From a virus: a stretch of DNA of 64,000 bases. The translations under genes were made by a program, and so were the position numbers. Shown here in pieces: positions 1 to 64,000 of the stretch. The stretch lies in the IMG/VR virus record IMGVR_UViG_3300050821_008578, positions 1 to 64,000 of that record. One strand, given 5' to 3'. Under the pieces are notes generated by a model. It made no database searches. It saw only the letters and a list, made by a program, of their open reading frames with translations, and was not told the DNA's origin. How positions within the stretch are numbered: position 1 is the stretch's first letter; every line of letters begins with the position of its first letter.

Positions 1-122
1 AATCATCAAATTAAAAATATTAATAATAGATTGAAACAATTATCATCAAATAAAAAATTTAAATGTCTGACTTAAATTTTAGGTCGTTTTCCAAAGTGCT
101 AATGGAGTAACTTACTAATTTT

Positions 123-1511
123 ATGAAATCTTTTAAAAAAGATATTTTTGAACCTAAACTGAGATTTGTTATAGAAGAAGCAACTGGTGAAGTTGATGGC
201 AAACATATTCTTGGTAAAGTAAAAGGTGAATTCTTTGTTCCAAATGGAATTTCCCGTAATAATCGTTTTTATTCTAAGGGTTTATGGGAAAAGGTTTGTT
301 CTAATCCAAATATAGTTAAAAAAATGTCTGATAGAAGAATGTTTGGAACTATTGGACATGAACAAAAATTAAATGATACTGCTTTACTTGAAGGTAAAGT
401 AAGTCATATAGTTACAAATTTATCCGTTGCTGGAGAAGAAGGTCTTGGAGAAGCACTTATTCTCGACACTCCTGCTGGTAGAGTCTTAAACACTATTTTA
501 AGAGCAGGTTCAAAGTTATTTGTTTCCTCCAGAGCAGATGGTTCTTTTAATGGAGAACATAATGGTATCCCTAGTGTTGATGAAGCAACATATCAATTGG
601 AAACATTTGATTTTGTTGTTGACCCAGGGTTTTTGGAAGCAAATCCTAGTTTAGTAGAACAACTTGAAAAAATTGATAATATTAATAAATCTAAAGGAGT
701 TAAAATGGATGTCAATGAAAGTTCTTTGATGGATCGTCTAGCTAAAGAAAATGGTACACTTCGTAATGATCTTGAGCGTGCCACATCAGAATTAAATGAT
801 GTTAAAAATAAACACACAGTTATTGTTTCTGAAAACAATAATTTTAAATCTAAAATTGATAAACAACAATTTGCTGAAAAGCAATTGACTAAATATCGTT
901 CTTTGGGTACTCCTGAAGAAATTGAAAAAGTTCTTGATATGTCAGAAGGTAAACTTAATAATTATAGAGAATTGGGTTCAGTAAAAGAACTTAATATGGC
1001 TCTTGATAAAGCCAATACTCTTATTGAGCAATATAAATCTATTGGAACACCTAAAGAAATTAATGAAGCATTAGATAAATCCATTGCTGTTGTATCTTCT
1101 TATAGGGAACTTGGTTCACCTGCTGAATTGAAAGAAGCAATGGATAAATTTGAAGAAAAGGTTAATAAAATTCGTGCAGCTGATTCAGCAGTTAAAATTG
1201 CTGAACTAGCAAAAGAACTTAAAGTTTCTGTTGATCATATTAAAACTGTTTATGGTAAAATTTCCGAAGCTGAAATTCGTAAATTGTTTTCTACATCTAC
1301 AACACCTTCAATTACCAGAAATAATCCTGCTCGTACTTATGCACGTAGTTCAAATTCTACACCTAATACTAAAAAAGTAGAAAATACATCTACAAATAGT
1401 TTAGGTAAAATGTTTAATAAACCACTTGGTAATCGTTTGATGGAAACTTTTGCTTCTCTTGCACCAGATGCAGGTGAAGTAAAACCAAATCCAATGAATC
1501 AAAAGCGTTAA
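123..1511 (+). CDS. Prohead protease (T4 gp21-like) fused to a coiled-coil scaffold domain
   Basis: N-terminal SRNNRFY, GTIGH, ILDTPAGR, VSSRADG and FDFVVDPGF motifs of gp21-type proteases; C-terminal coiled coil with repeats; directly upstream of the capsid gene. Confidence 0.85.
   Translation: MKSFKKDIFEPKLRFVIEEATGEVDGKHILGKVKGEFFVPNGISRNNRFYSKGLWEKVCSNPNIVKKMSDRRMFGTIGHEQKLNDTALLEGKVSHIVTNLSVAGEEGLGEALILDTPAGRVLNTILRAGSKLFVSSRADGSFNGEHNGIPSVDEATYQLETFDFVVDPGFLEANPSLVEQLEKIDNINKSKGVKMDVNESSLMDRLAKENGTLRNDLERATSELNDVKNKHTVIVSENNNFKSKIDKQQFAEKQLTKYRSLGTPEEIEKVLDMSEGKLNNYRELGSVKELNMALDKANTLIEQYKSIGTPKEINEALDKSIAVVSSYRELGSPAELKEAMDKFEEKVNKIRAADSAVKIAELAKELKVSVDHIKTVYGKISEAEIRKLFSTSTTPSITRNNPARTYARSSNSTPNTKKVENTSTNSLGKMFNKPLGNRLMETFASLAPDAGEVKPNPMNQKR
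885..1160 (+). repeat. Four tandem 23-aa repeats (YRxLGxPxExxxALD) in the scaffold domain
   Basis: LTKYRSLGTPEEIEKVLD / LNNYRELGSVKELNMALD / IEQYKSIGTPKEINEALD / VSSYRELGSPAELKEAMD at 69-nt period. Confidence 0.85.
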
Positions 1512-1623
1512 TATAATCTTATTAGGTTAGTTATCTACACTATAGATAACATTCGATTTTAAAAATCTGAAATAGGCAGAACACTTCTTCTACTATTCTA
1601 AAATTAAATTTATGGAGAATAAA

Positions 1624-3099
1624 ATGTCAAAACGTGTAGTGTCTATGGAAGAAAGACAGCAGACTACAATGAACAAAATGCAAAAGTCTGCTGAATTATA
1701 TTATGATAAATATCGAGATCAAATGGATCTCCTTGAGCATTCTATTTTAGCTCAAGTAAAAAAGAATAAAGGTGGAATTCAAGCATATGATATTTATGCT
1801 CTTGGAAAACAACTAGAGCAATTTGAAGATCATATGGCTTTTAATGAAGAGCAAGGTAACGTTAACTTATTGGGTCAAATTCCTAATATCGCATTTGATG
1901 TTATTACTGCTGTTTTTGGTGCTTCTATTATACCTGTTGTTGCTTCAGTTCAACCTATTGATGAAGAACGTGGTACTGTTTATTTCAAGACTGTTCGTGA
2001 TGCTACTACTAAAGGATCACAAACTGCTGGTGAAGTAACTGTTGACCCACGACAAAATGTAGTAACTCCAATTGGTTATTCTAATAACTCATTCCAGAAC
2101 GTAGCTCAAGCTGGTACTACTTCAGGTACTACTACTTATACGTTTACTCTTGCTGGTTTTCCTATTAAGAGTGAAACATTTTCAGTAAGTTTGGCTTCAG
2201 CTCCTGCAGTTCAAGGTAAGGATATTGGTGCATACTCTAACTATCCATCAAATACAGATATTGGTAATATTTGGGGTGCCGGTGTTTCTGGTACTATTAA
2301 TTATCTTACTGGATCTGTAACTTTGAATTTTACTGCTGATCCAGGTACTCATGCTTCTAATATCATAGTTAGTTATCAACAAAACTACGAATTAAGTACT
2401 GATCTTCCTCAGATCGATTCTTACTTTGCATCTACTGGTATCTTTGCCAATGTATATGCATTGAAAGGAACTGTTGGTTTGCTCCAATCATACGGTATGA
2501 GTAAACGATTTGGTCTTGTGGCTGAAGATGAAGTTGCCAAAGATCTAGTTCAGGAAATCAATCGTGAGATTGGTGGAGATCTAATTCGTACTCTATCAGC
2601 TATTGCTCAAGGTACTACTACTTATAATGATACACCACCTACTGGTGTATCTCTGTTTGAACATCGTCAAACTTATAAGTATTCTCTTGCTGCTGCTGAA
2701 GGACAATTAGTTGCTAATGCTGGTCGTGGTACAATCAGTCTTCTGATTGTTGGTCTTACACATGCATCTCTTATCCAAACTTTACCAGGTTGGGTAAAAT
2801 TGTATGATGGTAATGGACTTGGTTCACATGTTTATGGAACTCTTGATGGCATTACTGTTATCCGCGTTATGGAATCAAATATCTTGGCTTCCTCTAATGG
2901 TTTAGCTGTTTGGAAAGGTCTTTCACCATTTGAAGCTGCAGTAGTTTATGCTCCATATATGCCTTTAACAGTTACTGCTGTTCTTCCACAAGCACCAAAT
3001 CCATTGCAGTCAATGCGTGCTGCTGCAGTTTGGGCTGGTGTAGAAGGTGTTGTTCCAAATTACGTTACTAATTTTAACGTAACTAACGTTCCGCTCTAA
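1624..3099 (+). CDS. Major capsid protein (T4 gp23-like) with an inserted beta domain
   Basis: VASVQPIDEERGTVYF, QEINREI and VYAPYMPL motifs; GGAG SD at 1614-1617 favours ATG 1624 over 1612. Confidence 0.9.
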   Translation: MSKRVVSMEERQQTTMNKMQKSAELYYDKYRDQMDLLEHSILAQVKKNKGGIQAYDIYALGKQLEQFEDHMAFNEEQGNVNLLGQIPNIAFDVITAVFGASIIPVVASVQPIDEERGTVYFKTVRDATTKGSQTAGEVTVDPRQNVVTPIGYSNNSFQNVAQAGTTSGTTTYTFTLAGFPIKSETFSVSLASAPAVQGKDIGAYSNYPSNTDIGNIWGAGVSGTINYLTGSVTLNFTADPGTHASNIIVSYQQNYELSTDLPQIDSYFASTGIFANVYALKGTVGLLQSYGMSKRFGLVAEDEVAKDLVQEINREIGGDLIRTLSAIAQGTTTYNDTPPTGVSLFEHRQTYKYSLAAAEGQLVANAGRGTISLLIVGLTHASLIQTLPGWVKLYDGNGLGSHVYGTLDGITVIRVMESNILASSNGLAVWKGLSPFEAAVVYAPYMPLTVTAVLPQAPNPLQSMRAAAVWAGVEGVVPNYVTNFNVTNVPL

Positions 3100-3110
3100 A
3101 TTTCCCCTCC

Positions 3111-3164
3111 GCAAGAGATGAATATATCTTACCCCCCCAAATATATTCATCTCTTGCTTCTTTT
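3111..3164 (+). terminator. Intrinsic terminator/stabilising hairpin after the capsid gene
   Basis: Perfect 17-bp stem GCAAGAGATGAATATAT/ATATATTCATCTCTTGC followed by TTCTTTT. Confidence 0.8.
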
Positions 3165-3178
3165 ATTAAGGATTATAA

Positions 3179-3535
3179 ATGAATATCGTAGTTAAATGTT
3201 TGGTGAATGAATTTGTCCAATTAGTTGGACAATTAAATTATTCACGTGGTAAACAAGTTTCTGTAGAACCAATTGTATTTAATAAAATTGGTCAACAACA
3301 TTTATTTAAAAATATTGATGAATTTGCACCTTATAAAGTTGGTGCAGAAGGTGTTGCTAGATTTGGTAAGATTTCAATTGAATTTCTTAAACCAGATAAT
3401 AATAAGAAAATCGAAACTAAAGAACTAGATACTAAAAAAATTGAAATTAAAACAGTTGAATTATCTGTAAAAAAAGAACGTAAATCAAAAAAATCAACTA
3501 CTGAGGCTAAATCAGAAGATTCAAAAACAATATAA
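3179..3535 (+). CDS. Hypothetical protein with Lys-rich C-terminus
   Basis: ORF with AAGGA SD in the structural operon. Confidence 0.65.
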   Translation: MNIVVKCLVNEFVQLVGQLNYSRGKQVSVEPIVFNKIGQQHLFKNIDEFAPYKVGAEGVARFGKISIEFLKPDNNKKIETKELDTKKIEIKTVELSVKKERKSKKSTTEAKSEDSKTI

Positions 3536-3544
3536 AGAAATAAT

Positions 3545-4210
3545 ATGACCCTACAAGAGATATTTGATACAGTAATGATTAGATCGGGTCAATTCTTAAT
3601 ATCTCAAGATGAGATAGAAATGGATACTCGTAAATTCAAGAGATTGGTTGAACATTCTCTTGCCTTCTATTCCAGATATGTACCAATTGTTGAATATTTA
3701 TTAGTTGATATTGAAAATTCTGAATCTCGTCAATTTACATTTACTGATAGTATGTATCGATATGGGATACCTGATTATATTTCTGATTTAATACCTATTC
3801 GTATTAGTGGTGTAGTTCCATATTATCTAAGAGAATATGATAGACCTAAATCTAATTTAGATATTAAAGTTGAGTTTCCTTGGGTGTATAGAAAACCTAC
3901 ATTAACTGTACCTACTAATGCACAATTTGATATTAAAGCTGTTTATAAACATAAAGTAAAAAATTGTGGTAATGATCAAAATCCTTTATGGGAAGTTCAA
4001 ACAATAACAGATAATGATCAAGAATTTATTGATTTAATTACTGGTAGATTTCTTATTGGAATTGGTAGAAGTAGAAGAGCATTCACTATTAATGATCTGC
4101 CAATACAAGCAGATGCTTCTGAATTAGTTAGTGAAGGTAAAGAAATGGAAACTACTGCTAAAAAAGAAATTCAAGAAAATAAAATGTCTTTCTATTTGGC
4201 TTGGGGTTAA
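3545..4210 (+). CDS. Putative neck/head-tail adaptor protein
   Basis: Position after the capsid gene; C-terminal ASELVSEGKEME resembles gp13-like adaptors. Confidence 0.55.
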   Translation: MTLQEIFDTVMIRSGQFLISQDEIEMDTRKFKRLVEHSLAFYSRYVPIVEYLLVDIENSESRQFTFTDSMYRYGIPDYISDLIPIRISGVVPYYLREYDRPKSNLDIKVEFPWVYRKPTLTVPTNAQFDIKAVYKHKVKNCGNDQNPLWEVQTITDNDQEFIDLITGRFLIGIGRSRRAFTINDLPIQADASELVSEGKEMETTAKKEIQENKMSFYLAWG

Positions 4211-4216
4211 AATATC

Positions 4217-4714
4217 GTGTCATTAAAAATTCCTGAAATTAGAGATGAATTAAAGAAGTTTGGTAGAGATCCAAATAAATATGCAAAACTTCCTATTAAA
4301 AGTCTTGATTCAGTTGTTTCTCCAGGATTAAGTTCTTTAATGTTTAAGACCGTTGTAGTAAGTGAATCTAAAAAAGATAGTTATACTGCTTATATGCAAT
4401 TCTTTGGTATTAAATTTAGTGAAGTTAAAAATGTAAATTCTATAGTTCCTGCTTTAATTAATGATAGTTTAGTTTATCATAGTAAACCTAGTATTAGCAA
4501 TAGTCCTGTTCAATTATATTGTGGTTGCCAAGATTTTAGATTTCGTTTTAGTAAACAACTTTATGACAATAAAAGTTTAATTGGTAATTGGCAAAGATAT
4601 GATAGGGTTACTAATGATAGACCTGAAGTAAATCCTCATAATTTAGTAGGTTATTGTAAACATATTGAATCATTTTTAATAGCTTTAAAAGATAGTGGAC
4701 AAATCACAGAATAA
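4217..4714 (+). CDS. SWIM-type zinc-finger phage protein
   Basis: CGCQDF...YCKH motif; GTG start. Confidence 0.6.
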   Translation: MSLKIPEIRDELKKFGRDPNKYAKLPIKSLDSVVSPGLSSLMFKTVVVSESKKDSYTAYMQFFGIKFSEVKNVNSIVPALINDSLVYHSKPSISNSPVQLYCGCQDFRFRFSKQLYDNKSLIGNWQRYDRVTNDRPEVNPHNLVGYCKHIESFLIALKDSGQITE

Positions 4715-4736
4715 CTTTAATAAAAGGAGACATAGT

Positions 4737-5129
4737 ATGTCAATGAAATCTCGTGCAAGAAGGATGATGGAAGGTCTGTTGAAAGAAGATGCACCTACAA
4801 CTAGTGGTGATCTACAAGCTAATCCACAAGGTACCCAAGGTCCTGGTGGAACACCTTTTGCTGGTGCAGCTGGTGGTGGAAATGAACCACAACCTACTGA
4901 TAACAATACTGGGTCTCCAGAATTGAAACAGTTGGTAACTGATTTTGCTAGTCAACCAGATCATATGGCAGATATGATGGATCAACAATGTGCAATGCAT
5001 GAGCGTTATATGGATGAAGGAGATACTGATGTTTATACTCCACAGTCCCCTGAAGATAAAGAAGCAGTAATGGAATCAATGGAACATATGAAAAATGCTG
5101 CTCTTGCAATGCGTAAAATTTATACATAA
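4737..5129 (+). CDS. Acidic, low-complexity putative head core/internal protein
   Basis: AGGAG SD before ATG 4737; N-terminus RARRMMEGLLKE. Confidence 0.6.
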   Translation: MSMKSRARRMMEGLLKEDAPTTSGDLQANPQGTQGPGGTPFAGAAGGGNEPQPTDNNTGSPELKQLVTDFASQPDHMADMMDQQCAMHERYMDEGDTDVYTPQSPEDKEAVMESMEHMKNAALAMRKIYT

Positions 5130-5140
5130 TATGGTGAATA

Positions 5141-5545
5141 GTGAACTCTTCAACAGTTGAAAAGATATTAACTAAATTACACAATACTTGGCTTTCAATA
5201 ATGGAAAGACAAGGATATGAAAGAGTTAAGTTAATAGTTTATTCTTCTGTCAAGGATGTTCATTCTAAAGTATATGGAGTAGATGCTGGAGAAGAATCAA
5301 TTGTACCTGCTGGTGTAATAGATGCTCTAGTATCAGGAAATGTATTTGCTCCATCTGATAATTATCAAGCTAGTACTTTAGAAGAAGGTTGGTTATTTAG
5401 CACTAGTCAATTAATTTTACCAGGTGTTTTAGTAGAAATTGAAAGAGAAGATTTTAGAAATAGGAAGTATAAGGTAGTTAGTTTAGAGAGAATTGGTAAT
5501 ACCTTATCTGTATTCAAAAAATTTAAATTAAGCAGCACAAGCTAA
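5141..5545 (+). CDS. Putative head-closure/neck protein
   Basis: Size and synteny between adaptor and tail terminator. Confidence 0.45.
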   Translation: MNSSTVEKILTKLHNTWLSIMERQGYERVKLIVYSSVKDVHSKVYGVDAGEESIVPAGVIDALVSGNVFAPSDNYQASTLEEGWLFSTSQLILPGVLVEIEREDFRNRKYKVVSLERIGNTLSVFKKFKLSSTS

Positions 5546-6234
5546 TGGTAACTGATACAGGTATTCCACCTAATAGGAATATAACTACTCTTTCTGTTTT
5601 AGTTATTGAAAAATTATTAGGCATGATTTTAAGTGAATTTTCAAATATAAAAGTAGTTTATGATGAAAATCTTAGTTATGAATCTGCAGTTAGTAAATTA
5701 AGAGCAGATAATTTGCAAAATGGAACTAATTTTATAGTTGACCAATTTCCTGTATTTGCTTTTAATAGATCAGTGATGAGATATAGTACTGAAGGTGTTG
5801 GTAGAAGATCTGTAGTTGCTACTACTTTTAGAAGATTAAATACTATTAATCAACCCAATACAGCTCAGACATATCATTGCCCTCATTTAGAGTTTGATTT
5901 AAATTTTTTATATTTTACTAAATCAACTCAAAAGATAGAAGAATTTGAGATACTATATTTATCGGAAGATGGAATATCTCAAAATAAAATAATAACATTG
6001 GACTTAACTCCTGATCTTGGTGGTTCAATGCAATACTTTATTGATTATAAAGGAAAATTAGATAGTAAAGTGCTACAATTAGAAAAAAATTATTGGAAAC
6101 AAGTAAATGGTTCTATTGTTGTTAGAGGCTATTTTCCAGTGATTCAAGGTCAAAGTGCTATTATTACTGAAATTCAGAAACAAATATATAATTATCAACG
6201 TACTGTTTTATGGGAACATGAGATAGTAACTTAA
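5545..6234 (+). CDS. Putative tail terminator/completion protein
   Basis: Synteny upstream of sheath; coupled TAATG overlap. Confidence 0.45.
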   Translation: MVTDTGIPPNRNITTLSVLVIEKLLGMILSEFSNIKVVYDENLSYESAVSKLRADNLQNGTNFIVDQFPVFAFNRSVMRYSTEGVGRRSVVATTFRRLNTINQPNTAQTYHCPHLEFDLNFLYFTKSTQKIEEFEILYLSEDGISQNKIITLDLTPDLGGSMQYFIDYKGKLDSKVLQLEKNYWKQVNGSIVVRGYFPVIQGQSAIITEIQKQIYNYQRTVLWEHEIVT

Positions 6235-6245
6235 TTGGAGATAAA

Positions 6246-6578
6246 ATGGCTAAAGGTGCTAAACCTGAATCGATTAAGAAAGTAGAAATCGGTGTCTTAA
6301 ATAAGGCTACTGGTCAAGTTGATTCAACTAAAGAAATTCGATGGCGTGAAACTGGTAAGAGTATGAAATATTTTGTAGGTAATAGCCAACCTACAAAAAA
6401 AGTTGAAATGACTAATCCTGCTAAAGTGATTAGTCGTTTAAATCATCAAGTTATTTTATGTTATGATGGTGAAGGTATGGTTCTTCCTCCAAATGGTCGT
6501 AAAATAGTTCCTGATTTTAATAAATTAGGTGTTTTGCCTCGTGGTGTAACCGTAATTCCAATGACTACTAAGAAATAA
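6246..6578 (+). CDS. Hypothetical protein
   Basis: GGAG SD; intact ORF. Confidence 0.65.
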   Translation: MAKGAKPESIKKVEIGVLNKATGQVDSTKEIRWRETGKSMKYFVGNSQPTKKVEMTNPAKVISRLNHQVILCYDGEGMVLPPNGRKIVPDFNKLGVLPRGVTVIPMTTKK

Positions 6579-6589
6579 GGAGTTATTAC

Positions 6590-8587
6590 ATGCAACTTCC
6601 TGCCGGTGATCCAGGTGTAAATATTCAGGAAATAAATCTAAGCACATTTGTACCAGCATTTCCTGGTGTTTATGGTGGTATAGTTATTCAGGCCAGAACT
6701 GGTCCTGTAAATCAACCTCAATTAATTACTAATCAAACTCAATTACTTAATGTATTTACCCCATTGGATACAATTAGTGTAGTTGATGATATTGCATTCT
6801 TTTCTGCATTAGCTTTTCTCCAAAAATCAAGTACTATTTGGGTTGTTCGTGCAGCTAATAGTTCTCTTTATGGTGGATTGTCAGTAAGAACTTCTTCTTC
6901 ATCTTATTCAGCTAATCCTCTTGCTGAAGGATTTGCAGATCCTGATGATTATGTATTTGATTCTAATCCGGATGTTCCTGCTGTAGCTCAAAAATTAAAT
7001 ATAGTATTTTCTCAAGTTGGAACATTTTATGATGTAGTTGGTGCTGCTAAAGCAATTCAACTTTATGATTCTCCAGCTGTAGGACATTATTTCTGGTTCT
7101 TCGTAGAAGGTGGAACTAATGTTCAAACTGATCCAATGTTAAATGGAACAGGACATGAAGTAGTTATTAGTCAAGGTGATTCAGCTACAGCAGCTCAAAT
7201 TGCTGTTGAGTTCTATAATGAAATTAGTACAGTTTCTTCTGATTTTATTGCCACCAATACAATTGCTTCTCAAGTTGTTGTTACTAACGTAGTTCCTGGT
7301 GCTTGTACTGCTGCTTCAGTTACTGGTTCTGCTGCAACAATTACTGTAGTTACTCCTGGTGCTGATGCAATTAATGCAGATGATGAATTATTTTTAGTGT
7401 ATGGAACAAATCAAGGTGCTTGGGATGATTTAATTGCTATTACTATTATTAATTATGCTGACAATAAAGTTTTAGTACCAGATCCAAATACATTTGTTAT
7501 TCAAGTTTATTATAATGGTGCAACTAATCCTGTTGAGACTTGGACATGTTCTAGAACTCCTGGTTATAAAGATGGATTTGGTAATAATACTTATATTCAA
7601 AACGTACTTCAAGGATCAGCTTATATTTTAGCTCTTGATAATACAGCTTTTGAACCAACAGTACTTCCAAAAAGTCAATTGACTCCTGTTAATCTTGGTG
7701 GTGGTGATGATGGTGTTGCTGTAACTGATTCTCAAATGGTTACTGCTCTTCAAACATTATCTAATCCAGATCAAAATCTTTTGACAGTTATGATGGATGG
7801 TGCTCATGCTACAGTTACTTATCAACAAGCAATAGATGCTATGGTAAGTACTCGCCAAGATTCAGTTGGATTATTTACTACTCCATTTTCTGCTGAATCA
7901 GCTTCTAGCTATATCACAGAAATTTTGGCATATCGTAATACTACATTGAATTTGAATTCTAGTTATTCTGCTCTCTATACTCCAGCTCCTTTGATTTTTG
8001 ATCAATATAATGATCGTCAAATCTATGTTGGTCCAGATGGTTATGCTGGTGCTGCTATTAGTTTCTCCGCAGCTAATTATGAAATCTGGTTTCCACCTGC
8101 TGGTTTCCGACGTGGACTTTTAAGTCAAGTTCTTGGTCTTCGTCGTCAGTATACTGCAGGAGAAATGGCTACATTATATAATAATGGTATTAATCCAATT
8201 AGATTTGCTGCAGGTACTGGTATTGCTATTTGGGGCCAGAAAACATTATCTTCTATTCCTTCTGCTCTTAATAGATTGAATGTTAGATTACTTTTGATTA
8301 CAATTGAACCAGCAATTGCTGAAGCATTACAAAACTTTGTATTTGAAATTAATGATACTGAGACTCAAAATTCAGTAACTTCATTAATTAATAGTTATTT
8401 ACGTCAAGTGGTTGCAAATCAAGGTCTATATGCATTCACTGTTGTATGTAATGCCACAAATAACCCACCTGAAGTAGTTGATCAAAATCAAATGATTGTT
8501 GCTGTTTATGTTCAACCAACAAAATCTGCTGAATTTATTACTCTTCAAGTTATTATTACTGCAACTGGTGTTACTGTAGCTGCTTAA
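6590..8587 (+). CDS. Contractile tail sheath protein
   Basis: PGVNIQEINLS, WFPPAGFRRG, LYNNGINPI, WGQKT, LNRLNVRLL and FVFEIND motifs. Confidence 0.95.
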   Translation: MQLPAGDPGVNIQEINLSTFVPAFPGVYGGIVIQARTGPVNQPQLITNQTQLLNVFTPLDTISVVDDIAFFSALAFLQKSSTIWVVRAANSSLYGGLSVRTSSSSYSANPLAEGFADPDDYVFDSNPDVPAVAQKLNIVFSQVGTFYDVVGAAKAIQLYDSPAVGHYFWFFVEGGTNVQTDPMLNGTGHEVVISQGDSATAAQIAVEFYNEISTVSSDFIATNTIASQVVVTNVVPGACTAASVTGSAATITVVTPGADAINADDELFLVYGTNQGAWDDLIAITIINYADNKVLVPDPNTFVIQVYYNGATNPVETWTCSRTPGYKDGFGNNTYIQNVLQGSAYILALDNTAFEPTVLPKSQLTPVNLGGGDDGVAVTDSQMVTALQTLSNPDQNLLTVMMDGAHATVTYQQAIDAMVSTRQDSVGLFTTPFSAESASSYITEILAYRNTTLNLNSSYSALYTPAPLIFDQYNDRQIYVGPDGYAGAAISFSAANYEIWFPPAGFRRGLLSQVLGLRRQYTAGEMATLYNNGINPIRFAAGTGIAIWGQKTLSSIPSALNRLNVRLLLITIEPAIAEALQNFVFEINDTETQNSVTSLINSYLRQVVANQGLYAFTVVCNATNNPPEVVDQNQMIVAVYVQPTKSAEFITLQVIITATGVTVAA

Positions 8588-8613
8588 ATTTTTAAAGAAT
8601 AAAGAGGTATAAA

Positions 8614-9144
8614 ATGCCACGTCCAACAATGGATCAAATACGAGGAATTGGTGATTTTCAAACTAATTTCAGATGGAATTTAGTATTTTCATCCTTTCCT
8701 AATGCTGTGGCTTCACCACCAACTACAGATGCATTAAATTTCAGATGTTTAACTTCTGATATCCCAAAAGCAAATATCCAAATGATGGATATTACTATTC
8801 GTGGTCAAAAAGTTAAACAAAATGGTATTATGGAATATGCAGGAACATTGGCTCTTACATTCCAAGAAACAGTAGATGTAACAATGCGTACATTTATTAA
8901 AAATTGGAGAGAAGCAATTTGGGCAACTAATACTGGTGTTTCTGCTCTTAAATCAGATCTACAATGTACTGTTAATCTATATCAATTAGATAACTTGGAT
9001 AATCAAGTATGGCAATATCAATTAGTTGGTGCTATTTTATCTGATTATGATCTTGGTAATCTTGATGGTGCAGGTAATGATACCCAAAAACCTAGTATAA
9101 CTTTGAGTTATGATAGATTCATAGACGGTGCTCCGGGATTTTGA
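8614..9144 (+). CDS. Tail tube protein
   Basis: Follows sheath; gp19-like fold motifs (LTFQET..NW..YQLDN..ITLSYD). Confidence 0.85.
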   Translation: MPRPTMDQIRGIGDFQTNFRWNLVFSSFPNAVASPPTTDALNFRCLTSDIPKANIQMMDITIRGQKVKQNGIMEYAGTLALTFQETVDVTMRTFIKNWREAIWATNTGVSALKSDLQCTVNLYQLDNLDNQVWQYQLVGAILSDYDLGNLDGAGNDTQKPSITLSYDRFIDGAPGF

Positions 9145-9153
9145 TAATTCTTT

Positions 9154-9263
9154 CGGTTTAGTCCTAAACCGCTCTAATACAGCGCTATTAGGCCTACAGC
9201 AGTAATTAAATACTATACCCCAACACTTGTTGGGGTTAGTTAAAACTGATTGTAAAGGCTTTT
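9154..9263 (+). other. Multi-hairpin intergenic structure (terminator/processing element)
   Basis: Inverted repeats CGGTTTA/TAAACCG, CTAATA/TATTAG and ACCCCAAC/GTTGGGGT, plus closing GCCT/AGGC followed by TTTT. Confidence 0.55.
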
Positions 9264-9265
9264 AA

Positions 9266-9748
9266 ATGGCGTTTTTAAACTCACAAGATAATATTCGTTC
9301 TGTTGAATGGGGTAGATCCTATTTATGGGACATACAATTTACCGATCCTAGTTTACCAATTCCTTTTAATTCCTGGTTCCCAGCTAAAGATATTGAAGAA
9401 GATTATGCACATATAGATTCTCATACATGGGATGCCGGTATTAATTCATATAAAATACCACAGAAATCTCAACCATTAAATGTAAGAATAACATTTTACG
9501 ATAATTCTAATAATGATTTACTTAATTGGTTACAAGATTGGATGAATGCATTAATTCTTAATGAATATGCATATGTTGCTACTATTTCTACAGCAGCTAA
9601 ATTTCTTCAAATTCTTAAATTAACACCAGATAGACAAACATTAAGCACCAATAGTTATTGGGTCTACCCTGAAGGTACATTAACTTATATGGGTAATAGT
9701 GAATCTAATGCAATATCATATTCTCAAAACTTTGTAATAGTGGGGTAA
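9266..9748 (+). CDS. Tube-like protein (tail tube initiator/baseplate)
   Basis: Resembles the preceding tube protein (NIRSVEW..W; ITFYD..LLNWLQDW). Confidence 0.6.
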   Translation: MAFLNSQDNIRSVEWGRSYLWDIQFTDPSLPIPFNSWFPAKDIEEDYAHIDSHTWDAGINSYKIPQKSQPLNVRITFYDNSNNDLLNWLQDWMNALILNEYAYVATISTAAKFLQILKLTPDRQTLSTNSYWVYPEGTLTYMGNSESNAISYSQNFVIVG

Positions 9749-9755
9749 TAAAGTA

Positions 9756-10604
9756 ATGAAAGTAGAACATAAAAATTCTGAATTTCAATCAGTAAACAAA
9801 TCATCTTCAAAAGAATTTCTACCTGAAGTTAAAATGAAGGTTAATGGGTTACCTTCACGTGGTATTCCTTATCCTAATGGTGCATCAATTAAACATAGAC
9901 CATTTACTTTTGGTGAAATTAAAAAGATTAGTCAATCTAAATTAGATACTAAAGAAAAATTTGAATTTATTCTATCTGGGATAGATTGTTCATTTGATAA
10001 GCTTGATCTCACTCTACCAGATTTTATGTATATTGGATTACTTCGTAAGATTTCTACTTTAGGTACAACTGAAGGTATTTTGGTAGTTAAATGCCCTAAA
10101 TGTAATAAAGAACATAATGAAAGATTAGAAATAGGTTCTGCCAAAAGTAAAATAGACTTTCATGATATGAAAGCACCAGCACTACCAATTATTATTGAAA
10201 TGAGTGATAAAAAAGAATATCATTTTAATCCTATTACTATCAGAACATTATTTAAACTTATTGATGAAAATAGTAATGTTAATGATCCTATTACTTTAAT
10301 GGCAGCACAATGTTCTAAAATTAAAGAAGGTAAAACAGAAAGAATTCCTACTATTGAAGAAATGTATAAAAGAATTGAAGAAGTAATGCCAGATGATGGA
10401 TTATTATTAGCTGAAGTGGATGAATATTTAGCTCATAGTATTAAACCATTAGAAATAATTTGTAAAAATCAATTAAATGAAATTATTTGTGGTCAACGAA
10501 TGTTAGTTGAATTAGATGGAGGTGATGCTCTTTTGCTACCCTTTCGTGGAGATCAAGAGTCTCTTAAACGTAGAATTCGGTTTGGCACTCAAAAACATAA
10601 TTAA
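9756..10604 (+). CDS. Tail/baseplate hub assembly chaperone (gp26-like)
   Basis: LPSRGIPY, HRPFTFGEIK and CPKC motifs; directly upstream of tape measure. Confidence 0.75.
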   Translation: MKVEHKNSEFQSVNKSSSKEFLPEVKMKVNGLPSRGIPYPNGASIKHRPFTFGEIKKISQSKLDTKEKFEFILSGIDCSFDKLDLTLPDFMYIGLLRKISTLGTTEGILVVKCPKCNKEHNERLEIGSAKSKIDFHDMKAPALPIIIEMSDKKEYHFNPITIRTLFKLIDENSNVNDPITLMAAQCSKIKEGKTERIPTIEEMYKRIEEVMPDDGLLLAEVDEYLAHSIKPLEIICKNQLNEIICGQRMLVELDGGDALLLPFRGDQESLKRRIRFGTQKHN

Positions 10605-10692
10605 TTGTTATGATATTAATTTTATGGATTTTGGTGAAGTAAAATTTTTAAATGAAAGATTAATGAAACACTTACAAGGACATTTGGAATAA
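10543..10692 (+). CDS. +1-frame extension of the chaperone (gp51/GT-like), probably reached by frameshift
   Basis: Open frame FVEIKSLLNVEFGLALKNIINCYDINFMDFGEVKFLNERLMKHLQGHLE*, ending 1 nt before the tape-measure ATG; begins at CCC TTT CGT. Confidence 0.6.
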   Translation, partial: FVEIKSLLNVEFGLALKNIINCYDINFMDFGEVKFLNERLMKHLQGHLE

Positions 10693-12654
10693 ATGGAAGA
10701 TGATTCTAATCTACCTAGTAGATTAACTCCTAATCAGCTTAAAGCATTAGCTTTTGAAAAAGCTCAAGGAGGAACATCATTTAAAGATGTAAAAAGTAGA
10801 AAAGATCAAGGTAAAATTGAAACTTTATCTCGTAAATTAAAAGCTGATGATAAGAAAATAAATGATATAGATACTGATGTAAAAGAATTTACTAATAAAC
10901 CAATCAAACAAAATAAACAAGCTGGTACTGTTTTAACTATTCCTCCTAGTGAATATAAACCAGGACAATATAAACAAAAACCTATTTTAAATTATATAAA
11001 TAAATTGAGAGAAAAAATATTTGGATCTAAAAGAGGAACTCAAGAAGAAAATGAACTAAGAAAAGATCTAATTAAGGTTGGTACCCAAACTGTTATTGTT
11101 AATAAATTATTAGAAACAAATACAGAAACACTTCATGAAGTAGCTAAAAAAGATATTGAATTAGCTAAATTATTAAAAAGACTAGGTGATTCTCGTAATG
11201 CAGAATTGTCTAAAAAGGTTGAATCAGGACAAGAAATCTTTCCAGAAGAGGCTGGAGAAATAGTTGGTCATTTAGAAGATGTGGCTTATGGATTAGATAA
11301 TGTAGGAGTAGCATTAAAATTAGAAATTCCAGATGTTATTCAAACAGTTCAAGATTTATTAAATAATAATAAATTGGATATAGATACAAGAAGACAGTAT
11401 TTTGCTGATCTAGCTAAAGTATTATCTTCGGAAGATGTTAATATTGATCCTAAATTACTTGAAGATATTAAAAATATTAATATTAAAGCTACTAATTTTA
11501 CTGAAAAAGAATTAGAATCATTAAATTCTATTTTAGATACTTTGAAAGCAACTTCTACTGGCGAAAAGATTTATGGTTCTATTAAAGATTTGAAAAAACA
11601 ATTAGGTACAATTATATTAAATCAAGAAGAACTACATGAATTTCAAGAACAAGAAGGAGCTAAAAAATTAACATCTAAAGGTCTTGGGGCTATACCTGAA
11701 CAAGTTAAAAGTGGGTTACTTAATTCATTATTTGCCTCTTTAGGTCTTCCAGGATTAGGATCTTTATTAGGTGCTTTAGGTGTTGATGCTGTGGGATTAG
11801 CCACTAAAGGAATTGGTGCTATTTCTAGTTTACCAAAATTTTTAAAAGGTGTTGTGGGTAGTGGTGAATCTACTAGTTTGGGTGGGGGATTTTTATCAGG
11901 AGCTATTGAAAGTATACAAGGTATTTTAACTAAAGTTGCTCAAACATTTACTGAAGTAATCGCTCCAGTAGTTGTATTTGCAAGTGCTATTTCTGGTGCT
12001 GTTACAGGTATAATGGAAACAATGGATGAATGGAAAAACTTTTTTTCTGGATTATGGGATTTAGGTAAATCATTCGTTGGTTTAATAAGCAGATTAGTTG
12101 GTAATTTAGAAGATGCAGTACCAATATTAAAACCAATTATTGAAGGATTAAAAGATTTTGCTAGTTTTATATTTAAATTACCTGTTACTTTAGTTAAAAT
12201 GATATTTGAAGGATTTAAAAATATTTTTGGTTGGTTAGGAATAGGTGCTGGTGGTTTAGGTGATTTATTTAAATCTGGTGCTAAATTTTTAGATACTATA
12301 GGTGTAAGTGGTAATACTGATATTACTAATACAGGTGATACAATAGGTATGAATATGGCTATTCCTACATCAAATGCTGCTGTATCACCATTAGCATATA
12401 ATATGCCTGTTCAAACTATGGGTGCTGTGAATCCTTCTATTCCATCAATGGATACTTCTGCTTCAGCAACTGTTAGTAAATTAGATAATATGTCTATGGT
12501 AAATCAAGCTAAAATTGCAGATAATTCAGGAAAACAAATCACAGTACCAGTAATAATTCCACAAGATAAGAAAACCAATCAGCCAGCAAATCGTCAACAT
12601 GGGGTTGATGATCTTTCTACTGCTATGATGAATAATGGATTGATAAATCAATAA
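10693..12654 (+). CDS. Tape measure protein
   Basis: Long helical protein with Gly/Ala-rich hydrophobic segment and W/F-periodic region; follows the chaperone. Confidence 0.7.
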   Translation: MEDDSNLPSRLTPNQLKALAFEKAQGGTSFKDVKSRKDQGKIETLSRKLKADDKKINDIDTDVKEFTNKPIKQNKQAGTVLTIPPSEYKPGQYKQKPILNYINKLREKIFGSKRGTQEENELRKDLIKVGTQTVIVNKLLETNTETLHEVAKKDIELAKLLKRLGDSRNAELSKKVESGQEIFPEEAGEIVGHLEDVAYGLDNVGVALKLEIPDVIQTVQDLLNNNKLDIDTRRQYFADLAKVLSSEDVNIDPKLLEDIKNINIKATNFTEKELESLNSILDTLKATSTGEKIYGSIKDLKKQLGTIILNQEELHEFQEQEGAKKLTSKGLGAIPEQVKSGLLNSLFASLGLPGLGSLLGALGVDAVGLATKGIGAISSLPKFLKGVVGSGESTSLGGGFLSGAIESIQGILTKVAQTFTEVIAPVVVFASAISGAVTGIMETMDEWKNFFSGLWDLGKSFVGLISRLVGNLEDAVPILKPIIEGLKDFASFIFKLPVTLVKMIFEGFKNIFGWLGIGAGGLGDLFKSGAKFLDTIGVSGNTDITNTGDTIGMNMAIPTSNAAVSPLAYNMPVQTMGAVNPSIPSMDTSASATVSKLDNMSMVNQAKIADNSGKQITVPVIIPQDKKTNQPANRQHGVDDLSTAMMNNGLINQ

Positions 12655-12655
12655 T

Positions 12656-13444
12656 ATGGCAACACCACATATAAACTATAATGATCTCTTTGGTCCAGAT
12701 GCTATAAATTCTAGAATTACTATTCTAGGATTATCTGGTGGTCCAGTTGTTGGTATTATAAGTCAAGATTTTACATTTTCTGCTAGCAATTCATTTGGAA
12801 CTCCATTAGATAATTCAGCTCAAAATGCTCTTAGTGATACTTTAATGGGTGCACAAGCATTATCAGGTAATGTGGCTGCAAGAGCAGGATATAAAGGTGG
12901 TTCTTTAACAAAACCATTTACATTAAGAACTATTGAACAATCTATTAAAACTTGGACAGGTTCAGATACACCTGTATTTAATATATTATTAAGAATAAAT
13001 GCAATTAATGAAGATGATGATGTTAGAGAAGATGTAGCTTCATTACTATCTGCAGTAGCACCAGGTTCTCTTAATGCCCAAGGTGTATCTAGAAATCTAA
13101 ATCAAATTGCAGCTAATTCTAATAGTGGTATAACTCAAGCAGTTACTAGTACTGCAGCTAGTGCTATTGGTCAAGTTCCTTCATCACAATTTTTAACTCC
13201 ACCATTAAATTATTTACCATTAGGATTAGCATCTCAAGGCACATTAACTATTAGTATTGGTAGATGGTTTAAAGCTCATGGACAAGTCATGATGTCTGTT
13301 ACTCCCACCTTTTCTAGAGAAACTATTCAAAGTGGTGCACCATTATTTTGTGATGTATCAATATCATTTACCCCTTATAGAATAATAACTGCTAGTGAAT
13401 TAATGGCTTATATCAGTACACCTTTAGCTCCGGTGGTAGGATGA
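12656..13444 (+). CDS. Baseplate/tube-initiator protein
   Basis: Synteny after TMP; C-terminal FSRETIQSGAPLFCDVSISF. Confidence 0.5.
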   Translation: MATPHINYNDLFGPDAINSRITILGLSGGPVVGIISQDFTFSASNSFGTPLDNSAQNALSDTLMGAQALSGNVAARAGYKGGSLTKPFTLRTIEQSIKTWTGSDTPVFNILLRINAINEDDDVREDVASLLSAVAPGSLNAQGVSRNLNQIAANSNSGITQAVTSTAASAIGQVPSSQFLTPPLNYLPLGLASQGTLTISIGRWFKAHGQVMMSVTPTFSRETIQSGAPLFCDVSISFTPYRIITASELMAYISTPLAPVVG

Positions 13445-13800
13445 GTTATTTTTTTATAAATTTAAATTATGTTCCAATTTCTGAGAGATTTGATCTTGCT
13501 AGATTTATGAATTATACTGATAATTTTGATCCTTTGACTCCAGCTTTCTTTCCACAGTTATCTTCATTAACAGTTCAAGGTACTTATATAGTTCAATTTG
13601 AAGTTAGTAGGCCTGATCTTCTTAGTTATACTATTTATCAAGATACACAGTATTGGTGGATAATAATGTTATTCAATGGTTTAACAGATGCTGATGAAGT
13701 AGTAGAAGGATTATCTATTTCTTTTCCTGGTGTAGATCAAATTGAAGATTTATTATTTTCATTACAGGCTCAACAAATAGCAAATGGATCAGGATCATAA
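13441..13800 (+). CDS. Baseplate wedge protein (gp53/LysM-like)
   Basis: RPDLLSYTIYQDTQYWWIIMLFN motif. Confidence 0.8.
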   Translation: MSYFFINLNYVPISERFDLARFMNYTDNFDPLTPAFFPQLSSLTVQGTYIVQFEVSRPDLLSYTIYQDTQYWWIIMLFNGLTDADEVVEGLSISFPGVDQIEDLLFSLQAQQIANGSGS

Positions 13801-14934
13801 ATGTCTATAGGAGTTGTTGGGGCTTATTTATTTAAATTTTCATTAAATAATAATAATGACTTCATTGATGAACCTGATTTAATAAGTTTCAGTATTCATG
13901 AACAAGCAGGTAATTTATTACCTACATTTGAATTAAATTTTTTAACTGATGATGAAACAATATTTCCATTATTAAATGAGGGAAATGATTTACAAGTTTC
14001 ATTTGGTAGTGGTTATAATGATTTAGTTACAATACCTTTAGCAACTAGTAAAGTACAATCAGTTCCATCGGGTTCAGCTAAAAGACAAATAACGGTAATG
14101 GGGTTATATTCAGCTATTCCATATATAACTAATCCTAATATGCAAATAACAAATGTTCAATCAGGCATATCTACTATAATTCAAATTGCAGGAAAAAGTT
14201 TTAATGTTCAATCAAATATTCAATCTTCTACAGATAGTCAATCATGGATTCAACATACACAATCTGATAAATCTTTTATTGATGATATATGGTTACATTG
14301 TAATTTACCTAATTCTTTTCCAGCACTTGGTATAAGTTCTCAAGGTAATTTTATTTTAAAAGATATTAAAACAGATTTGAAAAATCCATATAGATATAGA
14401 TTTACTCAAATAGTTAAAAATTCTAATGATATTTATTTTGATGGTGATCCTGTTTTAACTTCAAATACAGGATTTATAAATAGTTGGGTTGGGTATGGAA
14501 GAGAAAAAATAATTCAGAATGTAGATAAGGGTACTGATTCCACTGAACAAGTTATTCCAAAACCAGTTATGGCACTTACTTCTCAATTAGCTAAAGCTGC
14601 AGGAATTAATTCGGTATTTGATGGAATTGGTATTCAAAATAGTAATATAGATACAAATTATTGGAATTCTTATTTAAATAATTTAACATACTTAGGTATG
14701 TTTGGTGCATTAGATGTTACAGTTAGTTTTCAAAATAAATTTATACCAATTCAAATATTAGATCAAATTAATTTTAAAGATCAAAAAATAGATCAACAAT
14801 ATCCAACAACAAGTGATTATAACACCGGAATTTATTACGTTTCTAAAATAAGTAGAAATGTTGGTAATAAAGCATTTAATACTGTAGTTAGTTTTTCAAG
14901 AGAATCTTTTAATGGAATACAAGTTGGTTTATAA
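13801..14934 (+). CDS. Baseplate hub protein (gp27-like)
   Basis: Size and position before the spike; C-terminal TGIYYVSKISR. Confidence 0.6.
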   Translation: MSIGVVGAYLFKFSLNNNNDFIDEPDLISFSIHEQAGNLLPTFELNFLTDDETIFPLLNEGNDLQVSFGSGYNDLVTIPLATSKVQSVPSGSAKRQITVMGLYSAIPYITNPNMQITNVQSGISTIIQIAGKSFNVQSNIQSSTDSQSWIQHTQSDKSFIDDIWLHCNLPNSFPALGISSQGNFILKDIKTDLKNPYRYRFTQIVKNSNDIYFDGDPVLTSNTGFINSWVGYGREKIIQNVDKGTDSTEQVIPKPVMALTSQLAKAAGINSVFDGIGIQNSNIDTNYWNSYLNNLTYLGMFGALDVTVSFQNKFIPIQILDQINFKDQKIDQQYPTTSDYNTGIYYVSKISRNVGNKAFNTVVSFSRESFNGIQVGL

Positions 14935-16169
14935 TGTTAATTAATTTTTCAAATTATTTGAAAAAAACAAATGCATTACAACGTGACTATAGAGGTATAG
15001 TAGTTAATAATATTGATCCATTAAAAATTGGTAGAATTCAAGTTAATTTACCTAATTTTATAGAAGGAACTCAATCTGCTAATGGGTCATGGAATTTACC
15101 TTGGGTGTATCAAAAATCACCTTCTATGTTAGGTGGTTCAGGTAATTCATCTTCTTTTGCTGTACCTGAAATTGGTAATGAAGTATTTGTTGAATTTAAG
15201 GGTGATGTTTATGCCATGTTTTATTCTTATTATTGGCAATCTAGTACAACACATCAAGCTGACTTTGATGAAGACTATCCAGCTAGTTATGGATTTAGAG
15301 ATGTAACTGGTAATTTATTTAAAATAAATAAAGCCAAACAATTTATGCAATTTATTCATTCTAGTGGATTGCAATGGTTAGTTGATTCATTATCTAATGG
15401 TACTTTAACTTCTAATAATACATTAAATTTTTTAGCTCAAGATGGTAAAACCCAATTCACTATGGATATGGTGAATGGTAATATAACTTTAAATGCTAGA
15501 AATTCAATTACACTTAATGCACCCACTTTAAATCAAAATATTAGTACAGTTACTGGTAATCAAGGTAATCATAATGATACAGTTGGTGGGTATAGAAATA
15601 GCCAAATATATGGGTCTTATATACGATCTATTGGTGGTGATGATGGAGAATCTATTCTTGGAAATAGATCATCTACAGTAGTTTTAGATGATACTGAATT
15701 AATTGGTGGTAATAGTGATTCTACTTATGGTACTGGTAGAAGTGAGACAGTAGTTGAAGGAAATTATAATACTAGTTTGGAAGCTGGTAATAGAGATGTA
15801 ACAATATTGTTAGGTAATTATAAAGTTAGTTTAACATCTGGTTCTATCACAATTGAAAATGCTATATCTACTCTTAGTATGGATATTACTGGTGATATTG
15901 AATTAAGTAATGCTACTTCAGAATTATCTATTAGTAGTGTTGGAGATGTTAAATTAGAGAATGAAACTTCTTCCTTGGAGTTATCTGTATCAGGTGATAT
16001 TAAATTAAAAAATGCAGTTGGTGATATTGATATTTCTCCAGCTGGTATTATTACATTAAATTCAAGTACTTTTTCTCCTGGTAATGTTTTAACTACCACT
16101 TCTGATCCAGTAGTGGATCTTATAACAGGTGTGCCTACAGTAGGTGTACCTGGAGTATTTGCACAATAA
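14934..16169 (+). CDS. Baseplate central spike (gp5/VgrG OB-fold plus beta-helix)
   Basis: YRGIVVNNIDPLKIGRIQV, LPW and VPEIGNEVFVEF; repetitive beta-helical C-terminus. Confidence 0.85.
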   Translation: MLINFSNYLKKTNALQRDYRGIVVNNIDPLKIGRIQVNLPNFIEGTQSANGSWNLPWVYQKSPSMLGGSGNSSSFAVPEIGNEVFVEFKGDVYAMFYSYYWQSSTTHQADFDEDYPASYGFRDVTGNLFKINKAKQFMQFIHSSGLQWLVDSLSNGTLTSNNTLNFLAQDGKTQFTMDMVNGNITLNARNSITLNAPTLNQNISTVTGNQGNHNDTVGGYRNSQIYGSYIRSIGGDDGESILGNRSSTVVLDDTELIGGNSDSTYGTGRSETVVEGNYNTSLEAGNRDVTILLGNYKVSLTSGSITIENAISTLSMDITGDIELSNATSELSISSVGDVKLENETSSLELSVSGDIKLKNAVGDIDISPAGIITLNSSTFSPGNVLTTTSDPVVDLITGVPTVGVPGVFAQ

Positions 16170-16179
16170 GGATAATTAT

Positions 16180-16533
16180 ATGCCTGTTTTTTGGAAATGT
16201 TCTGGGTGTTCTAGTCATGGTCATGTTAGTCCTACTACTAAACAGGTATTTGAGGATAAACAAGTTATTACTGGTAAAGATGAAAAGGGTGATCCAATAA
16301 TTGAAACTCGTAAAATGCCAAAATTAACAACACGTAAAAGACAGAATCCTAATGGTACTGTTTCTGATGTTAATATTCAAGAAGTAGAAGATGTTGAACC
16401 AAGAATATTTATAGTTAGATTAGCAATTGGTGAAGAAATAATTCAACGTGATCTTTGTAAAACTTGTTTTGATGAATTGAAACCTAAATTACAAAAAATG
16501 TGGAAACAATTAGAAAGTATTAAAAATGCTTAG
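16180..16533 (+). CDS. Zn-ribbon hypothetical protein
   Basis: CSGC...CKTC; AAGGA SD before ATG 16180. Confidence 0.6.
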   Translation: MPVFWKCSGCSSHGHVSPTTKQVFEDKQVITGKDEKGDPIIETRKMPKLTTRKRQNPNGTVSDVNIQEVEDVEPRIFIVRLAIGEEIIQRDLCKTCFDELKPKLQKMWKQLESIKNA

Positions 16534-17122
16534 TGGTCCTAGATTTTCTAATACATTATTTGGTATAATGACATCAATGGGGTTTATTGGTACTAAATTG
16601 ATGGAATTTACTAATGCAGTTGGTATTGGATCTGATAGTCATGTTTCTGGTAAATCATTTGTAACAATAGATACAGGATCAGTTCCTGGTAATGGAGTTG
16701 GTGTAGGAACAGGATTAACTGGTATTATTTCAACTACAACTGCTACTGATATATTTGCATTAGCTTCTAGTTTTGGATTTATTGGAACTAAATTATTTGA
16801 TACTTGCACAGCTATGGGTGAAGCAATAGTTACTGAAATGGGAAATGCATCTTTAAATTCTATCGATACTCCAGTATTTGTTGGTATAGGAATTATTACA
16901 CCTGGCTCTTTTACTGTTGATCCTACTTCATGGAGTTCTAGTGTTCAAAGTGAAGGAAGTAGTGAAGGTTTTATAGGTAGTAAATGGCCTGAATTTGCTA
17001 CAGCAATTGGTACAGGGTATTATCAAGGATTTCAAACAGCTACTGGTGAACTAACTATAACAGGATCACCTACAGGTATTCCTGCTCCTGGAACTGGTGC
17101 TGGTGTAGGAATAATAACTTAA
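16526..17122 (+). CDS. Gly-rich virion protein (spike-associated)
   Basis: Internal GFIG(T/S)K repeats; located in the baseplate cluster. Confidence 0.55.
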   Translation: MLSGPRFSNTLFGIMTSMGFIGTKLMEFTNAVGIGSDSHVSGKSFVTIDTGSVPGNGVGVGTGLTGIISTTTATDIFALASSFGFIGTKLFDTCTAMGEAIVTEMGNASLNSIDTPVFVGIGIITPGSFTVDPTSWSSSVQSEGSSEGFIGSKWPEFATAIGTGYYQGFQTATGELTITGSPTGIPAPGTGAGVGIIT

Positions 17123-17298
17123 TGGCAAAAGAAAATTGGATAATTCCTGAATTTAAACAATTAAAAGATATTACAGAAAATATTAATAAAAGTATTAAAG
17201 AACTTAGTGAAAAACAAAATCAAGAGTCAATAAAAAGTCTTGAAAAACTTAAAAAAGTAGCTGATAAAGCTAGAGAAATAAAGAATAGAAAGTTATAG
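17122..17298 (+). CDS. Small coiled-coil protein (58 aa, not in the ORF track)
   Basis: MAKENWIIPEFKQLK...NRKL*; TAATG-coupled and fills the gap exactly. Confidence 0.6.
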   Translation: MAKENWIIPEFKQLKDITENINKSIKELSEKQNQESIKSLEKLKKVADKAREIKNRKL

Positions 17299-17303
17299 AT
17301 CTT

Positions 17304-18242
17304 ATGTGGATACGTCGAGATATTGCTGCACCCATACCTGCTGGAATAGGGAGTTTAGCTAGTGAAGTAGGATCAGTACTTAGTACTGTTAATCCATTAC
17401 TTACAGCTGCAACTGCTGCTGTTAATGCTGCATCATTATTTTTTAATCCTACTACTAATCCATATTCTGCATTAGCTACAGGGTTATTAACTGAAGCACA
17501 AGTATTAAATAATGATATATTTTCAACTGGTATTTATGAATTATTTGTATCAGGTGATAATGTATCAGGAATTACTGCTCATGATCAATTTGGTATACCT
17601 CTATTAACACCCAGACAAGCTATTAATGCTGCTATTGGCTCTTTTAATGACTTAGGTGATGCAAATAGACCACAATTTAGTATTAATGCTGAAGTATGTG
17701 CATTAGGATTACTTGCTACTGCTCCTAGTTCAGCTCAATTTCTTACATTAGTTAATGGATTATTAAATATTTTTAATATACCTGATTTATCTAATTTTGC
17801 TGTTACTATTAAAAGAAGATCAACTCCTGCAGTACTTCAAGCAGTTCCACCACTTTGGAAGAATTTTAATTTAGCTTCAATTGGTAATTTAAATACAGCT
17901 CAATCAGCAGTAAATAGTGCTATTACAACTGCTCTTGGATATTCATTAGATGCAAGTGCTGCTATTCAAAATTTAAAAAATGTTATTAGTGGTAAACAAG
18001 CACAATTAACTACATTGGAAACCAATTTAAATAATTTAGCCACTAATCTTCAATCTTTTACTGGATTATATACATTGAATGTCCCTCCAGCAGTAGGTGG
18101 TAATGCATTAATTCAGGCTGCGTTACTTGATTGTCCTTTAGAATTATCTACTAATCAATATACAATAATAGTTCTTTTTGTTGGTGGTAGTGTAGGTGGC
18201 ACATTAGAAACAGTTAATGCTTTTAGACAAATGGTACTTTAG
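17304..18242 (+). CDS. Hypothetical baseplate-region protein
   Basis: Ala-rich ORF; SFNDLGDANRPQF. Confidence 0.55.
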   Translation: MWIRRDIAAPIPAGIGSLASEVGSVLSTVNPLLTAATAAVNAASLFFNPTTNPYSALATGLLTEAQVLNNDIFSTGIYELFVSGDNVSGITAHDQFGIPLLTPRQAINAAIGSFNDLGDANRPQFSINAEVCALGLLATAPSSAQFLTLVNGLLNIFNIPDLSNFAVTIKRRSTPAVLQAVPPLWKNFNLASIGNLNTAQSAVNSAITTALGYSLDASAAIQNLKNVISGKQAQLTTLETNLNNLATNLQSFTGLYTLNVPPAVGGNALIQAALLDCPLELSTNQYTIIVLFVGGSVGGTLETVNAFRQMVL

Positions 18243-18259
18243 AAAGGTAGGATAAGAAA

Positions 18260-18631
18260 ATTTCAATTTATTCGGATCTTAACCTATTAAATCCACAAAA
18301 TAGTGCATTAGTATTAGATATAGCAGATATATATCAAAGTCTATATGTTTTATTTAGCACTGGTCCTAATCAACGTCTTTTTCTACCTCAATATAGTTTA
18401 AATATTGAGGAAAATGTTTTTGATTTAATTAATGATATTACTGCATTAGATATTGAAAAGAATATAATTGATGCCATTACTAGATGGGAAGCAAGAGTTA
18501 TTTTAGATTCTAGTAGAACATCTGTTACTCCAGATTATGATAATAATGCTTATAATGTAGTTATTGCATTTGCTATTCAAGGTGTTAATTCTAATAGTCA
18601 ATTTACTTATCAAATGTCCTTTACTCAATAA
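18260..18631 (+). CDS. Baseplate wedge/sheath initiator gp25-like, ATT start (missing from the ORF track)
   Basis: ISIYSDLN...STGPNQRLFLPQY...IDAITRWEARV; AGGA SD 7 nt upstream of ATT; in-frame TAG at 18248. Confidence 0.8.
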   Translation: MSIYSDLNLLNPQNSALVLDIADIYQSLYVLFSTGPNQRLFLPQYSLNIEENVFDLINDITALDIEKNIIDAITRWEARVILDSSRTSVTPDYDNNAYNVVIAFAIQGVNSNSQFTYQMSFTQ

Positions 18632-18648
18632 AAGTTAAGGGGTTTTAA

Positions 18649-20508
18649 ATGTCTAGTACCAATGGGATTGGGTTTATTATAAATCCTCAATCTCTTTCAC
18701 AATCAGCTATTACCAATGACTTACAAACATGGGTACAAAGTCTCCCAGACTACCAATCATGGCAATCTTTTTTTGCTTCAAGTGCTGGTACAATAGTACT
18801 TCAATTAATTGGTGGTATGGGTGCATACATAGCTAATGCTATTATTGTTGGTCGTAGAGAAAATTATTTAGCATATACTCAAAATATGAGTTCTGCTATT
18901 GCTATTGCAGAAACACTAGGATATTCAGTTGATAGAGGTAGAAATCCAGTAGTTAGTTTTACTGTTACTCCTAATGTTACAGGATTATTTAATGCATTTA
19001 CTTCAGTAGGAACTATTTTAAATAGAGATATAATTTTATTAGAAGATACAGTATTTAATAATGGTATTGAAACTACTTTTCAAGCAGTAATTGGACAATT
19101 AGTTCAAGAACAACAAACTATTGCAAATTCAAGTCCTCAATTATTTAGATTTCAAACTGGTCCTGTTTCAGATGATTATCAATTATTATTAAATAGTAAT
19201 GTAGTTCTAACTTCTAATAGATTGATTGATTTAATAAATCAATATTTCGCAGTAATTTCAAATGTATTAGGATCAGTTGATGTAAGTTATTTAAATTTAT
19301 CTTCTTATTCAGTAATTTATGGTACTGGTGATATTTTAACATTAAATTATATATTACTTCAAGACACACAATTTTCTCTAGGTGATATAAATTTTGATTA
19401 TGGTACATTAAATACTTACAGCATAGTATCACTTTACCAAGCACCTGAAACTCTACAAGAGATTCAAGTAAATGCACCATTATTTAGTGAAACTCAATTT
19501 GTTATTCGTGGTCGTGATGATTATATGAAAATCTTCAAACTATTGAATAATACAATAAATAGTACTAGTTATATTGATGTTTCTCCTGCAGTAGTTCAAT
19601 TAACTTATGCTACTAACAACTTTTGTTTATTTACCGATGATGAATTAGCTGAATTTATAACTCAATTATCATCTTACAGAGGAATGGGTATTGAACCACC
19701 ATTGATTAGTCAACCAAGTATAAATTTCTTTAATATGAATATTACTGTAGCATTATCTGGTAGTGGAAATATTACTACTGATGTTGGTAATATATTGGAT
19801 GATTATGAACAAGTATTAGGTACTTCTGGAGCAATAGGAACAATACCCTTTTATATAGATTTTGCAGCTATTGAAAATCAAATTGATGCATTAGATTATG
19901 TTCAAATTAGCAGACCAACTTATAATCCTACTACTTGGATAGCTAATACTATTTATTATTTAGGAAATCATGTCAATGCTTCTCCAGCTAATAATGGGAT
20001 AATTTATCAAGTAGTTGGATTTATTTATGCAACTGGTTCAATTGAACCTAGTTTTGTATTAGGTAATGCCACTTATATTGATGGTCGTATTTTATGGACT
20101 AAAATTGCACCACCAGTACCTACTCCACCAATTCTTACATGGTCTTCTAGTACTGTATTTCCACCGGGATCAGTTATTTTAGCTAGCGGTTTTTACTTTC
20201 AATCTAGTAATTACACACCTTCTGCTTCAGCTATTCCTGCAGTTCCTGCTCAAGGTACTTATGAAGGAGTTACTTATACAGCTAATAATGCTGGAGCTAC
20301 AGGAAATATAATTACTCTTGATTTTGATGGTACTTCTACTAATGCTGTAATATTAAATAATTGGAATGCTGTAAATCCATCTAATCCTGCCTCTATTACT
20401 ACAGGTAGTCCAACAGGAGTTTCAACTGCTGGTACTCTGACTTTATCAGGTGGAGAAGATGAAATAACAAATGAACCAGTTTGGGGTAATTTTCCGCCGG
20501 CATGCTGA
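18649..20508 (+). CDS. Baseplate wedge protein (gp6/J-like) with C-terminal accessory modules
   Basis: RRENYLAY..SSAIAIAETLGY, ETLQEIQVNAP and RGRDDY; WxANTxY-type modules. Confidence 0.8.
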   Translation: MSSTNGIGFIINPQSLSQSAITNDLQTWVQSLPDYQSWQSFFASSAGTIVLQLIGGMGAYIANAIIVGRRENYLAYTQNMSSAIAIAETLGYSVDRGRNPVVSFTVTPNVTGLFNAFTSVGTILNRDIILLEDTVFNNGIETTFQAVIGQLVQEQQTIANSSPQLFRFQTGPVSDDYQLLLNSNVVLTSNRLIDLINQYFAVISNVLGSVDVSYLNLSSYSVIYGTGDILTLNYILLQDTQFSLGDINFDYGTLNTYSIVSLYQAPETLQEIQVNAPLFSETQFVIRGRDDYMKIFKLLNNTINSTSYIDVSPAVVQLTYATNNFCLFTDDELAEFITQLSSYRGMGIEPPLISQPSINFFNMNITVALSGSGNITTDVGNILDDYEQVLGTSGAIGTIPFYIDFAAIENQIDALDYVQISRPTYNPTTWIANTIYYLGNHVNASPANNGIIYQVVGFIYATGSIEPSFVLGNATYIDGRILWTKIAPPVPTPPILTWSSSTVFPPGSVILASGFYFQSSNYTPSASAIPAVPAQGTYEGVTYTANNAGATGNIITLDFDGTSTNAVILNNWNAVNPSNPASITTGSPTGVSTAGTLTLSGGEDEITNEPVWGNFPPAC

Positions 20509-20560
20509 TTTGATTCAGCTTATAATTCGTTTTCCAAAAGTATTGGAGTAAATTTAATTT

Positions 20561-20920
20561 ATGATTACAATACCTAACTTTACGATAGATAGTGATCTTG
20601 TATGGTTGGCTCGTACATTATTTGGTTCTCCTACTACTTGGGCACCAGGTACTAATTATCAATTAGGTGATACTGTAATTCCAACACCTACATTTTATAC
20701 TAATAATCCTTCATTTCCAACAAATTTAATGTTTCAACTTGTGGCATTTGTTGGAAAATCTAGTGGGTTACAACCATCTTTTCCATTGACAGTTGGTAAT
20801 ACAGTTAATGATAATCAAATACAGTGGTTAGCAATTAATTCAAATGCAAATCCACCTGCACTACCATTTGATCAATATTATGTTATTTCTCCTACTATTA
20901 CGATAGAATCAGCTCAATAA
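20561..20920 (+). CDS. Small baseplate protein with WAPGTNY (CBM-like) module
   Basis: WAPGTNYQLGDTV; similar to the modules in the upstream gene. Confidence 0.55.
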   Translation: MITIPNFTIDSDLVWLARTLFGSPTTWAPGTNYQLGDTVIPTPTFYTNNPSFPTNLMFQLVAFVGKSSGLQPSFPLTVGNTVNDNQIQWLAINSNANPPALPFDQYYVISPTITIESAQ

Positions 20921-20935
20921 TCAAATAGGTGTTTT

Positions 20936-21538
20936 ATCGGATTATCATTCAATTCAAATTTTACTAGTATTTTAGCAATTCCACCAAATTTGCAAGATAC
21001 ACCATTGGTGTCTAAAGTAACATCAATGATTGATTATATTGTTACTACTTATGCAACTCAATTTGAAGATATTACATATAAATATTCTAATCCTAATGGT
21101 GCTAGTCCAGATGTAATTATTAATGTAATTAATGAATTTGGATTTGAGTATATTACTAGTGTTATGAGCACAATAACTAATTTTGAATTTAATCAATTAT
21201 TAAGTTTTTTAAGTTTGATTAATTTACTTAAAGGATCTAGACAAGGTTTAGAATTAGTAATGATTCTTCTTGGATTTGATTCTGTTATTACTGAGTGGTG
21301 GCAGGCTACACCTCAAGGCACACCATTCACTTATACATTATTAGTTATTATGAATAATTCAATTGTTGCTAATCCAACATTAACATTAAATAAATTATTA
21401 ATATTTGCTAGAGCATATGTTTATCCTACAATTAGTAATTATACATATCAATTTGATTTCCAATTTGTACAAGCTGCAACTGCATTTGCAGGATTTGGTG
21501 ATCAGACTTATGACTACTCAATAAGTACAAGGATTTAA
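20936..21538 (+). CDS. Baseplate wedge protein (P2 gpI/gp7-like); start uncertain (ATC 20936 or TTG 20990)
   Basis: LKGSRQGLELVM..LG..ITEWW motif. Confidence 0.7.
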   Translation: MGLSFNSNFTSILAIPPNLQDTPLVSKVTSMIDYIVTTYATQFEDITYKYSNPNGASPDVIINVINEFGFEYITSVMSTITNFEFNQLLSFLSLINLLKGSRQGLELVMILLGFDSVITEWWQATPQGTPFTYTLLVIMNNSIVANPTLTLNKLLIFARAYVYPTISNYTYQFDFQFVQAATAFAGFGDQTYDYSISTRI

Positions 21539-24500
21539 ATGGCATTTTCTGGAATTTTGACAAACGGTGGTTTATCAGCAGCTCAACAAGCTGCAATGAA
21601 CAACGGTTTTTATATTTCGCCGACTAAATTTGGTGTTAGTAACTTAGCAGGTACTCTAGATCCTACTCGTACAATGGCCAATTCAGGCCTTTGGTTTACT
21701 GGTCTTATTTCTAGTCGCGTAGTAATAGATCAAAATACTATTGAATTTATTTGTACTATTCCACCAGGTTCAATACCACCTAATACAACTCAGACAATTC
21801 AAGAAGTATATATCTATATACAAAACCCTCTAGGACCATCTCATCCTGATATATTATTTGCTATTGGTGAAACTAGTGCATCTTCTATTATTGTTTATAA
21901 TCCAACTGGTTCAGTAACACTTGATTTACAAATAGCAATTTTAAATACTAATTTAGTATCTGAAATAGTATTTAAATATACTGAAGCAACTGAGATAGCA
22001 GCTCATAATACAGACCCCAATGCACACCCAGATTATTTAAATGCTTTACATATAGCAGCTATTTTTCCAATAGCTGGTTCTGTTCCATTTATTTATGATG
22101 GTCAATCTTATGATCAATTTCCTCAATTTGATGGAACTCCTGCTACATTAATTTATAATGGAATAACTTTTACTGCTCAGTATAATGGGCCAAATGGTGA
22201 TTCAATTACTCTAATTTTTGATGGAGTAATGACAGTTGATCAAGTATGTTCTGCTTGGAATACTTCTAATCCTACAAATCCAGTACTAAATAATAGTATG
22301 ACAGGTACAGAAGTATTACCTGCAAATACTGAAACATTAAGTGGTGGTACTTTAAATGTAGATCAACATGATGCTGTATATTGTGATACAGATGGTATAT
22401 ATAAACAAGCACTTGCTAATGGAACTATTCAAGCTCAAGTTATTGGTATTGCAGATTTTACTTATAATAAAGTAATATCCCAAGGCTTTATAGCTATGAC
22501 AACTGGTATAGCTGCTGGTACTAATCTATACTTATCAGCGACTAATCCTGGTAAAATAACTTCAGAACCTACTGGTGTGTTTCTTGGGTTGCAAGTTTAT
22601 TCAACCCCAGATACTATATTATTAATTAAATCTGGTGGGTCATCTGGTGGTACTAATAGCCAATTTGATGCTGTAGTTACTAATGCACCGGGTACAACAA
22701 ATTATACTACTACCCAATTAGCTATTAATGCTGTTGGTAGTGGTGCTAATATTCTAATTGATAAATTAGATGTATTAGGATCATTATTAACTACTAGTGG
22801 TAAACAAATAAATTTTGTATTTAATGGTGAATCTACTGGTTGGCAAAGATCAGTTGGTTTAGTTGAAATTCAATTAATTACATTTGGTTCTACCCCAGCA
22901 TCAGGAACTTGGAGATTAGAATTTGGTGGTTCAGCAACTACTGATATGGCTTATAATCTTAATGCAGCTGGAGTTCAAGCTGCATTAAATGCTATTCCTG
23001 CTATTTCTTCTGCTGGTGGATTAACTGTTACAGGAAATTATAGTAGTGGTTTTACTGTTACTTGGAATAATCCTGGACCAGAAGCATTATTTACTCAACT
23101 TAATACTGGTACTAATGAAATACAAAATGTTAATTTTAGTTCTGTACCAACTACTGGTGCATTTAGATTACAATTTTTTGATAGTCCTACTTATGAAACA
23201 GATTATCAGAATTATTTAGATAATACTGCACATTTACAAAGTCTTTGTGATGCTGTTCTTGGTGCTGGTAATAGTCTAATTGGTGGAAGTTTTGGTGCTG
23301 GTTATTATCAAATACAATATATTGGTACTAATGCTAAACAACCAATTGTTTTAGTAACAGTTCAAGAAAATACACTTTATAATGGTGCAACACCAGTAAA
23401 TACTACTGTATCAGAAGTTCAAGCAGGTGTCAGACCTGCTAATGATTTATATAATGGTTCAGATGATTTAGTTTCTATTTCTATTACAGAAGTACAACAT
23501 GGTGCTGTTGTAGGTTCATCAACAGCAATACAATTGAGTGCTAATTATTGTACATTTAATGGTTTAGGATATATAACAGGATTTACTACAGGAATTGATT
23601 TTAATGGTACTATAGGTCATCAGATTGCAGTTGCATTTGATCCAACTACAACTTATCCAATAAATCCACGAGGAGCTCTTCCTGATATAGATTATAGTAC
23701 TGATGGTTCAGTTGGTTTTGCTAATTTTGATAACCCAGAATTTAGAGTAACTCCTCATCCAACTAATCCAAATAGAGTTATTGTTAATGGTGCTACAGTT
23801 TCCAATATTGATGGAACAGTATTTTCTCAATTATTAAATAATCAGTTATTAGAATTCCCAACTTATCAAATTGATTTTGTTGCTGGTAATATTTATGCAT
23901 CAGATGGTGTTACAGTAATAAGTAGTTTTACTCCATTTGGATTAACTAATAATACTTATACTTATTGTGGTATTATTATTGAATCTGGTACTATAAATGC
24001 TGATAATACAGTTGTTGGTAATTTAACATTAATAAATGGTGGTAGTGCTATATCTCCTAGTGCTGCTAGTAAACCAACTCTTTCTCCTGGTTATCCAATT
24101 GGGTATGTATTATTAAATGGTACTGGTGGTGGAGTTTCACCATTAGTGCAAACTGATATAACATTATTTAATCCAGGTTCTAATAGTACAACTACTGATA
24201 ATTCTACTGTTTATCCTATATTAGTTCAAGAAACACCTACTGGTATAATCAATGGTACTAATACTAATTTTACTTTAAGTCAAACACCTAAAACTATTAA
24301 TTCAGTATTAGTTTTTGTTGATAATGTTCTTTTATCAAATTCACAATGGTTTTTAACTGGAACTAATCTTGATTTAAACACAGCCCCAGCTACAGGTCAA
24401 AATGTATATGTATATTATATATCTTCAAATATATATTCTAATGTAACAGCATATCAAGAACAACCAGCTACTACTTCTACTCCAGGATTATATACTCTAA

Positions 24501-25204
24501 CTCAAAATCCTATAACTCAAGCTAGTACTTTAGTTTTTGTTGATTATTTACCTGTTCCCTCTACTGATTGGAATTTAATACAATCTAGTGGTAGTTCTAG
24601 TATCCAATTTACACCAGGTAATATACCAGCTACAGGTCAAAATGTATATGTATGGTATTTATTAGATATTGGTGCTAGTACTGCTTTAGGTGGTGGTGTA
24701 TTTAATCTTAAAAATGAAGGATCAGGAGTTCCAATATTTGATAAGCTACAATTTGGGGTAGCTTATATAAGATCTTTGGTTCAAGGTAGTGGGATAGAAA
24801 TAAGTGCTGATTTATCTGGTAATATAACAATTACAGCTACAGGTGGTGGTGGGGGTAGTGGTCCTGTATCAAATGGATCATTTGCTTCTCCTATTGCTAT
24901 TGATGCTTCAACTGGTATTGTTTTAAGTTCTACTGCTTTAGACCAAGTTTGGTGGGTTACTTCTGATGGTGGTTCTCCGGGAGCAGTGCAAGTTACTGCT
25001 AATCCACAAATATCTTCAACTGCTGGTTTATCTATTGGACAAAGATTAACTCTTTTTGGTGTTACTAATGGTTCTGGTGCATATATAAAATTATCTAATG
25101 GAAATGGTATATTATCAAATGGAGATTTCACATTACCAACTATGCAATGTCTTGTATATATTTGGGATGGAACACAATTTAGTTTACAAAGTAATGAAAT
25201 TTAA
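21539..25204 (+). CDS. Large tail fibre/baseplate-attached fibre protein
   Basis: N-terminal ILTNGGL and HNTDPNAH fibre motifs; multiple beta-sandwich modules. Confidence 0.8.
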   Translation: MAFSGILTNGGLSAAQQAAMNNGFYISPTKFGVSNLAGTLDPTRTMANSGLWFTGLISSRVVIDQNTIEFICTIPPGSIPPNTTQTIQEVYIYIQNPLGPSHPDILFAIGETSASSIIVYNPTGSVTLDLQIAILNTNLVSEIVFKYTEATEIAAHNTDPNAHPDYLNALHIAAIFPIAGSVPFIYDGQSYDQFPQFDGTPATLIYNGITFTAQYNGPNGDSITLIFDGVMTVDQVCSAWNTSNPTNPVLNNSMTGTEVLPANTETLSGGTLNVDQHDAVYCDTDGIYKQALANGTIQAQVIGIADFTYNKVISQGFIAMTTGIAAGTNLYLSATNPGKITSEPTGVFLGLQVYSTPDTILLIKSGGSSGGTNSQFDAVVTNAPGTTNYTTTQLAINAVGSGANILIDKLDVLGSLLTTSGKQINFVFNGESTGWQRSVGLVEIQLITFGSTPASGTWRLEFGGSATTDMAYNLNAAGVQAALNAIPAISSAGGLTVTGNYSSGFTVTWNNPGPEALFTQLNTGTNEIQNVNFSSVPTTGAFRLQFFDSPTYETDYQNYLDNTAHLQSLCDAVLGAGNSLIGGSFGAGYYQIQYIGTNAKQPIVLVTVQENTLYNGATPVNTTVSEVQAGVRPANDLYNGSDDLVSISITEVQHGAVVGSSTAIQLSANYCTFNGLGYITGFTTGIDFNGTIGHQIAVAFDPTTTYPINPRGALPDIDYSTDGSVGFANFDNPEFRVTPHPTNPNRVIVNGATVSNIDGTVFSQLLNNQLLEFPTYQIDFVAGNIYASDGVTVISSFTPFGLTNNTYTYCGIIIESGTINADNTVVGNLTLINGGSAISPSAASKPTLSPGYPIGYVLLNGTGGGVSPLVQTDITLFNPGSNSTTTDNSTVYPILVQETPTGIINGTNTNFTLSQTPKTINSVLVFVDNVLLSNSQWFLTGTNLDLNTAPATGQNVYVYYISSNIYSNVTAYQEQPATTSTPGLYTLTQNPITQASTLVFVDYLPVPSTDWNLIQSSGSSSIQFTPGNIPATGQNVYVWYLLDIGASTALGGGVFNLKNEGSGVPIFDKLQFGVAYIRSLVQGSGIEISADLSGNITITATGGGGGSGPVSNGSFASPIAIDASTGIVLSSTALDQVWWVTSDGGSPGAVQVTANPQISSTAGLSIGQRLTLFGVTNGSGAYIKLSNGNGILSNGDFTLPTMQCLVYIWDGTQFSLQSNEI
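24386..24653 (+). repeat. 28-bp direct repeat (24386-24413 and 24626-24653) from a tandem domain duplication; 19-bp partial copy at 26833-26851
   Basis: CCAGCTACAGGTCAAAATGTATATGTAT occurs twice (PATGQNVYV). Confidence 0.85.
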
Positions 25205-25249
25205 AAATATTTAAACAATTATATTTAGATATAACAAAATGGAGAAAAA

Positions 25250-26398
25250 ATGAAAAATAAACTATTAATTCTGAGTATGTTATTACTTTCAGTAATAACA
25301 TTTGCTGCTACCCCTACAGATAAACAAATTGATACTATTCAAAATTCCACTGGTGGTTCAATATTATCAGTACCAGGTACTGGTACAACATTAGTTACTG
25401 ATACTAATTCAGTAACTCTTACTAATAAAACTATTAGTGGGTCTGCAAATACTCTTAGTAATATTTCTACATCATCTTTAGCATCTGGATTTACTTTGAG
25501 TGTTGGACAAGGTGGTACAGGGGGTATTACTTTAACTCAAAATGGTGTGTTATTCGGTAATGGTACTTCTGCTGTTGGAATCACTGCTGCAGGGTCACAA
25601 TATCAGGTATTTCAAGCTGGTGCATCTGGCACACCAACAATTGGTGCTTTACAATTGAATCAATCTGCTGCTGTAAGTGGGTCACTTGCTGTTGCTAATG
25701 GTGGTACTGGAACAACTACTTTAACAGCAAATAATGTAATATTAGGTAGTGGTTCTTCAGCAGTAACATTTGCAGCACCAACTCAATATTATTCATTGAT
25801 CGGTAATGCTTCTGGAAATCCAAGTTTTCAACAAGTTTCTTTAACTCAAGGCGTTGTAAATACTCTTCCAGTAAGTAATGGTGGTTTGGGTGCAGCTACT
25901 GAAACTCAATATGGATTGCTAATGGGTAATGGTACTAGTGCAATTACTACTGTTGGACCAAATTCTAACAGTGGGTATGTATTAACTTCTACTGGTGCAA
26001 CTTCAGCCCCTACTTTTCAAGCATTACCTTCTTCTTCTCCTTCTGTTAATAATAGTGCTGCTTCACCACAAAGTGTTACTGCTGCAGGTGGTATTACTTT
26101 AAGTACACCTACTTATCTTAATTTAGTATTTATTAAAGGTAGTGCTTCAGGAAATCAAATGGTAACTGCTACTCCTTCTATTACAGCTTGTACTCTTGCA
26201 GGTCAAACATTAACTATTATTTCTGAAGATGCTACACATACTATTACTCTTCAAAATAACGCTGACCTACCTGGTTCTCAATTATTGCTTAATGGTCCTT
26301 GGACTTCAGGAGAAAACAATTCTTCTCCTAACGTTATTAATTTGATATGTGATGGAGCAGCTACACCTGAATGGGTTGAATACTCCAGAAATAATTGA
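25250..26398 (+). CDS. Fibre-like protein with Sec signal peptide
   Basis: MKNKLLILSMLLLSVITFA; TLTNKTISG and VxNGGTG fibre repeats. Confidence 0.75.
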   Translation: MKNKLLILSMLLLSVITFAATPTDKQIDTIQNSTGGSILSVPGTGTTLVTDTNSVTLTNKTISGSANTLSNISTSSLASGFTLSVGQGGTGGITLTQNGVLFGNGTSAVGITAAGSQYQVFQAGASGTPTIGALQLNQSAAVSGSLAVANGGTGTTTLTANNVILGSGSSAVTFAAPTQYYSLIGNASGNPSFQQVSLTQGVVNTLPVSNGGLGAATETQYGLLMGNGTSAITTVGPNSNSGYVLTSTGATSAPTFQALPSSSPSVNNSAASPQSVTAAGGITLSTPTYLNLVFIKGSASGNQMVTATPSITACTLAGQTLTIISEDATHTITLQNNADLPGSQLLLNGPWTSGENNSSPNVINLICDGAATPEWVEYSRNN

Positions 26399-26449
26399 TA
26401 TTATATCTAATTACCTTATCACTTCATAAGATAATTTAAGGAAAAATTA

Positions 26450-26881
26450 ATGAAATTATTTCTATTAATTATATTTTGGTCAGCATTAGCTTACTCTACT
26501 ACCCCTGTATCAAAAACAATTGATAATCTTAAAACTACAGGTGGTAGTACCCTAGCTTTACCATCTACAGGTACTAATTTAGCCACTGATACTAATACTC
26601 TTACTTTTACGGGTAAGACTATCAGTGGTTCTAATAATACATTAAGTCAATTACCTGTTGAATCTCAAATGCAACAGGATATATTTTATGGTAATAGTAC
26701 AACAACTTCATTTACATTATCGTTTTCCCAAGTATCAGTATCTGGGTTATTATGTTATTTAGATGGTATGGCTTTAGTTCAAGGATCAAGTAATGATTAT
26801 ACTGCATCTGGTACAACATTATCACTAAATGTAGCCCCAGCTACAGGTCAACGTATTTTATGTATTTATTCAAAATATTAA
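26450..26881 (+). CDS. Short fibre-like protein with Sec signal peptide
   Basis: MKLFLLIIFWSALAYS; N-domain paralogous to 25250, C-domain paralogous to the PATGQ repeat of 21539. Confidence 0.75.
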   Translation: MKLFLLIIFWSALAYSTTPVSKTIDNLKTTGGSTLALPSTGTNLATDTNTLTFTGKTISGSNNTLSQLPVESQMQQDIFYGNSTTTSFTLSFSQVSVSGLLCYLDGMALVQGSSNDYTASGTTLSLNVAPATGQRILCIYSKY

Positions 26882-26900
26882 GGAGTTAGTTATAATTAGT

Positions 26901-27635
26901 ATGAGTAAAAATAAACATACTTGTCTAATATGTAAACAAGTAATAAATAATAGTTGGTTAATAAGACATGTAAAGAAATATCATAATATTTCTGAACAAA
27001 AATATTATGATTTAGTATTTCCTAATGAAATAAACAAAAATTGTAAATTTTGTAATAAAAAATCTAATTTATTTATTAGTTATAAACTTGGGTATAAATC
27101 ATTTTGTAATACAATTTGTTTAGGTAAAAATTTTAATAAAAGAACCCATGAATTATATCCTGATCTTATGATAAAAATTGGTAAAAAATTAGGTTATGGT
27201 TTAGGAAATGATCCTAAAAGAATAAAAATGTTACATGATAGAAATTTAGAATTACATCCTAATCATCTTAGTGATATGGGCAAAATTGGTATATTAAAAA
27301 GTTGGAATAATCCTAATTTTGGTTATACTAAAAATAAATCCTGTTATTATAAAGAAATAAGAATGAGATCATCATGGGAAAAGAAATTTGCAGAATTATG
27401 TGACGAAAATAATATCAAATTTGAATACGAACCGAAATGGTTCAAATTGTGGACTGGTAGAAGATATTTACCTGATTTCTATTTACCAGAAAAAGATTTA
27501 TGGATTGAAATAAGACCTAAATGCTATCAAAATCAAGAACTACACATGCGTGGAGTAGAACTTGGTATTAATTTTAAAGTATTAGATAAAAAACAGTTTG
27601 GTGACTTTTTCAAAGAAAAAGAAGGTGTGAAATGA
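26901..27635 (+). mobile_element. Free-standing PD-(D/E)XK-type putative homing endonuclease with Zn fingers
   Basis: RSSWEKKFA..EYEPKWF..YLPDFYLPE..WIEI; C2H2 and CxxC N-terminus; Lys-rich composition interrupting the fibre cluster. Confidence 0.7.
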
Positions 27636-28936
27636 ATAAGTTATTAACATTAATATTAATTCCATTATTTTTTACTAATAATGCATTTTCAAAAATTCAG
27701 AACGAGGATGTGAAATCTATTTCTGATATAGAATCTTCAGTACTTAGTACTACAGGTAATGTATCTAGTTCTTCAACTCCTACTTGTATTACTTCTCTTA
27801 GTTCTACTGCAAATGTAGCTGCAGGCCAATTTGTGTATGACACTACACATTCTTATATACCAGCTAGTACTACAGTTTTAGGTATTGGGACTGGGCCTTG
27901 TAGTGCTGGTCAAGTTCAGATGAGTGCTAGTTCTACTGGAACTGCCACTGGTGATACAATTACTTTTGGTGGACAACAATCACAATCAATTAATACATCA
28001 AAAATATATGATGTTACTTATACAGGTCAATTATCTACATTAATTTCAAATTCTGGTCTTGGTGCATTAGCAACAGCTGCTAGTGGTTCAGCAATGACTT
28101 CTAATGGATCTGGTACAGCAACATGGCAACCAGTTTTATCAAATCCTATGACTGCTGGTGGTCAAATGATTGGTGGGGGGACATCAGGGGTTGCAACAAC
28201 AATTGCTGCTGGTACTAGTGGTCAAGTAATAATGAGTAATGGATCATCAGTATCTTCTTTTAATACAGTACCTGGTAATTCAACTATTTTAAAATTTCCA
28301 GCAATCACTACTTATATTACTAGTGGAGGAGCATCAGGTACATATACTGTACCAACTAGCCCCAGCCCACTTTATATTATTGTTGAAATGGTTGGTCCTG
28401 GTTCTGGTGGGTCGGGGAGTGGTGCATCAGGGACAGCAAGTCAAGCAGGTAATCAATCAACTATTTTTGGAATAAATCATAGTAATTTACTTGTAGCTAC
28501 TAGTGGTGCAGCTACAGCAAATGAATTTAATTCAGGTGCTGGTGGTACTACAACTGTAAATTCTCCAGCTGTTCAAATATCAGTTTCTGTTGGAGGACAA
28601 GGATCAGCAGGAACAGATTCTTCTGGAACACCACAAACTCTTGGTGGTGCTGGTGGAGCAACACCATTTGGTGCTGGTGGGGGTGGTGGTACAGGGTTAA
28701 CTGGGGCTTTAACAGGTGTGGCTAATTCAGGTGCTGGTGGAGGTGGAGCCGGTGCTGCTGGGCCATCTGGTGCTGGTGGTTCAGGTGGAGGGTATTTAAA
28801 AGCTATGATTACTCAAACAAATTTACAAACAACATATACATGGCAATTAGGAAGTGGTGGGGCAGGTGGTACAGGTACACTAACTGGTGGTAGTGGATCT
28901 GATGGTAAAATTATTATAACTGCTTATTATCAATAA
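27632..28936 (+). CDS. Gly-rich fibre-like protein with Sec signal peptide
   Basis: MNKLLTLILIPLFFTNNAFS; C-terminal glycine-rich domain (VEMVGPGSGG...GSDGKIIITAY). Confidence 0.75.
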   Translation: MNKLLTLILIPLFFTNNAFSKIQNEDVKSISDIESSVLSTTGNVSSSSTPTCITSLSSTANVAAGQFVYDTTHSYIPASTTVLGIGTGPCSAGQVQMSASSTGTATGDTITFGGQQSQSINTSKIYDVTYTGQLSTLISNSGLGALATAASGSAMTSNGSGTATWQPVLSNPMTAGGQMIGGGTSGVATTIAAGTSGQVIMSNGSSVSSFNTVPGNSTILKFPAITTYITSGGASGTYTVPTSPSPLYIIVEMVGPGSGGSGSGASGTASQAGNQSTIFGINHSNLLVATSGAATANEFNSGAGGTTTVNSPAVQISVSVGGQGSAGTDSSGTPQTLGGAGGATPFGAGGGGGTGLTGALTGVANSGAGGGGAGAAGPSGAGGSGGGYLKAMITQTNLQTTYTWQLGSGGAGGTGTLTGGSGSDGKIIITAYYQ

Positions 28937-28966
28937 ATAATAATTAAAAATATCCTAGGAGGGTAT

Positions 28967-29527
28967 ATGAAAAAGTTAGTTAATTTTATGATTGCATCAA
29001 TGATTTTATTTAGTCCTATTTTACTACTTGCACAAACACCTGCACCCACAGTTCCACCTGTAGTAAATCAAGTTCAAACTACAGTAGGTGGTGCAACTGT
29101 CACTGCTGATGCATTTTTTGCTAATATTGCTGCTGCTATGCCTGGATTTTCTGCATTAAATACTTGGTTTAAAATTGCTCTAGTTCTACTTCTTTTAGAT
29201 TGTTCATTAAAAGTATCTTTTTTAACTCCATTATGGAATAAACTTGGTACTAAATTTGATAGCTTGGCTCCAGTAGTATTTTCACTGTTGGCAGGTTTAT
29301 GTCTGATGGCAGGAACAAATGGTCTTTCATTGAAAGGCGTTCTATCATATCTTTCAGTAGGTGTTGGTGCATCAGGTTTAGCAGCAATTATAACTGATTT
29401 AAGTGGTTCTATTAAAAATCCAACTGTTTTATCATTTTTAAATTTCCTTAAAGGAATTCTTGGTGGTAATACACCTACCCCACCTGTACCTCCAACTCCT
29501 CCTACTACACCACCTGCAGCTAGCTAA
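28967..29527 (+). CDS. Multi-pass membrane protein (holin-like) with signal-like N-terminus and Pro-rich tail
   Basis: About 3 hydrophobic segments; GGAGG SD; lies after the fibres. Confidence 0.5.
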   Translation: MKKLVNFMIASMILFSPILLLAQTPAPTVPPVVNQVQTTVGGATVTADAFFANIAAAMPGFSALNTWFKIALVLLLLDCSLKVSFLTPLWNKLGTKFDSLAPVVFSLLAGLCLMAGTNGLSLKGVLSYLSVGVGASGLAAIITDLSGSIKNPTVLSFLNFLKGILGGNTPTPPVPPTPPTTPPAAS

Positions 29528-29970
29528 TGTTCATAATAGCTATTGCTACTAAATCAAGCATTAAATTAAGGAGTTCATCAGATCCTGGTGTAACCCCAAT
29601 TCCAATTATTGATCCTACTACTAATGTAATTAATAATATAATTCAAAAATCCATATTTAATGTTGCAATTAATGCTATTTATACTAGTATGTGTATTGCA
29701 TCTCCATGGTTAAAATATCCAATTATCAATTCTATATTTAAATATATATTAGGTTATTTTGGAAATTATCTATATATATTTTTAGCTCAAGATGCTGTAA
29801 TAACTACTATTAATGTTCAAACAGAACAACAACTAGCTGCATATAGTGCAGCTTCATCTGAATTAGCTGTAGCAATTCAAAGTGGTGGTGATACTACTAT
29901 TGCTCAGACTAAATTTCAACAAGCTCTTACTGGAATAGTACAATTTGATGGAATTACCAATATAAAATAG
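29527..29970 (+). CDS. Hypothetical, possibly membrane-associated lysis protein
   Basis: Coupled ORF with amphipathic segment. Confidence 0.45.
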   Translation: MFIIAIATKSSIKLRSSSDPGVTPIPIIDPTTNVINNIIQKSIFNVAINAIYTSMCIASPWLKYPIINSIFKYILGYFGNYLYIFLAQDAVITTINVQTEQQLAAYSAASSELAVAIQSGGDTTIAQTKFQQALTGIVQFDGITNIK

Positions 29971-29982
29971 TTTAGGATAAAA

Positions 29983-30324
29983 ATGAAATTAATGTTATTA
30001 ACTTCTATTCTATTTTTAAGTGGTTGTAATACTATTCAGTATCGTGATTCTGTATGGTGTTCTTCTCCAGACCTTTCTAAAGGTGGAATTTGTGTCCATT
30101 TTCTCACTACAGCAACTGAGAATATGGATTCTAATCAATATATTACATGGTTAGTTGGTTCAGGAGATAAAGAAGGACCAAAGATTTGTACTACTGCATC
30201 TACTTTGGCTGATTGGAAGGGTAATTTAGAAAAAGAATGTTCTGAACATTCTAATTGTAATTTTAATTCTAAAATAATTGATGCTATTGATTCAACATTG
30301 ACATTAACTAATCAAAGTAAATAA
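29983..30324 (+). CDS. Cys-rich lipoprotein (o-spanin-like)
   Basis: Lipobox LSGC after the signal peptide. Confidence 0.6.
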   Translation: MKLMLLTSILFLSGCNTIQYRDSVWCSSPDLSKGGICVHFLTTATENMDSNQYITWLVGSGDKEGPKICTTASTLADWKGNLEKECSEHSNCNFNSKIIDAIDSTLTLTNQSK

Positions 30325-30326
30325 AG

Positions 30327-30605
30327 GTGTTTCTTATGCCAGAAATAGTAACTGAATTACCCGGAGAGGCTATGATAATTGGGATTGCTATTGTAATTAT
30401 ATTGATGTTACTTGCAATGAATATCTTTTTTATTCGAAGATTGGTAACAAAATTAGAAGATGTCCCATTACTATCTCAAAGAGTAGGAGCTATGGAAACT
30501 ACTATTAGGAATTTAACTAATGATTTAAAAGATATAGGTGATTTAAGAGAAAAAGTAGCAGTTTTGAATTATGCTTTAGAAGAACTTAAAAAGAAGAAAG
30601 ATTAA
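30327..30605 (+). CDS. Single-TM coiled-coil protein (holin/i-spanin-like)
   Basis: One TM helix plus coiled coil and basic C-terminus; start may be ATG 30372 (GGAG SD). Confidence 0.5.
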   Translation: MFLMPEIVTELPGEAMIIGIAIVIILMLLAMNIFFIRRLVTKLEDVPLLSQRVGAMETTIRNLTNDLKDIGDLREKVAVLNYALEELKKKKD

Positions 30606-30898
30606 CTCTTTTTCTTTCTTGCTTCATGCCACTGTTCCCATTCAGAAATATTTTTACCATTAATTCTTAAATTATCCTTATATTTTAAGAATGTCTGTTC
30701 TGCTTCTTCAGGTGAAGAGAATCTAAAATTTGATTTTTGATAGAATTCATTAGATCTAGAACTAGACATTGATTCATATTCCCATATTCCATCTTTGGAA
30801 AGATTCATAGAATTATATTTTACCACCCAGCTATTTTCTGCTCTATATTCTACAAAAATACCAAATTTTTCAATTAATTCATATTTAATAATTTTCAT
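30602..30898 (-). CDS. Hypothetical protein
   Basis: WEYESMSSSRSNEF..RF motif typical of a small phage family. Confidence 0.6.
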   Translation of the reverse strand: MKIIKYELIEKFGIFVEYRAENSWVVKYNSMNLSKDGIWEYESMSSSRSNEFYQKSNFRFSSPEEAEQTFLKYKDNLRINGKNISEWEQWHEARKKKS

Positions 30899-31104
30899 AT
30901 AATTTCCTTATATGGTCTTATCTTATTACACTTAGTACACATTTCATCTATTTGATTTAAACCAATATATTTTACCCAATTATGATTACATAATGTATCT
31001 TCACTAAGAATAATTTCATTACAAATATTGTAAGATTTTATTTTTATTTTATTAATTTTAATTGATTCTTCATAAATTCTTTCTTTTAATTCATTATTTG
31101 TCAT
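30895..31104 (-). CDS. Hypothetical protein (CxHxW...CxxC)
   Basis: Coupled ATGA overlap. Confidence 0.55.
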   Translation of the reverse strand: MTNNELKERIYEESIKINKIKIKSYNICNEIILSEDTLCNHNWVKYIGLNQIDEMCTKCNKIRPYKEII

Positions 31105-31367
31105 ATATTATCCTTTTGTGGTAAATATCTTTTTATTTGTGAATACCATATATTTAATGAATTTGGCATTGGTCTATCATTATTAATTTTTTCAATAGTA
31201 TCATTAATAAAAGTATTCATAATATATATTTCTTCATTAGAAATTTTAATTATCAAATCTGGTGGTTCACAAGCATGATTAAAACTATTTATGATACCTT
31301 CTGTACCAATATTATGGTTACCATAAGATTTCTTTAATTTTACTTTATCACCTATTTTAAAATCCAC
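31101..31367 (-). CDS. Hypothetical KOW/SH3-like protein
   Basis: FKIGDKVKL; GGAG SD with GTG start. Confidence 0.55.
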   Translation of the reverse strand: MDFKIGDKVKLKKSYGNHNIGTEGIINSFNHACEPPDLIIKISNEEIYIMNTFINDTIEKINNDRPMPNSLNIWYSQIKRYLPQKDNI

Positions 31368-31387
31368 TTATTTCTCCATTATAAAAA

Positions 31388-31590
31388 ATGTCGTCCACAA
31401 AAGTTATTGCTTTTAAACGACTCTAGCAGATATCTCCACTAGCCTATCCGACTTTAGTATAATCCCCTGTGGCCAACTGTCGGGTAGCTCTCCACAGTTC
31501 GAGTTAATGAAGTTGCAACTTCATTAACTAATCTTTTCACAACTAAAACATCCATGTCTTAGGATTTGATCTCAGTCGTCAGACATCGAT
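31388..31590 (-). ncRNA. Candidate ~200-nt structured non-coding RNA
   Basis: GC/CpG-rich ORF-free gap with several stems including a 13-bp perfect palindrome; downstream of promoter copy 1. Confidence 0.5.
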
Positions 31591-31593
31591 CTA

Positions 31594-31851
31594 TTAAGAT
31601 ACTTTAGTGGTAAAATCAATACATTGTTGATCAATATTAAGAATACAATACCCAAAAACATCAAGAAGTGAATATATTTTAAGAGCTGAAAAATTAAGAT
31701 TAAAGCCTAATACTTTATCTAGATAATAATCTAGAGAATCTAGATTAAGAATATCTAATTTATTATCAACAGTTTCAACAATATAATAAAATCCTTTATC
31801 AGAATTTTTATTTGGAATTGCTTTGATCAAAATTTTACCCTCTTTAACCAT
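31594..31851 (-). CDS. Hypothetical protein, first gene after promoter copy 1
   Basis: AAGGAGG SD. Confidence 0.65.
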   Translation of the reverse strand: MVKEGKILIKAIPNKNSDKGFYYIVETVDNKLDILNLDSLDYYLDKVLGFNLNFSALKIYSLLDVFGYCILNIDQQCIDFTTKVS

Positions 31852-31897
31852 ATGTCCTCCTTAGTTTTAAAATAAAAGCCAATCAGCTTACATTTAA

Positions 31898-31932
31898 CTT
31901 ATCGGAACATTTTTCTAAAACAAAAGGGTTTT
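31898..31932 (-). promoter_or_regulatory. Conserved 35-bp promoter, copy 1 (sigma-28-like)
   Basis: AAAACCCTTTTGTTTTAGAAAAATGTTCCGATAAG on the - strand, upstream of SD and ATG. Confidence 0.75.
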
Positions 31933-31964
31933 ATGAAAAATAAATTTCTTTTTTGAAAAATAGT

Positions 31965-33665
31965 TTAAGATTCACATGAAGTACAATCATCAGCACTATT
32001 AAATCGACTACTACTATCACCTTTCAATACACTAGATGTTCTACAATAGTAAAGACTCTTCACCCCAGTTTTCCAAGCTTCCATGTGCACCTTATGAAAA
32101 TAAGTGGGGTCAACATTAGCTGGAAAGAATAAATTAAGACTTTGAGATTGATCAATCCATTTTTGTCTTTGAGCTGCTTGTCTAACTAGTGCAAATTGAT
32201 TTATTTCAATAGCAGTAAGAAATACTTTTTTCTGGTGTTCATTTAGAAAATCTAATTGTTGAACACTACCTTCATTATTTACAATATCTTTCCATACTTC
32301 ACTATTATCTTTACCTAATTTAATAAGAAGTTTTTTCAATGTTGGATTATAAATAATAAATGTACCTTTAGCTGTTTTCATAGCAAATGCATTTGCAGGA
32401 TTAGGCTCTATTCCTGGACTAACATTTCCTGAAATAACAGAATTAGTTGCTGTAGGAGCAACTGCATTAAGATGAGAATTCCTTCTACCTGAACTCTTAC
32501 ACCATTCTGGTTCACCATATTCTTTAGCTAAATCTTCAGAACTTCTAATTGATTCTTTTTGAATATAAGAAAAAATATCTCTATTTAACATCATTCCTTC
32601 AAATGAATCAAATGGTATATTTAATTCTTGAAGAAGAGTATGCCAACCTAATACACCTAATCCTAATGCCCTACTTTTTTCAGCAAAAGAAACTGCTCTC
32701 TCAAAACCAGCAATATTCTTAGCTTTTTCAATAAATTCACTCATTACTGCATCAAGAAACATAATTGCATAATAAACACAATCTGTGTTTTTCCATTCTT
32801 CCCATCTAACTAAATTAAGACTAGATAGACAACAAACAAAAGTATTATAAATATCTGTATGTAAAACAATTTCACTACAAATATTTGATGTTTTCACAGA
32901 TAAATTATTTTTAATATAACATTCTGGATTTGTTCTATTGACTGTATCAATAAATAATAGATATGGTTCCCCAGTTTCTAATCTAGTTCTACAGATTTCT
33001 GTCCATATTTTTCTACTATATTCATCACCATTTTCTACATCTTGCATAAATTTATCATCAACACAAACACCTTGATGAATATTTAAACATTGCCTATTAA
33101 TATCACCATGAGCTCTTCTAATTGGTAGATATTCTTCTATATCACCATGTCTGACTGGTAACCACAATGCACTAGCACCACGACGAGTTGATCCTTGAGA
33201 TACTGATAATGTAGCAGTATCATAATTCTTAGCCCAAGGAATTATACCTTCACTTTTACCATTTCCTCTAATACCGGTACCTCTACTACGAACATCACCT
33301 AAATAAACTCCTACACCACCACCATTTTTAGACAACATTGCTAATTCATGAACACCTTTAAATATACCATCAACTGAATCTTCAATATGTTCTGAAAAAC
33401 ATGAAATTGGTAATGCTCTATCAGTACCTAAATTAGATGCAACTGGAGTTGCTAAACATAACCAGTTATTCCATATTAAACTAAAAAATTTATCTTCTAA
33501 TTGTGGTTTACGAAGATTTTTTGCGGCTGCCTGAGAAACCCTTTTATACATTCCTTTAGGAGTCTCATTAGGAAGTAGGTAACCTTCTAATAAGGTAGAA
33601 AGGCCTTGCTCCGTTAACCATTCTGGTGCTTCTCCAGACAGTTTTAGCTCTTCTAATTTGCTCAT
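31965..33665 (-). CDS. nrdA: Ribonucleotide reductase class Ia alpha subunit
   Basis: PISCF, SNICSEI, VCCLSS, APTATNS and YYCR motifs; C-terminal CTSCES. Confidence 0.95.
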   Translation of the reverse strand: MSKLEELKLSGEAPEWLTEQGLSTLLEGYLLPNETPKGMYKRVSQAAAKNLRKPQLEDKFFSLIWNNWLCLATPVASNLGTDRALPISCFSEHIEDSVDGIFKGVHELAMLSKNGGGVGVYLGDVRSRGTGIRGNGKSEGIIPWAKNYDTATLSVSQGSTRRGASALWLPVRHGDIEEYLPIRRAHGDINRQCLNIHQGVCVDDKFMQDVENGDEYSRKIWTEICRTRLETGEPYLLFIDTVNRTNPECYIKNNLSVKTSNICSEIVLHTDIYNTFVCCLSSLNLVRWEEWKNTDCVYYAIMFLDAVMSEFIEKAKNIAGFERAVSFAEKSRALGLGVLGWHTLLQELNIPFDSFEGMMLNRDIFSYIQKESIRSSEDLAKEYGEPEWCKSSGRRNSHLNAVAPTATNSVISGNVSPGIEPNPANAFAMKTAKGTFIIYNPTLKKLLIKLGKDNSEVWKDIVNNEGSVQQLDFLNEHQKKVFLTAIEINQFALVRQAAQRQKWIDQSQSLNLFFPANVDPTYFHKVHMEAWKTGVKSLYYCRTSSVLKGDSSSRFNSADDCTSCES

Positions 33666-34636
33666 TTTTTATCCTCATTATACATTGATGACCAATCAAT
33701 ATGTCCTTTAGAATAACCAGTAACTCTCTGAGCAAAAAAGTCCTGATGTTCAACCCCACCTGTTAATACATCAAACCAACTAGTAATTCTTTCTACTGCT
33801 TCTTTATCTAATTTTCTCCAATTAGATGGTAATCCTAAATCACCTAATTTAGTATTAGCTCTATGTCTAATAAATTTTTTCAAATCATTTGCTGATAATC
33901 CATCAATTTCTCCATGTTGAAAACACATATCAATAAAATTATCTTCCAAATCAATAGTATCTCTAGCAGCTTGAATAATTTCTTCTCTTAATTCTTCTGT
34001 ATTAATTTCTGGGTATTCTGAAAGAAATGTACGATATATATAACACCCTGCTTCAGAATGCATTGATTCATCTCTGACTGAAAAAGCGATAATTTGCCCA
34101 ACACCTTTTAGTAAATTTCTTCTACTAAATGACATTAATACAGCAAAACTACTAAAAAGGTTAACACCTTCATTAAATGCTGAAAATATAGCTAAAGACT
34201 TAGCTATATCCATTTTTGATTTACCTTTAATATTTATTAATCTATCTATTTTAGCTTTTGCTTCTGGCTGCTGCAGAAATGCAGCAAAATCATCAAGACC
34301 TAATGATTCATTAAGATATGCATAAGATTTAGCATGAATTGATTCAAATGCTGCAAATGTATGAGCCATCATTTGAATCTCAGGTTTCTTAAACCAGCGA
34401 GAAACTTTTACTGACCAATAATCTTCAATAAATAATTCTGTTTGAGTAAAACTCTTCAATACTCCAGCTACTACTGATTTTTCAGTTTCTGTAAGTTTAC
34501 TTTTCCAATCATTTATATCTGAAGATAATGCAATCTCAGTATGCAACCAATGAGCTTGGTGTTGTTTAAGCCAATATTCGTATGCCTTAGGATATTCAAA
34601 GGGAGAATAAATCTCCCTTTTGTCTAAAAGACCCAA
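33662..34636 (-). CDS. nrdB: Ribonucleotide reductase class Ia beta subunit
   Basis: ESIHAKSY, EGVNLFSSF, RDESMH and DFF..RVTGY; TTG start with GAGG SD. Confidence 0.95.
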   Translation of the reverse strand: MGLLDKREIYSPFEYPKAYEYWLKQHQAHWLHTEIALSSDINDWKSKLTETEKSVVAGVLKSFTQTELFIEDYWSVKVSRWFKKPEIQMMAHTFAAFESIHAKSYAYLNESLGLDDFAAFLQQPEAKAKIDRLINIKGKSKMDIAKSLAIFSAFNEGVNLFSSFAVLMSFSRRNLLKGVGQIIAFSVRDESMHSEAGCYIYRTFLSEYPEINTEELREEIIQAARDTIDLEDNFIDMCFQHGEIDGLSANDLKKFIRHRANTKLGDLGLPSNWRKLDKEAVERITSWFDVLTGGVEHQDFFAQRVTGYSKGHIDWSSMYNEDKK

Positions 34637-34650
34637 TTTTGTACCTCAAA

Positions 34651-34947
34651 TCAATTTAGAATCGAATTAATTTCTGGACAATTTGTATGATCACATACAA
34701 AAACTGATGAATTAAATCCTGGAAGATCTAAAGCAATTAGAAGTTGTAGTTTAGGAAATTTTGTAGTAAAATGACCATATAATTGAGGATCTAAAAATAC
34801 TATATTATTTTTATTATAATAAACTGGTGAAGTAAAATTAAGTAGATCAGAAACATTTTTTAATTGTTCTTGCATATCTCCTTGTACTTCTTCTAATTCA
34901 CGAGTTTCAATATCTAATAATGATTTTGCATTTTCTACTGTATCCAT
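34651..34947 (-). CDS. Hypothetical protein
   Basis: Coupled ORF. Confidence 0.6.
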   Translation of the reverse strand: MDTVENAKSLLDIETRELEEVQGDMQEQLKNVSDLLNFTSPVYYNKNNIVFLDPQLYGHFTTKFPKLQLLIALDLPGFNSSVFVCDHTNCPEINSILN

Positions 34948-36044
34948 TATTTCTCCTTATTCATAACCCAACTTGGTGGGGTAAATTTATTACAAATTAC
35001 AGCACTTGCTAGATCACCACTTAAATGTGGCAATGGTCTATGACTAACTTCTTCTAGTTTTTCATCTATATAACATTGCAATAAATATGCATAATCATAT
35101 AATTGATTATTTTGAGTTGGTACACCATATTGTTTAAAAATTGAATTTACTGTATAATTTAAATTACCATTAATTTGTTCACATAAATGATAATATAATT
35201 CATGAAAAAAGTTTTGCATTTCTACTTGATTATTAATATGACCTAAAGTAATAGGTAATACTTCATTATTAACTGATCTTTGTTTATTCATTTCTTTATT
35301 TTTAACTATTTCTTTACCTTGTTTAGAAGTTTCCTCATATAAATGCAAAGAAATAATATTATTAGAAAAATAACCTAGTGTTAAATTTTTAAATACATCT
35401 GAATCTTGGTTTTTCAATAATGAAAGCACACATTCTTGTAGAAATGTCCACTCAGGAATATTAATTCCTGACATACCAAATAAACAATCATTACTACGAA
35501 CAGTAACCTTCATATTTAATTTGTTATCTCTCACCCAAAAATAAATAAAATTATTGCATGGAATATCTTTACTTTGATCAAGACCATATTTATCTTTAAG
35601 TGCAGTATGTGTATCTTGTTCTGCACTCCAAATATTCATAACTGCTCTACGGGTATTTGGACCATCCTGTTTAAAAATATCTAAAACATTTTGAATTTGA
35701 TTATAGAAATATAATCTGGGGCCATAGGCACCACGCCATGTTTTTCCGTCATCACTATAATTCTTGGCTCTAGGAAGAAGAAAATTCATCAATGGTTCTA
35801 ATTTATTCTCTCCAGCCATAATCCAAAATATTTCACCAATAGTTGCATAAATATTATTAGTTCTTCCTTCTAAATATAAATGCCTGGCTTTAGGATTAGT
35901 AAGAACTACTTCTTGATCGCACAATTCAAAAGTTTCTCCATTTCTTGAATCAACCTTATTACCTTTAGTTAATAATGTTTCACACACATCAAAAGTTAAT
36001 TCATTCAATGAATTACCAGAAATAATATCTTTTTTTAAAATCAT
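34947..36044 (-). CDS. Thymidylate-synthase-family enzyme, probable dUMP hydroxymethylase
   Basis: YSDDG..GAYGPRL, TRRAV, KDIPCN and RSND; Asn at the base-specificity position (GINIPEW); long C-terminal extension. Confidence 0.75.
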   Translation of the reverse strand: MILKKDIISGNSLNELTFDVCETLLTKGNKVDSRNGETFELCDQEVVLTNPKARHLYLEGRTNNIYATIGEIFWIMAGENKLEPLMNFLLPRAKNYSDDGKTWRGAYGPRLYFYNQIQNVLDIFKQDGPNTRRAVMNIWSAEQDTHTALKDKYGLDQSKDIPCNNFIYFWVRDNKLNMKVTVRSNDCLFGMSGINIPEWTFLQECVLSLLKNQDSDVFKNLTLGYFSNNIISLHLYEETSKQGKEIVKNKEMNKQRSVNNEVLPITLGHINNQVEMQNFFHELYYHLCEQINGNLNYTVNSIFKQYGVPTQNNQLYDYAYLLQCYIDEKLEEVSHRPLPHLSGDLASAVICNKFTPPSWVMNKEK

Positions 36045-36658
36045 TAAACACCTTTTTCTATTAGTTCAAGAATAGCTTTAGTAATTACTTCTTTTGATTG
36101 ATCTCCAACTGGAAGATAATAAATACTCTCTTCTGGAGTAAATACAAAATCATTACCAGTTGATAAATAATCAAAAAATGAAAAATAGTGAGCCTTCAAT
36201 TCTTTCCATTTAAATGTTTTTTCAAATTCATCTGTTGGGTCATTAATATATTTAATATCTTTATCTAAGAAAATAATAATAATATCAAAATTATCTTTAA
36301 TAACTTTTGAATAAGTTTCTTTATGAATTTTAAATAGTAAATTATTTTGATCATCTGTTAATGATGATGTTTTACCATAAACATAAGTAGAAATATGACA
36401 CCTATCCATAACAATATCTCTATCAGAATCAAATTCAGTAAATATATCTACAATATGAGATACAGTATGTAATAATTGTCTAGAAAATGGGTCATATGAT
36501 GGATTATTTTTAACTTCATCTCTCAAAAACCCAACTGAATTAGTAGGACTGGGTTGAATGATTAATTTAGCATTAAAATGATTGGCTAGAATTTTTGTTT
36601 GTACAGATTTTCCTACACTATCCGGTCCTTCTAGAACAATTAATTTACGTTTTGCCAT
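36044..36658 (-). CDS. dNMP (thymidylate-type) kinase
   Basis: LEGPDSVGKS P-loop; MDRCHISTYVYG. Confidence 0.85.
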   Translation of the reverse strand: MAKRKLIVLEGPDSVGKSVQTKILANHFNAKLIIQPSPTNSVGFLRDEVKNNPSYDPFSRQLLHTVSHIVDIFTEFDSDRDIVMDRCHISTYVYGKTSSLTDDQNNLLFKIHKETYSKVIKDNFDIIIIFLDKDIKYINDPTDEFEKTFKWKELKAHYFSFFDYLSTGNDFVFTPEESIYYLPVGDQSKEVITKAILELIEKGV

Positions 36659-36740
36659 TTATTCTCTCTAATTATTTTATTAATAATATTGGTGGTGTTA
36701 TTTTTATTTAAAATAACGTTAATTATATAATTTAGATATC

Positions 36741-37070
36741 TTATTTTGGAAGGATAAGTCCTGATGGTGCTTTAATAATTCCACTTTTTACAGCTTTATA
36801 ATCTTGAACCATATCTTTATAACCATTAGCTAACATTGGTGTTATTTGTAATTCACAAAGAATAGCATTTCTATTTATATCAATAAAATTTTGTTGTTGT
36901 GATAATATATTAAATGGTATAAAAGTTAATGTTGGCCTTCCACCAGGATGTGTTGGTGGTTGTACTTGAGGTATCATTGGCACAATCCAAGCAATTTTAT
37001 CATCTTGTACCATTTCTTCAGTAATTATATCAATTCCAGACACTAATTTATAATGTTTTATATTATCCAT
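36741..37070 (-). CDS. Conserved phage protein, Sm-like
   Basis: KLVSGIDII ... SGII..P pattern; start at MDNIK. Confidence 0.5.
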   Translation of the reverse strand: MDNIKHYKLVSGIDIITEEMVQDDKIAWIVPMIPQVQPPTHPGGRPTLTFIPFNILSQQQNFIDINRNAILCELQITPMLANGYKDMVQDYKAVKSGIIKAPSGLILPK

Positions 37071-37962
37071 AAAAATACCGGTTCTTTCCTTTTCCATTTG
37101 ATAAGTTATAATGTTTTCGAAATTCACACAAACATGACTGAATATCCATAAATGATAGATAATCAGAATTAAAATAAGAATTTTTATAATTTATTTCCAA
37201 CCAATTTTTGTTTTCTTGTTCTTCTAAATGTTCAAATATTTCTGATTGAATAGAAGCTAAATATTTAATTAAATCTTCTGCATTATTTTTATTAACAATA
37301 TCTTTAAAAATAATCTCTAAACCAGCATAAGCACCTGGTCCGCAAGTAACCCAATCATTATTTCCAAATTTAGAAATTTTAGCATATCCTAAATCTAACA
37401 TTATTTGCCCAGCAATAAATGGACCAACTAATGGAATTTCTCTAAGTTTTAATATTTGTTCTTCTGGTGTTTGTTTTGATTTAAAATCTTCTAAAAATAG
37501 ATGGACTCTTTCAGCCAACCAATCCAACATATATAGAACTTGAACATGTTTTCTATTACTTAGTTCTTTATTCCATATTGCTGGAAGAATAAGATATGCA
37601 TCATTCCAGATAGATGGTTTTACTTTAGATTTTTCGTCTAATTCTTTAACTAAAGATTCAACATTAAAATTATGCGGTATTAGTATATAATTAAATACTC
37701 TTCCATCAAATGTTTGATCTAAATTAAAGAATCTATAAGCCACTATATTAAGAAATTTGATAGTATCATTAAGATCAGTATTAATTATTTTTTTAATTAT
37801 ATATTTTGAACCTCTATCTAATTCTCTATATACATTACAAGATTTAAATTTTTGAAATATAGGATCAGTGGTCCAAGGTTTTGGTTCTTTAAGAACTTCT
37901 TTTTTATGATAAATCAAATGTCTATCATAGATAAATTCAAAAAAAGATAATTTATCAATCAT
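37063..37962 (-). CDS. 5hmdU DNA kinase helical domain protein (aGPT-Pplase1 family)
   Basis: PWTTDPIF..KSCNVYRELDRGS, YRFFN, GPFIAGQI..DL, GPGA..GL and DIQSCLCEFRK. Confidence 0.85.
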   Translation of the reverse strand: MIDKLSFFEFIYDRHLIYHKKEVLKEPKPWTTDPIFQKFKSCNVYRELDRGSKYIIKKIINTDLNDTIKFLNIVAYRFFNLDQTFDGRVFNYILIPHNFNVESLVKELDEKSKVKPSIWNDAYLILPAIWNKELSNRKHVQVLYMLDWLAERVHLFLEDFKSKQTPEEQILKLREIPLVGPFIAGQIMLDLGYAKISKFGNNDWVTCGPGAYAGLEIIFKDIVNKNNAEDLIKYLASIQSEIFEHLEEQENKNWLEINYKNSYFNSDYLSFMDIQSCLCEFRKHYNLSNGKGKNRYFYG

Positions 37963-39806
37963 TGTATATTTTTATTATTTAAAATATCATTAAATTCTTG
38001 TTCATTTACTACTTTAATACCCAACTTTTCTGCAGCTTTGGATTTAGATGACTTTTTATCAGAATTACAAACTAGATATTTAACATCTTTAGATATTGCA
38101 CTTACCACTAAAATCCTTTTTGATATCATAGTTTTAACCCAATCATCCCTCTTTACTGATAAACTACCTGTAACAACCACTTTGAATTTATAAGTAGATT
38201 CTTCTACTATGGTAGGAATAAGTTTAAACATTTTAGATATACGCATCCAATGATTCTGATTTAATGCCAAAGAATCAACAACATTCTTACTCACTTTACT
38301 TTCTTCAATTTGAAGCATTGAAATAGTAGTTGGGTTATATTTACCCAATTTATTAGCATTGGCTTCACTAAGACCTGGGATATTAATCATAAACCAAAAC
38401 TCCTTGTAAAATAGACCATTTTCTAATTTAATTTCAATATTTTTCTCAACTTGATGAAGTAATTTACCTCTGTGATCACCAAACTTATTTATTAAAACAT
38501 TTAATCTACCTGAATTTGATTTAGGCCCAGATTGTTTAAATAATGGAATAAAATTATCTATGTCTTGAATATCAGAAAAATCTTCATTAACTGGAAATTG
38601 GTCAAGCCAATCATTTAATATAGAACTAGCAACCCCATCAGGTTGTCCTGCAAAATACACTAAATTAAAAATAGGTGTTCTTGATTTAGCATTACATTGA
38701 ATATTTGGACAATTAAGATAAGAACCTTTCCATTCAGTTGGTGTTTGACAACTAGGACATTTATCAGGCACTTCTCCTGATACTCCTTTAATAACTGATT
38801 TAATATAAGGAATTACTTCTCCTGAACGAGTAATTTCAACAATAGCACCTTTACCAATATTATTTTTTACTACATAATCACCATTATGTGCAGTAGCAGC
38901 AGAAAGCATAGCTCCTGATAATTCAACTGGATCATAAACAATCAAAGGGGTTATATGGCCTTTAATTCCTGTATTCCATTCAACATCTTTAACTACCACC
39001 TGTTTAGTTTCAGATTCAAATTTATACGCAACAGAAATTTCTTTATTATCAATAATTTTATTTTCTGTAATTACTATACCATCAGTTAAATATTCAGAAT
39101 TTAATCTCCATTTATTTAAATCAGCCTCTGTAACATTATTTAAATTAATAAATACATCTGCCGTTTCTAAATTTTGACTTTTAATAAATTCTAATACTTG
39201 AATTTTGGAATCAATACGACAAAATCCACCCAATACTGAATAAAAAACAGCACTAAAATCCTTTACTATTTCAGTATCTTCTAGTGAATTTAATACACCT
39301 GATACCATATTTCTAGAATTTGAATATTCTTTAGAATATTTTTCTTCAAATGTTTTAGTTTTTATTAAAGCTTCACATCTAAAACAAACTTGACCAGTCC
39401 ATGGAATATTAGTGGGAACAAATTTAGATACGTGTTGTGAAACATCTATTCCTACTTTACCATTTCCTCTAGTCAATGCTCTTTTAAAAGAACCATTTAT
39501 ATATTCAACAGTAATTGATGAACCATCATATTTTTTAGTTATTACTGGATTTTCAATATCACCGACTGAATCAACTTTTTCTAATGAACCAACTAATCCA
39601 AATTTATGAGGGTATTTTCTACCTTCAATTTTCCAGTCTTCAAATGCACCAAATCCAGGTTGAGAAAGAATAGGGTTACTTGGATCTAAAGATTTTAATT
39701 CTTTAATCCAATAGTCAAATTGATCATCAGTAGTTACTGAGTTACCTTGATAATAAGATTTTGATAAATCTTTAATAATGTTAACTAATTCTTCTACTTT
39801 ATTCAT
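37959..39806 (-). CDS. ligA: NAD-dependent DNA ligase
   Basis: KYDG, TRGNG, TDGIV, RSGEVIP, Cys4 Zn finger and C-terminal BRCT. Confidence 0.95.
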   Translation of the reverse strand: MNKVEELVNIIKDLSKSYYQGNSVTTDDQFDYWIKELKSLDPSNPILSQPGFGAFEDWKIEGRKYPHKFGLVGSLEKVDSVGDIENPVITKKYDGSSITVEYINGSFKRALTRGNGKVGIDVSQHVSKFVPTNIPWTGQVCFRCEALIKTKTFEEKYSKEYSNSRNMVSGVLNSLEDTEIVKDFSAVFYSVLGGFCRIDSKIQVLEFIKSQNLETADVFINLNNVTEADLNKWRLNSEYLTDGIVITENKIIDNKEISVAYKFESETKQVVVKDVEWNTGIKGHITPLIVYDPVELSGAMLSAATAHNGDYVVKNNIGKGAIVEITRSGEVIPYIKSVIKGVSGEVPDKCPSCQTPTEWKGSYLNCPNIQCNAKSRTPIFNLVYFAGQPDGVASSILNDWLDQFPVNEDFSDIQDIDNFIPLFKQSGPKSNSGRLNVLINKFGDHRGKLLHQVEKNIEIKLENGLFYKEFWFMINIPGLSEANANKLGKYNPTTISMLQIEESKVSKNVVDSLALNQNHWMRISKMFKLIPTIVEESTYKFKVVVTGSLSVKRDDWVKTMISKRILVVSAISKDVKYLVCNSDKKSSKSKAAEKLGIKVVNEQEFNDILNNKNIQ

Positions 39807-39911
39807 TAATTAAATTTCTTTCATTATAAATTCAATATTATAGCCTCTATTAGTATACCATAATATTACTTCATTACTTTCTTCTAAACTTAAATATATT
39901 ATATTATTCAT

Positions 39912-40244
39912 TTAATTTAATCCATCCCAAAAAGTATGGAAAACCTCCAAATTAGTTTTTCCTGATAACTTATCATGTTCTTTATCAAAGAATTCTTTCA
40001 CTACTTTAGCTAATTCACCTTTTAAATAATCACCTTTTTTATAAGGATACTTCTTTGATGATTTAATTATTTCTAAAACTTTAAAATCTTTTATTTGAAC
40101 AGCCAAATTTAATTCATCACCAATATTTAAATGAAAAGATGGATTTTTAAGAGGTTCATGGTAGACATGAAAAGAAACACCTTTATATCTACCAAGTGTA
40201 GCCATTTCATTTAATTTTTTTAATAAATTTTTGGCTCTATTCAT
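39912..40244 (-). CDS. DUF4160-like small protein with an extra N-terminal leader
   Basis: MATLGRYKGVSFHVYHE..NPSFHL...WDGLN preceded by MNRAKNLLKKLNE. Confidence 0.5.
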   Translation of the reverse strand: MNRAKNLLKKLNEMATLGRYKGVSFHVYHEPLKNPSFHLNIGDELNLAVQIKDFKVLEIIKSSKKYPYKKGDYLKGELAKVVKEFFDKEHDKLSGKTNLEVFHTFWDGLN

Positions 40245-40477
40245 TAATCACCTTTTAGATTTGTAATTTTATCTTTCATAACTACTTCAAATGAACCTTC
40301 TGGTTGAATATTTTCAAGAGAAAATTCATATGCCATTTCATTTAATTCTGATTCTGTCATATCTTTATGCAATTCAACTTCTTCTTCTGAATCACAACCA
40401 GAATAATTACATGTTGAATACAACACTACTGTTGTTCCTTTGGGATATACTTTTTCTTTTCTTTCTACTTTATTCAT
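40244..40477 (-). CDS. Hypothetical protein
   Basis: GGAGG SD favours ATG 40477; first gene after promoter copy 2. Confidence 0.6.
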   Translation of the reverse strand: MNKVERKEKVYPKGTTVVLYSTCNYSGCDSEEEVELHKDMTESELNEMAYEFSLENIQPEGSFEVVMKDKITNLKGD

Positions 40478-40493
40478 CTCTACCTCCAACTAT

Positions 40494-40528
40494 CTTATCG
40501 GAACATTTTTCTAAAACAAAAGGGTTTT
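40494..40528 (-). promoter_or_regulatory. Conserved 35-bp promoter, copy 2
   Basis: Identical to copy 1. Confidence 0.75.
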
Positions 40529-40541
40529 AGGAAAAATAGAT

Positions 40542-41354
40542 TTATTTAATACTTTCATAAAATTGCTCACAAGCTTCATTATTAAAAGGAATAAATTTAC
40601 TCATTTCTAGATTATTATTTATAATTCCTTCTACCAAAGATAGATCTTGAGTTTGACCATTTATTCTCAAATTAGAATTATTATTACAATAACTTACAAA
40701 TTTATCTGCTAGTTCACCCAATCCTAAAAATTTGAGATAATTATATCCAAATACATATACTGGGTCATCGAATTTCTGAGTATGTACTTCACATTTATTT
40801 AAAGTTGGTGATTTTAACTCTTTAGATAAATTTTTATTATATTGATAGTTATTCTTAGTTGCTGTTTCTGTACCCCAGCATGTACCTTTAATTATCTTAC
40901 CACCATTACGATTAAAGCATCTATCAATCATTGATTCTCTTTTATCATAAAAGAAATATTGATAGAAAACATTATTATACCCAAATTTATTATGTATTGA
41001 ATCTAGATTATATACTGGGCTAAGAGTTAATGGGTATCCTTCACAAATAAAATTCTTATTACTAAATTTTTTAATTAACCAATAAACAAACCAAGCACCA
41101 AATCCTGTATTTAAATAATCTAGACCTGTCCAACTATGTAATTTACTTGCTCTACCCAATGCATATTTACCAGTTATAAATATATTTAGATCTGGAAATT
41201 CAATAGCAATGGGACATTTCTTATTTTTAAATTCAGTATGATAAATTTGATAATTATAATTTTTACTTAATAAGAATCTTAATAGCTGTTCAACTCTAGT
41301 ACCTTTACCTGAACCTGAAATACCTTTAAGTTGTGCATATGAAGAAGTAATCAT
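40542..41354 (-). CDS. P-loop kinase of the 5hmdU DNA kinase type
   Basis: KGISGSGKGT, GKY...GLD and CEG; adjacent to the amino acid:DNA transferase. Confidence 0.7.
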   Translation of the reverse strand: MITSSYAQLKGISGSGKGTRVEQLLRFLLSKNYNYQIYHTEFKNKKCPIAIEFPDLNIFITGKYALGRASKLHSWTGLDYLNTGFGAWFVYWLIKKFSNKNFICEGYPLTLSPVYNLDSIHNKFGYNNVFYQYFFYDKRESMIDRCFNRNGGKIIKGTCWGTETATKNNYQYNKNLSKELKSPTLNKCEVHTQKFDDPVYVFGYNYLKFLGLGELADKFVSYCNNNSNLRINGQTQDLSLVEGIINNNLEMSKFIPFNNEACEQFYESIK

Positions 41355-41356
41355 TT

Positions 41357-42379
41357 TTATATTTCCAAATCTTTATATTGATTAAGTTCAGGTAATGTTC
41401 CTGTATCCAAAAATATATTCATTCTTGATTTATCTATTTTCTCGTTTACTATAGTATTACCATTAGGAACACATTCTTTCATCCAGTCATAAATAATATT
41501 AAAATCTACCCCATAAAAATATGTTTTAGATTTATCAATATCCTCTAACAGTCTTGCCAAATAATAACCAAGATAACGTCCATCTTTACGTCTAAATAAT
41601 TTTTTAAATGAACATAAAGCAGTTTCAACATAGAAATAATCTACTTTAACATCTGGAAATCTTAGTTTAATCTCATTTATAATAGAATCAGTTTCATAAT
41701 CAAACCATTTTATCATAGCTGAAGTATATTTAACTGATTGTTTTACTTTTTTAGTTCCATTATCTATATAAATTCTAGATGCTAATTCTGGTTTATCAAG
41801 AATATAACATAATCCATCAGTAGGACTTTGAGTATTCATGCCAAATTGTATTGAAGTTGGTTCAATATTTAACCCACAACAGTATTTAAGATGTTGCATA
41901 TAAAAGAATAAAACATATCTACCAAAATATCTAATATTACTTAATTCAGATTTAAGTTTATTATAATTTACTTTAGGATCATCACTATTACAAATATCTT
42001 TGAAATATTGTTCTTGTGTTCTACCAGCTAATAGATCTTTATAACTAGAAATAATTAAATCTAATTTACCACGATTCCATTTTACATCCGATTGATGATG
42101 AATCTGTTTGTAATTGTTTCTATTCCAAACTTTAATATCTTCTAAATCAATATTTTCAAGATCTGGAATATAATTGAATATAGCATAAGCTGAAGCGGCA
42201 TCATAAGTAATACCATAAAGAAGACAGAAATAATATCGCTGTTCTAAATTATATTCTTGTCTTTCAAATAAATAATTAGTAACAGGAATAGCAGTATCTA
42301 TATCATTATTCCTATACTGCCATACATAATATTTTATAAATGCTTCTCTACGATTCTCAGGTAGGCGAAAATCCATCAT
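41357..42379 (-). CDS. Amino acid:DNA transferase (aGPT-Pplase2/ADDT family)
   Basis: DFRLPENRREAF, FGRY..F.Y, DGLC and ETALCSFKK..R..RYLGYY. Confidence 0.85.
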   Translation of the reverse strand: MMDFRLPENRREAFIKYYVWQYRNNDIDTAIPVTNYLFERQEYNLEQRYYFCLLYGITYDAASAYAIFNYIPDLENIDLEDIKVWNRNNYKQIHHQSDVKWNRGKLDLIISSYKDLLAGRTQEQYFKDICNSDDPKVNYNKLKSELSNIRYFGRYVLFFYMQHLKYCCGLNIEPTSIQFGMNTQSPTDGLCYILDKPELASRIYIDNGTKKVKQSVKYTSAMIKWFDYETDSIINEIKLRFPDVKVDYFYVETALCSFKKLFRRKDGRYLGYYLARLLEDIDKSKTYFYGVDFNIIYDWMKECVPNGNTIVNEKIDKSRMNIFLDTGTLPELNQYKDLEI

Positions 42380-42762
42380 TTATCCAGATATGAGCGTTTA
42401 CTTCCAGGACTATCAATAATAACTACACAATTATCTGAACCACATTTACATTGAAATGATGTAGATAATTTACTTTCATTATCTAAATAATTAAAAGTTA
42501 TTTCTTCTCCAATGCTAATATATTTTTTAGCCCTCATAACTCTATTAGTTTTATCTACATAACAATTTGGTGAACAACTATGATTTGTATAAGCACCCCA
42601 TGGATTTACAACATGTAAATTGGGTGATAGTTCAATTGAACGTAAACTAGAATTTTGAGAAAATTCACCCATATCTAAATTAAATACTTCTGCATCTGGT
42701 AAGAATAGATTATTAGCAACTAATGATACTTGCCCAAATTTATTTTTCTTGAATGTTAACAT
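42376..42762 (-). CDS. SET-domain methyltransferase with post-SET motif
   Basis: NHSCSPN, GEEITFNY and CKCGSDNC. Confidence 0.9.
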   Translation of the reverse strand: MLTFKKNKFGQVSLVANNLFLPDAEVFNLDMGEFSQNSSLRSIELSPNLHVVNPWGAYTNHSCSPNCYVDKTNRVMRAKKYISIGEEITFNYLDNESKLSTSFQCKCGSDNCVVIIDSPGSKRSYLDK

Positions 42763-43387
42763 CAGTATCTCCTAATTGGGATTTAACTAAATCATACATA
42801 TATCTATTAGAATATTTATTATTCAATAATTCTTTTTCTGAATTAGTTTTATCTGTTCTTCTAATAATTAGATTCCAAACTGATTGATTATTAATACCAA
42901 ATTCTTCATATTTCATATTCTCATATTTCTTAAAATCTTCAATATCATTACTTAATAATGGTAAATTTACATAATATGAATTTTCTTTAGTTTTACTCCA
43001 ATATACTAATCCGAGTTTATTATAAAATCTCATTGTATGAGTTAAATCATCACAATTCATACGGATTCTTGTCTTCCCAGAATCATAAGCTAATTTTACT
43101 GCTTCTCTAATTAATCTTTTAGCATATCCTTTTTGACGATATTTAACTGGAGTAACAATATTAAGAATGGTAATATATTTTTGTTTAGTTATATTATAAA
43201 ATAATACAGAAGTTATTTCACCATTATCTTCAATTGCCATAACAGGTTTTTCTTCATATTTATAAAAACTAGCATAAAAAGCCATAGAACCACTAGAAAA
43301 ATTTAGTGTTTCCTTATCATTAATATCTATTTTATTATGAAATTTATTAGCATATTCTTCTTTTGAATGAAAGAATACAATATTCAT
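42740..43387 (-). CDS. GNAT acetyltransferase
   Basis: IVTPVKYRQKGYAKRLI (motif A); FYNKLG. Confidence 0.85.
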   Translation of the reverse strand: MNIVFFHSKEEYANKFHNKIDINDKETLNFSSGSMAFYASFYKYEEKPVMAIEDNGEITSVLFYNITKQKYITILNIVTPVKYRQKGYAKRLIREAVKLAYDSGKTRIRMNCDDLTHTMRFYNKLGLVYWSKTKENSYYVNLPLLSNDIEDFKKYENMKYEEFGINNQSVWNLIIRRTDKTNSEKELLNNKYSNRYMYDLVKSQLGDTDVNIQEK

Positions 43388-44211
43388 AATTCACCTTTTA
43401 AAATAAGTTCTCTATTTTTCAATACTGTTTCCATATCATTAAATTTAGTATTAGTTAATAGCCATTTCTTTTCTAATTCATGATCATATGGATATTCCTT
43501 TGGTAGATTAAAATTATTAGCCCAATCTTTAACTGGTTTTCTATCACTTAATGCTTGATCTAAATATTCCATATCAAATAGAAACATTTCCTGAAGATCA
43601 TTAATATTAATTGATGGATGGTGCCACCGAAATTCAATCGATCCTGATGTCCATAATGAATACAAATTAACTGAAAATCTTTTTGTTGTTTGCCATAGAA
43701 TTCTACCATCAGATACTACTGCATGACCTTCTTTAAATTCTTTAATAGTTTTAGCATTCATACAGTGATTATAACGCAATTCATTCATAATCTTACGATC
43801 AAATGATCTAAATGATTTTGTATTTCTACCCATTTCAGGAAGAATAGTAAAATACCATTTATTGTCTATAAACCATTGTCCATTCTCATTAGTATAACTA
43901 AGTATTTTCTTAAGACTATCTAGATCCTCTTTAGCACCTTCCCATGACAAATGAATATGTGTTACTGATTTATGATTCACTCTAGCCTCAGGAAATCTTT
44001 TAAATAATTCTTTAATTTTATTCATCATTTCATCTAATGAATAAGATGGTGTTGAATTGAATTCAATTCCTAATGGATAATCTAAAGCTGCAGCAATACC
44101 ATTGTGATTCATAATATCTGGATCGAAGGAAGTAGTCCAACCTTCAGGCAATGGTCTATCTTTTGGCACATCACATAATTCTAATTCAATACCTAGAGAA
44201 TATTTTTTCAT
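43384..44211 (-). CDS. Amidoligase (glutamine synthetase/GCS-like COOH-NH2 ligase), paralog 2
   Basis: GIELE, EFNSTP, THIH, KRFSVNL and SIEFR. Confidence 0.75.
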   Translation of the reverse strand: MKKYSLGIELELCDVPKDRPLPEGWTTSFDPDIMNHNGIAAALDYPLGIEFNSTPSYSLDEMMNKIKELFKRFPEARVNHKSVTHIHLSWEGAKEDLDSLKKILSYTNENGQWFIDNKWYFTILPEMGRNTKSFRSFDRKIMNELRYNHCMNAKTIKEFKEGHAVVSDGRILWQTTKRFSVNLYSLWTSGSIEFRWHHPSININDLQEMFLFDMEYLDQALSDRKPVKDWANNFNLPKEYPYDHELEKKWLLTNTKFNDMETVLKNRELILKGEL

Positions 44212-44510
44212 TTTGTACTTTGTACCATACCAAGTTGTTGGGAATATTTATAATATTTATTCACTTTTTCAGTTCTTTTTTTAATTTCACTTTCAAATGT
44301 TTGATCGCATTGAAATATATTCTCTCCAGTCATTATTCCTAAAATAACATGTAAATCAATAAGTTCATCTTGAAGCCGTTCAGCATTATTTTTACTTTGA
44401 CCTGGTTGAATTTCATTAAATCCAAATTGTTGAGTTTTCAATGCTCTTTGTGCAACTTCTGTACATTCTTCTGCCAATTTGGTAAGAAGAAATTGAGATC
44501 TTGTCATCAT
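44208..44510 (-). CDS. MazG-like all-alpha NTP pyrophosphohydrolase
   Basis: LAEECTEVAQ...LQDELIDL. Confidence 0.75.
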   Translation of the reverse strand: MMTRSQFLLTKLAEECTEVAQRALKTQQFGFNEIQPGQSKNNAERLQDELIDLHVILGIMTGENIFQCDQTFESEIKKRTEKVNKYYKYSQQLGMVQSTK

Positions 44511-44515
44511 TTATT

Positions 44516-45307
44516 TTAGCCTTTACTTTTAGTCTGTTGGTATTTATTATGTCGTTCTAAATTAAATTCAATCTCAGTAGGGAATTTATATCCATTCCAT
44601 CTAAGTGATTCTATTGGTTTATCATTTAATGCTGCTTCCATAAAATCTCTGCAATATTCAAAAGTGCTTTCTACTACTTCAGGATCCAAAGTGGCATAGA
44701 AATGACGAAATTCAATAGTACCATGTTTTTTAGCTGAACTCAAGTTAACACTATACCGCCTACCAGTTTGGGGTAATACTCTACCGTCTTTTACTTTATA
44801 AAATGAATTAAAAAAGTCTTCTAATGTTTCAGCATTCATACAAAATTTGTATTTCCAATCTGGTAATGACTGTCTATCAACTTTTGCATAACCCCATGCT
44901 GCTGCATCCATAAGTGGGTGTTTAGTGGGGTTGAATGTTCTTGATAAAATATATTCAGCATTAATTTGAAAATAAGATAAAATTTTCTTTAATGCACTTA
45001 AATCTTCATTCAATCCTGGATAAGAAACATGGAAATGCGTGTGACTACGATGGGTTACAGTTACACCTGGTAGTAATTTAACAGCTAATTCAAATAATTC
45101 TTTTTGTTCTTTGATAGTATTAGTTGGTTTAGTATTCACTTCACCACCAATATCATGTAACTTACCTGATGGATCAATTGCTATGCCATCTGAATTTACA
45201 ATATCTTTTTCATTTGAATTCCAAGATAATCCATCAGGTAATACAATAGATCTAGATACATCTGAAAATTCATATTCGGCGCCAAAAGTAAAATTCATAA
45301 CTGCCAA
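44516..45307 (-). CDS. Amidoligase, paralog 1
   Basis: TFGAEYE, GGEVNTKPT, THFHV, RRYSVNL and TIEFRHF. Confidence 0.8.
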   Translation of the reverse strand: MAVMNFTFGAEYEFSDVSRSIVLPDGLSWNSNEKDIVNSDGIAIDPSGKLHDIGGEVNTKPTNTIKEQKELFELAVKLLPGVTVTHRSHTHFHVSYPGLNEDLSALKKILSYFQINAEYILSRTFNPTKHPLMDAAAWGYAKVDRQSLPDWKYKFCMNAETLEDFFNSFYKVKDGRVLPQTGRRYSVNLSSAKKHGTIEFRHFYATLDPEVVESTFEYCRDFMEAALNDKPIESLRWNGYKFPTEIEFNLERHNKYQQTKSKG

Positions 45308-46038
45308 TCCTGAAGATTAATTCCTTCAATTTTATCTAATATAACAACCTTATTAGCTTGTAATCCATAAACCGTTCCCGGTTCTGTTTTGGTTATATTT
45401 AACAGCTTAGTAGAGTCTTCAAAACCTACTAAAGACCTTTTAATAATCTCTTTGGTTGAAGCTACAATAGTAAATTTTGAATATCCTTCTAGTTCAGCAT
45501 AATATAATGGACGTCTACCATTACGATAGAATTGAATATTACCATCAACCCATAATTGACATATAGCCATAGAAAAATGTATATCATCCTGATTTTTGCT
45601 TAAAGTGAGAGGGTTAACACCATTTGACATTTTAATATGGGCAATTTCAGTATCATTAGTAGTTTTGCATTCTACATTAAATAACGTTTTCCACTGATTT
45701 AGGTTAGCTTGAGTTATTACCCCATTCATAGAAATAGATAATTCACCATCAGCAATAGGTTGTGCATTTTTAATATCTGGATCACCCGAGGTACTATATC
45801 TTGTATGTGCTATAAGATTAATAGATCCATATTTTTGGATCTCTTCTTCAATATGAAACCAGTACTTGTCTGTAAATTCTCTTGATGGAATTTTATCTTT
45901 AAGTGTTGTAAGTCCATATTTAGAGATATAAGAAACACCAGTACTATGTTTACCTCTAATTTGACTTTCTTCCAATAATTTACGAACTATTGGTAAATCT
46001 CTAACATCATTTGATCTAATACCTATTACACTACACAT
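45295..46038 (-). CDS. Class II (Ntn) glutamine amidotransferase
   Basis: True start MCSVIG gives an N-terminal Cys; RGKHSTG, HTRYSTSG, QP, NG, NDTE and RPLY. Confidence 0.85.
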   Translation of the reverse strand: MCSVIGIRSNDVRDLPIVRKLLEESQIRGKHSTGVSYISKYGLTTLKDKIPSREFTDKYWFHIEEEIQKYGSINLIAHTRYSTSGDPDIKNAQPIADGELSISMNGVITQANLNQWKTLFNVECKTTNDTEIAHIKMSNGVNPLTLSKNQDDIHFSMAICQLWVDGNIQFYRNGRRPLYYAELEGYSKFTIVASTKEIIKRSLVGFEDSTKLLNITKTEPGTVYGLQANKVVILDKIEGINLQDWQL

Positions 46039-46039
46039 A

Positions 46040-46264
46040 TTATTTATTATTTTCTTTAAAAAATTGAATTGCTTCAGCACAATTAGTTACCCATAAACAA
46101 TTAGGGACTTTTACACATAAGACTAAATCAGGTCCTATTAATGGAGAAAATGCATATAATGCTTGTGCTTCATTAAAAACAACTACTCTATTAATTAAAG
46201 TAACTGGGTTATTAGTACTATAATGACTATCAATAATTAATTCTTCTAGATTCATTGAGTTCAT
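46040..46264 (-). CDS. Hypothetical protein
   Basis: Coupled ORF. Confidence 0.55.
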   Translation of the reverse strand: MNSMNLEELIIDSHYSTNNPVTLINRVVVFNEAQALYAFSPLIGPDLVLCVKVPNCLWVTNCAEAIQFFKENNK

Positions 46265-47001
46265 TTATTACTCCTATACCAATCAATAGTTTTAGTTAAA
46301 CCATCAATCAATTCAGTTCTTTTTATATTAAATTTAAAATTATCTAATTTACTAGTACTACCAATTATTACTGGATTATTTTTACTAGATTGTTTTTCAA
46401 ATCTAATATCACATTGTTTATCATTAATTAATTTATTAATAATAATTGCTAGTTGTAATTCTGAATTACCCACCCCAGTACAGATATCTACTTTATCACA
46501 AAAGTATGTTTCATTTTTATTTAAAAATTCCATCATTGAATATAAATAATTTACTACATCCTTTACATAAATAAAATCTCTAATTTGACTACCACTGCCA
46601 TAAATAACTGATGGTTTATTATTTAGTGATTGATTTATTAACTTTGAAATAATTCCTGAATTAATATCTTGTCTTTCACCATAAACATTAAATAAATTAC
46701 ATTCAATAAATTTATTATAATATTTTTCATTAATTTTAGAAAAACTTCGTAAATAAATTGTATTATTAATGGATAAATCAAATACACCATCTGTTAGATA
46801 AATAACACTATCATGAACTAATTCTTTGGATAAGTCTAAATTAATAAACTGAAATTTAGTAGAATCAAGATGTGATAGATTTTTTCTATCATTTTCTTTA
46901 GAATTATCAATAATTATTGGATAATCACCATTTTCAATTATTTTCTCAACTAAATGAGAACCAATAAATCCAGCCCCACATGTAACTATATATCTTTTCA
47001 T
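46261..47001 (-). CDS. Degenerate NAD-dependent epimerase/dehydratase (internally deleted)
   Basis: TCGAGFIGSHL, FNVYG and RDFIYVKDV present; YxxxK segment missing. Confidence 0.7.
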   Translation of the reverse strand: MKRYIVTCGAGFIGSHLVEKIIENGDYPIIIDNSKENDRKNLSHLDSTKFQFINLDLSKELVHDSVIYLTDGVFDLSINNTIYLRSFSKINEKYYNKFIECNLFNVYGERQDINSGIISKLINQSLNNKPSVIYGSGSQIRDFIYVKDVVNYLYSMMEFLNKNETYFCDKVDICTGVGNSELQLAIIINKLINDKQCDIRFEKQSSKNNPVIIGSTSKLDNFKFNIKRTELIDGLTKTIDWYRSNK

Positions 47002-47222
47002 TTTTGTTCTTTAATATTATTAAAGTCTATTTTATTTAATTGAGACACCACATCAAATATTTCTATTTTTGTTTTATCCCAATCTTCAAAATTAGATTTA
47101 TATACCAATTGTGTGAGTCTATTCAATCTTTCTTTTAAATTATGTACTACTTCAAAACCTTCTTGTTTGGCTTTTAATAGTTCTAATTGATATAAATCAT
47201 AATCAATTATAATAGTTTTCAT
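46998..47222 (-). CDS. Hypothetical protein
   Basis: Coupled ORF. Confidence 0.55.
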   Translation of the reverse strand: MKTIIIDYDLYQLELLKAKQEGFEVVHNLKERLNRLTQLVYKSNFEDWDKTKIEIFDVVSQLNKIDFNNIKEQK

Positions 47223-47235
47223 TTTATTCTCTTAT

Positions 47236-47421
47236 TTATTTAGATTTTGGTTCTACTACTGGATCAGTTTCTAGTCTTAATTGTGTACGTTGAATTTCCA
47301 AATTAAGATAATCTCTATATTGTTTATCTGTTACCCATTGTTTGGGTGTTTCTTTAGATTTCATCCTATTAGTCAACTCTTCCAGATATCTTTTTAGATT
47401 TGCATTTTTAGTTGATGTCAT
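47236..47421 (-). CDS. Hypothetical protein
   Basis: AGGAG SD. Confidence 0.6.
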   Translation of the reverse strand: MTSTKNANLKRYLEELTNRMKSKETPKQWVTDKQYRDYLNLEIQRTQLRLETDPVVEPKSK

Positions 47422-47430
47422 TTAATCTCC

Positions 47431-47682
47431 TTAGTTATGATATTCATTACCATTTATATCATGAAAAACATTTCTTTCACCATAATTATCAGTAAAATCA
47501 CCTAAAGTAATCACATAATAATAAAAATTATCTACTGAATCAGGTGCTACTTCTTCAAACTTTTGAAGTCTTACTTCTTCTACTGGTAATTCTTGAAGAA
47601 GAAGACGATTTTTAAGTTTCTCCGGAAAGATACCACCAGAAAAGAATTTTGAATTATCAGTTAATAGGCGATAATATTTCAT
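47431..47682 (-). CDS. Hypothetical protein
   Basis: Intact ORF in operon. Confidence 0.55.
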   Translation of the reverse strand: MKYYRLLTDNSKFFSGGIFPEKLKNRLLLQELPVEEVRLQKFEEVAPDSVDNFYYYVITLGDFTDNYGERNVFHDINGNEYHN

Positions 47683-47683
47683 A

Positions 47684-47857
47684 TTATTCTTTCATTTCTT
47701 TAACTTCAATAATTTCAAATTCTTGATCAATATATCTAGTATTTTTCATTTTATAATCTTTAGCTAATTCAATAGCTTCCTCTTCACTATTAGCTTCAAC
47801 TTCTTCATCAACCATATAATGTACTACATGTATCATGGTAACATGATATTTTTTCAT
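47684..47857 (-). CDS. Small DpnD/PcfM-like protein (57 aa, not in the ORF track)
   Basis: MKKYHVT...VEANSEEEAIELA; GGAG SD. Confidence 0.6.
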   Translation of the reverse strand: MKKYHVTMIHVVHYMVDEEVEANSEEEAIELAKDYKMKNTRYIDQEFEIIEVKEMKE

Positions 47858-48057
47858 GATTTTACTCCCATAGTAAAAGAAATTAATTTTGATCTTATAT
47901 TCATAAGACGAATTTTTTCTGGACCATTACAATAGGGAATAGATTGACTTAAAGCTAATCTAATTCCACTTCTTGTTTTTTGTTTCATTTTAAGATATTC
48001 TTCTCTAGTTAAATTTTCTAACATTTCTATTTCAAAATAACTATTTGTATAAAACAT
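47854..48057 (-). CDS. Hypothetical protein
   Basis: GGAGG SD before ATG 48057 (the track's GTG start overlaps the RNA element). Confidence 0.6.
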   Translation of the reverse strand: MFYTNSYFEIEMLENLTREEYLKMKQKTRSGIRLALSQSIPYCNGPEKIRLMNIRSKLISFTMGVKS

Positions 48058-48084
48058 AACTAACCTCCAATAAATTAAATAAAA

Positions 48085-48180
48085 AGCCAGTTTGGCTGAG
48101 AAATCGAACCTCACTAGTTACCCAGAACCAAGATTGGGATCGAACCAATCATTTCGCACCCAAGCACCAAACCAGCTTAC
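48085..48180 (-). ncRNA. tRNA-like RNA with two D-loop/T-loop modules and no anticodon arm
   Basis: Closing stem AGCTGGTTTGG/CCAAACTGGCT; T-arms GATTGG-TTCGATC-CCAATC and TGAGG-TTCGATT-TCTCA; YTGGGT loops; starts about 7 nt after promoter copy 3. Confidence 0.65.
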
Positions 48181-48186
48181 ATTTAA

Positions 48187-48221
48187 CTTATCGGAACATT
48201 TTTCTAAAACAAAAGGGTTTT
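48187..48221 (-). promoter_or_regulatory. Conserved 35-bp promoter, copy 3
   Basis: Identical to copy 1; nearest upstream copy for the modification operon. Confidence 0.75.
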
Positions 48222-48239
48222 ATGAAAAATAAATTTTAA

Positions 48240-48488
48240 TCATCCCAAATCAGCTGCTGATTTCCATCTAAGTACCATATTATCATATACCCAAATATAT
48301 GCAGCTGAATTCTTTTCATCTAATAGATAAAGTTTATTACCTTCTACTCTACCTACAATCTTTGGATTACCTGCTAATAGCCATGCTAATCTATAAAGAT
48401 CAGTAATACCAGCTGCTAGTAATTTAGATTCAGTAGTATTAACTAATACTTTATCACCTCTAAAATATGGTTTATTTATCTTACTCAT
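48240..48488 (-). CDS. Hypothetical protein
   Basis: Coupled ORF. Confidence 0.55.
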   Translation of the reverse strand: MSKINKPYFRGDKVLVNTTESKLLAAGITDLYRLAWLLAGNPKIVGRVEGNKLYLLDEKNSAAYIWVYDNMVLRWKSAADLG

Positions 48489-48694
48489 TTTTCATATCCT
48501 AATACTTTTAATGCAGTTTTCTTTGAAAATGTTAATTTTAACGGGCTATTTAATATTTGAATGGTATAAAATATATGTTTTTTATTAAACATTTTTATTG
48601 ATTTAATATCTAAAATAGTAGCATATGAATCTACTCTATATTCAACAATATCACCAACTTTAAAAACTTTAATTTTATTCATTATTTTTTTCAC
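48485..48694 (-). CDS. Hypothetical KOW-like protein
   Basis: FKVGDIVEY. Confidence 0.5.
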   Translation of the reverse strand: MKKIMNKIKVFKVGDIVEYRVDSYATILDIKSIKMFNKKHIFYTIQILNSPLKLTFSKKTALKVLGYEK

Positions 48695-48986
48695 CTAAAA
48701 TCATTTCTTCAATTTTTTCTAATTTATCTTCTCCAATTACATTCTTAATATCATTTCTAGTAAATACTTTTTTTCTAATTTTAATACTTATTTTTTTATT
48801 CTCATAATCAGTTTCACTATAAATCTCATATTTCTTCCAGAAATTTTCAACACATAAATTATATGTAATTTTTTCTTCTTCTGGAGAAGAATGAAAAATA
48901 GATTTAACTTGTTCCCATATTAGTTTATCTATATTTTGATAAACTGAATTAAGTGCTTCTTTAACTTTTTCATCTTCTTTATTCAT
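48675..48986 (-). CDS. Hypothetical protein
   Basis: Coupled ORF; N-terminus shared with the next gene (MxKEDEK). Confidence 0.55.
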   Translation of the reverse strand: MNKEDEKVKEALNSVYQNIDKLIWEQVKSIFHSSPEEEKITYNLCVENFWKKYEIYSETDYENKKISIKIRKKVFTRNDIKNVIGEDKLEKIEEMILGEKNNE

Positions 48987-49435
48987 ACAATTTCCGTTTT
49001 AATTTTTTTGAGTTCCAATTTTGCTTTGTCAGTTAGATAAAATATACCAAGACCTTCTCCAACAAAACCAATGTCGAATGGTCCAATCATAAATCCTTTT
49101 TCAATAAGTATTTTAACATCAACTGAATTTAGAAGGTAACAATAATGATTTCTAAATCCCGGATTTCTTGTATTAAAACCATAGGCATGTTTAATTATAT
49201 TTATCTGTCTTTCAGACAATTCATCTAAAATCATTTTTTCTTCACAGGATTGTTTATCCTGTTTCATTTCATTTTTCCAATAATTATCCCAATGGTCATT
49301 CATGTCTTTGTGCAACCCTTTTTCAAAGCAGTCTTCACATAATTTATCAAATTCCAAATAATGAAAGAACTTCCCGCAATCTTGGCAGGATTTAAGACAT
49401 GATTTTTCACCTATCTTTTCATCTTCTTTAGTCAA
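48983..49435 (-). CDS. Hypothetical protein with Zn ribbon and FRNHY domain
   Basis: CQDC...CEDC; HAYG...FRNHY. Confidence 0.55.
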   Translation of the reverse strand: MTKEDEKIGEKSCLKSCQDCGKFFHYLEFDKLCEDCFEKGLHKDMNDHWDNYWKNEMKQDKQSCEEKMILDELSERQINIIKHAYGFNTRNPGFRNHYCYLLNSVDVKILIEKGFMIGPFDIGFVGEGLGIFYLTDKAKLELKKIKTEIV

Positions 49436-49438
49436 TTA

Positions 49439-49858
49439 TCACTCCTTTATCAAATCAACATCTAAAACTCTATATGTTGCTCTATGAATACATGGTCTGT
49501 ATTCTTCTTTCCATTCTTTAATCTTCTTAATAGTTTCAGGAGAATATGGTTTCCCAACTTCTTTTACTTCAGGTACTTCTTCATATTCTGTACATAATAG
49601 ATGTTGACCATTCACAAAGAAAACAAGTTCTGAATCATTTGGTGTAGTTACAAAAACATCATGAATTGCATTATCATAATCCCAACTTTTCCATGTCTTT
49701 TTATTGTAGCTAGTTTCAATTGGATTATGTGCTGATATCATAAATCCAAAAGCCTTTTTAAAGTCAGGGTGACTAAGAATTAATTCCTTCATCTTTTCTA
49801 TTGATGAATAATAAGCAGTAAATCCACATTTAAAAGTATCAATATAAACTTCAATCAT
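49439..49858 (-). CDS. Hypothetical protein
   Basis: GAGG SD. Confidence 0.6.
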   Translation of the reverse strand: MIEVYIDTFKCGFTAYYSSIEKMKELILSHPDFKKAFGFMISAHNPIETSYNKKTWKSWDYDNAIHDVFVTTPNDSELVFFVNGQHLLCTEYEEVPEVKEVGKPYSPETIKKIKEWKEEYRPCIHRATYRVLDVDLIKE

Positions 49859-49879
49859 ATTTCCTCTAATATATTAAAA

Positions 49880-49962
49880 GCTATACTACCTATTACCCTA
49901 TTCCTGTAAAGTTTAGGTTGCCCACCGTTGATCAAGCAATGCTTCAGAGCGGGTAGTACAGC
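49880..49962 (-). ncRNA. Candidate structured RNA/leader element
   Basis: 11-bp closing stem GCTGTACTACC/GGTAGTATAGC followed by TTTT, with internal hairpins; GC-rich gap. Confidence 0.4.
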
Positions 49963-49970
49963 AAAATTAT

Positions 49971-50639
49971 TCATATTTTAAATCCATTTAAAGTAAGAAA
50001 TTCAGTTAATTCACCTAATATCTTCCATAGTTTCTTACGACTAATACCAAGCAATTGAGCCCTATTATGTGGTGGGATATAAATCTGATGTGGTGTTTTC
50101 TTATAATCCTTAATTGATTCTTCATATTTATCTAGAATATCATTTGAAGGATTAATACTTTCAATTATAAATTTCTTAGTTACTTCATCTTGTCCTTCAA
50201 GCCACTTAAATATCAATTTCTTCAATTGATTATACAATGTAATATCAATAGGAGATTCAATCTTTGTTAGTAACTCACCTGCCAATAAACTAATATTACT
50301 ATTTACTTGATTAGTATAAGATTTATTATGATAATGATAATTATCTATATCATCTTCTAATTCATTCCAACTTAATGCATTTTTACTATGATGTTCCCTA
50401 GCATAATAATGTCTTTTAATACTAACAATTTCATTTTTCAGCATCACTTTAGTATATGAAAAACAATCTTCTCTATTATCACTACATTCTTTTATTTTAG
50501 GAAATTTTTTTATAATCTTTTCAGCAAGATGTTGTTCAATATCCTCTCTAGTAAGATATAGTTGTAAATATTCATCATTAGAAAATGATTTAATTAAATA
50601 TTCAAAATCTTCAATTTTGAGTTCTTCAGGATTAAACAT
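49971..50639 (-). CDS. Phage-encoded sigma-70-family factor
   Basis: Region-2-like REDIEQHL..FSYTKVMLKNEI; C-terminal HTH RAQLLGISRKKL. Confidence 0.6.
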   Translation of the reverse strand: MFNPEELKIEDFEYLIKSFSNDEYLQLYLTREDIEQHLAEKIIKKFPKIKECSDNREDCFSYTKVMLKNEIVSIKRHYYAREHHSKNALSWNELEDDIDNYHYHNKSYTNQVNSNISLLAGELLTKIESPIDITLYNQLKKLIFKWLEGQDEVTKKFIIESINPSNDILDKYEESIKDYKKTPHQIYIPPHNRAQLLGISRKKLWKILGELTEFLTLNGFKI

Positions 50640-50841
50640 TAGATTTTTCTTTTATATGTTTAAGTTTAAATTCATTAACAAGTTTATTACGTTCTTTTTT
50701 AGTTTTACATGATCTAACTTGTTCTAATTCTTCTTCTGTGAATTCTGGTTTTTCATTTTTCCAATAACTAAAATTAGTAGAAAATCTAGGTTGATTACGA
50801 ATTGCTGCTAAAGCAGCTGCTACTGCCAACTTATTATTCAT
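50632..50841 (-). CDS. Hypothetical protein
   Basis: GGAGG SD, coupled. Confidence 0.55.
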   Translation of the reverse strand: MNNKLAVAAALAAIRNQPRFSTNFSYWKNEKPEFTEEELEQVRSCKTKKERNKLVNEFKLKHIKEKSNV

Positions 50842-53800
50842 TTTACCTCCATTTTAATTTCACATGTCCATTTTTCATGATCTCTATATACTTGATCAAT
50901 AGGAAAAGATTTTACTTCTTTTTTATCTAAAATATTCATTTCAAATTTATATGCTTTAGATGCTACATTTTGAAAAGTTAGAAAATCTTTTCTTAATGCT
51001 TCACCCTCTAAAATAGCATGATTGTCACCAATTCCTTTTACTTTAAATTCAATAGCTGAACCCCAAGAACTACCAATAGAAAAATCCATCTTTAAAGGAC
51101 AAATAATCCATGGATATAGTTCTGCCATTTTCACTTCATATAAGTATTGTAATCTTTTTATAATTTGAAATAACTCTCCAGGATAAGTGTCATATTCCAA
51201 AGAGTCATGAACACTAGCCACAAATAATGATTTGTATCCATCTTGTCTCAAACCATAAATTAGATGATTATTAGTAATTTCAATAATATCTGATGCGCTA
51301 CTTTGAACTGGATAGTTTACTGCACAGTTCCTAGCATGTGCAAGTAATCCCTTATCCTGAGAGAAGGCTTCGGGGACGGGGATGATTCTACCCATTGGAG
51401 TAAGAGCATAACCATCTTTAAGAACCTGTTTATGCTGGCTTGCAATCCACGCTTTTAATGCTGGTCTCCCATCAAAGAAATATCCTAAAATAGATTCTGC
51501 TTCTTCAGATGATACACCTAATTCAGGTGCCATAGAATATGCTGTTTTACCAAAAGCAATACCGAAATTAATTGTTTTACCATGACCACGTTGTTCTTTT
51601 GTTATTTCATCTACTGAAACTTTTCTTCCTAACTTATAAGAATAAATTAATGCTGCTGTATCTACATGTAGATCAATATCTTTAGAATATGCATCAACCA
51701 TTGATTGTTCTTTAGCAATACTAGCTATAATTCTTAATTCCAACTGAGAAGCATCAGGTGCTACAAATAACCCACCTTCACTCTTCCATCTACTGGTGAA
51801 TATTCGTTTAAAATCGCTTTTACTCGGAATGGAATGAAAACCAGATGAAAGACGCCCAGTTACTGTGCCTGGGATATAAAAATCAGGTTTATATGATGTA
51901 CCAATCATATCTTTAGGAATACCATTTAATCTACTATTCAATACTGCAATTTCATTACTTTTTGACAATGAAGTTAAAAATTTATTTTGTTCAGATCCTT
52001 CTTCACACTTTGTTTTTAATAAAAATTCAATTGCATCAGCATTGGCCTGTGGCTTTTTATTACCTGATTTACCACCATCAGTCATGAATTGTTTCATAGC
52101 TGGGAATGCAAAATATTTATCTCCATAGATAATATCTCTAATTTGATCCCTAGATGTAGCAGAAAAAGCCTGTTCTTCCATTTCAGCATCAGTCATTTTC
52201 TTTCGTTTAGTTTTATTTAATTCAATCAATCCTTGTTTCTTATCATGAATAAATTTCTTTACTACAGAAGTAGATCTCATTTCTTGTTTGAACTCTGTTA
52301 AGGCATTATCGAATTTATCTTTGATAAATCCATACATCTCCATATCAATTTCAATTCCTTTTGTTTCTGCTTCAGCAAATGGAATACTAGCTCTAATAAT
52401 TTCTTCAAGAATATGTTCAGTACCTGGTACCATTCTTTCTTCATCACTTTGATGAACTTTCATATTCCAATAAGCATCTAGAGCTGAATATTCACACAGA
52501 ATACCAGTAGGTATATTTCCAAAATGTCTATCTTTAATAGCAGTAAATTTACTTAGATATCCTTCACCCATCTTCTCCCAGTCATCAGTAACATTGAATT
52601 GTCTTCGAGCACGATCCTTTAATTTAAGACTTGATCTACCACCATCAAGTTGGTGTCCACTAATTAATGTATCATTTTTAATTTTTATTTTATATAAATT
52701 AATACCTAATTCAATTGATTCAAATCCTAAATCAAACTTAAGATTTTGACCAACAAGAGGTACTGTTTCTACAATTTCTTTAACTAAAGATTGAATTTTA
52801 ATTACTTGTGATGGTGATACTGAAAAAGGAATAGTATATTTATCTTTGATAAATTGAAATTGTTCTTCAAAGTAATTTTCAATAGAATTATCTAAAAAAT
52901 CTAATTCACATTTAGATTCTTCAATATCAGCGCTATCATTTCCACGTGAATCAATCCAAGTATAAATTTCTTCTCTACGTTTAGCCAAATCTTGTGGTGC
53001 ATGAATATTCATTGCTTCTAAAGCATTAGCTTTATGATAAGTATTATTTATCTCTAATGGGATTGAGACACCAATAGGATTATCTTCATGACAAAATGAA
53101 TACATAATAGACTTACCTCTATATGGAGAAAGAGCCCCTTCGGGATTCTCCTCACCATCTTTAGGTCTAGTTTCAATATCAAATACTGTATAATCTATTT
53201 TCCCAGATTTATATTTAGATAATAGATTTTGAAGATATTCAATTGCTTCATCAGGATTTAATGTTTTAACCCTTTTTGAAATATCAATATCATTTTCTTT
53301 AAAATTAAGTGCTTTAACAAAAGTTTGTTTAAATCTGGAAAGAAGATTAGGGTTTTTAATAACAGCTAATGGACTATAATTAGGAATAACATTAAAAGTC
53401 TTATTAAACACTTTTAATTTTTTACCAATTCCTAATTCACTAGTTATACCCTTAGTATTTTCAATCAATGATTCTAATACTGTATTTCCTAATGTAACAA
53501 TAGGAATAGATTCATCAAACCCCATCAACTCTTTAAATAGAATTGTTTTACAATTATCAATTTCTTCTTTATTTGGTAGACGATAGCCACCATTTTTAGT
53601 TATAGGGTCAGCATGAGTATAACATTTTAGAAGAGTAGTATAATAATATATTGTATCAAAATTATTAGGTATATCTAATGCTAATTCAATTAGTTTTTCA
53701 CTATCTTTAGTAAAAAGATTTCCTCGGTCATCTCCAGGAATATCACCTATAATTATTACTGTTGGATTTGTAAATCCTGTTTTATTTTTGATAAATGGGT

Positions 53801-53873
53801 TATCACATGATTTATGTAAACCACATTTATTACAAATTGGGAACATTTCAACCTTTTTTCTTAGCTTGTTCAT
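50838..53873 (-). CDS. Family A DNA polymerase with N-terminal family-4 UDG-like domain and 3'-5' exonuclease
   Basis: CxxCxL..GDIPG..KC (UDG-like); DIET/NLKFD/YSALDA (exonuclease); TGRLSS, DASQLELR, KTINFG and VHDS (polymerase). Confidence 0.92.
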   Translation of the reverse strand: MNKLRKKVEMFPICNKCGLHKSCDNPFIKNKTGFTNPTVIIIGDIPGDDRGNLFTKDSEKLIELALDIPNNFDTIYYYTTLLKCYTHADPITKNGGYRLPNKEEIDNCKTILFKELMGFDESIPIVTLGNTVLESLIENTKGITSELGIGKKLKVFNKTFNVIPNYSPLAVIKNPNLLSRFKQTFVKALNFKENDIDISKRVKTLNPDEAIEYLQNLLSKYKSGKIDYTVFDIETRPKDGEENPEGALSPYRGKSIMYSFCHEDNPIGVSIPLEINNTYHKANALEAMNIHAPQDLAKRREEIYTWIDSRGNDSADIEESKCELDFLDNSIENYFEEQFQFIKDKYTIPFSVSPSQVIKIQSLVKEIVETVPLVGQNLKFDLGFESIELGINLYKIKIKNDTLISGHQLDGGRSSLKLKDRARRQFNVTDDWEKMGEGYLSKFTAIKDRHFGNIPTGILCEYSALDAYWNMKVHQSDEERMVPGTEHILEEIIRASIPFAEAETKGIEIDMEMYGFIKDKFDNALTEFKQEMRSTSVVKKFIHDKKQGLIELNKTKRKKMTDAEMEEQAFSATSRDQIRDIIYGDKYFAFPAMKQFMTDGGKSGNKKPQANADAIEFLLKTKCEEGSEQNKFLTSLSKSNEIAVLNSRLNGIPKDMIGTSYKPDFYIPGTVTGRLSSGFHSIPSKSDFKRIFTSRWKSEGGLFVAPDASQLELRIIASIAKEQSMVDAYSKDIDLHVDTAALIYSYKLGRKVSVDEITKEQRGHGKTINFGIAFGKTAYSMAPELGVSSEEAESILGYFFDGRPALKAWIASQHKQVLKDGYALTPMGRIIPVPEAFSQDKGLLAHARNCAVNYPVQSSASDIIEITNNHLIYGLRQDGYKSLFVASVHDSLEYDTYPGELFQIIKRLQYLYEVKMAELYPWIICPLKMDFSIGSSWGSAIEFKVKGIGDNHAILEGEALRKDFLTFQNVASKAYKFEMNILDKKEVKSFPIDQVYRDHEKWTCEIKMEVK

Positions 53874-54090
53874 GATGCCAATTTGCAGCCATCATGTAAG
53901 TAATACCAAGTTGAACTCCCAATCCATCATCATTATCCATTCCTTCACTTTTAAGCTCAAATCCTTTATCATAAAGAAGTTTTGCTGCTTCTTCATGTTC
54001 TTGTTTAGTAAAATCTCTATGATCAGGATGAAATGTTCTTAGATAATATTTCTTTCCATTCGATAAAGTTCCAATAGGTTGATCTCTCAT
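53848..54090 (-). CDS. Hypothetical protein, first gene after promoter copy 4
   Basis: GGAGG SD. Confidence 0.6.
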   Translation of the reverse strand: MRDQPIGTLSNGKKYYLRTFHPDHRDFTKQEHEEAAKLLYDKGFELKSEGMDNDDGLGVQLGITYMMAANWHHEQAKKKG

Positions 54091-54107
54091 TTTCTACCTC
54101 CAACTAT

Positions 54108-54142
54108 CTTATCGGAACATTTTTCTAAAACAAAAGGGTTTT
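54108..54142 (-). promoter_or_regulatory. Conserved 35-bp promoter, copy 4
   Basis: Identical to copy 1; leader identical to copy 2. Confidence 0.75.
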
Positions 54143-54160
54143 ACAAAAAATAAATTTTAA

Positions 54161-55474
54161 TTATTCACTTTTTTCTTTAAACATTGCCTTAGCTAAATCT
54201 CTAGTTATTGGTATCTTCACATGACTATCACCACGTCTATTATCACTAATATATAAAATACCATCAGGTTTATCATCTGCAAAATTAATAGAAGACAGAG
54301 ACCATGCTCTATGAGCCTTACGAGCTGAATGAGCTAAATGTTCTTTTCTAATTAATTCACCCTTATTAGGAATTGCCCAACCTTCTCTATTTGGTTGGGC
54401 AAAACTTATAATAGGTACTTTAAAATAATCAGCTAATTGTATTAGATCTTTATATATTTCCCCAGCATCATTATACATATCATCTGTGTTACCACGAATA
54501 GGACAAAGACAATCATCATAGTCAACAATTATAAGATCTGGTTTAACACCCATCTTACTCTTAACTCTAGATATCCATGATCTAATATGTAAAGTATTAG
54601 CAGTTCCTTCTGGCCAATATTTAATAAATAGATTTGGTTTATATTTTAAAAATCTTTCAATCTTTGATTTATATTCTGGGGTATGAATATTATTAAATTC
54701 ACTATAAGTCAAACCAGTCAATCTACATGCATATTTAGTAGCTACTGCAATCTCACTAATCTCTAAAGAGATATGAAATACATTTTTTCCTGTAGCAATA
54801 TTATATGTACCTATATTACAACCCATAGTCGATTTTCCACATTTTGGTGGAGCCTGAATTATATGCAATTCTCCTGGTGCTAATCCACCACCAAATGCTC
54901 TATCAAATTTATGCATTCCTGTTTTAATTAATTTATCTTCAGAATATACTTTATCTGAAACTTCTTTTAGATTAATAATACTATCAAAATTTAATCCTTC
55001 ATCTACCCCACATCCTACTGATACTGCTTCATCAATTAATTTTAATCCTTTTTCATAACTGCCATCAGGATCTTTTTCAAGTATATTAACACATTCTAGA
55101 ATAGCATTTTTAAATTCTTGTCTACGAGCAAATTTAACAAATGAATCTATTATTGATTGCTCAGATTTAATATGTAATTTATATATTTCTTTTACTTCTT
55201 CAAATAAAAGTTGGGCAATTTCAGAACCATATCCATGAGAAGTAATATATTCTTCAATTTTAACAAATAATTGATCTCTGTCAACTTCAGCTTCATAAGT
55301 TAGAATATATTTATATATGATTTCATATAAAATCTTAAGAGATTTTGTTTCTAAATATTCTGCTTTAATTAATGAACCATATTCAGTTGCAAATTTGAGA
55401 TTATTACATAATAATTTCAATATTGTTCTTTGAAACTCAATTGAATATAGATATTCTGATTTATTTTCTGACAT
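54161..55474 (-). CDS. Replicative DnaB/gp41-like helicase
   Basis: APPKCGKST, ISLE, IIVDY and AQPNR. Confidence 0.88.
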   Translation of the reverse strand: MSENKSEYLYSIEFQRTILKLLCNNLKFATEYGSLIKAEYLETKSLKILYEIIYKYILTYEAEVDRDQLFVKIEEYITSHGYGSEIAQLLFEEVKEIYKLHIKSEQSIIDSFVKFARRQEFKNAILECVNILEKDPDGSYEKGLKLIDEAVSVGCGVDEGLNFDSIINLKEVSDKVYSEDKLIKTGMHKFDRAFGGGLAPGELHIIQAPPKCGKSTMGCNIGTYNIATGKNVFHISLEISEIAVATKYACRLTGLTYSEFNNIHTPEYKSKIERFLKYKPNLFIKYWPEGTANTLHIRSWISRVKSKMGVKPDLIIVDYDDCLCPIRGNTDDMYNDAGEIYKDLIQLADYFKVPIISFAQPNREGWAIPNKGELIRKEHLAHSARKAHRAWSLSSINFADDKPDGILYISDNRRGDSHVKIPITRDLAKAMFKEKSE

Positions 55475-56381
55475 TATTTAATTTCTCTGATACAAAGATG
55501 AACCATAAACTAATTGTTCTAAATTCTAATTGTTTGAATTTATTAACTACAAAATCAAAATCTGGTTTGGATTGTAATTGAGATTCAATATAAGCTGTTT
55601 GTACTTCTGTATTGGATATTTTACATCTACTTAGATCCATCAATTCAAGATTTCTTTTAAAGATATTAAAATTTTCTTTTAATTTAATTAAATTTTTATC
55701 TTCTAATTTATCTTTATTTATTAATCCTACAATATCAAAAAATGATGTTTGTTTATCTGGTAATTGTTTAATAATTTTAGTCGCTGCTACAGGACCAATC
55801 CCCTTAATTCCAGAAATATTATCAGAATCATCCCCCATCAAACATTTCCAGAAAATAAACTGATTAGGACTTACTTCTTTATAATTAGAAAAATTATTAA
55901 GAGTATAATACTCATCTTTCATAGCTCTAAATACTTCCATACCATGACTAACCATTTGAAGATAATCTTCATCATCTGAAATGACTGTAACTTTATTTCC
56001 ATTATTAAATATATTTTGACCTAACCTAAAAATAACATCATCTGCTTCTTGTCCTGCCATTTTAATAGTAGGAATTCCCATTTTAGGTAGTAGTTCTTCT
56101 AGAATCTGAAATGCACAATCAAAATATTTACTTGTGTCTTCTTCACCTTCTACTTTTGGTGATTTAATTCTCTTTTTATACTCAGGATATAACTCTTCTC
56201 TCCATTTTGCCCTACCCCCATCAAATACCACAATAGGTTCTCCAAATTCTAAATATTTATGTAAAGATTTTAGAAAACCGAATGTGGGTCCAGTAGAAAA
56301 TCCATCACTATTAGTAAGATGTTTGAGTTTATGTACATTTCTCCATAATAAATAATTACCATCTACTATAAAATATTTCAT
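55461..56381 (-). CDS. 5'-3' exonuclease/RNase H (FEN-like)
   Basis: VDGN, VFDG, YPEYK, EADD, GDDSDNI and GIGPV. Confidence 0.92.
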   Translation of the reverse strand: MKYFIVDGNYLLWRNVHKLKHLTNSDGFSTGPTFGFLKSLHKYLEFGEPIVVFDGGRAKWREELYPEYKKRIKSPKVEGEEDTSKYFDCAFQILEELLPKMGIPTIKMAGQEADDVIFRLGQNIFNNGNKVTVISDDEDYLQMVSHGMEVFRAMKDEYYTLNNFSNYKEVSPNQFIFWKCLMGDDSDNISGIKGIGPVAATKIIKQLPDKQTSFFDIVGLINKDKLEDKNLIKLKENFNIFKRNLELMDLSRCKISNTEVQTAYIESQLQSKPDFDFVVNKFKQLEFRTISLWFIFVSEKLNNVRK

Positions 56382-56938
56382 ATTAAATCCTTAATTTTAT
56401 TAATTACCTCTTCTATATTATCTTCAACTTCTTTATTAGTAAATCTTACTATTTTCCATCCTTGGGAATTCAGAAACTTATCTCTAATTTGATCTTTTTC
56501 CTTATCATGCCAATCTGGATGATCAAGTTCAATATTTATATTTGCATCAGGAATAGTAAAATCCATTTGATATGGCCAAAATCTTAAATCATTTATAATT
56601 AATAAACCACAATTATATAATAATTGATTTGCTTTATGAGTAAAAAATTTCCATTCTATAGGGCTAAGATTATAATGTTCTTTTTTGAATTTATTTAATC
56701 TTTTTAATGAAAATGTTGCTGCTTTAGATTGGTGGTTTGGGTGATTATTAATATAATCACTTAGAACTTTACCACAAATTTCTTTAGACATATTAGGATT
56801 ATCTATACGAAGTTTCGCTAATTGATTTCTAGCACTATTTCTTCCAGTATTAGTTTTAGCCCAATGCCCTTTTATATAAATAGTATCTTTATATATAGAA
56901 GTAATTTCTAACCCACATCCACATGTACACAATTTCAT
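56378..56938 (-). mobile_element. DUF559/Vsr-like putative homing endonuclease
   Basis: CTCGCG N-terminus; DF..IELD..WH..DQIRDKFL..GWKIVRF. Confidence 0.7.
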
Positions 56939-57186
56939 TCAATTTGTCCTAGTTCTTTAAGTAACTTTTTATGAGATTGATATATTTGGACTTCTGATTC
57001 ATCGCAATCACCACAAGATTCATAATAATTCATAGTCTTTTTTAATTCTATAACTATTTTATCAAAAGCTGATTTTTCTATAACATTAAGATAATTAATA
57101 GATAAAGAATTTTTACATGGTTGATCTGGTAATTTGGAAGCATAAGAAGTATGTGTCATATCCAGATAAAACTCTTTTGGTTTCAT
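56935..57186 (-). CDS. Hypothetical protein, MKP(R/K)E family paralog
   Basis: MKPKEF...VIEKSAFDK; start at 57186. Confidence 0.6.
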   Translation of the reverse strand: MKPKEFYLDMTHTSYASKLPDQPCKNSLSINYLNVIEKSAFDKIVIELKKTMNYYESCGDCDESEVQIYQSHKKLLKELGQIE

Positions 57187-57446
57187 TATTTTTCCTCTAA
57201 TTCTTTTAATACTTTTAATGCTAAATTTCTTTGCCAAGTAGTGCTGTCACCATATATTCCCACTGGTTTTGATAATTCTTTTAATGCATCTATTGCCTTA
57301 TTATAAGCAGATTTCTCTACTACAATAAGACCATTTTCTTTACCAACAACCCACTCACCATCAGCAATTTGATGACTCTCAAAATGTAAACCATCATCAC
57401 CAACTTCAATACGTTCCTTTTTTAATTTCCATTCTCTTGGCTTCAT
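57186..57446 (-). CDS. Hypothetical protein, MKP(R/K)E family paralog
   Basis: MKPREW...VVEKSAYNK...LALKVLKEL. Confidence 0.6.
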   Translation of the reverse strand: MKPREWKLKKERIEVGDDGLHFESHQIADGEWVVGKENGLIVVEKSAYNKAIDALKELSKPVGIYGDSTTWQRNLALKVLKELEEK

Positions 57447-57577
57447 TTATTTTGATCCTCTTCAAGTTCTTGTAAAACATTTCTAGCTAAAGTTCCAACT
57501 GGAATAAATTCACCACAAACTTCACCTTCTATCATTCCAGGAACATCATTAGTAATTAATCATTCTCTTGGTTTCAT
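57443..57577 (-). pseudogene. Truncated third MKPRE paralog with an in-frame TGA
   Basis: MKPRE*LITN...LARNVLQELEE; TGA at the codon that is TGG in the neighbouring paralog. Confidence 0.6.
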
Positions 57578-57771
57578 TTTGATGATTCCAATACATCAAA
57601 ATGTTCAGGTTTGAGCCAAATTGTGTGATTATGATCTTCTCCTGCTTTTACCATAATTCTAAATTGACCTTTAGCAGTATCATCTTCACTGATAATAACA
57701 CCTTTACATTTTTCATAAAAACTATTTTCTTCAGTCACTATTACTTCTTGTCCATATCTATATTTTTTCAT
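57574..57771 (-). CDS. Hypothetical SH3-like protein
   Basis: GGAGG SD. Confidence 0.6.
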   Translation of the reverse strand: MKKYRYGQEVIVTEENSFYEKCKGVIISEDDTAKGQFRIMVKAGEDHNHTIWLKPEHFDVLESSK

Positions 57772-57781
57772 TTTTCCTCCA

Positions 57782-58741
57782 TTACATTATAATAGAATTA
57801 GTAGACATATTTAAAGAAGTCCTGGAAATTGATTCAGATTCGGAAAAGAATTTTTGATATCCATCTTTATAATCAGCAGGATCTTTTAATTTACCATTAT
57901 CTGTTTGAGTTAATGGTATTTTAATTAAATTAACTTTTATATCAGCTTTCAATAATTTTATAATTACCTTATTTTGTTCTTCAGCTGTAGTATCCGCATC
58001 TAATGATAAATATACTTCATTTGTCTTATTCTTTAATAAATTAACTTGATAATCAGTGATTGTTTTACCTAATAGTGCAACTGCTGATACACCAGTAGCT
58101 TTGTTAGCAAATATACTACTTACAATACCTTCACAGATAATAACTTTACCATTAACATTATTTATGTTATATAGTATAGCTGATTTACTACCTTCAGTAT
58201 TAATATACCTTGGTTCTTTTCCATTATAGGATCTACCTACTACATAAGTACATTCATTTGAAATATTAAAGAATGGAAATAATATTCTACCAACCCATTT
58301 TCTTACTTCCCTATCTTTAGATTCATCAAAGAAAGGCATACCTACTCTAATATTATATTTTTCAATATCTTGATCAGTAAATCCACGAAGAAGTAAATAT
58401 TTATAAGCAAATGGTGTTTCAGATTTAGTAATAGGACAACTAATTTCATCCAAATTAACCAAATTAACTCTTTTACGAAGAAATATTTTATTTATTTTAT
58501 TTTTAAGATCATTAAAAGTTGTAGCTGTATTTCCAGATAATAAACTTAATTCTTTTAAATCTGATAATCTGCCTCTAGATTGACATCTAAGACAGTTATA
58601 TACCTTTTTCAGAATATTAAAACCTAGATGAAATTTATCATCTACTTTACCTAATTTCTGATAACAGAAAGGGCAATTTGTGAAGAATTCTCCTTCACGG
58701 TGACCTTTAATAATATTATCTGGAATAATATTAAGATCCAT
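57782..58741 (-). CDS. DNA primase (Zn finger + TOPRIM)
   Basis: CPFC...CLRC, YLLLRG, GRILFP, ICEG and LDAD. Confidence 0.88.
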   Translation of the reverse strand: MDLNIIPDNIIKGHREGEFFTNCPFCYQKLGKVDDKFHLGFNILKKVYNCLRCQSRGRLSDLKELSLLSGNTATTFNDLKNKINKIFLRKRVNLVNLDEISCPITKSETPFAYKYLLLRGFTDQDIEKYNIRVGMPFFDESKDREVRKWVGRILFPFFNISNECTYVVGRSYNGKEPRYINTEGSKSAILYNINNVNGKVIICEGIVSSIFANKATGVSAVALLGKTITDYQVNLLKNKTNEVYLSLDADTTAEEQNKVIIKLLKADIKVNLIKIPLTQTDNGKLKDPADYKDGYQKFFSESESISRTSLNMSTNSIIM

Positions 58742-59100
58742 TATTTAGTTCTCAAATGATTAATAGAATATAATGCTCTTTGTGCATATTTCATATATTC
58801 ATCAACACTTATACGTTCATCAAAATTAGTATTATTATCATAAAAATTAGCAGTAGCTAATTGTTTAAGTACTTTTTCTAATTCTGTATTAATACTTTTT
58901 TCAATAAGAAGTTCTTCTCTTAGATTTCTTATTTTTTCTGCACTAACTATATGAGTTGTCACTACTGTACTTTCAGCAACACATTCAGTTAATCTATCTA
59001 CTTCTTCTAAAAGGAATTTAATATCATTGGAACTAAATCCACTTCTTAAATTTGACCATAATCTTCTACGAAGATCATTTAATTTTTCTTCATTTGTCAT
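58741..59100 (-). CDS. Hypothetical coiled-coil protein, first gene after promoter copy 5
   Basis: AGGGGG SD; LLEEVDRL. Confidence 0.6.
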   Translation of the reverse strand: MTNEEKLNDLRRRLWSNLRSGFSSNDIKFLLEEVDRLTECVAESTVVTTHIVSAEKIRNLREELLIEKSINTELEKVLKQLATANFYDNNTNFDERISVDEYMKYAQRALYSINHLRTK

Positions 59101-59119
59101 TAAATTTTCCCCCTAATTA

Positions 59120-59155
59120 CTTATCGGAATAAAGTTCTAAAAACAAAAGGGTTTT
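59120..59155 (-). promoter_or_regulatory. Conserved promoter, copy 5 (variant spacer)
   Basis: AAAACCCTTTTGTTTTTAGAACTTTATTCCGATAAG; ends conserved, spacer diverged and 1 nt longer. Confidence 0.7.
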
Positions 59156-59162
59156 ACAAAAT

Positions 59163-60665
59163 TTATTTTTCATTTTTTAATTTTTGTAATTCCAAGGAAT
59201 GTGCAATTACAATTTTCCAAAATTCAGTTTCATTTTCTGGTACAACTGGTGAAATCTCAGTAAATAATTGAATTCGTTTTTTAGAATGGGAGGCTAAAAA
59301 AATATGAGATTTATCATAGAAATCAATGATATATACATCATTTCTCCCTAGTTTCTTTTTTCTTAATGATCTACCTATTTTTTGGAGATTACTGATACGT
59401 GATTTTCCTCCACCAGCTTGAATAAGACATTCAACACTAGGTAAATCAAATCCTTCGTTCATTACTTGAGACCCAATTACTATTTCCCAAGCATCATTCT
59501 CAAATGCAGTTCTAAAATAACTATAATCAATAGGTACTTCTTCAATCACACCAAATTCATCAAATTGTAAACTAGTCTGACCACCAAATATACATACTAC
59601 TTTACGATGTTTTAAAGACATCATAATTTCTTTGGCATGATCTAATCTTTGCACCAAAATTAATACCTTGAATTTTAAATTAGCAAATTTATTAGCATAT
59701 TGTGTAATATGGTTGTTTCTTATTTTATGTTTTACAATAAAATTATTATATACCACCATCCAATTTTGTGGGTATTTTAACATCCTACCTGGAATAGTCT
59801 TGAAAAATACTACTGGGCGTGAGTTCCTACCAATAGTAACTAAATAAGAAGATGGTAATTCAAAGCAAATACGTCCTGCTAATCCATATAATAAACAATC
59901 TCCTGAATCTTCCCAGATAGTGGTCTCTTTAAAGGCTGATCCAGTATATAATAAGAAATATTTAGGGTTGGTACTAAGAGCTATATTCATCCATGAAACA
60001 GATCTAGAATGATGAGCTTCATCTTCCATTAATAAATCACAGTTAATAATAAAATCATGTAAATAATGATCAGTATTTTTAATTACATTAGATATGCTAT
60101 TTACCACACCAATAATTATTGATTCAGTACCTTTTGGTTTACTATTACCATGCAATACTGCTATTTTATCTTTAGAAAATTGTCTATCTAATGCTCTATT
60201 ATAGAATTGATCTGCTAATGCTACATTTGGTACTAATACTACACCTTTAGTAATCTTATTAGATTCTAGTAAATATTTTATTATTACTAACATTATCTCT
60301 GTTTTACCACCACCAGTACCTATTATATTAATTCCACGTTTCCAACTAATAGCTTTTCTAGCAGCTGCAATTTGGTGTGGTTCTAATTCAATACCAGGTA
60401 AATAATCAACTGGAATATCAACTATATCATGTTCAACTATAGTTGGGTTTTCAATTGTAATTTGAAATGGAGAAACTAATTGTAATGGTTCAACTAACCC
60501 ATAAAATATATGTGGTTTAGTTCTAAATTCTTGATTTTCATAAAATAAAAGGGAAGTAGAATTTCCATTCTTATCCTCCCATAATAATCTCTTTTCAATG
60601 AATTTAATCTCATCAGAAGTATATTCAGTTAAATAGGCAAATTTTCCTTCTAATCGACATTTCAT
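59163..60665 (-). CDS. Superfamily 2 helicase (UvsW-like)
   Basis: GTGGGKT, DEAH, TGS, EGFDLP and QKIGRSLR. Confidence 0.88.
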   Translation of the reverse strand: MKCRLEGKFAYLTEYTSDEIKFIEKRLLWEDKNGNSTSLLFYENQEFRTKPHIFYGLVEPLQLVSPFQITIENPTIVEHDIVDIPVDYLPGIELEPHQIAAARKAISWKRGINIIGTGGGKTEIMLVIIKYLLESNKITKGVVLVPNVALADQFYNRALDRQFSKDKIAVLHGNSKPKGTESIIIGVVNSISNVIKNTDHYLHDFIINCDLLMEDEAHHSRSVSWMNIALSTNPKYFLLYTGSAFKETTIWEDSGDCLLYGLAGRICFELPSSYLVTIGRNSRPVVFFKTIPGRMLKYPQNWMVVYNNFIVKHKIRNNHITQYANKFANLKFKVLILVQRLDHAKEIMMSLKHRKVVCIFGGQTSLQFDEFGVIEEVPIDYSYFRTAFENDAWEIVIGSQVMNEGFDLPSVECLIQAGGGKSRISNLQKIGRSLRKKKLGRNDVYIIDFYDKSHIFLASHSKKRIQLFTEISPVVPENETEFWKIVIAHSLELQKLKNEK

Positions 60666-62890
60666 TATTTTTCATCGCTAGTTATTTTATGTAGTATAGC
60701 TGCTGATGCACGTTCCTTATCTGTTAATTCAGTAACCTTTTTACCATAAAATTGTTCTTCATATTTCCATGCTTTATCAATAATTTTAACTTTCATTAAA
60801 GGAGAAAGACTACATGCATATTTATAGCATAGATAATCTAGCCAATCTTTAATTTGTGGGTGTTTAAATTCAATCATTTCTCTCAATTGATCAAGCGATT
60901 GAAAGCTAGCTTTTTCAAAATCAGGTGGAACATAAAGAGGATTACCTTTTTCATCTTTTTTCTCTTTATCAATATACCCAACTGTTACTGGGAATTCAAT
61001 ATTTTTCCAGCTTCCAGACATTGTAATTGATTTTGCATTAACTAAATAATTATAAGTAGTTTCAAATTTATCAATACCAGTTTCACCTTTTATAGTAATC
61101 TCAACAGTTTGATTTGGCAATGTCAATTTATTTTTAACTGAAGTTAGACGTGTAGTAATACCAACAGTTTTTTCCTGACCATTAGGCAATACTACTTTAT
61201 TGAAAGCTGATCTTTGAACTCTAATTCTAGCTGAAGAATAGAATTTAATTCCACCCCCACCTGGTGATTCAGGTGCTTCATATTGACCACCACCATAAAC
61301 TTGATTTACAAGAATTAATGTACAATTAGATTTAGCTAGTTTAGGTGTTAAATCTCTCAACATGGCCCAAATAACCCGCGGTTTTTCCATCATGCCACCT
61401 GATTGATGTACAAATATACATGAACCATTTAATTCTAAAGCAAAGTTATGCAATCCAGGTACTGTAATATCATATACATCTTCAAATCCAGCATCTTCAA
61501 TTTTAATTATTTTATGATTAAAATATTTAGCTTGTTCGTAAAGATTTTCAAAATTATCAAAATAATTAATAACTGATTGTTTAGTATAATTTCTAATTCT
61601 TTTAATTTTTGAAAAATAAGATTCTGGTGTTAATGGCAACCCCTCATCAATTACTTGCTTAGCTCTTTTTAATATTTTTATTTTAGTTACATTATCATTT
61701 TGATTTTGATAATCAAATTTTCCATTTTTATGTGAATTTTTAGTCCATTCAGAAACTCTATTTTTTCTTTCTTTTGTCCAAGTTTTATCAAGTAATTTAA
61801 TAAATTCAGGATCAGAATTTCTAAGTGTAGTAGCTAATTTAGTTGATTCTCTTTCATTGTATTCAATTAAATGAAGTCTACCATGTTCACTTTTTGTTAA
61901 AATCATTAAATTAGATGGGTTATTATTTAATGGATTCATATCAATATGATGTCTATGATTACCAAAAGGTATATCTCTAATAACCATTTTATGTGTTGGT
62001 ATAAATTCAGGTGAAGTAATTATTTCATAATCACCATTTTTATCTAAATTACCTGAATTATTACCCATTTCATAATATAATGGCATCAAACTATCTTCTG
62101 ATGTTAAATCTTTAGCCTCTTTATATGTTCCATCTCTTAACATAAACTTATGATCTGGGGTACACTTAATAGTTTCATTATTATCAAGTGTTATTTTAAT
62201 CACTTTAGTAGATCTACATGTTTGTCCAGACCACTTCACTTTTCCAGGAGAAACTCTATTTAATTCTTTATCCCATGAATAAACCCAAATATCTTCATTA
62301 TTTTCATATGCTTCTTTCATTTCAAGCATAGTTCTAACTTTACCATCCAGACATTTTACTTTAGTATCTTTGGTAAAACAAAATGCATTAACTTCTCCAC
62401 CTTTTTTTGGTTTAGGGTGGGCTTCATTTTCTGTTTGTAATGCAGCAATAGTATCACAAACAATAATAAGTGGCATCTTATTTTTAATAGATTTATCTAA
62501 AGTTGCTTCCACATTAGCTTTGAATGATTCAAGAGTATCTGCTTCACAAATAAGAAATTTATCAACTGGGCACCCCATATAAAGAGCACGGGTTTTATCT
62601 AAAGCTGATTCAGCCTCTTCCCATAAGACTCCATATTTATCTACTGCTTTCTCTTTCCAATAAGCAGCAAAAGCTTTAGTTACTTCTAAAGCTAAAGTAG
62701 ATTTACCATGGGAATTTTCTCCATAGAATTCATATATCTTTCCAGAATATATTCCCCCACCAAATAAAATATCCATAGGAACACAATCAAAAGAATAAAT
62801 AAAATTAGCATCTGAAGCTAAATTATCAGTAAATAATTTAATCTTATCTGTTCCATCTGAATATTCCTTTAATTCACTCATAAGTCTCAC
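60665..62890 (-). CDS. recA: RecA/UvsX recombinase containing an intein
   Basis: GENSHGKST, DTIAAL, VNQV, PGGGGIKFYSSARI and KNKL. Confidence 0.88.
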   Translation of the reverse strand: MRLMSELKEYSDGTDKIKLFTDNLASDANFIYSFDCVPMDILFGGGIYSGKIYEFYGENSHGKSTLALEVTKAFAAYWKEKAVDKYGVLWEEAESALDKTRALYMGCPVDKFLICEADTLESFKANVEATLDKSIKNKMPLIIVCDTIAALQTENEAHPKPKKGGEVNAFCFTKDTKVKCLDGKVRTMLEMKEAYENNEDIWVYSWDKELNRVSPGKVKWSGQTCRSTKVIKITLDNNETIKCTPDHKFMLRDGTYKEAKDLTSEDSLMPLYYEMGNNSGNLDKNGDYEIITSPEFIPTHKMVIRDIPFGNHRHHIDMNPLNNNPSNLMILTKSEHGRLHLIEYNERESTKLATTLRNSDPEFIKLLDKTWTKERKNRVSEWTKNSHKNGKFDYQNQNDNVTKIKILKRAKQVIDEGLPLTPESYFSKIKRIRNYTKQSVINYFDNFENLYEQAKYFNHKIIKIEDAGFEDVYDITVPGLHNFALELNGSCIFVHQSGGMMEKPRVIWAMLRDLTPKLAKSNCTLILVNQVYGGGQYEAPESPGGGGIKFYSSARIRVQRSAFNKVVLPNGQEKTVGITTRLTSVKNKLTLPNQTVEITIKGETGIDKFETTYNYLVNAKSITMSGSWKNIEFPVTVGYIDKEKKDEKGNPLYVPPDFEKASFQSLDQLREMIEFKHPQIKDWLDYLCYKYACSLSPLMKVKIIDKAWKYEEQFYGKKVTELTDKERASAAILHKITSDEK
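61403..62380 (-). mobile_element. Intein (326 aa) with HNH endonuclease, ending His-Gln
   Basis: CFTKDTKV start, CTPDHKF block B, HHIDMNPLNNNPSNL HNH, VYDITV..HNFAL block F, VHQ|S. Confidence 0.9.
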
Positions 62891-63068
62891 CCTTAGCTAG
62901 AATATATTCAACAGTTACTTTCATAGTACCAGTAAATTCACCAGGTATTTTCTTAATATTATTATTAATATAATTACCATATTCCCAAGCATTCATAATA
63001 TCTTCACCTACTTCAATAAAGGATTCAAAAGTATATGCTCTTTCCATTACTAAAATATTTTTATTCAT
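62874..63068 (-). CDS. Hypothetical protein
   Basis: Coupled ORF. Confidence 0.55.
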   Translation of the reverse strand: MNKNILVMERAYTFESFIEVGEDIMNAWEYGNYINNNIKKIPGEFTGTMKVTVEYILAKGETYE

Positions 63069-63481
63069 TTAGTTTCCTTATTTACATCCCAGTCTTTACG
63101 TTCAAAATTTTGTTTATTTTTTTCTACATATCGGGTAAATACTTCATCAGCATTCATACCTGATGCAAGAGCCATTGACATAAGAAAATGAAAACAATCA
63201 ATAATTTCTTCTTTTAGACCATCCATATCTTTGGTTTTATCCTTCCACCATTTTACATTTTGGGTAGCTGCTTCACGTGTTTCACATACTTCAGCTTGAA
63301 GTGCTGAAGCAAGTCTATCAACCCAATTTCTTCTATTTAATTCCTCAGTAAGAGTTGCACTATAACCACTTTTATAATGAACATTCATACTATCAGGATT
63401 ATAGTGTTGCATTTGTTTCTTTTCAATAACATTAGTATTAAGTTTCTCTTGCATTTCCATCATTTTAGTAAGCATATCCAT
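63065..63481 (-). CDS. Dimeric (all-alpha) dUTPase/dNTP pyrophosphatase
   Basis: Q..LN, KWWK, EEIIDCFHF and YVEKNKQNFER; likely start MDMLTKMM. Confidence 0.8.
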   Translation of the reverse strand: MDMLTKMMEMQEKLNTNVIEKKQMQHYNPDSMNVHYKSGYSATLTEELNRRNWVDRLASALQAEVCETREAATQNVKWWKDKTKDMDGLKEEIIDCFHFLMSMALASGMNADEVFTRYVEKNKQNFERKDWDVNKETK

Positions 63482-63482
63482 A

Positions 63483-64000
63483 TTAACCACCAATTGCTTC
63501 TTTACATTGATACTCATGTGCACAAAGTACACATTTGTTATTATAATAATCTTTATCCTCAAATTTCTCTTTCATTGAAAAACAGTCTGGTGCTCCTGCT
63601 GGCTTTTTACTAGTATTAGATTGTGTATTAAGTACAGTAGCTGCATTAGAACTATTTGTAGGTGCTGATTTAACTGTTTCTTTACTTGTTTTAGCAGTAG
63701 TTTGATTACTTTTTGAAGTTTCATCTTTTGGTTCTTCAACTGTTTCAGTACTAAGAGTTAGAATCTTATTCTCCAAAACATCACGAGTATAGGCTACTGC
63801 ATCTTTCATTTTAGCATGATAAGTGTCATCTGGGTTTTTCCAGATCTTAGCCATATCATACATACCTTCTAACATTGTCTTCATCTCTTCTGTATTAGTA
63901 CTAACTGGAGATGAGCCACGAGAAACAGTACGTTTAAATTTACCTTTCTTTTTTTCACGTTCAAAAGTAACATTAGAACCATTAAGTGGGTCTGTTACAT
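63483..64000 (-). CDS. Putative single-stranded DNA-binding protein (gp32-like), 5' truncated by the window edge
   Basis: Frame is open to the window end; VTDPLNG motif, low-complexity linker and C-terminal PDCF..CVLC..C. Confidence 0.55.
   Translation of the reverse strand, partial: VTDPLNGSNVTFEREKKKGKFKRTVSRGSSPVSTNTEEMKTMLEGMYDMAKIWKNPDDTYHAKMKDAVAYTRDVLENKILTLSTETVEEPKDETSKSNQTTAKTSKETVKSAPTNSSNAATVLNTQSNTSKKPAGAPDCFSMKEKFEDKDYYNNKCVLCAHEYQCKEAIGG

Follow-up and report, generated by a model that had tools for sequence, protein, structure and literature searches.

Could part of the host-recognition apparatus of a tailed phage be made outside the cytoplasm? As far as we know, assembly of tailed phages takes place in the cytoplasm, and none has been described with a tail fibre that is exported. 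The question is raised by a 64,000-nt window (the whole stretch of DNA analysed here) of IMG/VR record IMGVR_UViG_3300050821_008578, from an uncultured soil phage with ~30% GC. An earlier note on this DNA had described three fibre-like genes opening with Sec signal peptides and had proposed that their products are exported and disulfide-bonded. All three ORFs, here called SP1, SP2 and SP3, are present as first described. They lie directly after the gene for a leaderless fibre in the tail operon, with small gaps, and the features of the region are as follows.

21539..25204, + strand: leaderless main tail fibre (1221 aa), with Ig-like repeats and a C-terminal tip
25250..26398, + strand: SP1 (382 aa), with a leader, a conserved N-segment also present in SP2, fibre repeats of GGTG type and a beta-sandwich tip
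26450..26881, + strand: SP2 (143 aa), with a leader, an SP1-type N-segment and an Ig-like domain containing C102/C138
26901..27635, + strand: endonuclease-like gene (244 aa), between SP2 and SP3
27632..28936, + strand: SP3 (434 aa), with a leader, a conserved N-domain and a glycine-rich C-terminal half
28967..30605, + strand: envelope/lysis block, adjoining SP3, with homologues in loci L009, L010, L011 and L028

Upstream of the fibre gene is a P2 gpI-like baseplate gene (Tail_P2_I match on 20990–21538). Genomic contexts of homologues were taken from IMG/VR loci. Leaderless fibre, SP1, SP2, SP3 and lysis genes follow one another in this order in ~20 viral contigs, which span GC contents of 37–65% and represent two phage backbones, and every context of an SP1–SP3 homologue that we saw is a phage tail module. 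The genes represent an investment of 0.9–3.4 kb each, amounting to up to ~9% of a 45–50 kb genome. The envelope/lysis block encodes a protein of 186 aa that combines a leader with three membrane segments, a membrane protein of 147 aa with two segments, a lipoprotein of 113 aa (LSGC lipobox) at 29983, and a coiled-coil protein of 92 aa that is membrane-anchored and i-spanin-like.

Sec-type leaders and cysteine pairs

Each SP protein begins with a leader composed of a positive n-region, an uncharged h-region of 11–14 residues and small residues at positions −3 and −1. The SP1 leader comprises 19 residues (25250–25306; MKNKLLILSMLLLSVITFA, with ATPTDK after the predicted cut), that of SP2 16 residues (26450–26497; MKLFLLIIFWSALAYS, then TTPVSK) and that of SP3 20 residues (27632–27691; MNKLLTLILIPLFFTNNAFS, then KIQNED). 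These calls were made with our own rule on n-, h- and c-region anatomy, read from the sequence, and not with a trained predictor. SP1–SP3 all pass the rule and 109 of 120 SP1 homologues pass a strict version, those that fail being nearly all fragments or near misses. The leader is kept in ~113 of 115 full-length SP1 homologues and in every SP2 and SP3 orthologue seen. In more than 110 homologues it is the function of the leader, and not its sequence, that is conserved, and the whole family retains the small −3/−1 residues together with a highly conserved stretch immediately downstream of the predicted cut.

The leader ATGs are preceded by Shine-Dalgarno sequences (GGAG in SP1, AGGA in SP2 and AAGGTG in SP3), and none of the three genes offers a further in-frame codon, from the end of the leader to the conserved mature N-terminus, that could serve as a start. 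The leaders read in the earlier note are thus borne out by their anatomy, by the ribosome-binding sites and by conservation in homologues; translation starting downstream of the hydrophobic leader, which the note had named as evidence to the contrary, finds no suitable codon. When one crude rule was applied to the ~90 ORFs of the window, leader-like N-termini were confined to the block 25250–30324, bar two obvious false positives, one of which is a Rossmann GxGxxG motif. SP1–SP3 contain no lipobox (no Cys at +1 of the cut), no membrane anchor and no outer-membrane targeting feature.

Exactly two cysteines are present in each protein (C314/C367 in SP1, C102/C138 in SP2 and C52/C90 in SP3), in agreement with the count reported earlier. 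The SP1 pair lies in the tip (26033–26395; codons 26189–26191 and 26348–26350), a domain modelled with pLDDT >90. Its two positions covary, being C/C in 86 sequences, G/W in 29 and A/W in 1; the two homologues with one Cys are a truncated row and a doubtful alignment. Among 11 orthologues the SP2 pair is all-or-none (C/C in 4, non-Cys in 7, mixed in 0), and the SP3 pair is present in 14 of the 14 orthologues covering the region. Cysteine counts in the mature part are even in 115 and odd in 5 of the 120 SP1 homologues, and even in 33 and odd in 9 of the leader-bearing ORFs of related loci. The tip of the leaderless fibre carries G/W where SP1 has C/C. The earlier alignment of the SP cysteines with other residues of the fibre holds for V/V(Y) and G/W, but its pairing of ITAC with ISST is one residue off, the Cys aligning with the G of STAG.

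Relatives of the tip domain were sought in a library of 1.84 billion representatives, in which there are 1,887 tip-domain clusters, and the best 149 were analysed; ~40% of these 149 are leader-bearing. C/C tips occur in 14 leader-bearing proteins and in 1 fragment without its N-terminus, whereas G/W tips occur in 37 leader-bearing and 71 leaderless proteins. Among the best 149 relatives C/C is associated with a leader (Fisher p ~2e-6), with few independent evolutionary events behind the link. The homologue survey suggested in the earlier note thus finds, within these 149, that C/C tips are confined to leader-bearing lineages. The leader is kept without the Cys pair in 29 SP1 homologues, indicating that oxidation is not the sole reason for export. 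Because the leaders are conserved, the Cys pairs covary and the pairs are confined to leader-bearing lineages, we consider it highly likely that SP1–SP3 are exported via Sec and oxidized in the periplasm. The comparative support for the export and disulfide bonding first proposed for these proteins, to which the even cysteine counts also contribute, is strong.

Domain relationships within the fibre module

The leaderless fibre contains two Ig-like repeats (residues ~895–1040) and a C-terminal beta-sandwich tip (residues ~1105–1221) with a weak match to Phage_depo_C (Pfam). That SP1 and SP2 share domains with this fibre, as had been claimed, is upheld by BLASTP, alignment and profile search. 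The C-terminal Ig-like domain of SP2 resembles fibre residues 905–960 (BLASTP E=9e-9), and the SP1 tip is related to the fibre tip, weakly by BLASTP (E=0.025) and clearly in the alignment and the profile search. The N-terminal domain reported as common to SP1 and SP2 is likewise recovered (BLASTP E=1e-17). The fold of the SP1 tip matches 6o38_A (Z 8.9) and a tailspike C-domain (Z 8.5), and the nearest atlas clusters are all viral. A Foldseek search with the SP1 model returned weak rows only.

SP1 tips and fibre tips form two old lineages, separated by a branch with support of 100/99. The identity between SP1 and fibre tips is 33% within the same phage and 34% between phages. Across phages, SP1 tips are more conserved (49% identity) than fibre tips (39%), and between the SP1 tip of the window and its counterpart in a phage of 60% GC the identity is 74%. 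Since tips from the same phage are no more alike than tips from different phages and SP1 tips are the more conserved, SP1 does not track the specificity of its own phage. The conservation of SP1 tips across phages of 30–65% GC suggests a conserved partner. The leaderless fibre has a fast-evolving tip of its own, so the particle may be complete without SP1–SP3.

SP3 shares no sequence with the fibre. Its conserved N-domain of ~130 aa is a small beta-barrel containing the conserved pair C52/C90, and its glycine-rich C-terminal half is swapped for other modules in relatives; among SP1–SP3, variability is limited to this half. Gly_rich_2 is found in SP3 orthologues, and the glycine-rich end has a weak match to phrog_863, ‘tail fiber assembly’ (E=0.006). 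The SP3 model is confident for residues 35–115 only, and its best Z-score (7.3) falls in the range of common arrangements.

The N-terminal segments of SP1 and SP2 are more similar within than between phages (permutation p ~5e-5). We do not count this as evidence for co-evolution of the two segments; for the most part it stems from the existence of two sequence types, whose distribution matches the relatedness of the phages.

Comparison with known systems

Searches with SP1–SP3 against Pfam, PHROGs, NCBIfam and PADLOC gave nothing informative, and sequence searches of solved structures yielded no real match. Neither SP1, an SP1 orthologue nor the fibre tip had a match in cultured phages, and two uncultured ‘Caudoviricetes sp.’ records gave short matches only. 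A first scan of 185,579 species genomes returned no homologue and a second returned five metagenome-assembled contigs with mixed labels, naming no host; the family is essentially absent from these genomes. The literature searched contains no published leader-bearing tail fibre in tailed phages. The mentions in the phiCbK paper relate to lysis proteins only, and the paper on cyanophage Pam3 (PMC9942802) is said to mention disulfides often.

The long tail fibre of T4 consists of gp34, gp35, gp36 and gp37, and its distal half-fibre is assembled separately and joined late. A similar layout is found here, in which a large gene for the putative proximal fibre precedes two small genes, probable connectors, and a last gene whose product would bear the variable receptor-binding end; the sizes are 1221/382/143/434–765 aa here and 1289/372/221/1026 aa in T4. 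The parallel is confined to gene order and sizes: the T4 fibre proteins have no leaders and are assembled in the cytoplasm, and Pfam and PHROG searches with SP1–SP3 gave no match to gp35–gp37, the weak phrog_863 hit on the glycine-rich end of SP3 apart. The g3p protein of Ff phages is a virion receptor-binding protein with a Sec leader that is oxidized in the periplasm before it joins the particle. It is held in the inner membrane by a C-terminal helix anchor and is added at extrusion of a non-lytic, non-tailed phage, whereas SP1–SP3 have no C-terminal anchor and belong to a phage that is tailed and, in its layout, lytic. T5 Llp, Cor of T1 and phi80, and lambda Lom and Bor are encoded beside fibre or receptor-binding genes and exported to the envelope. 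None of these small lipoproteins and outer-membrane proteins contains a fibre domain, in contrast to the SP proteins, which are 143–434 aa long and have no lipobox.

The MAT (mosaic adhesive trimer) fibres of Bdellovibrio bacteriovorus (Caulton et al. 2024, PMC10769870) resemble the SP proteins, as these are read from their genes, in that a signal peptide and a conserved beta-rich N-domain are followed by a shaft like that of phage fibres and by exchangeable C-terminal tips, of which some contain a disulfide. They are made outside the cytoplasm, as is predicted for SP1–SP3. The conserved MAT N-domain spans ~130 aa after the leader, and SP3 too has a conserved N-domain of ~130 aa. MAT genes are chromosomal genes of a predatory bacterium whose products are carried on the producer's own surface, whereas SP genes reside in phage tail operons. 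An S74 chaperone-protease C-terminus is present in 13 of 21 MATs; SP1–SP3 have no Pfam match of that kind. The solved MAT structures are C-terminal fragments (PMC10769870), and one profile search with the SP1 family found no MAT among solved chains. In Porphyromonas phages, genes with Sec leaders have been interpreted as using host secretion (Matrishin et al. 2023, PMC10367356). These genes are of unknown function and are read as envelope modifiers, and the paper mentions neither tail fibres nor other tail components.

Proposed assembly and alternative readings

We propose that SP1–SP3 would be exported by host Sec and cut by signal peptidase I, and that they would fold in the periplasm, probably as trimers, with a single structural disulfide in each. 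They and the leaderless fibre would constitute a conserved four-gene host-recognition module, in which SP1 and SP2 may serve as conserved connectors sharing one type of N-terminal docking peptide and SP3 may carry the variable receptor-binding end. The SP set could meet the cytoplasmically built particle once holin lesions merge the cytoplasm and the periplasm, joining it either before the outer membrane ruptures or immediately afterwards, which would be akin to the assembly line that the distal half-fibre of T4 has to itself.

The SP proteins are very probably part of a phage host-recognition gene set made outside the cytoplasm. Their position in the tail operon, the receptor-binding-protein folds, the conserved N-terminal and exchangeable C-terminal parts of SP3 and the large gene investment point towards a role in the virion, and docking onto the particle would agree with the conserved place of the genes within the fibre module, with the conserved-N/variable-C architecture and with the size of the investment. 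As a whole statement that includes virion attachment, the reading that we prefer, an exported distal fibre set joining the particle at lysis, has a probability of about 0.4. A more far-reaching version, which we think rather unlikely, is a two-compartment assembly of tailed phages, with the proximal fibre built in the cytoplasm, a jointed distal fibre exported, oxidized and pre-assembled in the periplasm, and the two united at holin lesions. Were it true, virion morphogenesis would end with lysis, and uncultured soil and freshwater phages would use a common, unrecognized assembly route (~1,900 tip-domain clusters).

The leaders might instead be chance hydrophobic N-termini of an AT-rich genome, or wrong starts, on ordinary cytoplasmic fibres. 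A GC content of ~30% does favour Lys, Ile, Leu and Phe, and the calls rest on our own rule; the leaders recur, however, in homologues on contigs of 37–65% GC, they are confined within the window to this gene block, and they follow Shine-Dalgarno sites with no alternative start. We consider this explanation very improbable. With the hydrophobic N-termini taken as real, the leader could act as a membrane tether, cleavable or uncleaved, that holds the subunits at the inner membrane near membrane-associated baseplates until their cysteines are oxidized after release, and fibre disulfides can also form at that stage, after lysis. A tether nevertheless seems quite improbable: the retained small −3/−1 residues and the conserved post-cut sequence are typical of cleaved Sec leaders, a Sec leader would place the mature part on the periplasmic side anyway, and the Cys pair is confined to leader-bearing lineages.

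Readings that accept export differ in where the proteins act. Receptor-blocking decoys, offered in the earlier note as an alternative, would be soluble copies of the phage's own receptor-binding tip that saturate the receptors of debris or of the infected cell itself and so spare the progeny; T5 Llp is thought to work by such receptor saturation. The domains that SP1 and SP2 share with the leaderless fibre and their late production alongside structural genes agree with this idea, but the two old tip lineages, the same-phage and cross-phage identities (33% versus 34%), the greater conservation of SP1 tips (49% versus 39%) and the close counterpart of the window's tip in the 60% GC phage all disfavour it, and action on debris would need no export. 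We regard decoys as improbable. A more serious possibility, although a doubtful one, is that SP1–SP3 are exported and never enter the particle, remaining in the infected-cell envelope, either bound to a conserved component or displayed on the surface. There they could act on the cell through superinfection exclusion, surface modification or masking, aid to release, or adhesion to neighbours, rather as Bdellovibrio MAT fibres are carried by the cell that makes them. Export itself is well supported, the SP genes adjoin membrane and lysis genes, and the SP1 tips, being conserved in widely differing phages, could bind some universal element of the envelope. Exported proteins encoded beside receptor-binding genes are also known (T5 Llp, Cor and lambda Lom), but the known exclusion proteins are small, whereas SP1–SP3 are long modular fibres. 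MAT fibres provide a precedent with the same layout of leader, conserved N-domain, fibre and disulfide-bearing tips (PMC10769870). Residence in the envelope accords less well with the lack of a lipobox, anchor or outer-membrane targeting and with the lack of a PADLOC or NCBIfam match, and the strict co-inheritance and order with the fibre gene in a late tail operon fit a structural part better.

If SP1–SP3 are virion parts, as the distal-fibre reading holds, they would be a widespread exception to the rule of wholly cytoplasmic tailed-phage assembly, and the host-range determinants of many uncultured phages would be disulfide-stabilized and would need host Sec and Dsb. Host prediction would be affected, since the host must export and oxidize the SP proteins. 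Such a role would also bear on the heterologous production of receptor-binding proteins and on the interpretation of metagenomic viral genes called ‘secreted’; such genes are commonly classed with the auxiliary or host-modifying ones. Should the SP proteins have no place in the virion, they would form a large class of exported fibre-like effectors, conserved and so far undescribed, that act on the infected-cell envelope. In either case the beta-sandwich tip offers a clean natural experiment, one phage having both a cytoplasmic paralogue with G/W and an exported paralogue with C/C.

A scan for promoters did not rise above the shuffled expectation, and a scan between the fibre gene and SP1 revealed no convincing terminator. 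No RNA sequencing runs containing window sequence were listed. A form of the locus without the endonuclease-like gene was not found in short, low-depth pieces from sequencing runs (soil metagenome contigs, best share 0.39). This gene is absent from the SP2–SP3 position in all related loci, and it is probably a homing endonuclease insertion that lies outside the module.

Gene setting of the fibre module

The baseplate end of the window phage is simple: a J-like gene is followed by a P2 gpI-like gene (Pfam Tail_P2_I) and by a main tail fibre lacking a signal peptide ('leader'). Downstream lie three fibre-like genes, SP1, SP2 and SP3, all of which exist as the earlier note described and begin with predicted Sec-type leaders.

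21539–25204, +, main tail fibre, leaderless, 1221 aa
25250–26398, +, SP1, 382 aa
26450–26881, +, SP2, 143 aa
26901–27635, +, endonuclease-like gene, Cys-rich, 244 aa, between SP2 and SP3
27632–28936, +, SP3, 434 aa
28967–30605, +, envelope block, directly 3′ of SP3

The envelope block encodes a leader-bearing protein of 186 aa, whose ends are proline-rich and which has three membrane segments, a 147-aa membrane protein with two segments, a 113-aa lipoprotein (LSGC, six Cys) and a membrane-anchored 92-aa coiled-coil protein. No recognisable endolysin was found within this block, homologues of which are present in four related IMG/VR loci (L009, L010, L011 and L028). The endonuclease-like gene matches Holliday junction resolvase and homing endonuclease families in PHROG (best E=4e-13), and the gene ends in an ATGA overlap with the start codon of SP3. 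It is peculiar to the window; because the SP2–SP3 gap in related loci is just 10–20 nt, it looks like a mobile insertion within the fibre module. A repeat of ~70–90 aa occurs at fibre residues ~184–270 and ~444–537, again at residues ~530–606 of the window J-like protein (18649–20508), and in the J-like proteins of L008, L010, L013 and L027; baseplate and fibre thus have repeat domains in common.

The parent record is 78 kb long and estimated to be 42% complete, the window being its first 64 kb (GC ~30%). Window DNA occurs in soil metagenomes, though the best of them covers only 0.39 of the sampled words. The major capsid protein has a distant likeness to that of T4 and is 44% identical to Rhizobium phages of ~200 kb. 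On ~20 IMG/VR contigs with GC contents of 37–65%, J-like, I-like, leaderless fibre (with a G/W tip, see below), SP1, SP2 and SP3-like genes precede, in this order, membrane and lipoprotein lysis genes. These contigs comprise both P2/Mu-like genomes of ~45–50 kb and large genomes of 150–180 kb. The module is thus carried by the P2/Mu-like type and also by large genomes with a T4-like capsid (the window record and contigs of 157–175 kb), which points to its transfer between phage types. L014–L017 have, in place of SP2 and SP3, different and larger fibre proteins (up to 1192 aa) that also begin with leaders.

Leaders of SP1, SP2 and SP3

The three leaders, judged by our own rule, span 16–20 residues and consist of a positively charged n-region, a hydrophobic core free of charged residues, and small residues at −3 and −1, with predicted cut sites at TFA|A (SP1), AYS|T (SP2) and AFS|K (SP3). 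Each leader ATG is preceded by a Shine-Dalgarno sequence (GGAG, AGGA and AAGGTG, respectively). Translation from downstream of the leader is excluded for all three proteins: the one candidate ATG in SP1 falls within the hydrophobic core and has no ribosome-binding site, SP2 offers no start before codon 74, and the only candidate in SP3 is a GTG at codon 27, within the conserved mature N-terminus. By one crude rule, leader-like N-termini in the window are confined to the block 25250–30324, and AT-rich composition was therefore rejected as their source.

A search of 5.8 billion proteins with SP1 returned 272 relatives. Among the 120 that were listed and scored, 109 passed a strict leader rule; the others are four proteins with evident leaders, five fragments and two unrelated leaderless fibres that have only the shaft in common. 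The features of SP1-family leaders are conserved, their sequence is not, and the residues just after the predicted cut are highly conserved, a pattern characteristic of a signal peptide that is cleaved and maintained by selection. Leaders are also present in all SP2 relatives that have an N-terminus and in all orthologues of the SP3 N-domain.

A literature search found no published description of leader-bearing tail fibres in tailed phages; Matrishin et al. 2023 (PMC10367356) mention leader-bearing phage genes and do not name tail parts. L005:7665–10715 (+), on a contig of 56% GC whose gene layout differs from that of the module, encodes a protein of tailspike size (1016 aa) that begins with a Sec-type leader and has SP1-like GGTG shaft repeats, indicating that leader-bearing receptor-binding proteins are not limited to the module.

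Cysteine pairs and shared domains

SP1, SP2 and SP3 each contain exactly two Cys, as had been noted. The SP1 pair (C314/C367) lies in the tip, a C-terminal domain clearly homologous to the fibre tip once orthologues are aligned, and the C-terminal domain of SP2 matches one of the Ig-like repeats in the fibre (E=9e-9), so that two of the proteins have fibre domains, again as noted. The N-terminal domain that the note described as common to SP1 and SP2 was also recovered (60 residues, E=1e-17). No similarity was found between SP3 and the fibre. In its AlphaFold model, SP1 has a confidently predicted tip (residues 270–382, pLDDT >90), a β-sandwich like domains of phage fibres and tailspikes; its matches include 6o38_A, a 'chaperone-substrate complex' (Z 8.9), the C-domain of an Acinetobacter phage tailspike (Z 8.5) and CBA120 TSP4 (Z 6.2). 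The SP3 N-domain is modelled as a small β-barrel, a type of domain that phage tail proteins often carry as an insertion (best Z 7.3, not diagnostic), and the C-terminal half of SP3 is glycine-rich, with orthologues matching Pfam Gly_rich_2.

The earlier note had held that the Cys positions are other residues in the leaderless fibre, and the tips bear this out: the two columns are C/C in SP1 and G/W in the fibre, within each of the window phage, L003 and L004. When all related loci are considered, G/W is found in some SP1 tips as well. The SP1 family has C/C in 86 cases, G/W in 29 and A/W in one; the only tips with a single Cys are one in a truncated protein and one whose alignment is doubtful. 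The SP2 pair (C102/C138) is C/C in 4 of 11 proteins and (V/L)/A in 7, with no mixed state, and every one of the 14 SP3 orthologues spanning the region has both C52 and C90. Mature-part Cys counts are even in 115 SP1-family proteins and odd in 5; among leader-bearing ORFs of 240 aa or more from related loci, 33 have an even count and 9 an odd one. Few independent evolutionary events lie behind such counts, since C/C occurs mainly in one SP1 sub-lineage.

Co-occurrence of leader and Cys pair also held in a wider survey. A tip-domain profile from the same three phages, run against 1.84 billion representatives, matched 1,887 clusters. Among the best 149 hits, which were the ones analysed, C/C tips belong to 14 leader-bearing proteins and one 116-aa fragment, and G/W tips to 37 leader-bearing and 71 leaderless proteins (Fisher p ~2e-6, from few independent evolutionary events). 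Even so, three different domains, in three putatively exported proteins, each have their own Cys pair, and homologous cytoplasmic domains have none. This comparative evidence supports well the proposal that SP1–SP3 would be exported by Sec, cleaved and oxidised in the periplasm.

Possible roles of the probably exported proteins

We tentatively favour, with a probability of about 0.4, the reading that SP1–SP3 form a jointed distal fibre, which would attach at lysis. Their genes are inherited together with that of the main fibre, in a fixed order inside the tail operon, and a conserved N-terminus with a variable C-terminus is the layout of a receptor-binding protein. SP1 and SP2 have one N-terminal segment in common, as would parts plugging into paralogous sockets, the fibre and SP1 tips being paralogues. 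The sizes and order of the four genes recall T4 gp34–37, and the investment far exceeds that in any known exclusion protein. In lambda-type lysis, holin lesions are big enough for endolysin passage. Fibres exported by Sec, cleaved and oxidised in the periplasm could meet particles through such lesions, before the spanin step, and the jointed distal fibre would join the particle at lysis. The main rival, which we consider somewhat less likely, is that SP1–SP3 might be envelope-bound with a non-virion role, by analogy with the mosaic adhesive trimer fibres of Bdellovibrio bacteriovorus (PMC10769870). A family search gave no match to defence or exclusion families, and the nearest clusters in a protein atlas are all viral.

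A receptor-blocking decoy, also raised earlier, is argued against by the history of the tips. Leaderless-fibre tips split from SP1 tips in the tree (support 100/99), and the SP1 tip is no closer to the fibre tip of its own phage (33% identity) than to those of other phages (34%), so SP1 is not a copy of its phage's receptor-binding tip. Across phages, tip identity is 49% for SP1 versus 39% for the fibre, which suggests that SP1 may bind something conserved; SP2 is likewise conserved. SP1 also seems to have been exchanged between distant phages: the tips of the window SP1 (GC 30% phage) and of L008:7001–7960 (GC 60% phage) have 74% identity, whereas in L012 (GC 39%), the closest whole-phage relative, SP1 lacks these Cys and is of the G/W type (L012:7377–8321). 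Within the module, it is the C-terminal half of SP3 that varies and is exchangeable.

Follow-up and report, generated by a model that had tools for sequence, protein, structure and literature searches.

The question raised by this locus is what a phage might build on thymidine when a class II glutamine amidotransferase (GATase), two amidoligases, an acetyltransferase and a SET-domain methyltransferase are encoded beside a 5-hmdU DNA kinase and an amino-acid:DNA transferase (ADDT or AADT). The locus lies in a 64,000-nucleotide stretch of viral DNA (the window; positions 1 to 64,000 of IMG/VR record IMGVR_UViG_3300050821_008578), and its genes were assigned to families by means of Pfam with curated cut-offs and PHROGs, as follows.

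46261..47001, minus strand: short NAD-dependent epimerase/SDR (Pfam Epimerase 76.4 bits; PHROG 540, nucleotide-sugar epimerase)
45295..46038, minus strand: class II (Ntn) glutamine amidotransferase, GATase (247 aa; Pfam GATase_6 36.1 bits, cut-off 27)
44516..45307, minus strand: GS-like amidoligase 1, ATP-dependent carboxylate-amine ligase (Pfam Amidoligase_2 at threshold, 22.0 vs 22)
44208..44510, minus strand: MazG-like all-alpha NTP pyrophosphohydrolase (100 aa; assigned through PHROG 4856 only, 1.5e-23, Pfam MazG being under its cut-off)
43384..44211, minus strand: GS-like amidoligase 2, paralogue of amidoligase 1
42740..43387, minus strand: GNAT N-acetyltransferase (215 aa; Pfam Acetyltransf_1 35.5 bits, cut-off 20.7)
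42376..42762, minus strand: minimal SET-domain methyltransferase (128 aa; Pfam SET 39.8 bits, cut-off 22.4)
41357..42379, minus strand: amino-acid:DNA transferase ADDT/AADT, clade 2 aGPT-Pplase (Pfam PF18724 70.4 bits, cut-off 26.2)
40542..41354, minus strand: P-loop 5-hmdU DNA kinase, HMUD2 type (Pfam PF18747 99.7 bits, cut-off 25; Walker A GSGKGT)
37063..37962, minus strand: stand-alone HMUDK_hel protein (Pfam PF18723, 180 bits)
36044..36658, minus strand: thymidylate-kinase-like dNMP kinase (Pfam Thymidylate_kin 28.6 bits; PHROG 761)
34947..36044, minus strand: thymidylate-synthase-fold (TS-like) enzyme (Pfam Thymidylat_synt; PHROG 3676, 5.8e-84)

An earlier note on this DNA had described the eight genes from GATase to kinase as one cluster at 40542-46038, and all eight are indeed found there, co-oriented and tightly packed, with junctions of 4-nt overlaps or 2-5 nt gaps and two exceptions: the GNAT and SET genes overlap by 23 nt, and the GATase and amidoligase-1 genes by 13 nt (TTG start) or 4 nt (ATG at 45298, probably the true start of amidoligase 1). 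The SET gene overlaps both of its neighbours, its start lying within the end of GNAT and its end within the start of ADDT. A pre-replicative half, comprising the TS-like enzyme, the dNMP kinase and HMUDK_hel, follows just downstream on the same strand and was absent from that note's list. One 74-codon ORF separates the epimerase/SDR and GATase genes; the epimerase/SDR has no counterpart in the related loci compared (80 ADDT loci, 76 amidoligase loci), and its place in the pathway is uncertain.

We read the locus as a thymidine-hypermodification operon, a rare extended variant of a widespread "GATase-AADT" cassette in which ammonia passed from GATase to ADDT is followed by tailoring, and we give this account as a whole about an even chance. 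Its footing, a hypermodification cluster built on kinase and ADDT as first proposed, is sound: both families score above their cut-offs, and the ADDT carries a motif, E251-T252-x-x-C255, that is invariant in the clade alignment and has the spacing of the catalytic Glu243/Thr244/Cys247 of PaMx11 gp46 (PMC11472151), while its AF2 model (pLDDT 94.5) finds PaMx11 gp46/PUGT (8z2n) as top fold match with probability 1.0.

The proposed pathway would begin before replication. By homology, the TS-like enzyme would be a dUMP hydroxymethylase and the dNMP kinase an hmdUMP kinase, together yielding hmdUTP, and the MazG-like NTPase may clear dTTP and dUTP so that hmdUTP is used instead; with hmdUTP supplied and its competitors depleted, DNA would be made with 5-hmdU. 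Relatives of the TS-like gene found by tblastn cluster in Ackermannviridae, Pseudomonas and Bacillus phages, groups with hmdU users among their members, and both it and the dNMP kinase have orthologues in contig L002 (IMGVR_UViG_3300032516_001409). HMUDK_hel (PF18723), the helical domain that accompanies 5-hmdU DNA kinases, adjoins the HMUD2 kinase in L002 and in a further contig, L042. The MazG-like gene is missing from the TET-type relatives among the 80 related ADDT loci, which have no need to exclude dTTP. The P-loop kinase, judging from its family, would then convert 5-hmdU in DNA to 5-PmdU, whereupon the ADDT would flip the base, attack C6 through Cys255 and expel the phosphate to leave an exocyclic methylene, as has been established for M6 gp51 and PaMx11 gp46; the corresponding motif is present in this ADDT.

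What attacks that methylene is the central issue, and here gene neighbourhoods and structure prediction point to the GATase. ADDT relatives occur in at least 517 IMG/VR stretches, and neighbourhoods were read in the 80 nearest; wherever the sequence extended 3 kb or more upstream, a GATase lay upstream of the ADDT on the same strand (53/53 loci), whereas an amidoligase was present in only 19/53, so that the core job of the GATase appears independent of amidoligases. The commonest cassette was GATase + GNAT + ADDT (31/53), for which the simplest reading is that an amine is formed and then acetylated. The GATase gene truly starts at the ATG at 46038, giving an N-terminal Met-Cys that recurs in 58 distinct homologues, and the residues invariant in the homologue alignment (C2, R28, R80, N105-G106 and D129) can be aligned with the glutaminase domain of GlmS (1xff); the enzyme has kept Cys1, the Asn-Gly oxyanion pair, and the glutamine-binding Arg and Asp, although the conserved glutamine-binding residues are equally compatible with a gamma-glutamyl-amide hydrolase (EgtC-like). 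Models of the ADDT + GATase complex scored 0.90/0.90/0.91, as against 0.00 for the best of three controls, with at least 96% of contacts agreeing between runs and partner pLDDT of at least 88; in calibration, the mark for such scores was reached by 58/80 solved complexes and 2/110 mismatched pairs, counts that are only rough because our own alignments were used. The predicted interface covers the active-site face of the GATase (residues 1, 26-31, 81-83, 107, 110, 174-177 and 194-197) and, on the ADDT side, R39, N43, D72 and G289, which are invariant in the GATase-associated clade and differ in the Ackermannviridae AADTs that lack a GATase yet keep the catalytic residues. Recall of a solved complex of this kind is an unlikely source of the result, since no PDB chain matched the ADDT profile in sequence, and the GATase profile matched just the glutaminase domain of GlmS, marginally. 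Being a prediction, the model speaks to docking and not to what might travel from one active site to the other. The GATase is thus a predicted partner of the ADDT and its likely ammonia donor, and the predicted docking fits glutamine-derived ammonia attacking 5-phosphomethyl-dU; in this newly proposed step, a heterodimer would hydrolyze glutamine and use the ammonia as nucleophile to form 5-aminomethyl-dU, bypassing the glycine-plus-FAD-lyase detour of PaMx11. Among the roles that the earlier note had offered for the GATase and amidoligases, ammonia supply has emerged as the best supported, given the co-occurrence, the predicted complex through the active-site face and the intact glutamine-binding residues.

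The remaining genes would then elaborate the amine. Amidoligase 1 (AF2 model pLDDT 92.3) has YbdK, GshA/GshF, glutamine synthetase and gamma-glutamylmethylamide synthetase as its best folds (probability 1.0); its invariant residues E8, E10, E53, H88, H90, R181, E196 and R198 are all common to amidoligase 2, which is 33% identical to it (BLASTP 3e-44) and found no match in the Pfam search. The subfamily is tied to the cassette, with an ADDT in 68/76 and a GATase in 72/76 of its loci, and in Vibrio phage 2.275.O a homologue adjoins a QueF-like gene in a 7-deazaguanine cluster that could, like this locus, make an aminomethyl base. Homologues of the GNAT occur in 57/80 related ADDT loci; the GNAT itself shows no detectable similarity to sequences of cultured phages, PaMx11 gp48 included. 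The two ligases would use ATP to couple one or two carboxylates to the amine through amide bonds; judging from their fold relatives, glutamate, through its gamma-carboxyl, or another amino acid is the likeliest source of the carboxylate. A primary amine that is left would then be acetylated by the GNAT and methylated by the SET enzyme. The pathway would end in an acyl- or peptidyl-aminomethyl-dU with acetyl and/or methyl groups, a kind of base that, to our knowledge, is not in the literature. Since the cassette is itself unstudied and is extended here by two amide-forming ligases, an acetyltransferase and a SET enzyme, the phage probably makes a DNA base that has never been measured. No PLP, radical-SAM or flavin enzyme had been recognized in the window, and this extends to the 78-kb record (PF00282, PF04055 and PF01266 without a match), in which no TET enzyme was found either; likewise, FAD lyase, PLP and rSAM enzymes are missing among the common neighbours of the 80 related ADDT loci. 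The record is 42% complete by CheckV, so further enzymes could sit beyond it.

Two other readings of the core chemistry deserve weighing against the ammonia route. The ADDT might instead attach an entire glutamine or glutamate by way of the alpha-amine. The GATase-like Ntn enzyme might then serve as a hydrolase or deamidase on a DNA-bound gamma-glutamyl or glutaminyl adduct or, like MurT/GatD, amidate free carboxylates of the adduct together with the amidoligases. An alpha-glutamyl-thymine-like intermediate would have two carboxylates for the two amidoligases to act on, a match in number that speaks for the idea. Free amino acids or polyamines are the donors of every characterized AADT (PMC8989533, PMC13458397), the conserved residues that bind the glutamyl alpha-amino and alpha-carboxylate groups suit gamma-glutamyl hydrolases too, and a GATase docked as modelled could reach an adduct in the ADDT pocket. 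We nevertheless hold this rather improbable, as the GATase is constant where amidoligases are not, the prevalent three-gene cassette is simplest as amine formation and acetylation, and the Trp with which PUGT binds the glycine carboxylate (FGPW motif) is replaced by Tyr in this ADDT (FGRY motif). Alternatively, the amidoligases, SET enzyme and/or GNAT may work away from DNA on a small-molecule amine donor (methylated, acetylated or gamma-glutamylated, for example), which the ADDT would transfer, finished, to 5-PmdU. Preformed polyamines are transferred in PhiW-14 and SH-Ab 15599, free metabolites are the typical substrates of GS-like ligases, and the nearest solved relatives of the SET protein include, besides Set2/NSD-type enzymes, the small-molecule SET-fold enzyme BurB (9l4t, 5e-8), which methylates a free amino acid. 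This seems to us quite improbable: the predicted GATase-ADDT coupling points to a nucleophile generated at the transferase itself, the ADDT clade stays constant in related loci while the tailoring set changes, which is easier to picture as post-transfer tailoring than as one transferase accepting many donors, and the tailoring enzymes of characterized pathways (PLP, rSAM, FAD and acetyltransferase) act on the DNA polymer (PMC8989533).

A third doubt concerns the SET enzyme, and possibly the GNAT, which may stand outside the base chemistry and merely sit in an early/replication operon, the former methylating a protein lysine (for example on a nucleoid protein of the host, on a DNA-binding protein of the phage or on a pathway enzyme). 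By far the most known SET enzymes methylate lysines of proteins, and the best PDB matches here are histone H3K36 enzymes; the motifs NHSCxPN, EEITFNY and post-SET CxCGSxxC are conserved in five sequences. Related SET genes lack ADDT, kinase and GATase at 65/66 IMG/VR and 80/80 metagenome loci, approximately 145 in all, 18 of which have a gene for NAD-dependent DNA ligase close by. For the SET enzyme of this locus, a substrate that is a protein or a small molecule is therefore a live rival to the DNA adduct. The survey of ADDT-homologue neighbourhoods suggested in the earlier note placed SET next to an ADDT in only one other contig, L002, and nearly all related cassettes are without it; in a close relative, a 12,193-bp contig apparently with ADDT and amidoligase 2, no SET homologue was recovered. 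The linkage is thus seen in two genomes. Against a detached role, the closest relatives of this SET gene keep company with the cassette. SET lies upstream of the ADDT in the window and downstream in L002, so that their adjacency has survived rearrangement; a 63%-identical SET and a 55%-identical amidoligase 2 are both listed for Logan contigs 30,952 bp long, probably one and the same contig. As the gene also overlaps both neighbours, we consider a function outside the pathway somewhat unlikely and retain SET as a candidate tailoring enzyme, in line with the histone-like set that the earlier note had envisaged.

The pathway had been put forward as new, and this holds in part. Cassettes from metaviromes that join TET/JBP (or dUMP hydroxymethylase) to a P-loop kinase, an AADT and a GATase, with or without amidoligase and GNAT, have been published as an observation, without biochemistry (Lee 2021, PMC8989533; PNAS 2026 T-dioxygenase paper, PMC13229309), and the link occurs in hundreds of IMG/VR contigs; the SET gene, second amidoligase and pre-replicative hmdU supply are distinctive, and none of the loci sampled (80 + 76) combines two amidoligases with GNAT and SET. 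New here are the GATase linkage in all informative loci, the ADDT-GATase model, the tie of the amidoligases to the cassette and the rarity of SET. The same ADDT clade and GATase, GNAT and amidoligase families are shared with the metavirome cassettes, but most of those relatives employ post-replication 5hmU formation by TET/JBP and a Ploopntkinase3-type kinase, whereas this phage has the TS-like enzyme, dNMP kinase, MazG-like NTPase and HMUD2 kinase. The nearest readable relative, L002 (ADDT 42%, SET 36% identical), also carries a separate orthologue of each amidoligase paralogue, the GATase, SET beside ADDT, HMUD2, HMUDK_hel, dNMP kinase and TS-like gene; it differs in its rearranged gene order, its lack of GNAT and MazG, and its additional octopine-dehydrogenase-like enzyme, third amidoligase-like gene and PLP decarboxylase.

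Among characterized systems, a glutamine amidotransferase already figures in phage DNA-base hypermodification through the deoxyarchaeosine pathway of phage 9g, where Gat-QueC works in dG+ synthesis (PMC6884629), although the chemistry is that of 7-deazaguanine and the amidotransferase is fused to QueC rather than docking as a subunit of its own onto a DNA transferase of HhH fold. Salmonella phage ViI and Pseudomonas phage M6 likewise combine a kinase and an AADT on hmdU DNA derived from a dUMP hydroxymethylase, but with a serine or glycine AADT and a PLP decarboxylase, plus an rSAM isomerase in M6; the present record has neither PLP nor rSAM enzyme, its ADDT is ~21% identical to ViI-like enzymes, and the donor-pocket and GATase-docking residues differ. 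In the 5-acetylaminomethyl-dU pathway of PaMx11, the gp49 kinase, gp46 glycine:DNA transferase/PUGT and gp47 FAD lyase are accompanied by the gp48 acetyltransferase, 5-NmdU being acetylated (PMC8989533). The two loci share a 5-hmdU DNA kinase, an AADT with the E-T-x-x-C motif and fold, an acetyltransferase and, as a likely common intermediate, 5-aminomethyl-dU, even though the transferases are remote (no sequence match to the PUGT PDB entry). Unlike PaMx11, this record lacks the FAD lyase and has a class II GATase predicted to bind the transferase, which suggests that the amine comes from glutamine and not from glycine cleavage, and it adds two amidoligases and a SET enzyme to the set.

The minus-strand gene cluster at 40542-46038 can with confidence be regarded as a genuine operon for thymidine hypermodification, of a kind already published though uncharacterised. 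Hypermodified thymines shield the DNA of phages against nucleases, restriction enzymes included, and are a source of DNA-labelling enzymes; the cassette that combines a class II glutamine amidotransferase (GATase) with an amino-acid:DNA transferase (ADDT or AADT) ranks with the most frequent gene sets for thymine modification in viromes that have yet to be characterised. The families themselves were reportedly defined by Iyer et al. in 2013. The GATase-AADT cassette has already been published as an observation (Lee et al., PMC8989533), and GATases, P-loop kinases, and AADTs were called consistently linked in a 2026 paper on T-dioxygenases (PMC13229309); the searchable literature holds no biochemistry, product, or enzyme role for the cassette. 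The present locus carries the richest tailoring set in the sample: a pre-replicative hmdU supply, the GATase-ADDT core, two amidoligases, a GNAT, and a SET protein occur together in none of about 150 sampled related loci, and the base made here has probably never been described. Most useful among the new results is a testable mechanism that covers the cassette as a whole, wherein a GATase docked on the transferase would supply ammonia; the possibility of a SET enzyme with DNA as its substrate is the most novel one.

The record has a G+C content of about 29%, and the window, its first 64 kb of 78 kb, carries structural genes on the plus strand followed by a long minus-strand arm for replication and nucleotide metabolism. 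The operon runs on the minus strand from 46038 down to 40542 as eight ORFs, and a few kb downstream of it lies a pre-replicative half (the last three features below) that was absent from the list of the earlier note.

Features of the operon and its pre-replicative half
45295-46038, minus strand: class II GATase, with a Met-Cys start at 46038
44516-45307, minus strand: amidoligase 1 (22.0-22.1 bits against an Amidoligase_2 cut-off of 22)
44208-44510, minus strand: MazG-like NTPase (PHROG)
43384-44211, minus strand: amidoligase 2, a paralogue of amidoligase 1
42740-43387, minus strand: GNAT
42376-42762, minus strand: SET (PF00856, 39.8 bits against 22.4)
41357-42379, minus strand: ADDT (PF18724, 70.4 bits against 26.2)
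40542-41354, minus strand: HMUD2-type 5-hmdU DNA kinase (PF18747, 99.7 bits against 25)
34947-36044, minus strand: thymidylate-synthase-fold (TS-like) enzyme
36044-36658, minus strand: thymidylate-kinase-like enzyme
37063-37962, minus strand: stand-alone HMUDK_hel protein

The earlier note had read the cluster as eight tightly packed genes forming a candidate new thymidine-hypermodification pathway. All eight are real minus-strand ORFs whose family assignments hold by Pfam and PHROG, with the MazG gene resting on a PHROG match and lacking Pfam support, amidoligase 1 scoring exactly at the Pfam threshold, and amidoligase 2, which has no Pfam match, being clearly paralogous to amidoligase 1 (33% identity, 3e-44). 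The junctions, which had been put at 5 nt or less throughout, include a 23-nt overlap between GNAT and SET. The lack of a PLP decarboxylase, radical-SAM enzyme, or DAO-type flavoenzyme, noted originally for the window, extends to the whole 78-kb record, in which PF00282 (PLP decarboxylase) and PF04055 (radical-SAM) gave 0 matches and no TET/JBP enzyme was found. The kinase has the Walker A motif GSGKGT and lies 2 nt downstream of the ADDT gene, and the tblastn relatives of the TS-like enzyme fall mostly in Ackermannviridae and in Pseudomonas and Bacillus phages, groups that include hmdU users.

Several observations concern the surroundings of the operon. A stretch at 46040-47222 (minus strand) encodes a short NAD-dependent epimerase/SDR of 246 aa between two 74-codon ORFs and is joined to the operon start by a 1-nt gap, with 4-nt overlaps between its genes; it has no counterpart in related loci. 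Terminator-like hairpins between 36000 and 50000 are about four times as frequent as in shuffled sequence (10 versus 2.6), one of them at 48097-48085 on the minus strand, and a sigma-70 promoter scan found fewer sites than in shuffled sequence. The HMUDK_hel protein contains an HhH-like LVGPFIAGQ segment, and its terminal CLCEFRK resembles the catalytic LCSFKK of the ADDT; homology between the two is not claimed, as hhalign against the ADDT profile returned a 24-residue motif only, at 5% probability. One candidate identity for it is the second, "paralogous" protein of aGPT-Pplase type that Lee et al. (PMC8989533) mention and that is poorly understood. A family A DNA polymerase fused to UDG, as in some T-modified phages, was ruled out, the polymerase here having no UDG domain. 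The operon had 0 megablast matches in 50,697 phage records, and three runs labelled "soil metagenome" contain 26-43% of the sampled words, with no RNA run listed.

The ADDT, assigned to the clade 2 aGPT-Pplases, scores 71 bits against PF18724 in a six-frame search, and its E251-T252-x-x-C255 motif, invariant in 32 clade members and kept in ViI-like AADTs, has the spacing of Glu243/Thr244/Cys247 in PaMx11 gp46, the glycine:DNA transferase PUGT, wherein Cys247 is the nucleophile and the Glu/Thr pair holds a metal (PMC11472151). Given that the ADDT and amidoligase profiles matched the PDB by sequence only at chance level, a fold search was needed; the AlphaFold (AF2) model of the ADDT (pLDDT 94.5) has PUGT (8z2n) as its top Foldseek match (probability 1.0, TM 0.53/0.60), followed by Ogg glycosylases, which share an HhH DNA-glycosylase-like helical fold. 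Identity to the serine transferases of ViI-like phages is only about 21%, and the FGPW Trp with which PUGT holds the glycine carboxylate is a Tyr in the invariant FGRY motif of the ADDT. Its putative function is the transfer of a nucleophile onto phosphorylated 5-hmdU in DNA (5-PmdU).

The cassette recurs widely in viromes. A single-protein search of IMG/VR for ADDT loci found nothing, an alignment query being needed; the family comprises 109 metagenome clusters and at least 517 confirmed IMG/VR stretches, and a scan of 185,579 prokaryote genomes yielded 5 distant MAG matches, none closer than the IMG/VR relatives. Homologues of window proteins in the best 80 IMG/VR ADDT loci include the GATase in 68, GNAT in 57, an amidoligase in 24, and SET in 1, namely IMGVR_UViG_3300032516_001409 (hereafter L002), the nearest readable relative. 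Other common neighbours in these loci are a Ploopntkinase3-type kinase (70), TET/JBP (59), DnaB, ParB, and two unknown proteins, with no PLP, rSAM, or FAD enzyme among the common neighbour clusters. Wherever one of the 80 loci offers at least 3 kb upstream of the ADDT gene, a GATase gene lies there on the same strand (53 of 53), accompanied by GNAT in 31, an amidoligase in 9, both in 9, and an amidoligase plus SET in 1, and standing alone in 3. Conversely, the best 76 new loci among 427 IMG/VR amidoligase relatives hold ADDT in 68, GATase in 72, and TET in 66. These two-way co-occurrence counts mark the GATase, GNAT, and amidoligases as true members of a thymine-modification cassette.

Since the GATase accompanies the ADDT clade without exception, amidoligase or not, physical coupling of the two proteins was tested by modelling their complex. 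The model scored 0.90, 0.90, and 0.91 in three runs, with at least 96% contact agreement and partner pLDDT of at least 88, and none of the three controls rose above 0.00; in calibration, 58 of 80 solved complexes scored this high, as did 2 of 110 mismatched pairs, counts that are rough only, with our own alignments supplied. Recall of a solved complex of this type is unlikely, because the ADDT has no PDB sequence match and the GATase only a marginal one (GlmS glutaminase domain); docking by the active-site face may still be something that the model has learned about class II GATase domains. That face forms the GATase side of the interface (residue 1 and loops R28-G29, Y81-T83, V107/Q110, R176-P177, and S194-T195), and the ADDT side includes the clade-invariant R39, N43, D72, and G289. 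The latter four positions read V/K, K/I, P/P, and E/E in two GATase-less Ackermannviridae AADTs (about 21% identity, such that these columns are uncertain), and the same two proteins keep E251, T252, C255, K258, and K259. The prediction supports a putative ADDT-GATase interaction.

The N-terminal Met-Cys of the GATase, with the Cys where class II enzymes have their catalytic residue, is shared by 58 distinct homologues, and all of 34 sequences retain R80, N105-G106, and D129; compared with the residues of GlmS that bind glutamine (Arg73 and Asp123) or form the oxyanion pair (Asn98-Gly99), R80 and N105-G106 align to the glutaminase domain (1xff), and D129 is, from its spacing, the putative equivalent of Asp123. 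A docked glutaminase is the standard enzyme route to ammonia at neutral pH. The simplest reading is that the GATase would dock on the ADDT to form a glutamine-dependent, two-subunit enzyme aminating 5-PmdU to 5-aminomethyl-dU in one step. Ammonia is chemically plausible as the nucleophile, since exogenous nucleophiles such as mercaptoethanol and borohydride trap the M6 gp51 methylene intermediate (Lee et al., PMC8989533). The conserved GATase residues would fit a role as gamma-glutamyl hydrolase equally well. Under glutamine-dependent amination, the commonest cassette (GATase, GNAT, and ADDT) would yield 5-acetylaminomethyl-dU, a known base reached by a new route.

The amidoligases would act on such an amine. 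Half of the subfamily (9 of 18 members) matches Amidoligase_2 (best 5.7e-8), and the model (pLDDT 92.3) resembles YbdK, GshA/GshF, glutamine synthetase (GS), and gamma-glutamylmethylamide synthetase (probability 0.9-1.0). Residues E8, E10, E53, H88, H90, R181, E196, and R198 do not vary across the two paralogues and 16 relatives, and we infer that they map to the metal- and ATP-binding residues of GS. In GS-fold ligases, ATP activates a carboxylate that is then joined to an amine, and the fold relatives found here mostly use the gamma-carboxyl of glutamate. L002 has a separate orthologue of each paralogue, so the duplication took place before the two phages diverged, and the copies probably serve different steps. 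The amine would receive one or two aminoacyl or glutamyl groups, after which GNAT would acetylate and SET methylate the remaining amines. GNAT gave 0 tblastn matches among cultured phages.

Amidoligase homologues also occur in two deposited phage genomes. In Vibrio phage 2.275.O (L083, MG592671.1; 9881-10993, 29% identity) the homologue adjoins QueF-like, QueC, Ntn-aminohydrolase, and FolE genes in a cluster for 7-deazaguanine modification of DNA; QueF produces an aminomethyl group (PMC6884629), and the homologue may acylate an aminomethyl-deazaguanine base. In phage Simon (L082, PQ683277.1; about 8600-14500, 35% identity), an unannotated sewage phage of 62% G+C, it adjoins a 456-aa HMUDK_hel-containing protein and a TS-like gene, which adds a further thymine-modification cluster to those in deposited genomes of phages. 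Both contexts fit an aminomethyl-bearing base as the amidoligase acceptor.

The gene that marks this locus out is SET. Residues N60, H61, C63, P65, F90, Y92, C105, C107, and C112 of its product are invariant in five sequences, and the protein has the SAM-binding and catalytic motifs NHSCxPN, ExxFxY (with the catalytic Tyr), and a post-SET Cys cluster and aligns with Set2-type enzymes. Its gene lies immediately upstream of ADDT in the window and immediately downstream in the reordered cluster of L002 (SET 36% and ADDT 42% identical), an adjacency that has thus survived rearrangement. Close relatives (58-63% identity) number only three among 5.8 billion protein clusters, and tblastn against cultured phages gave 0 matches. 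Judged by equal recorded sizes, one Logan contig of 30,952 bp seems to carry both a SET of 63% identity and an amidoligase 2 of 55%, and another contig, of 12,193 bp, both an ADDT of 60% and an amidoligase 2 of 63%, with no SET recovered from it; such hints are weak, since another equal size, 1,736 bp, is impossible as a shared contig for full-length genes of 343 and 275 aa. The context of the SET gene suggests a DNA-borne or small-molecule amine as substrate.

A protein or small-molecule substrate is also plausible for SET, given that 65 of 66 IMG/VR and 80 of 80 JGI metagenome loci with more distant SET genes are without hypermodification genes and add no further ADDT link, and that one of the two closest solved relatives is BurB, a small stand-alone SET-fold enzyme whose substrate we take to be a free amino acid. 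Action on the DNA adduct is given less than an even chance. The fuller proposal, rather unlikely as a whole, is that a hypermodified thymine in dsDNA bears a primary amine that SET would methylate on the nitrogen, after the glutamine-dependent, two-subunit GATase-ADDT "DNA amidotransferase" and two amide ligases, giving DNA with methylated and/or acetylated peptidyl-aminomethyl-uracil. If true, this would be a never-described base and the first SET-fold methyltransferase on a nucleic acid, extending the range of the fold from proteins and small molecules to DNA. Among these more distant SET loci, a recurrent phage neighbourhood pairs a small SET gene with an NAD-dependent DNA ligase on 18 viral or metagenome contigs, mostly 1-4 kb and up to about 8 kb apart (the IMG/VR contigs include L112, L116, L119, L121, L126, L127, L130, L131, L137, L139, and L141), with no thymine-modification genes nearby.

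The PaMx11-type pathway to 5-AcNmdU uses an FAD-dependent, MnmC1-like lyase to convert N-alpha-glycinyl-T to 5-NmdU, whereas the window's record has no DAO-family match; glutamine-derived amination would here take the place of the glycine and FAD-lyase route. M6/ViI-type pathways employ a PLP decarboxylase, joined in M6 by a radical-SAM isomerase, and neither is present in the 78-kb record. L002 differs in turn by extras absent here: the stretch at 11402-14891 that separates its SET gene from the kinase gene encodes an octopine/nopaline-dehydrogenase-like enzyme, a PLP decarboxylase, and a third amidoligase-like protein. There would be no precedent for reductive alkylation of the opine type on a DNA-borne amine, if true for L002.
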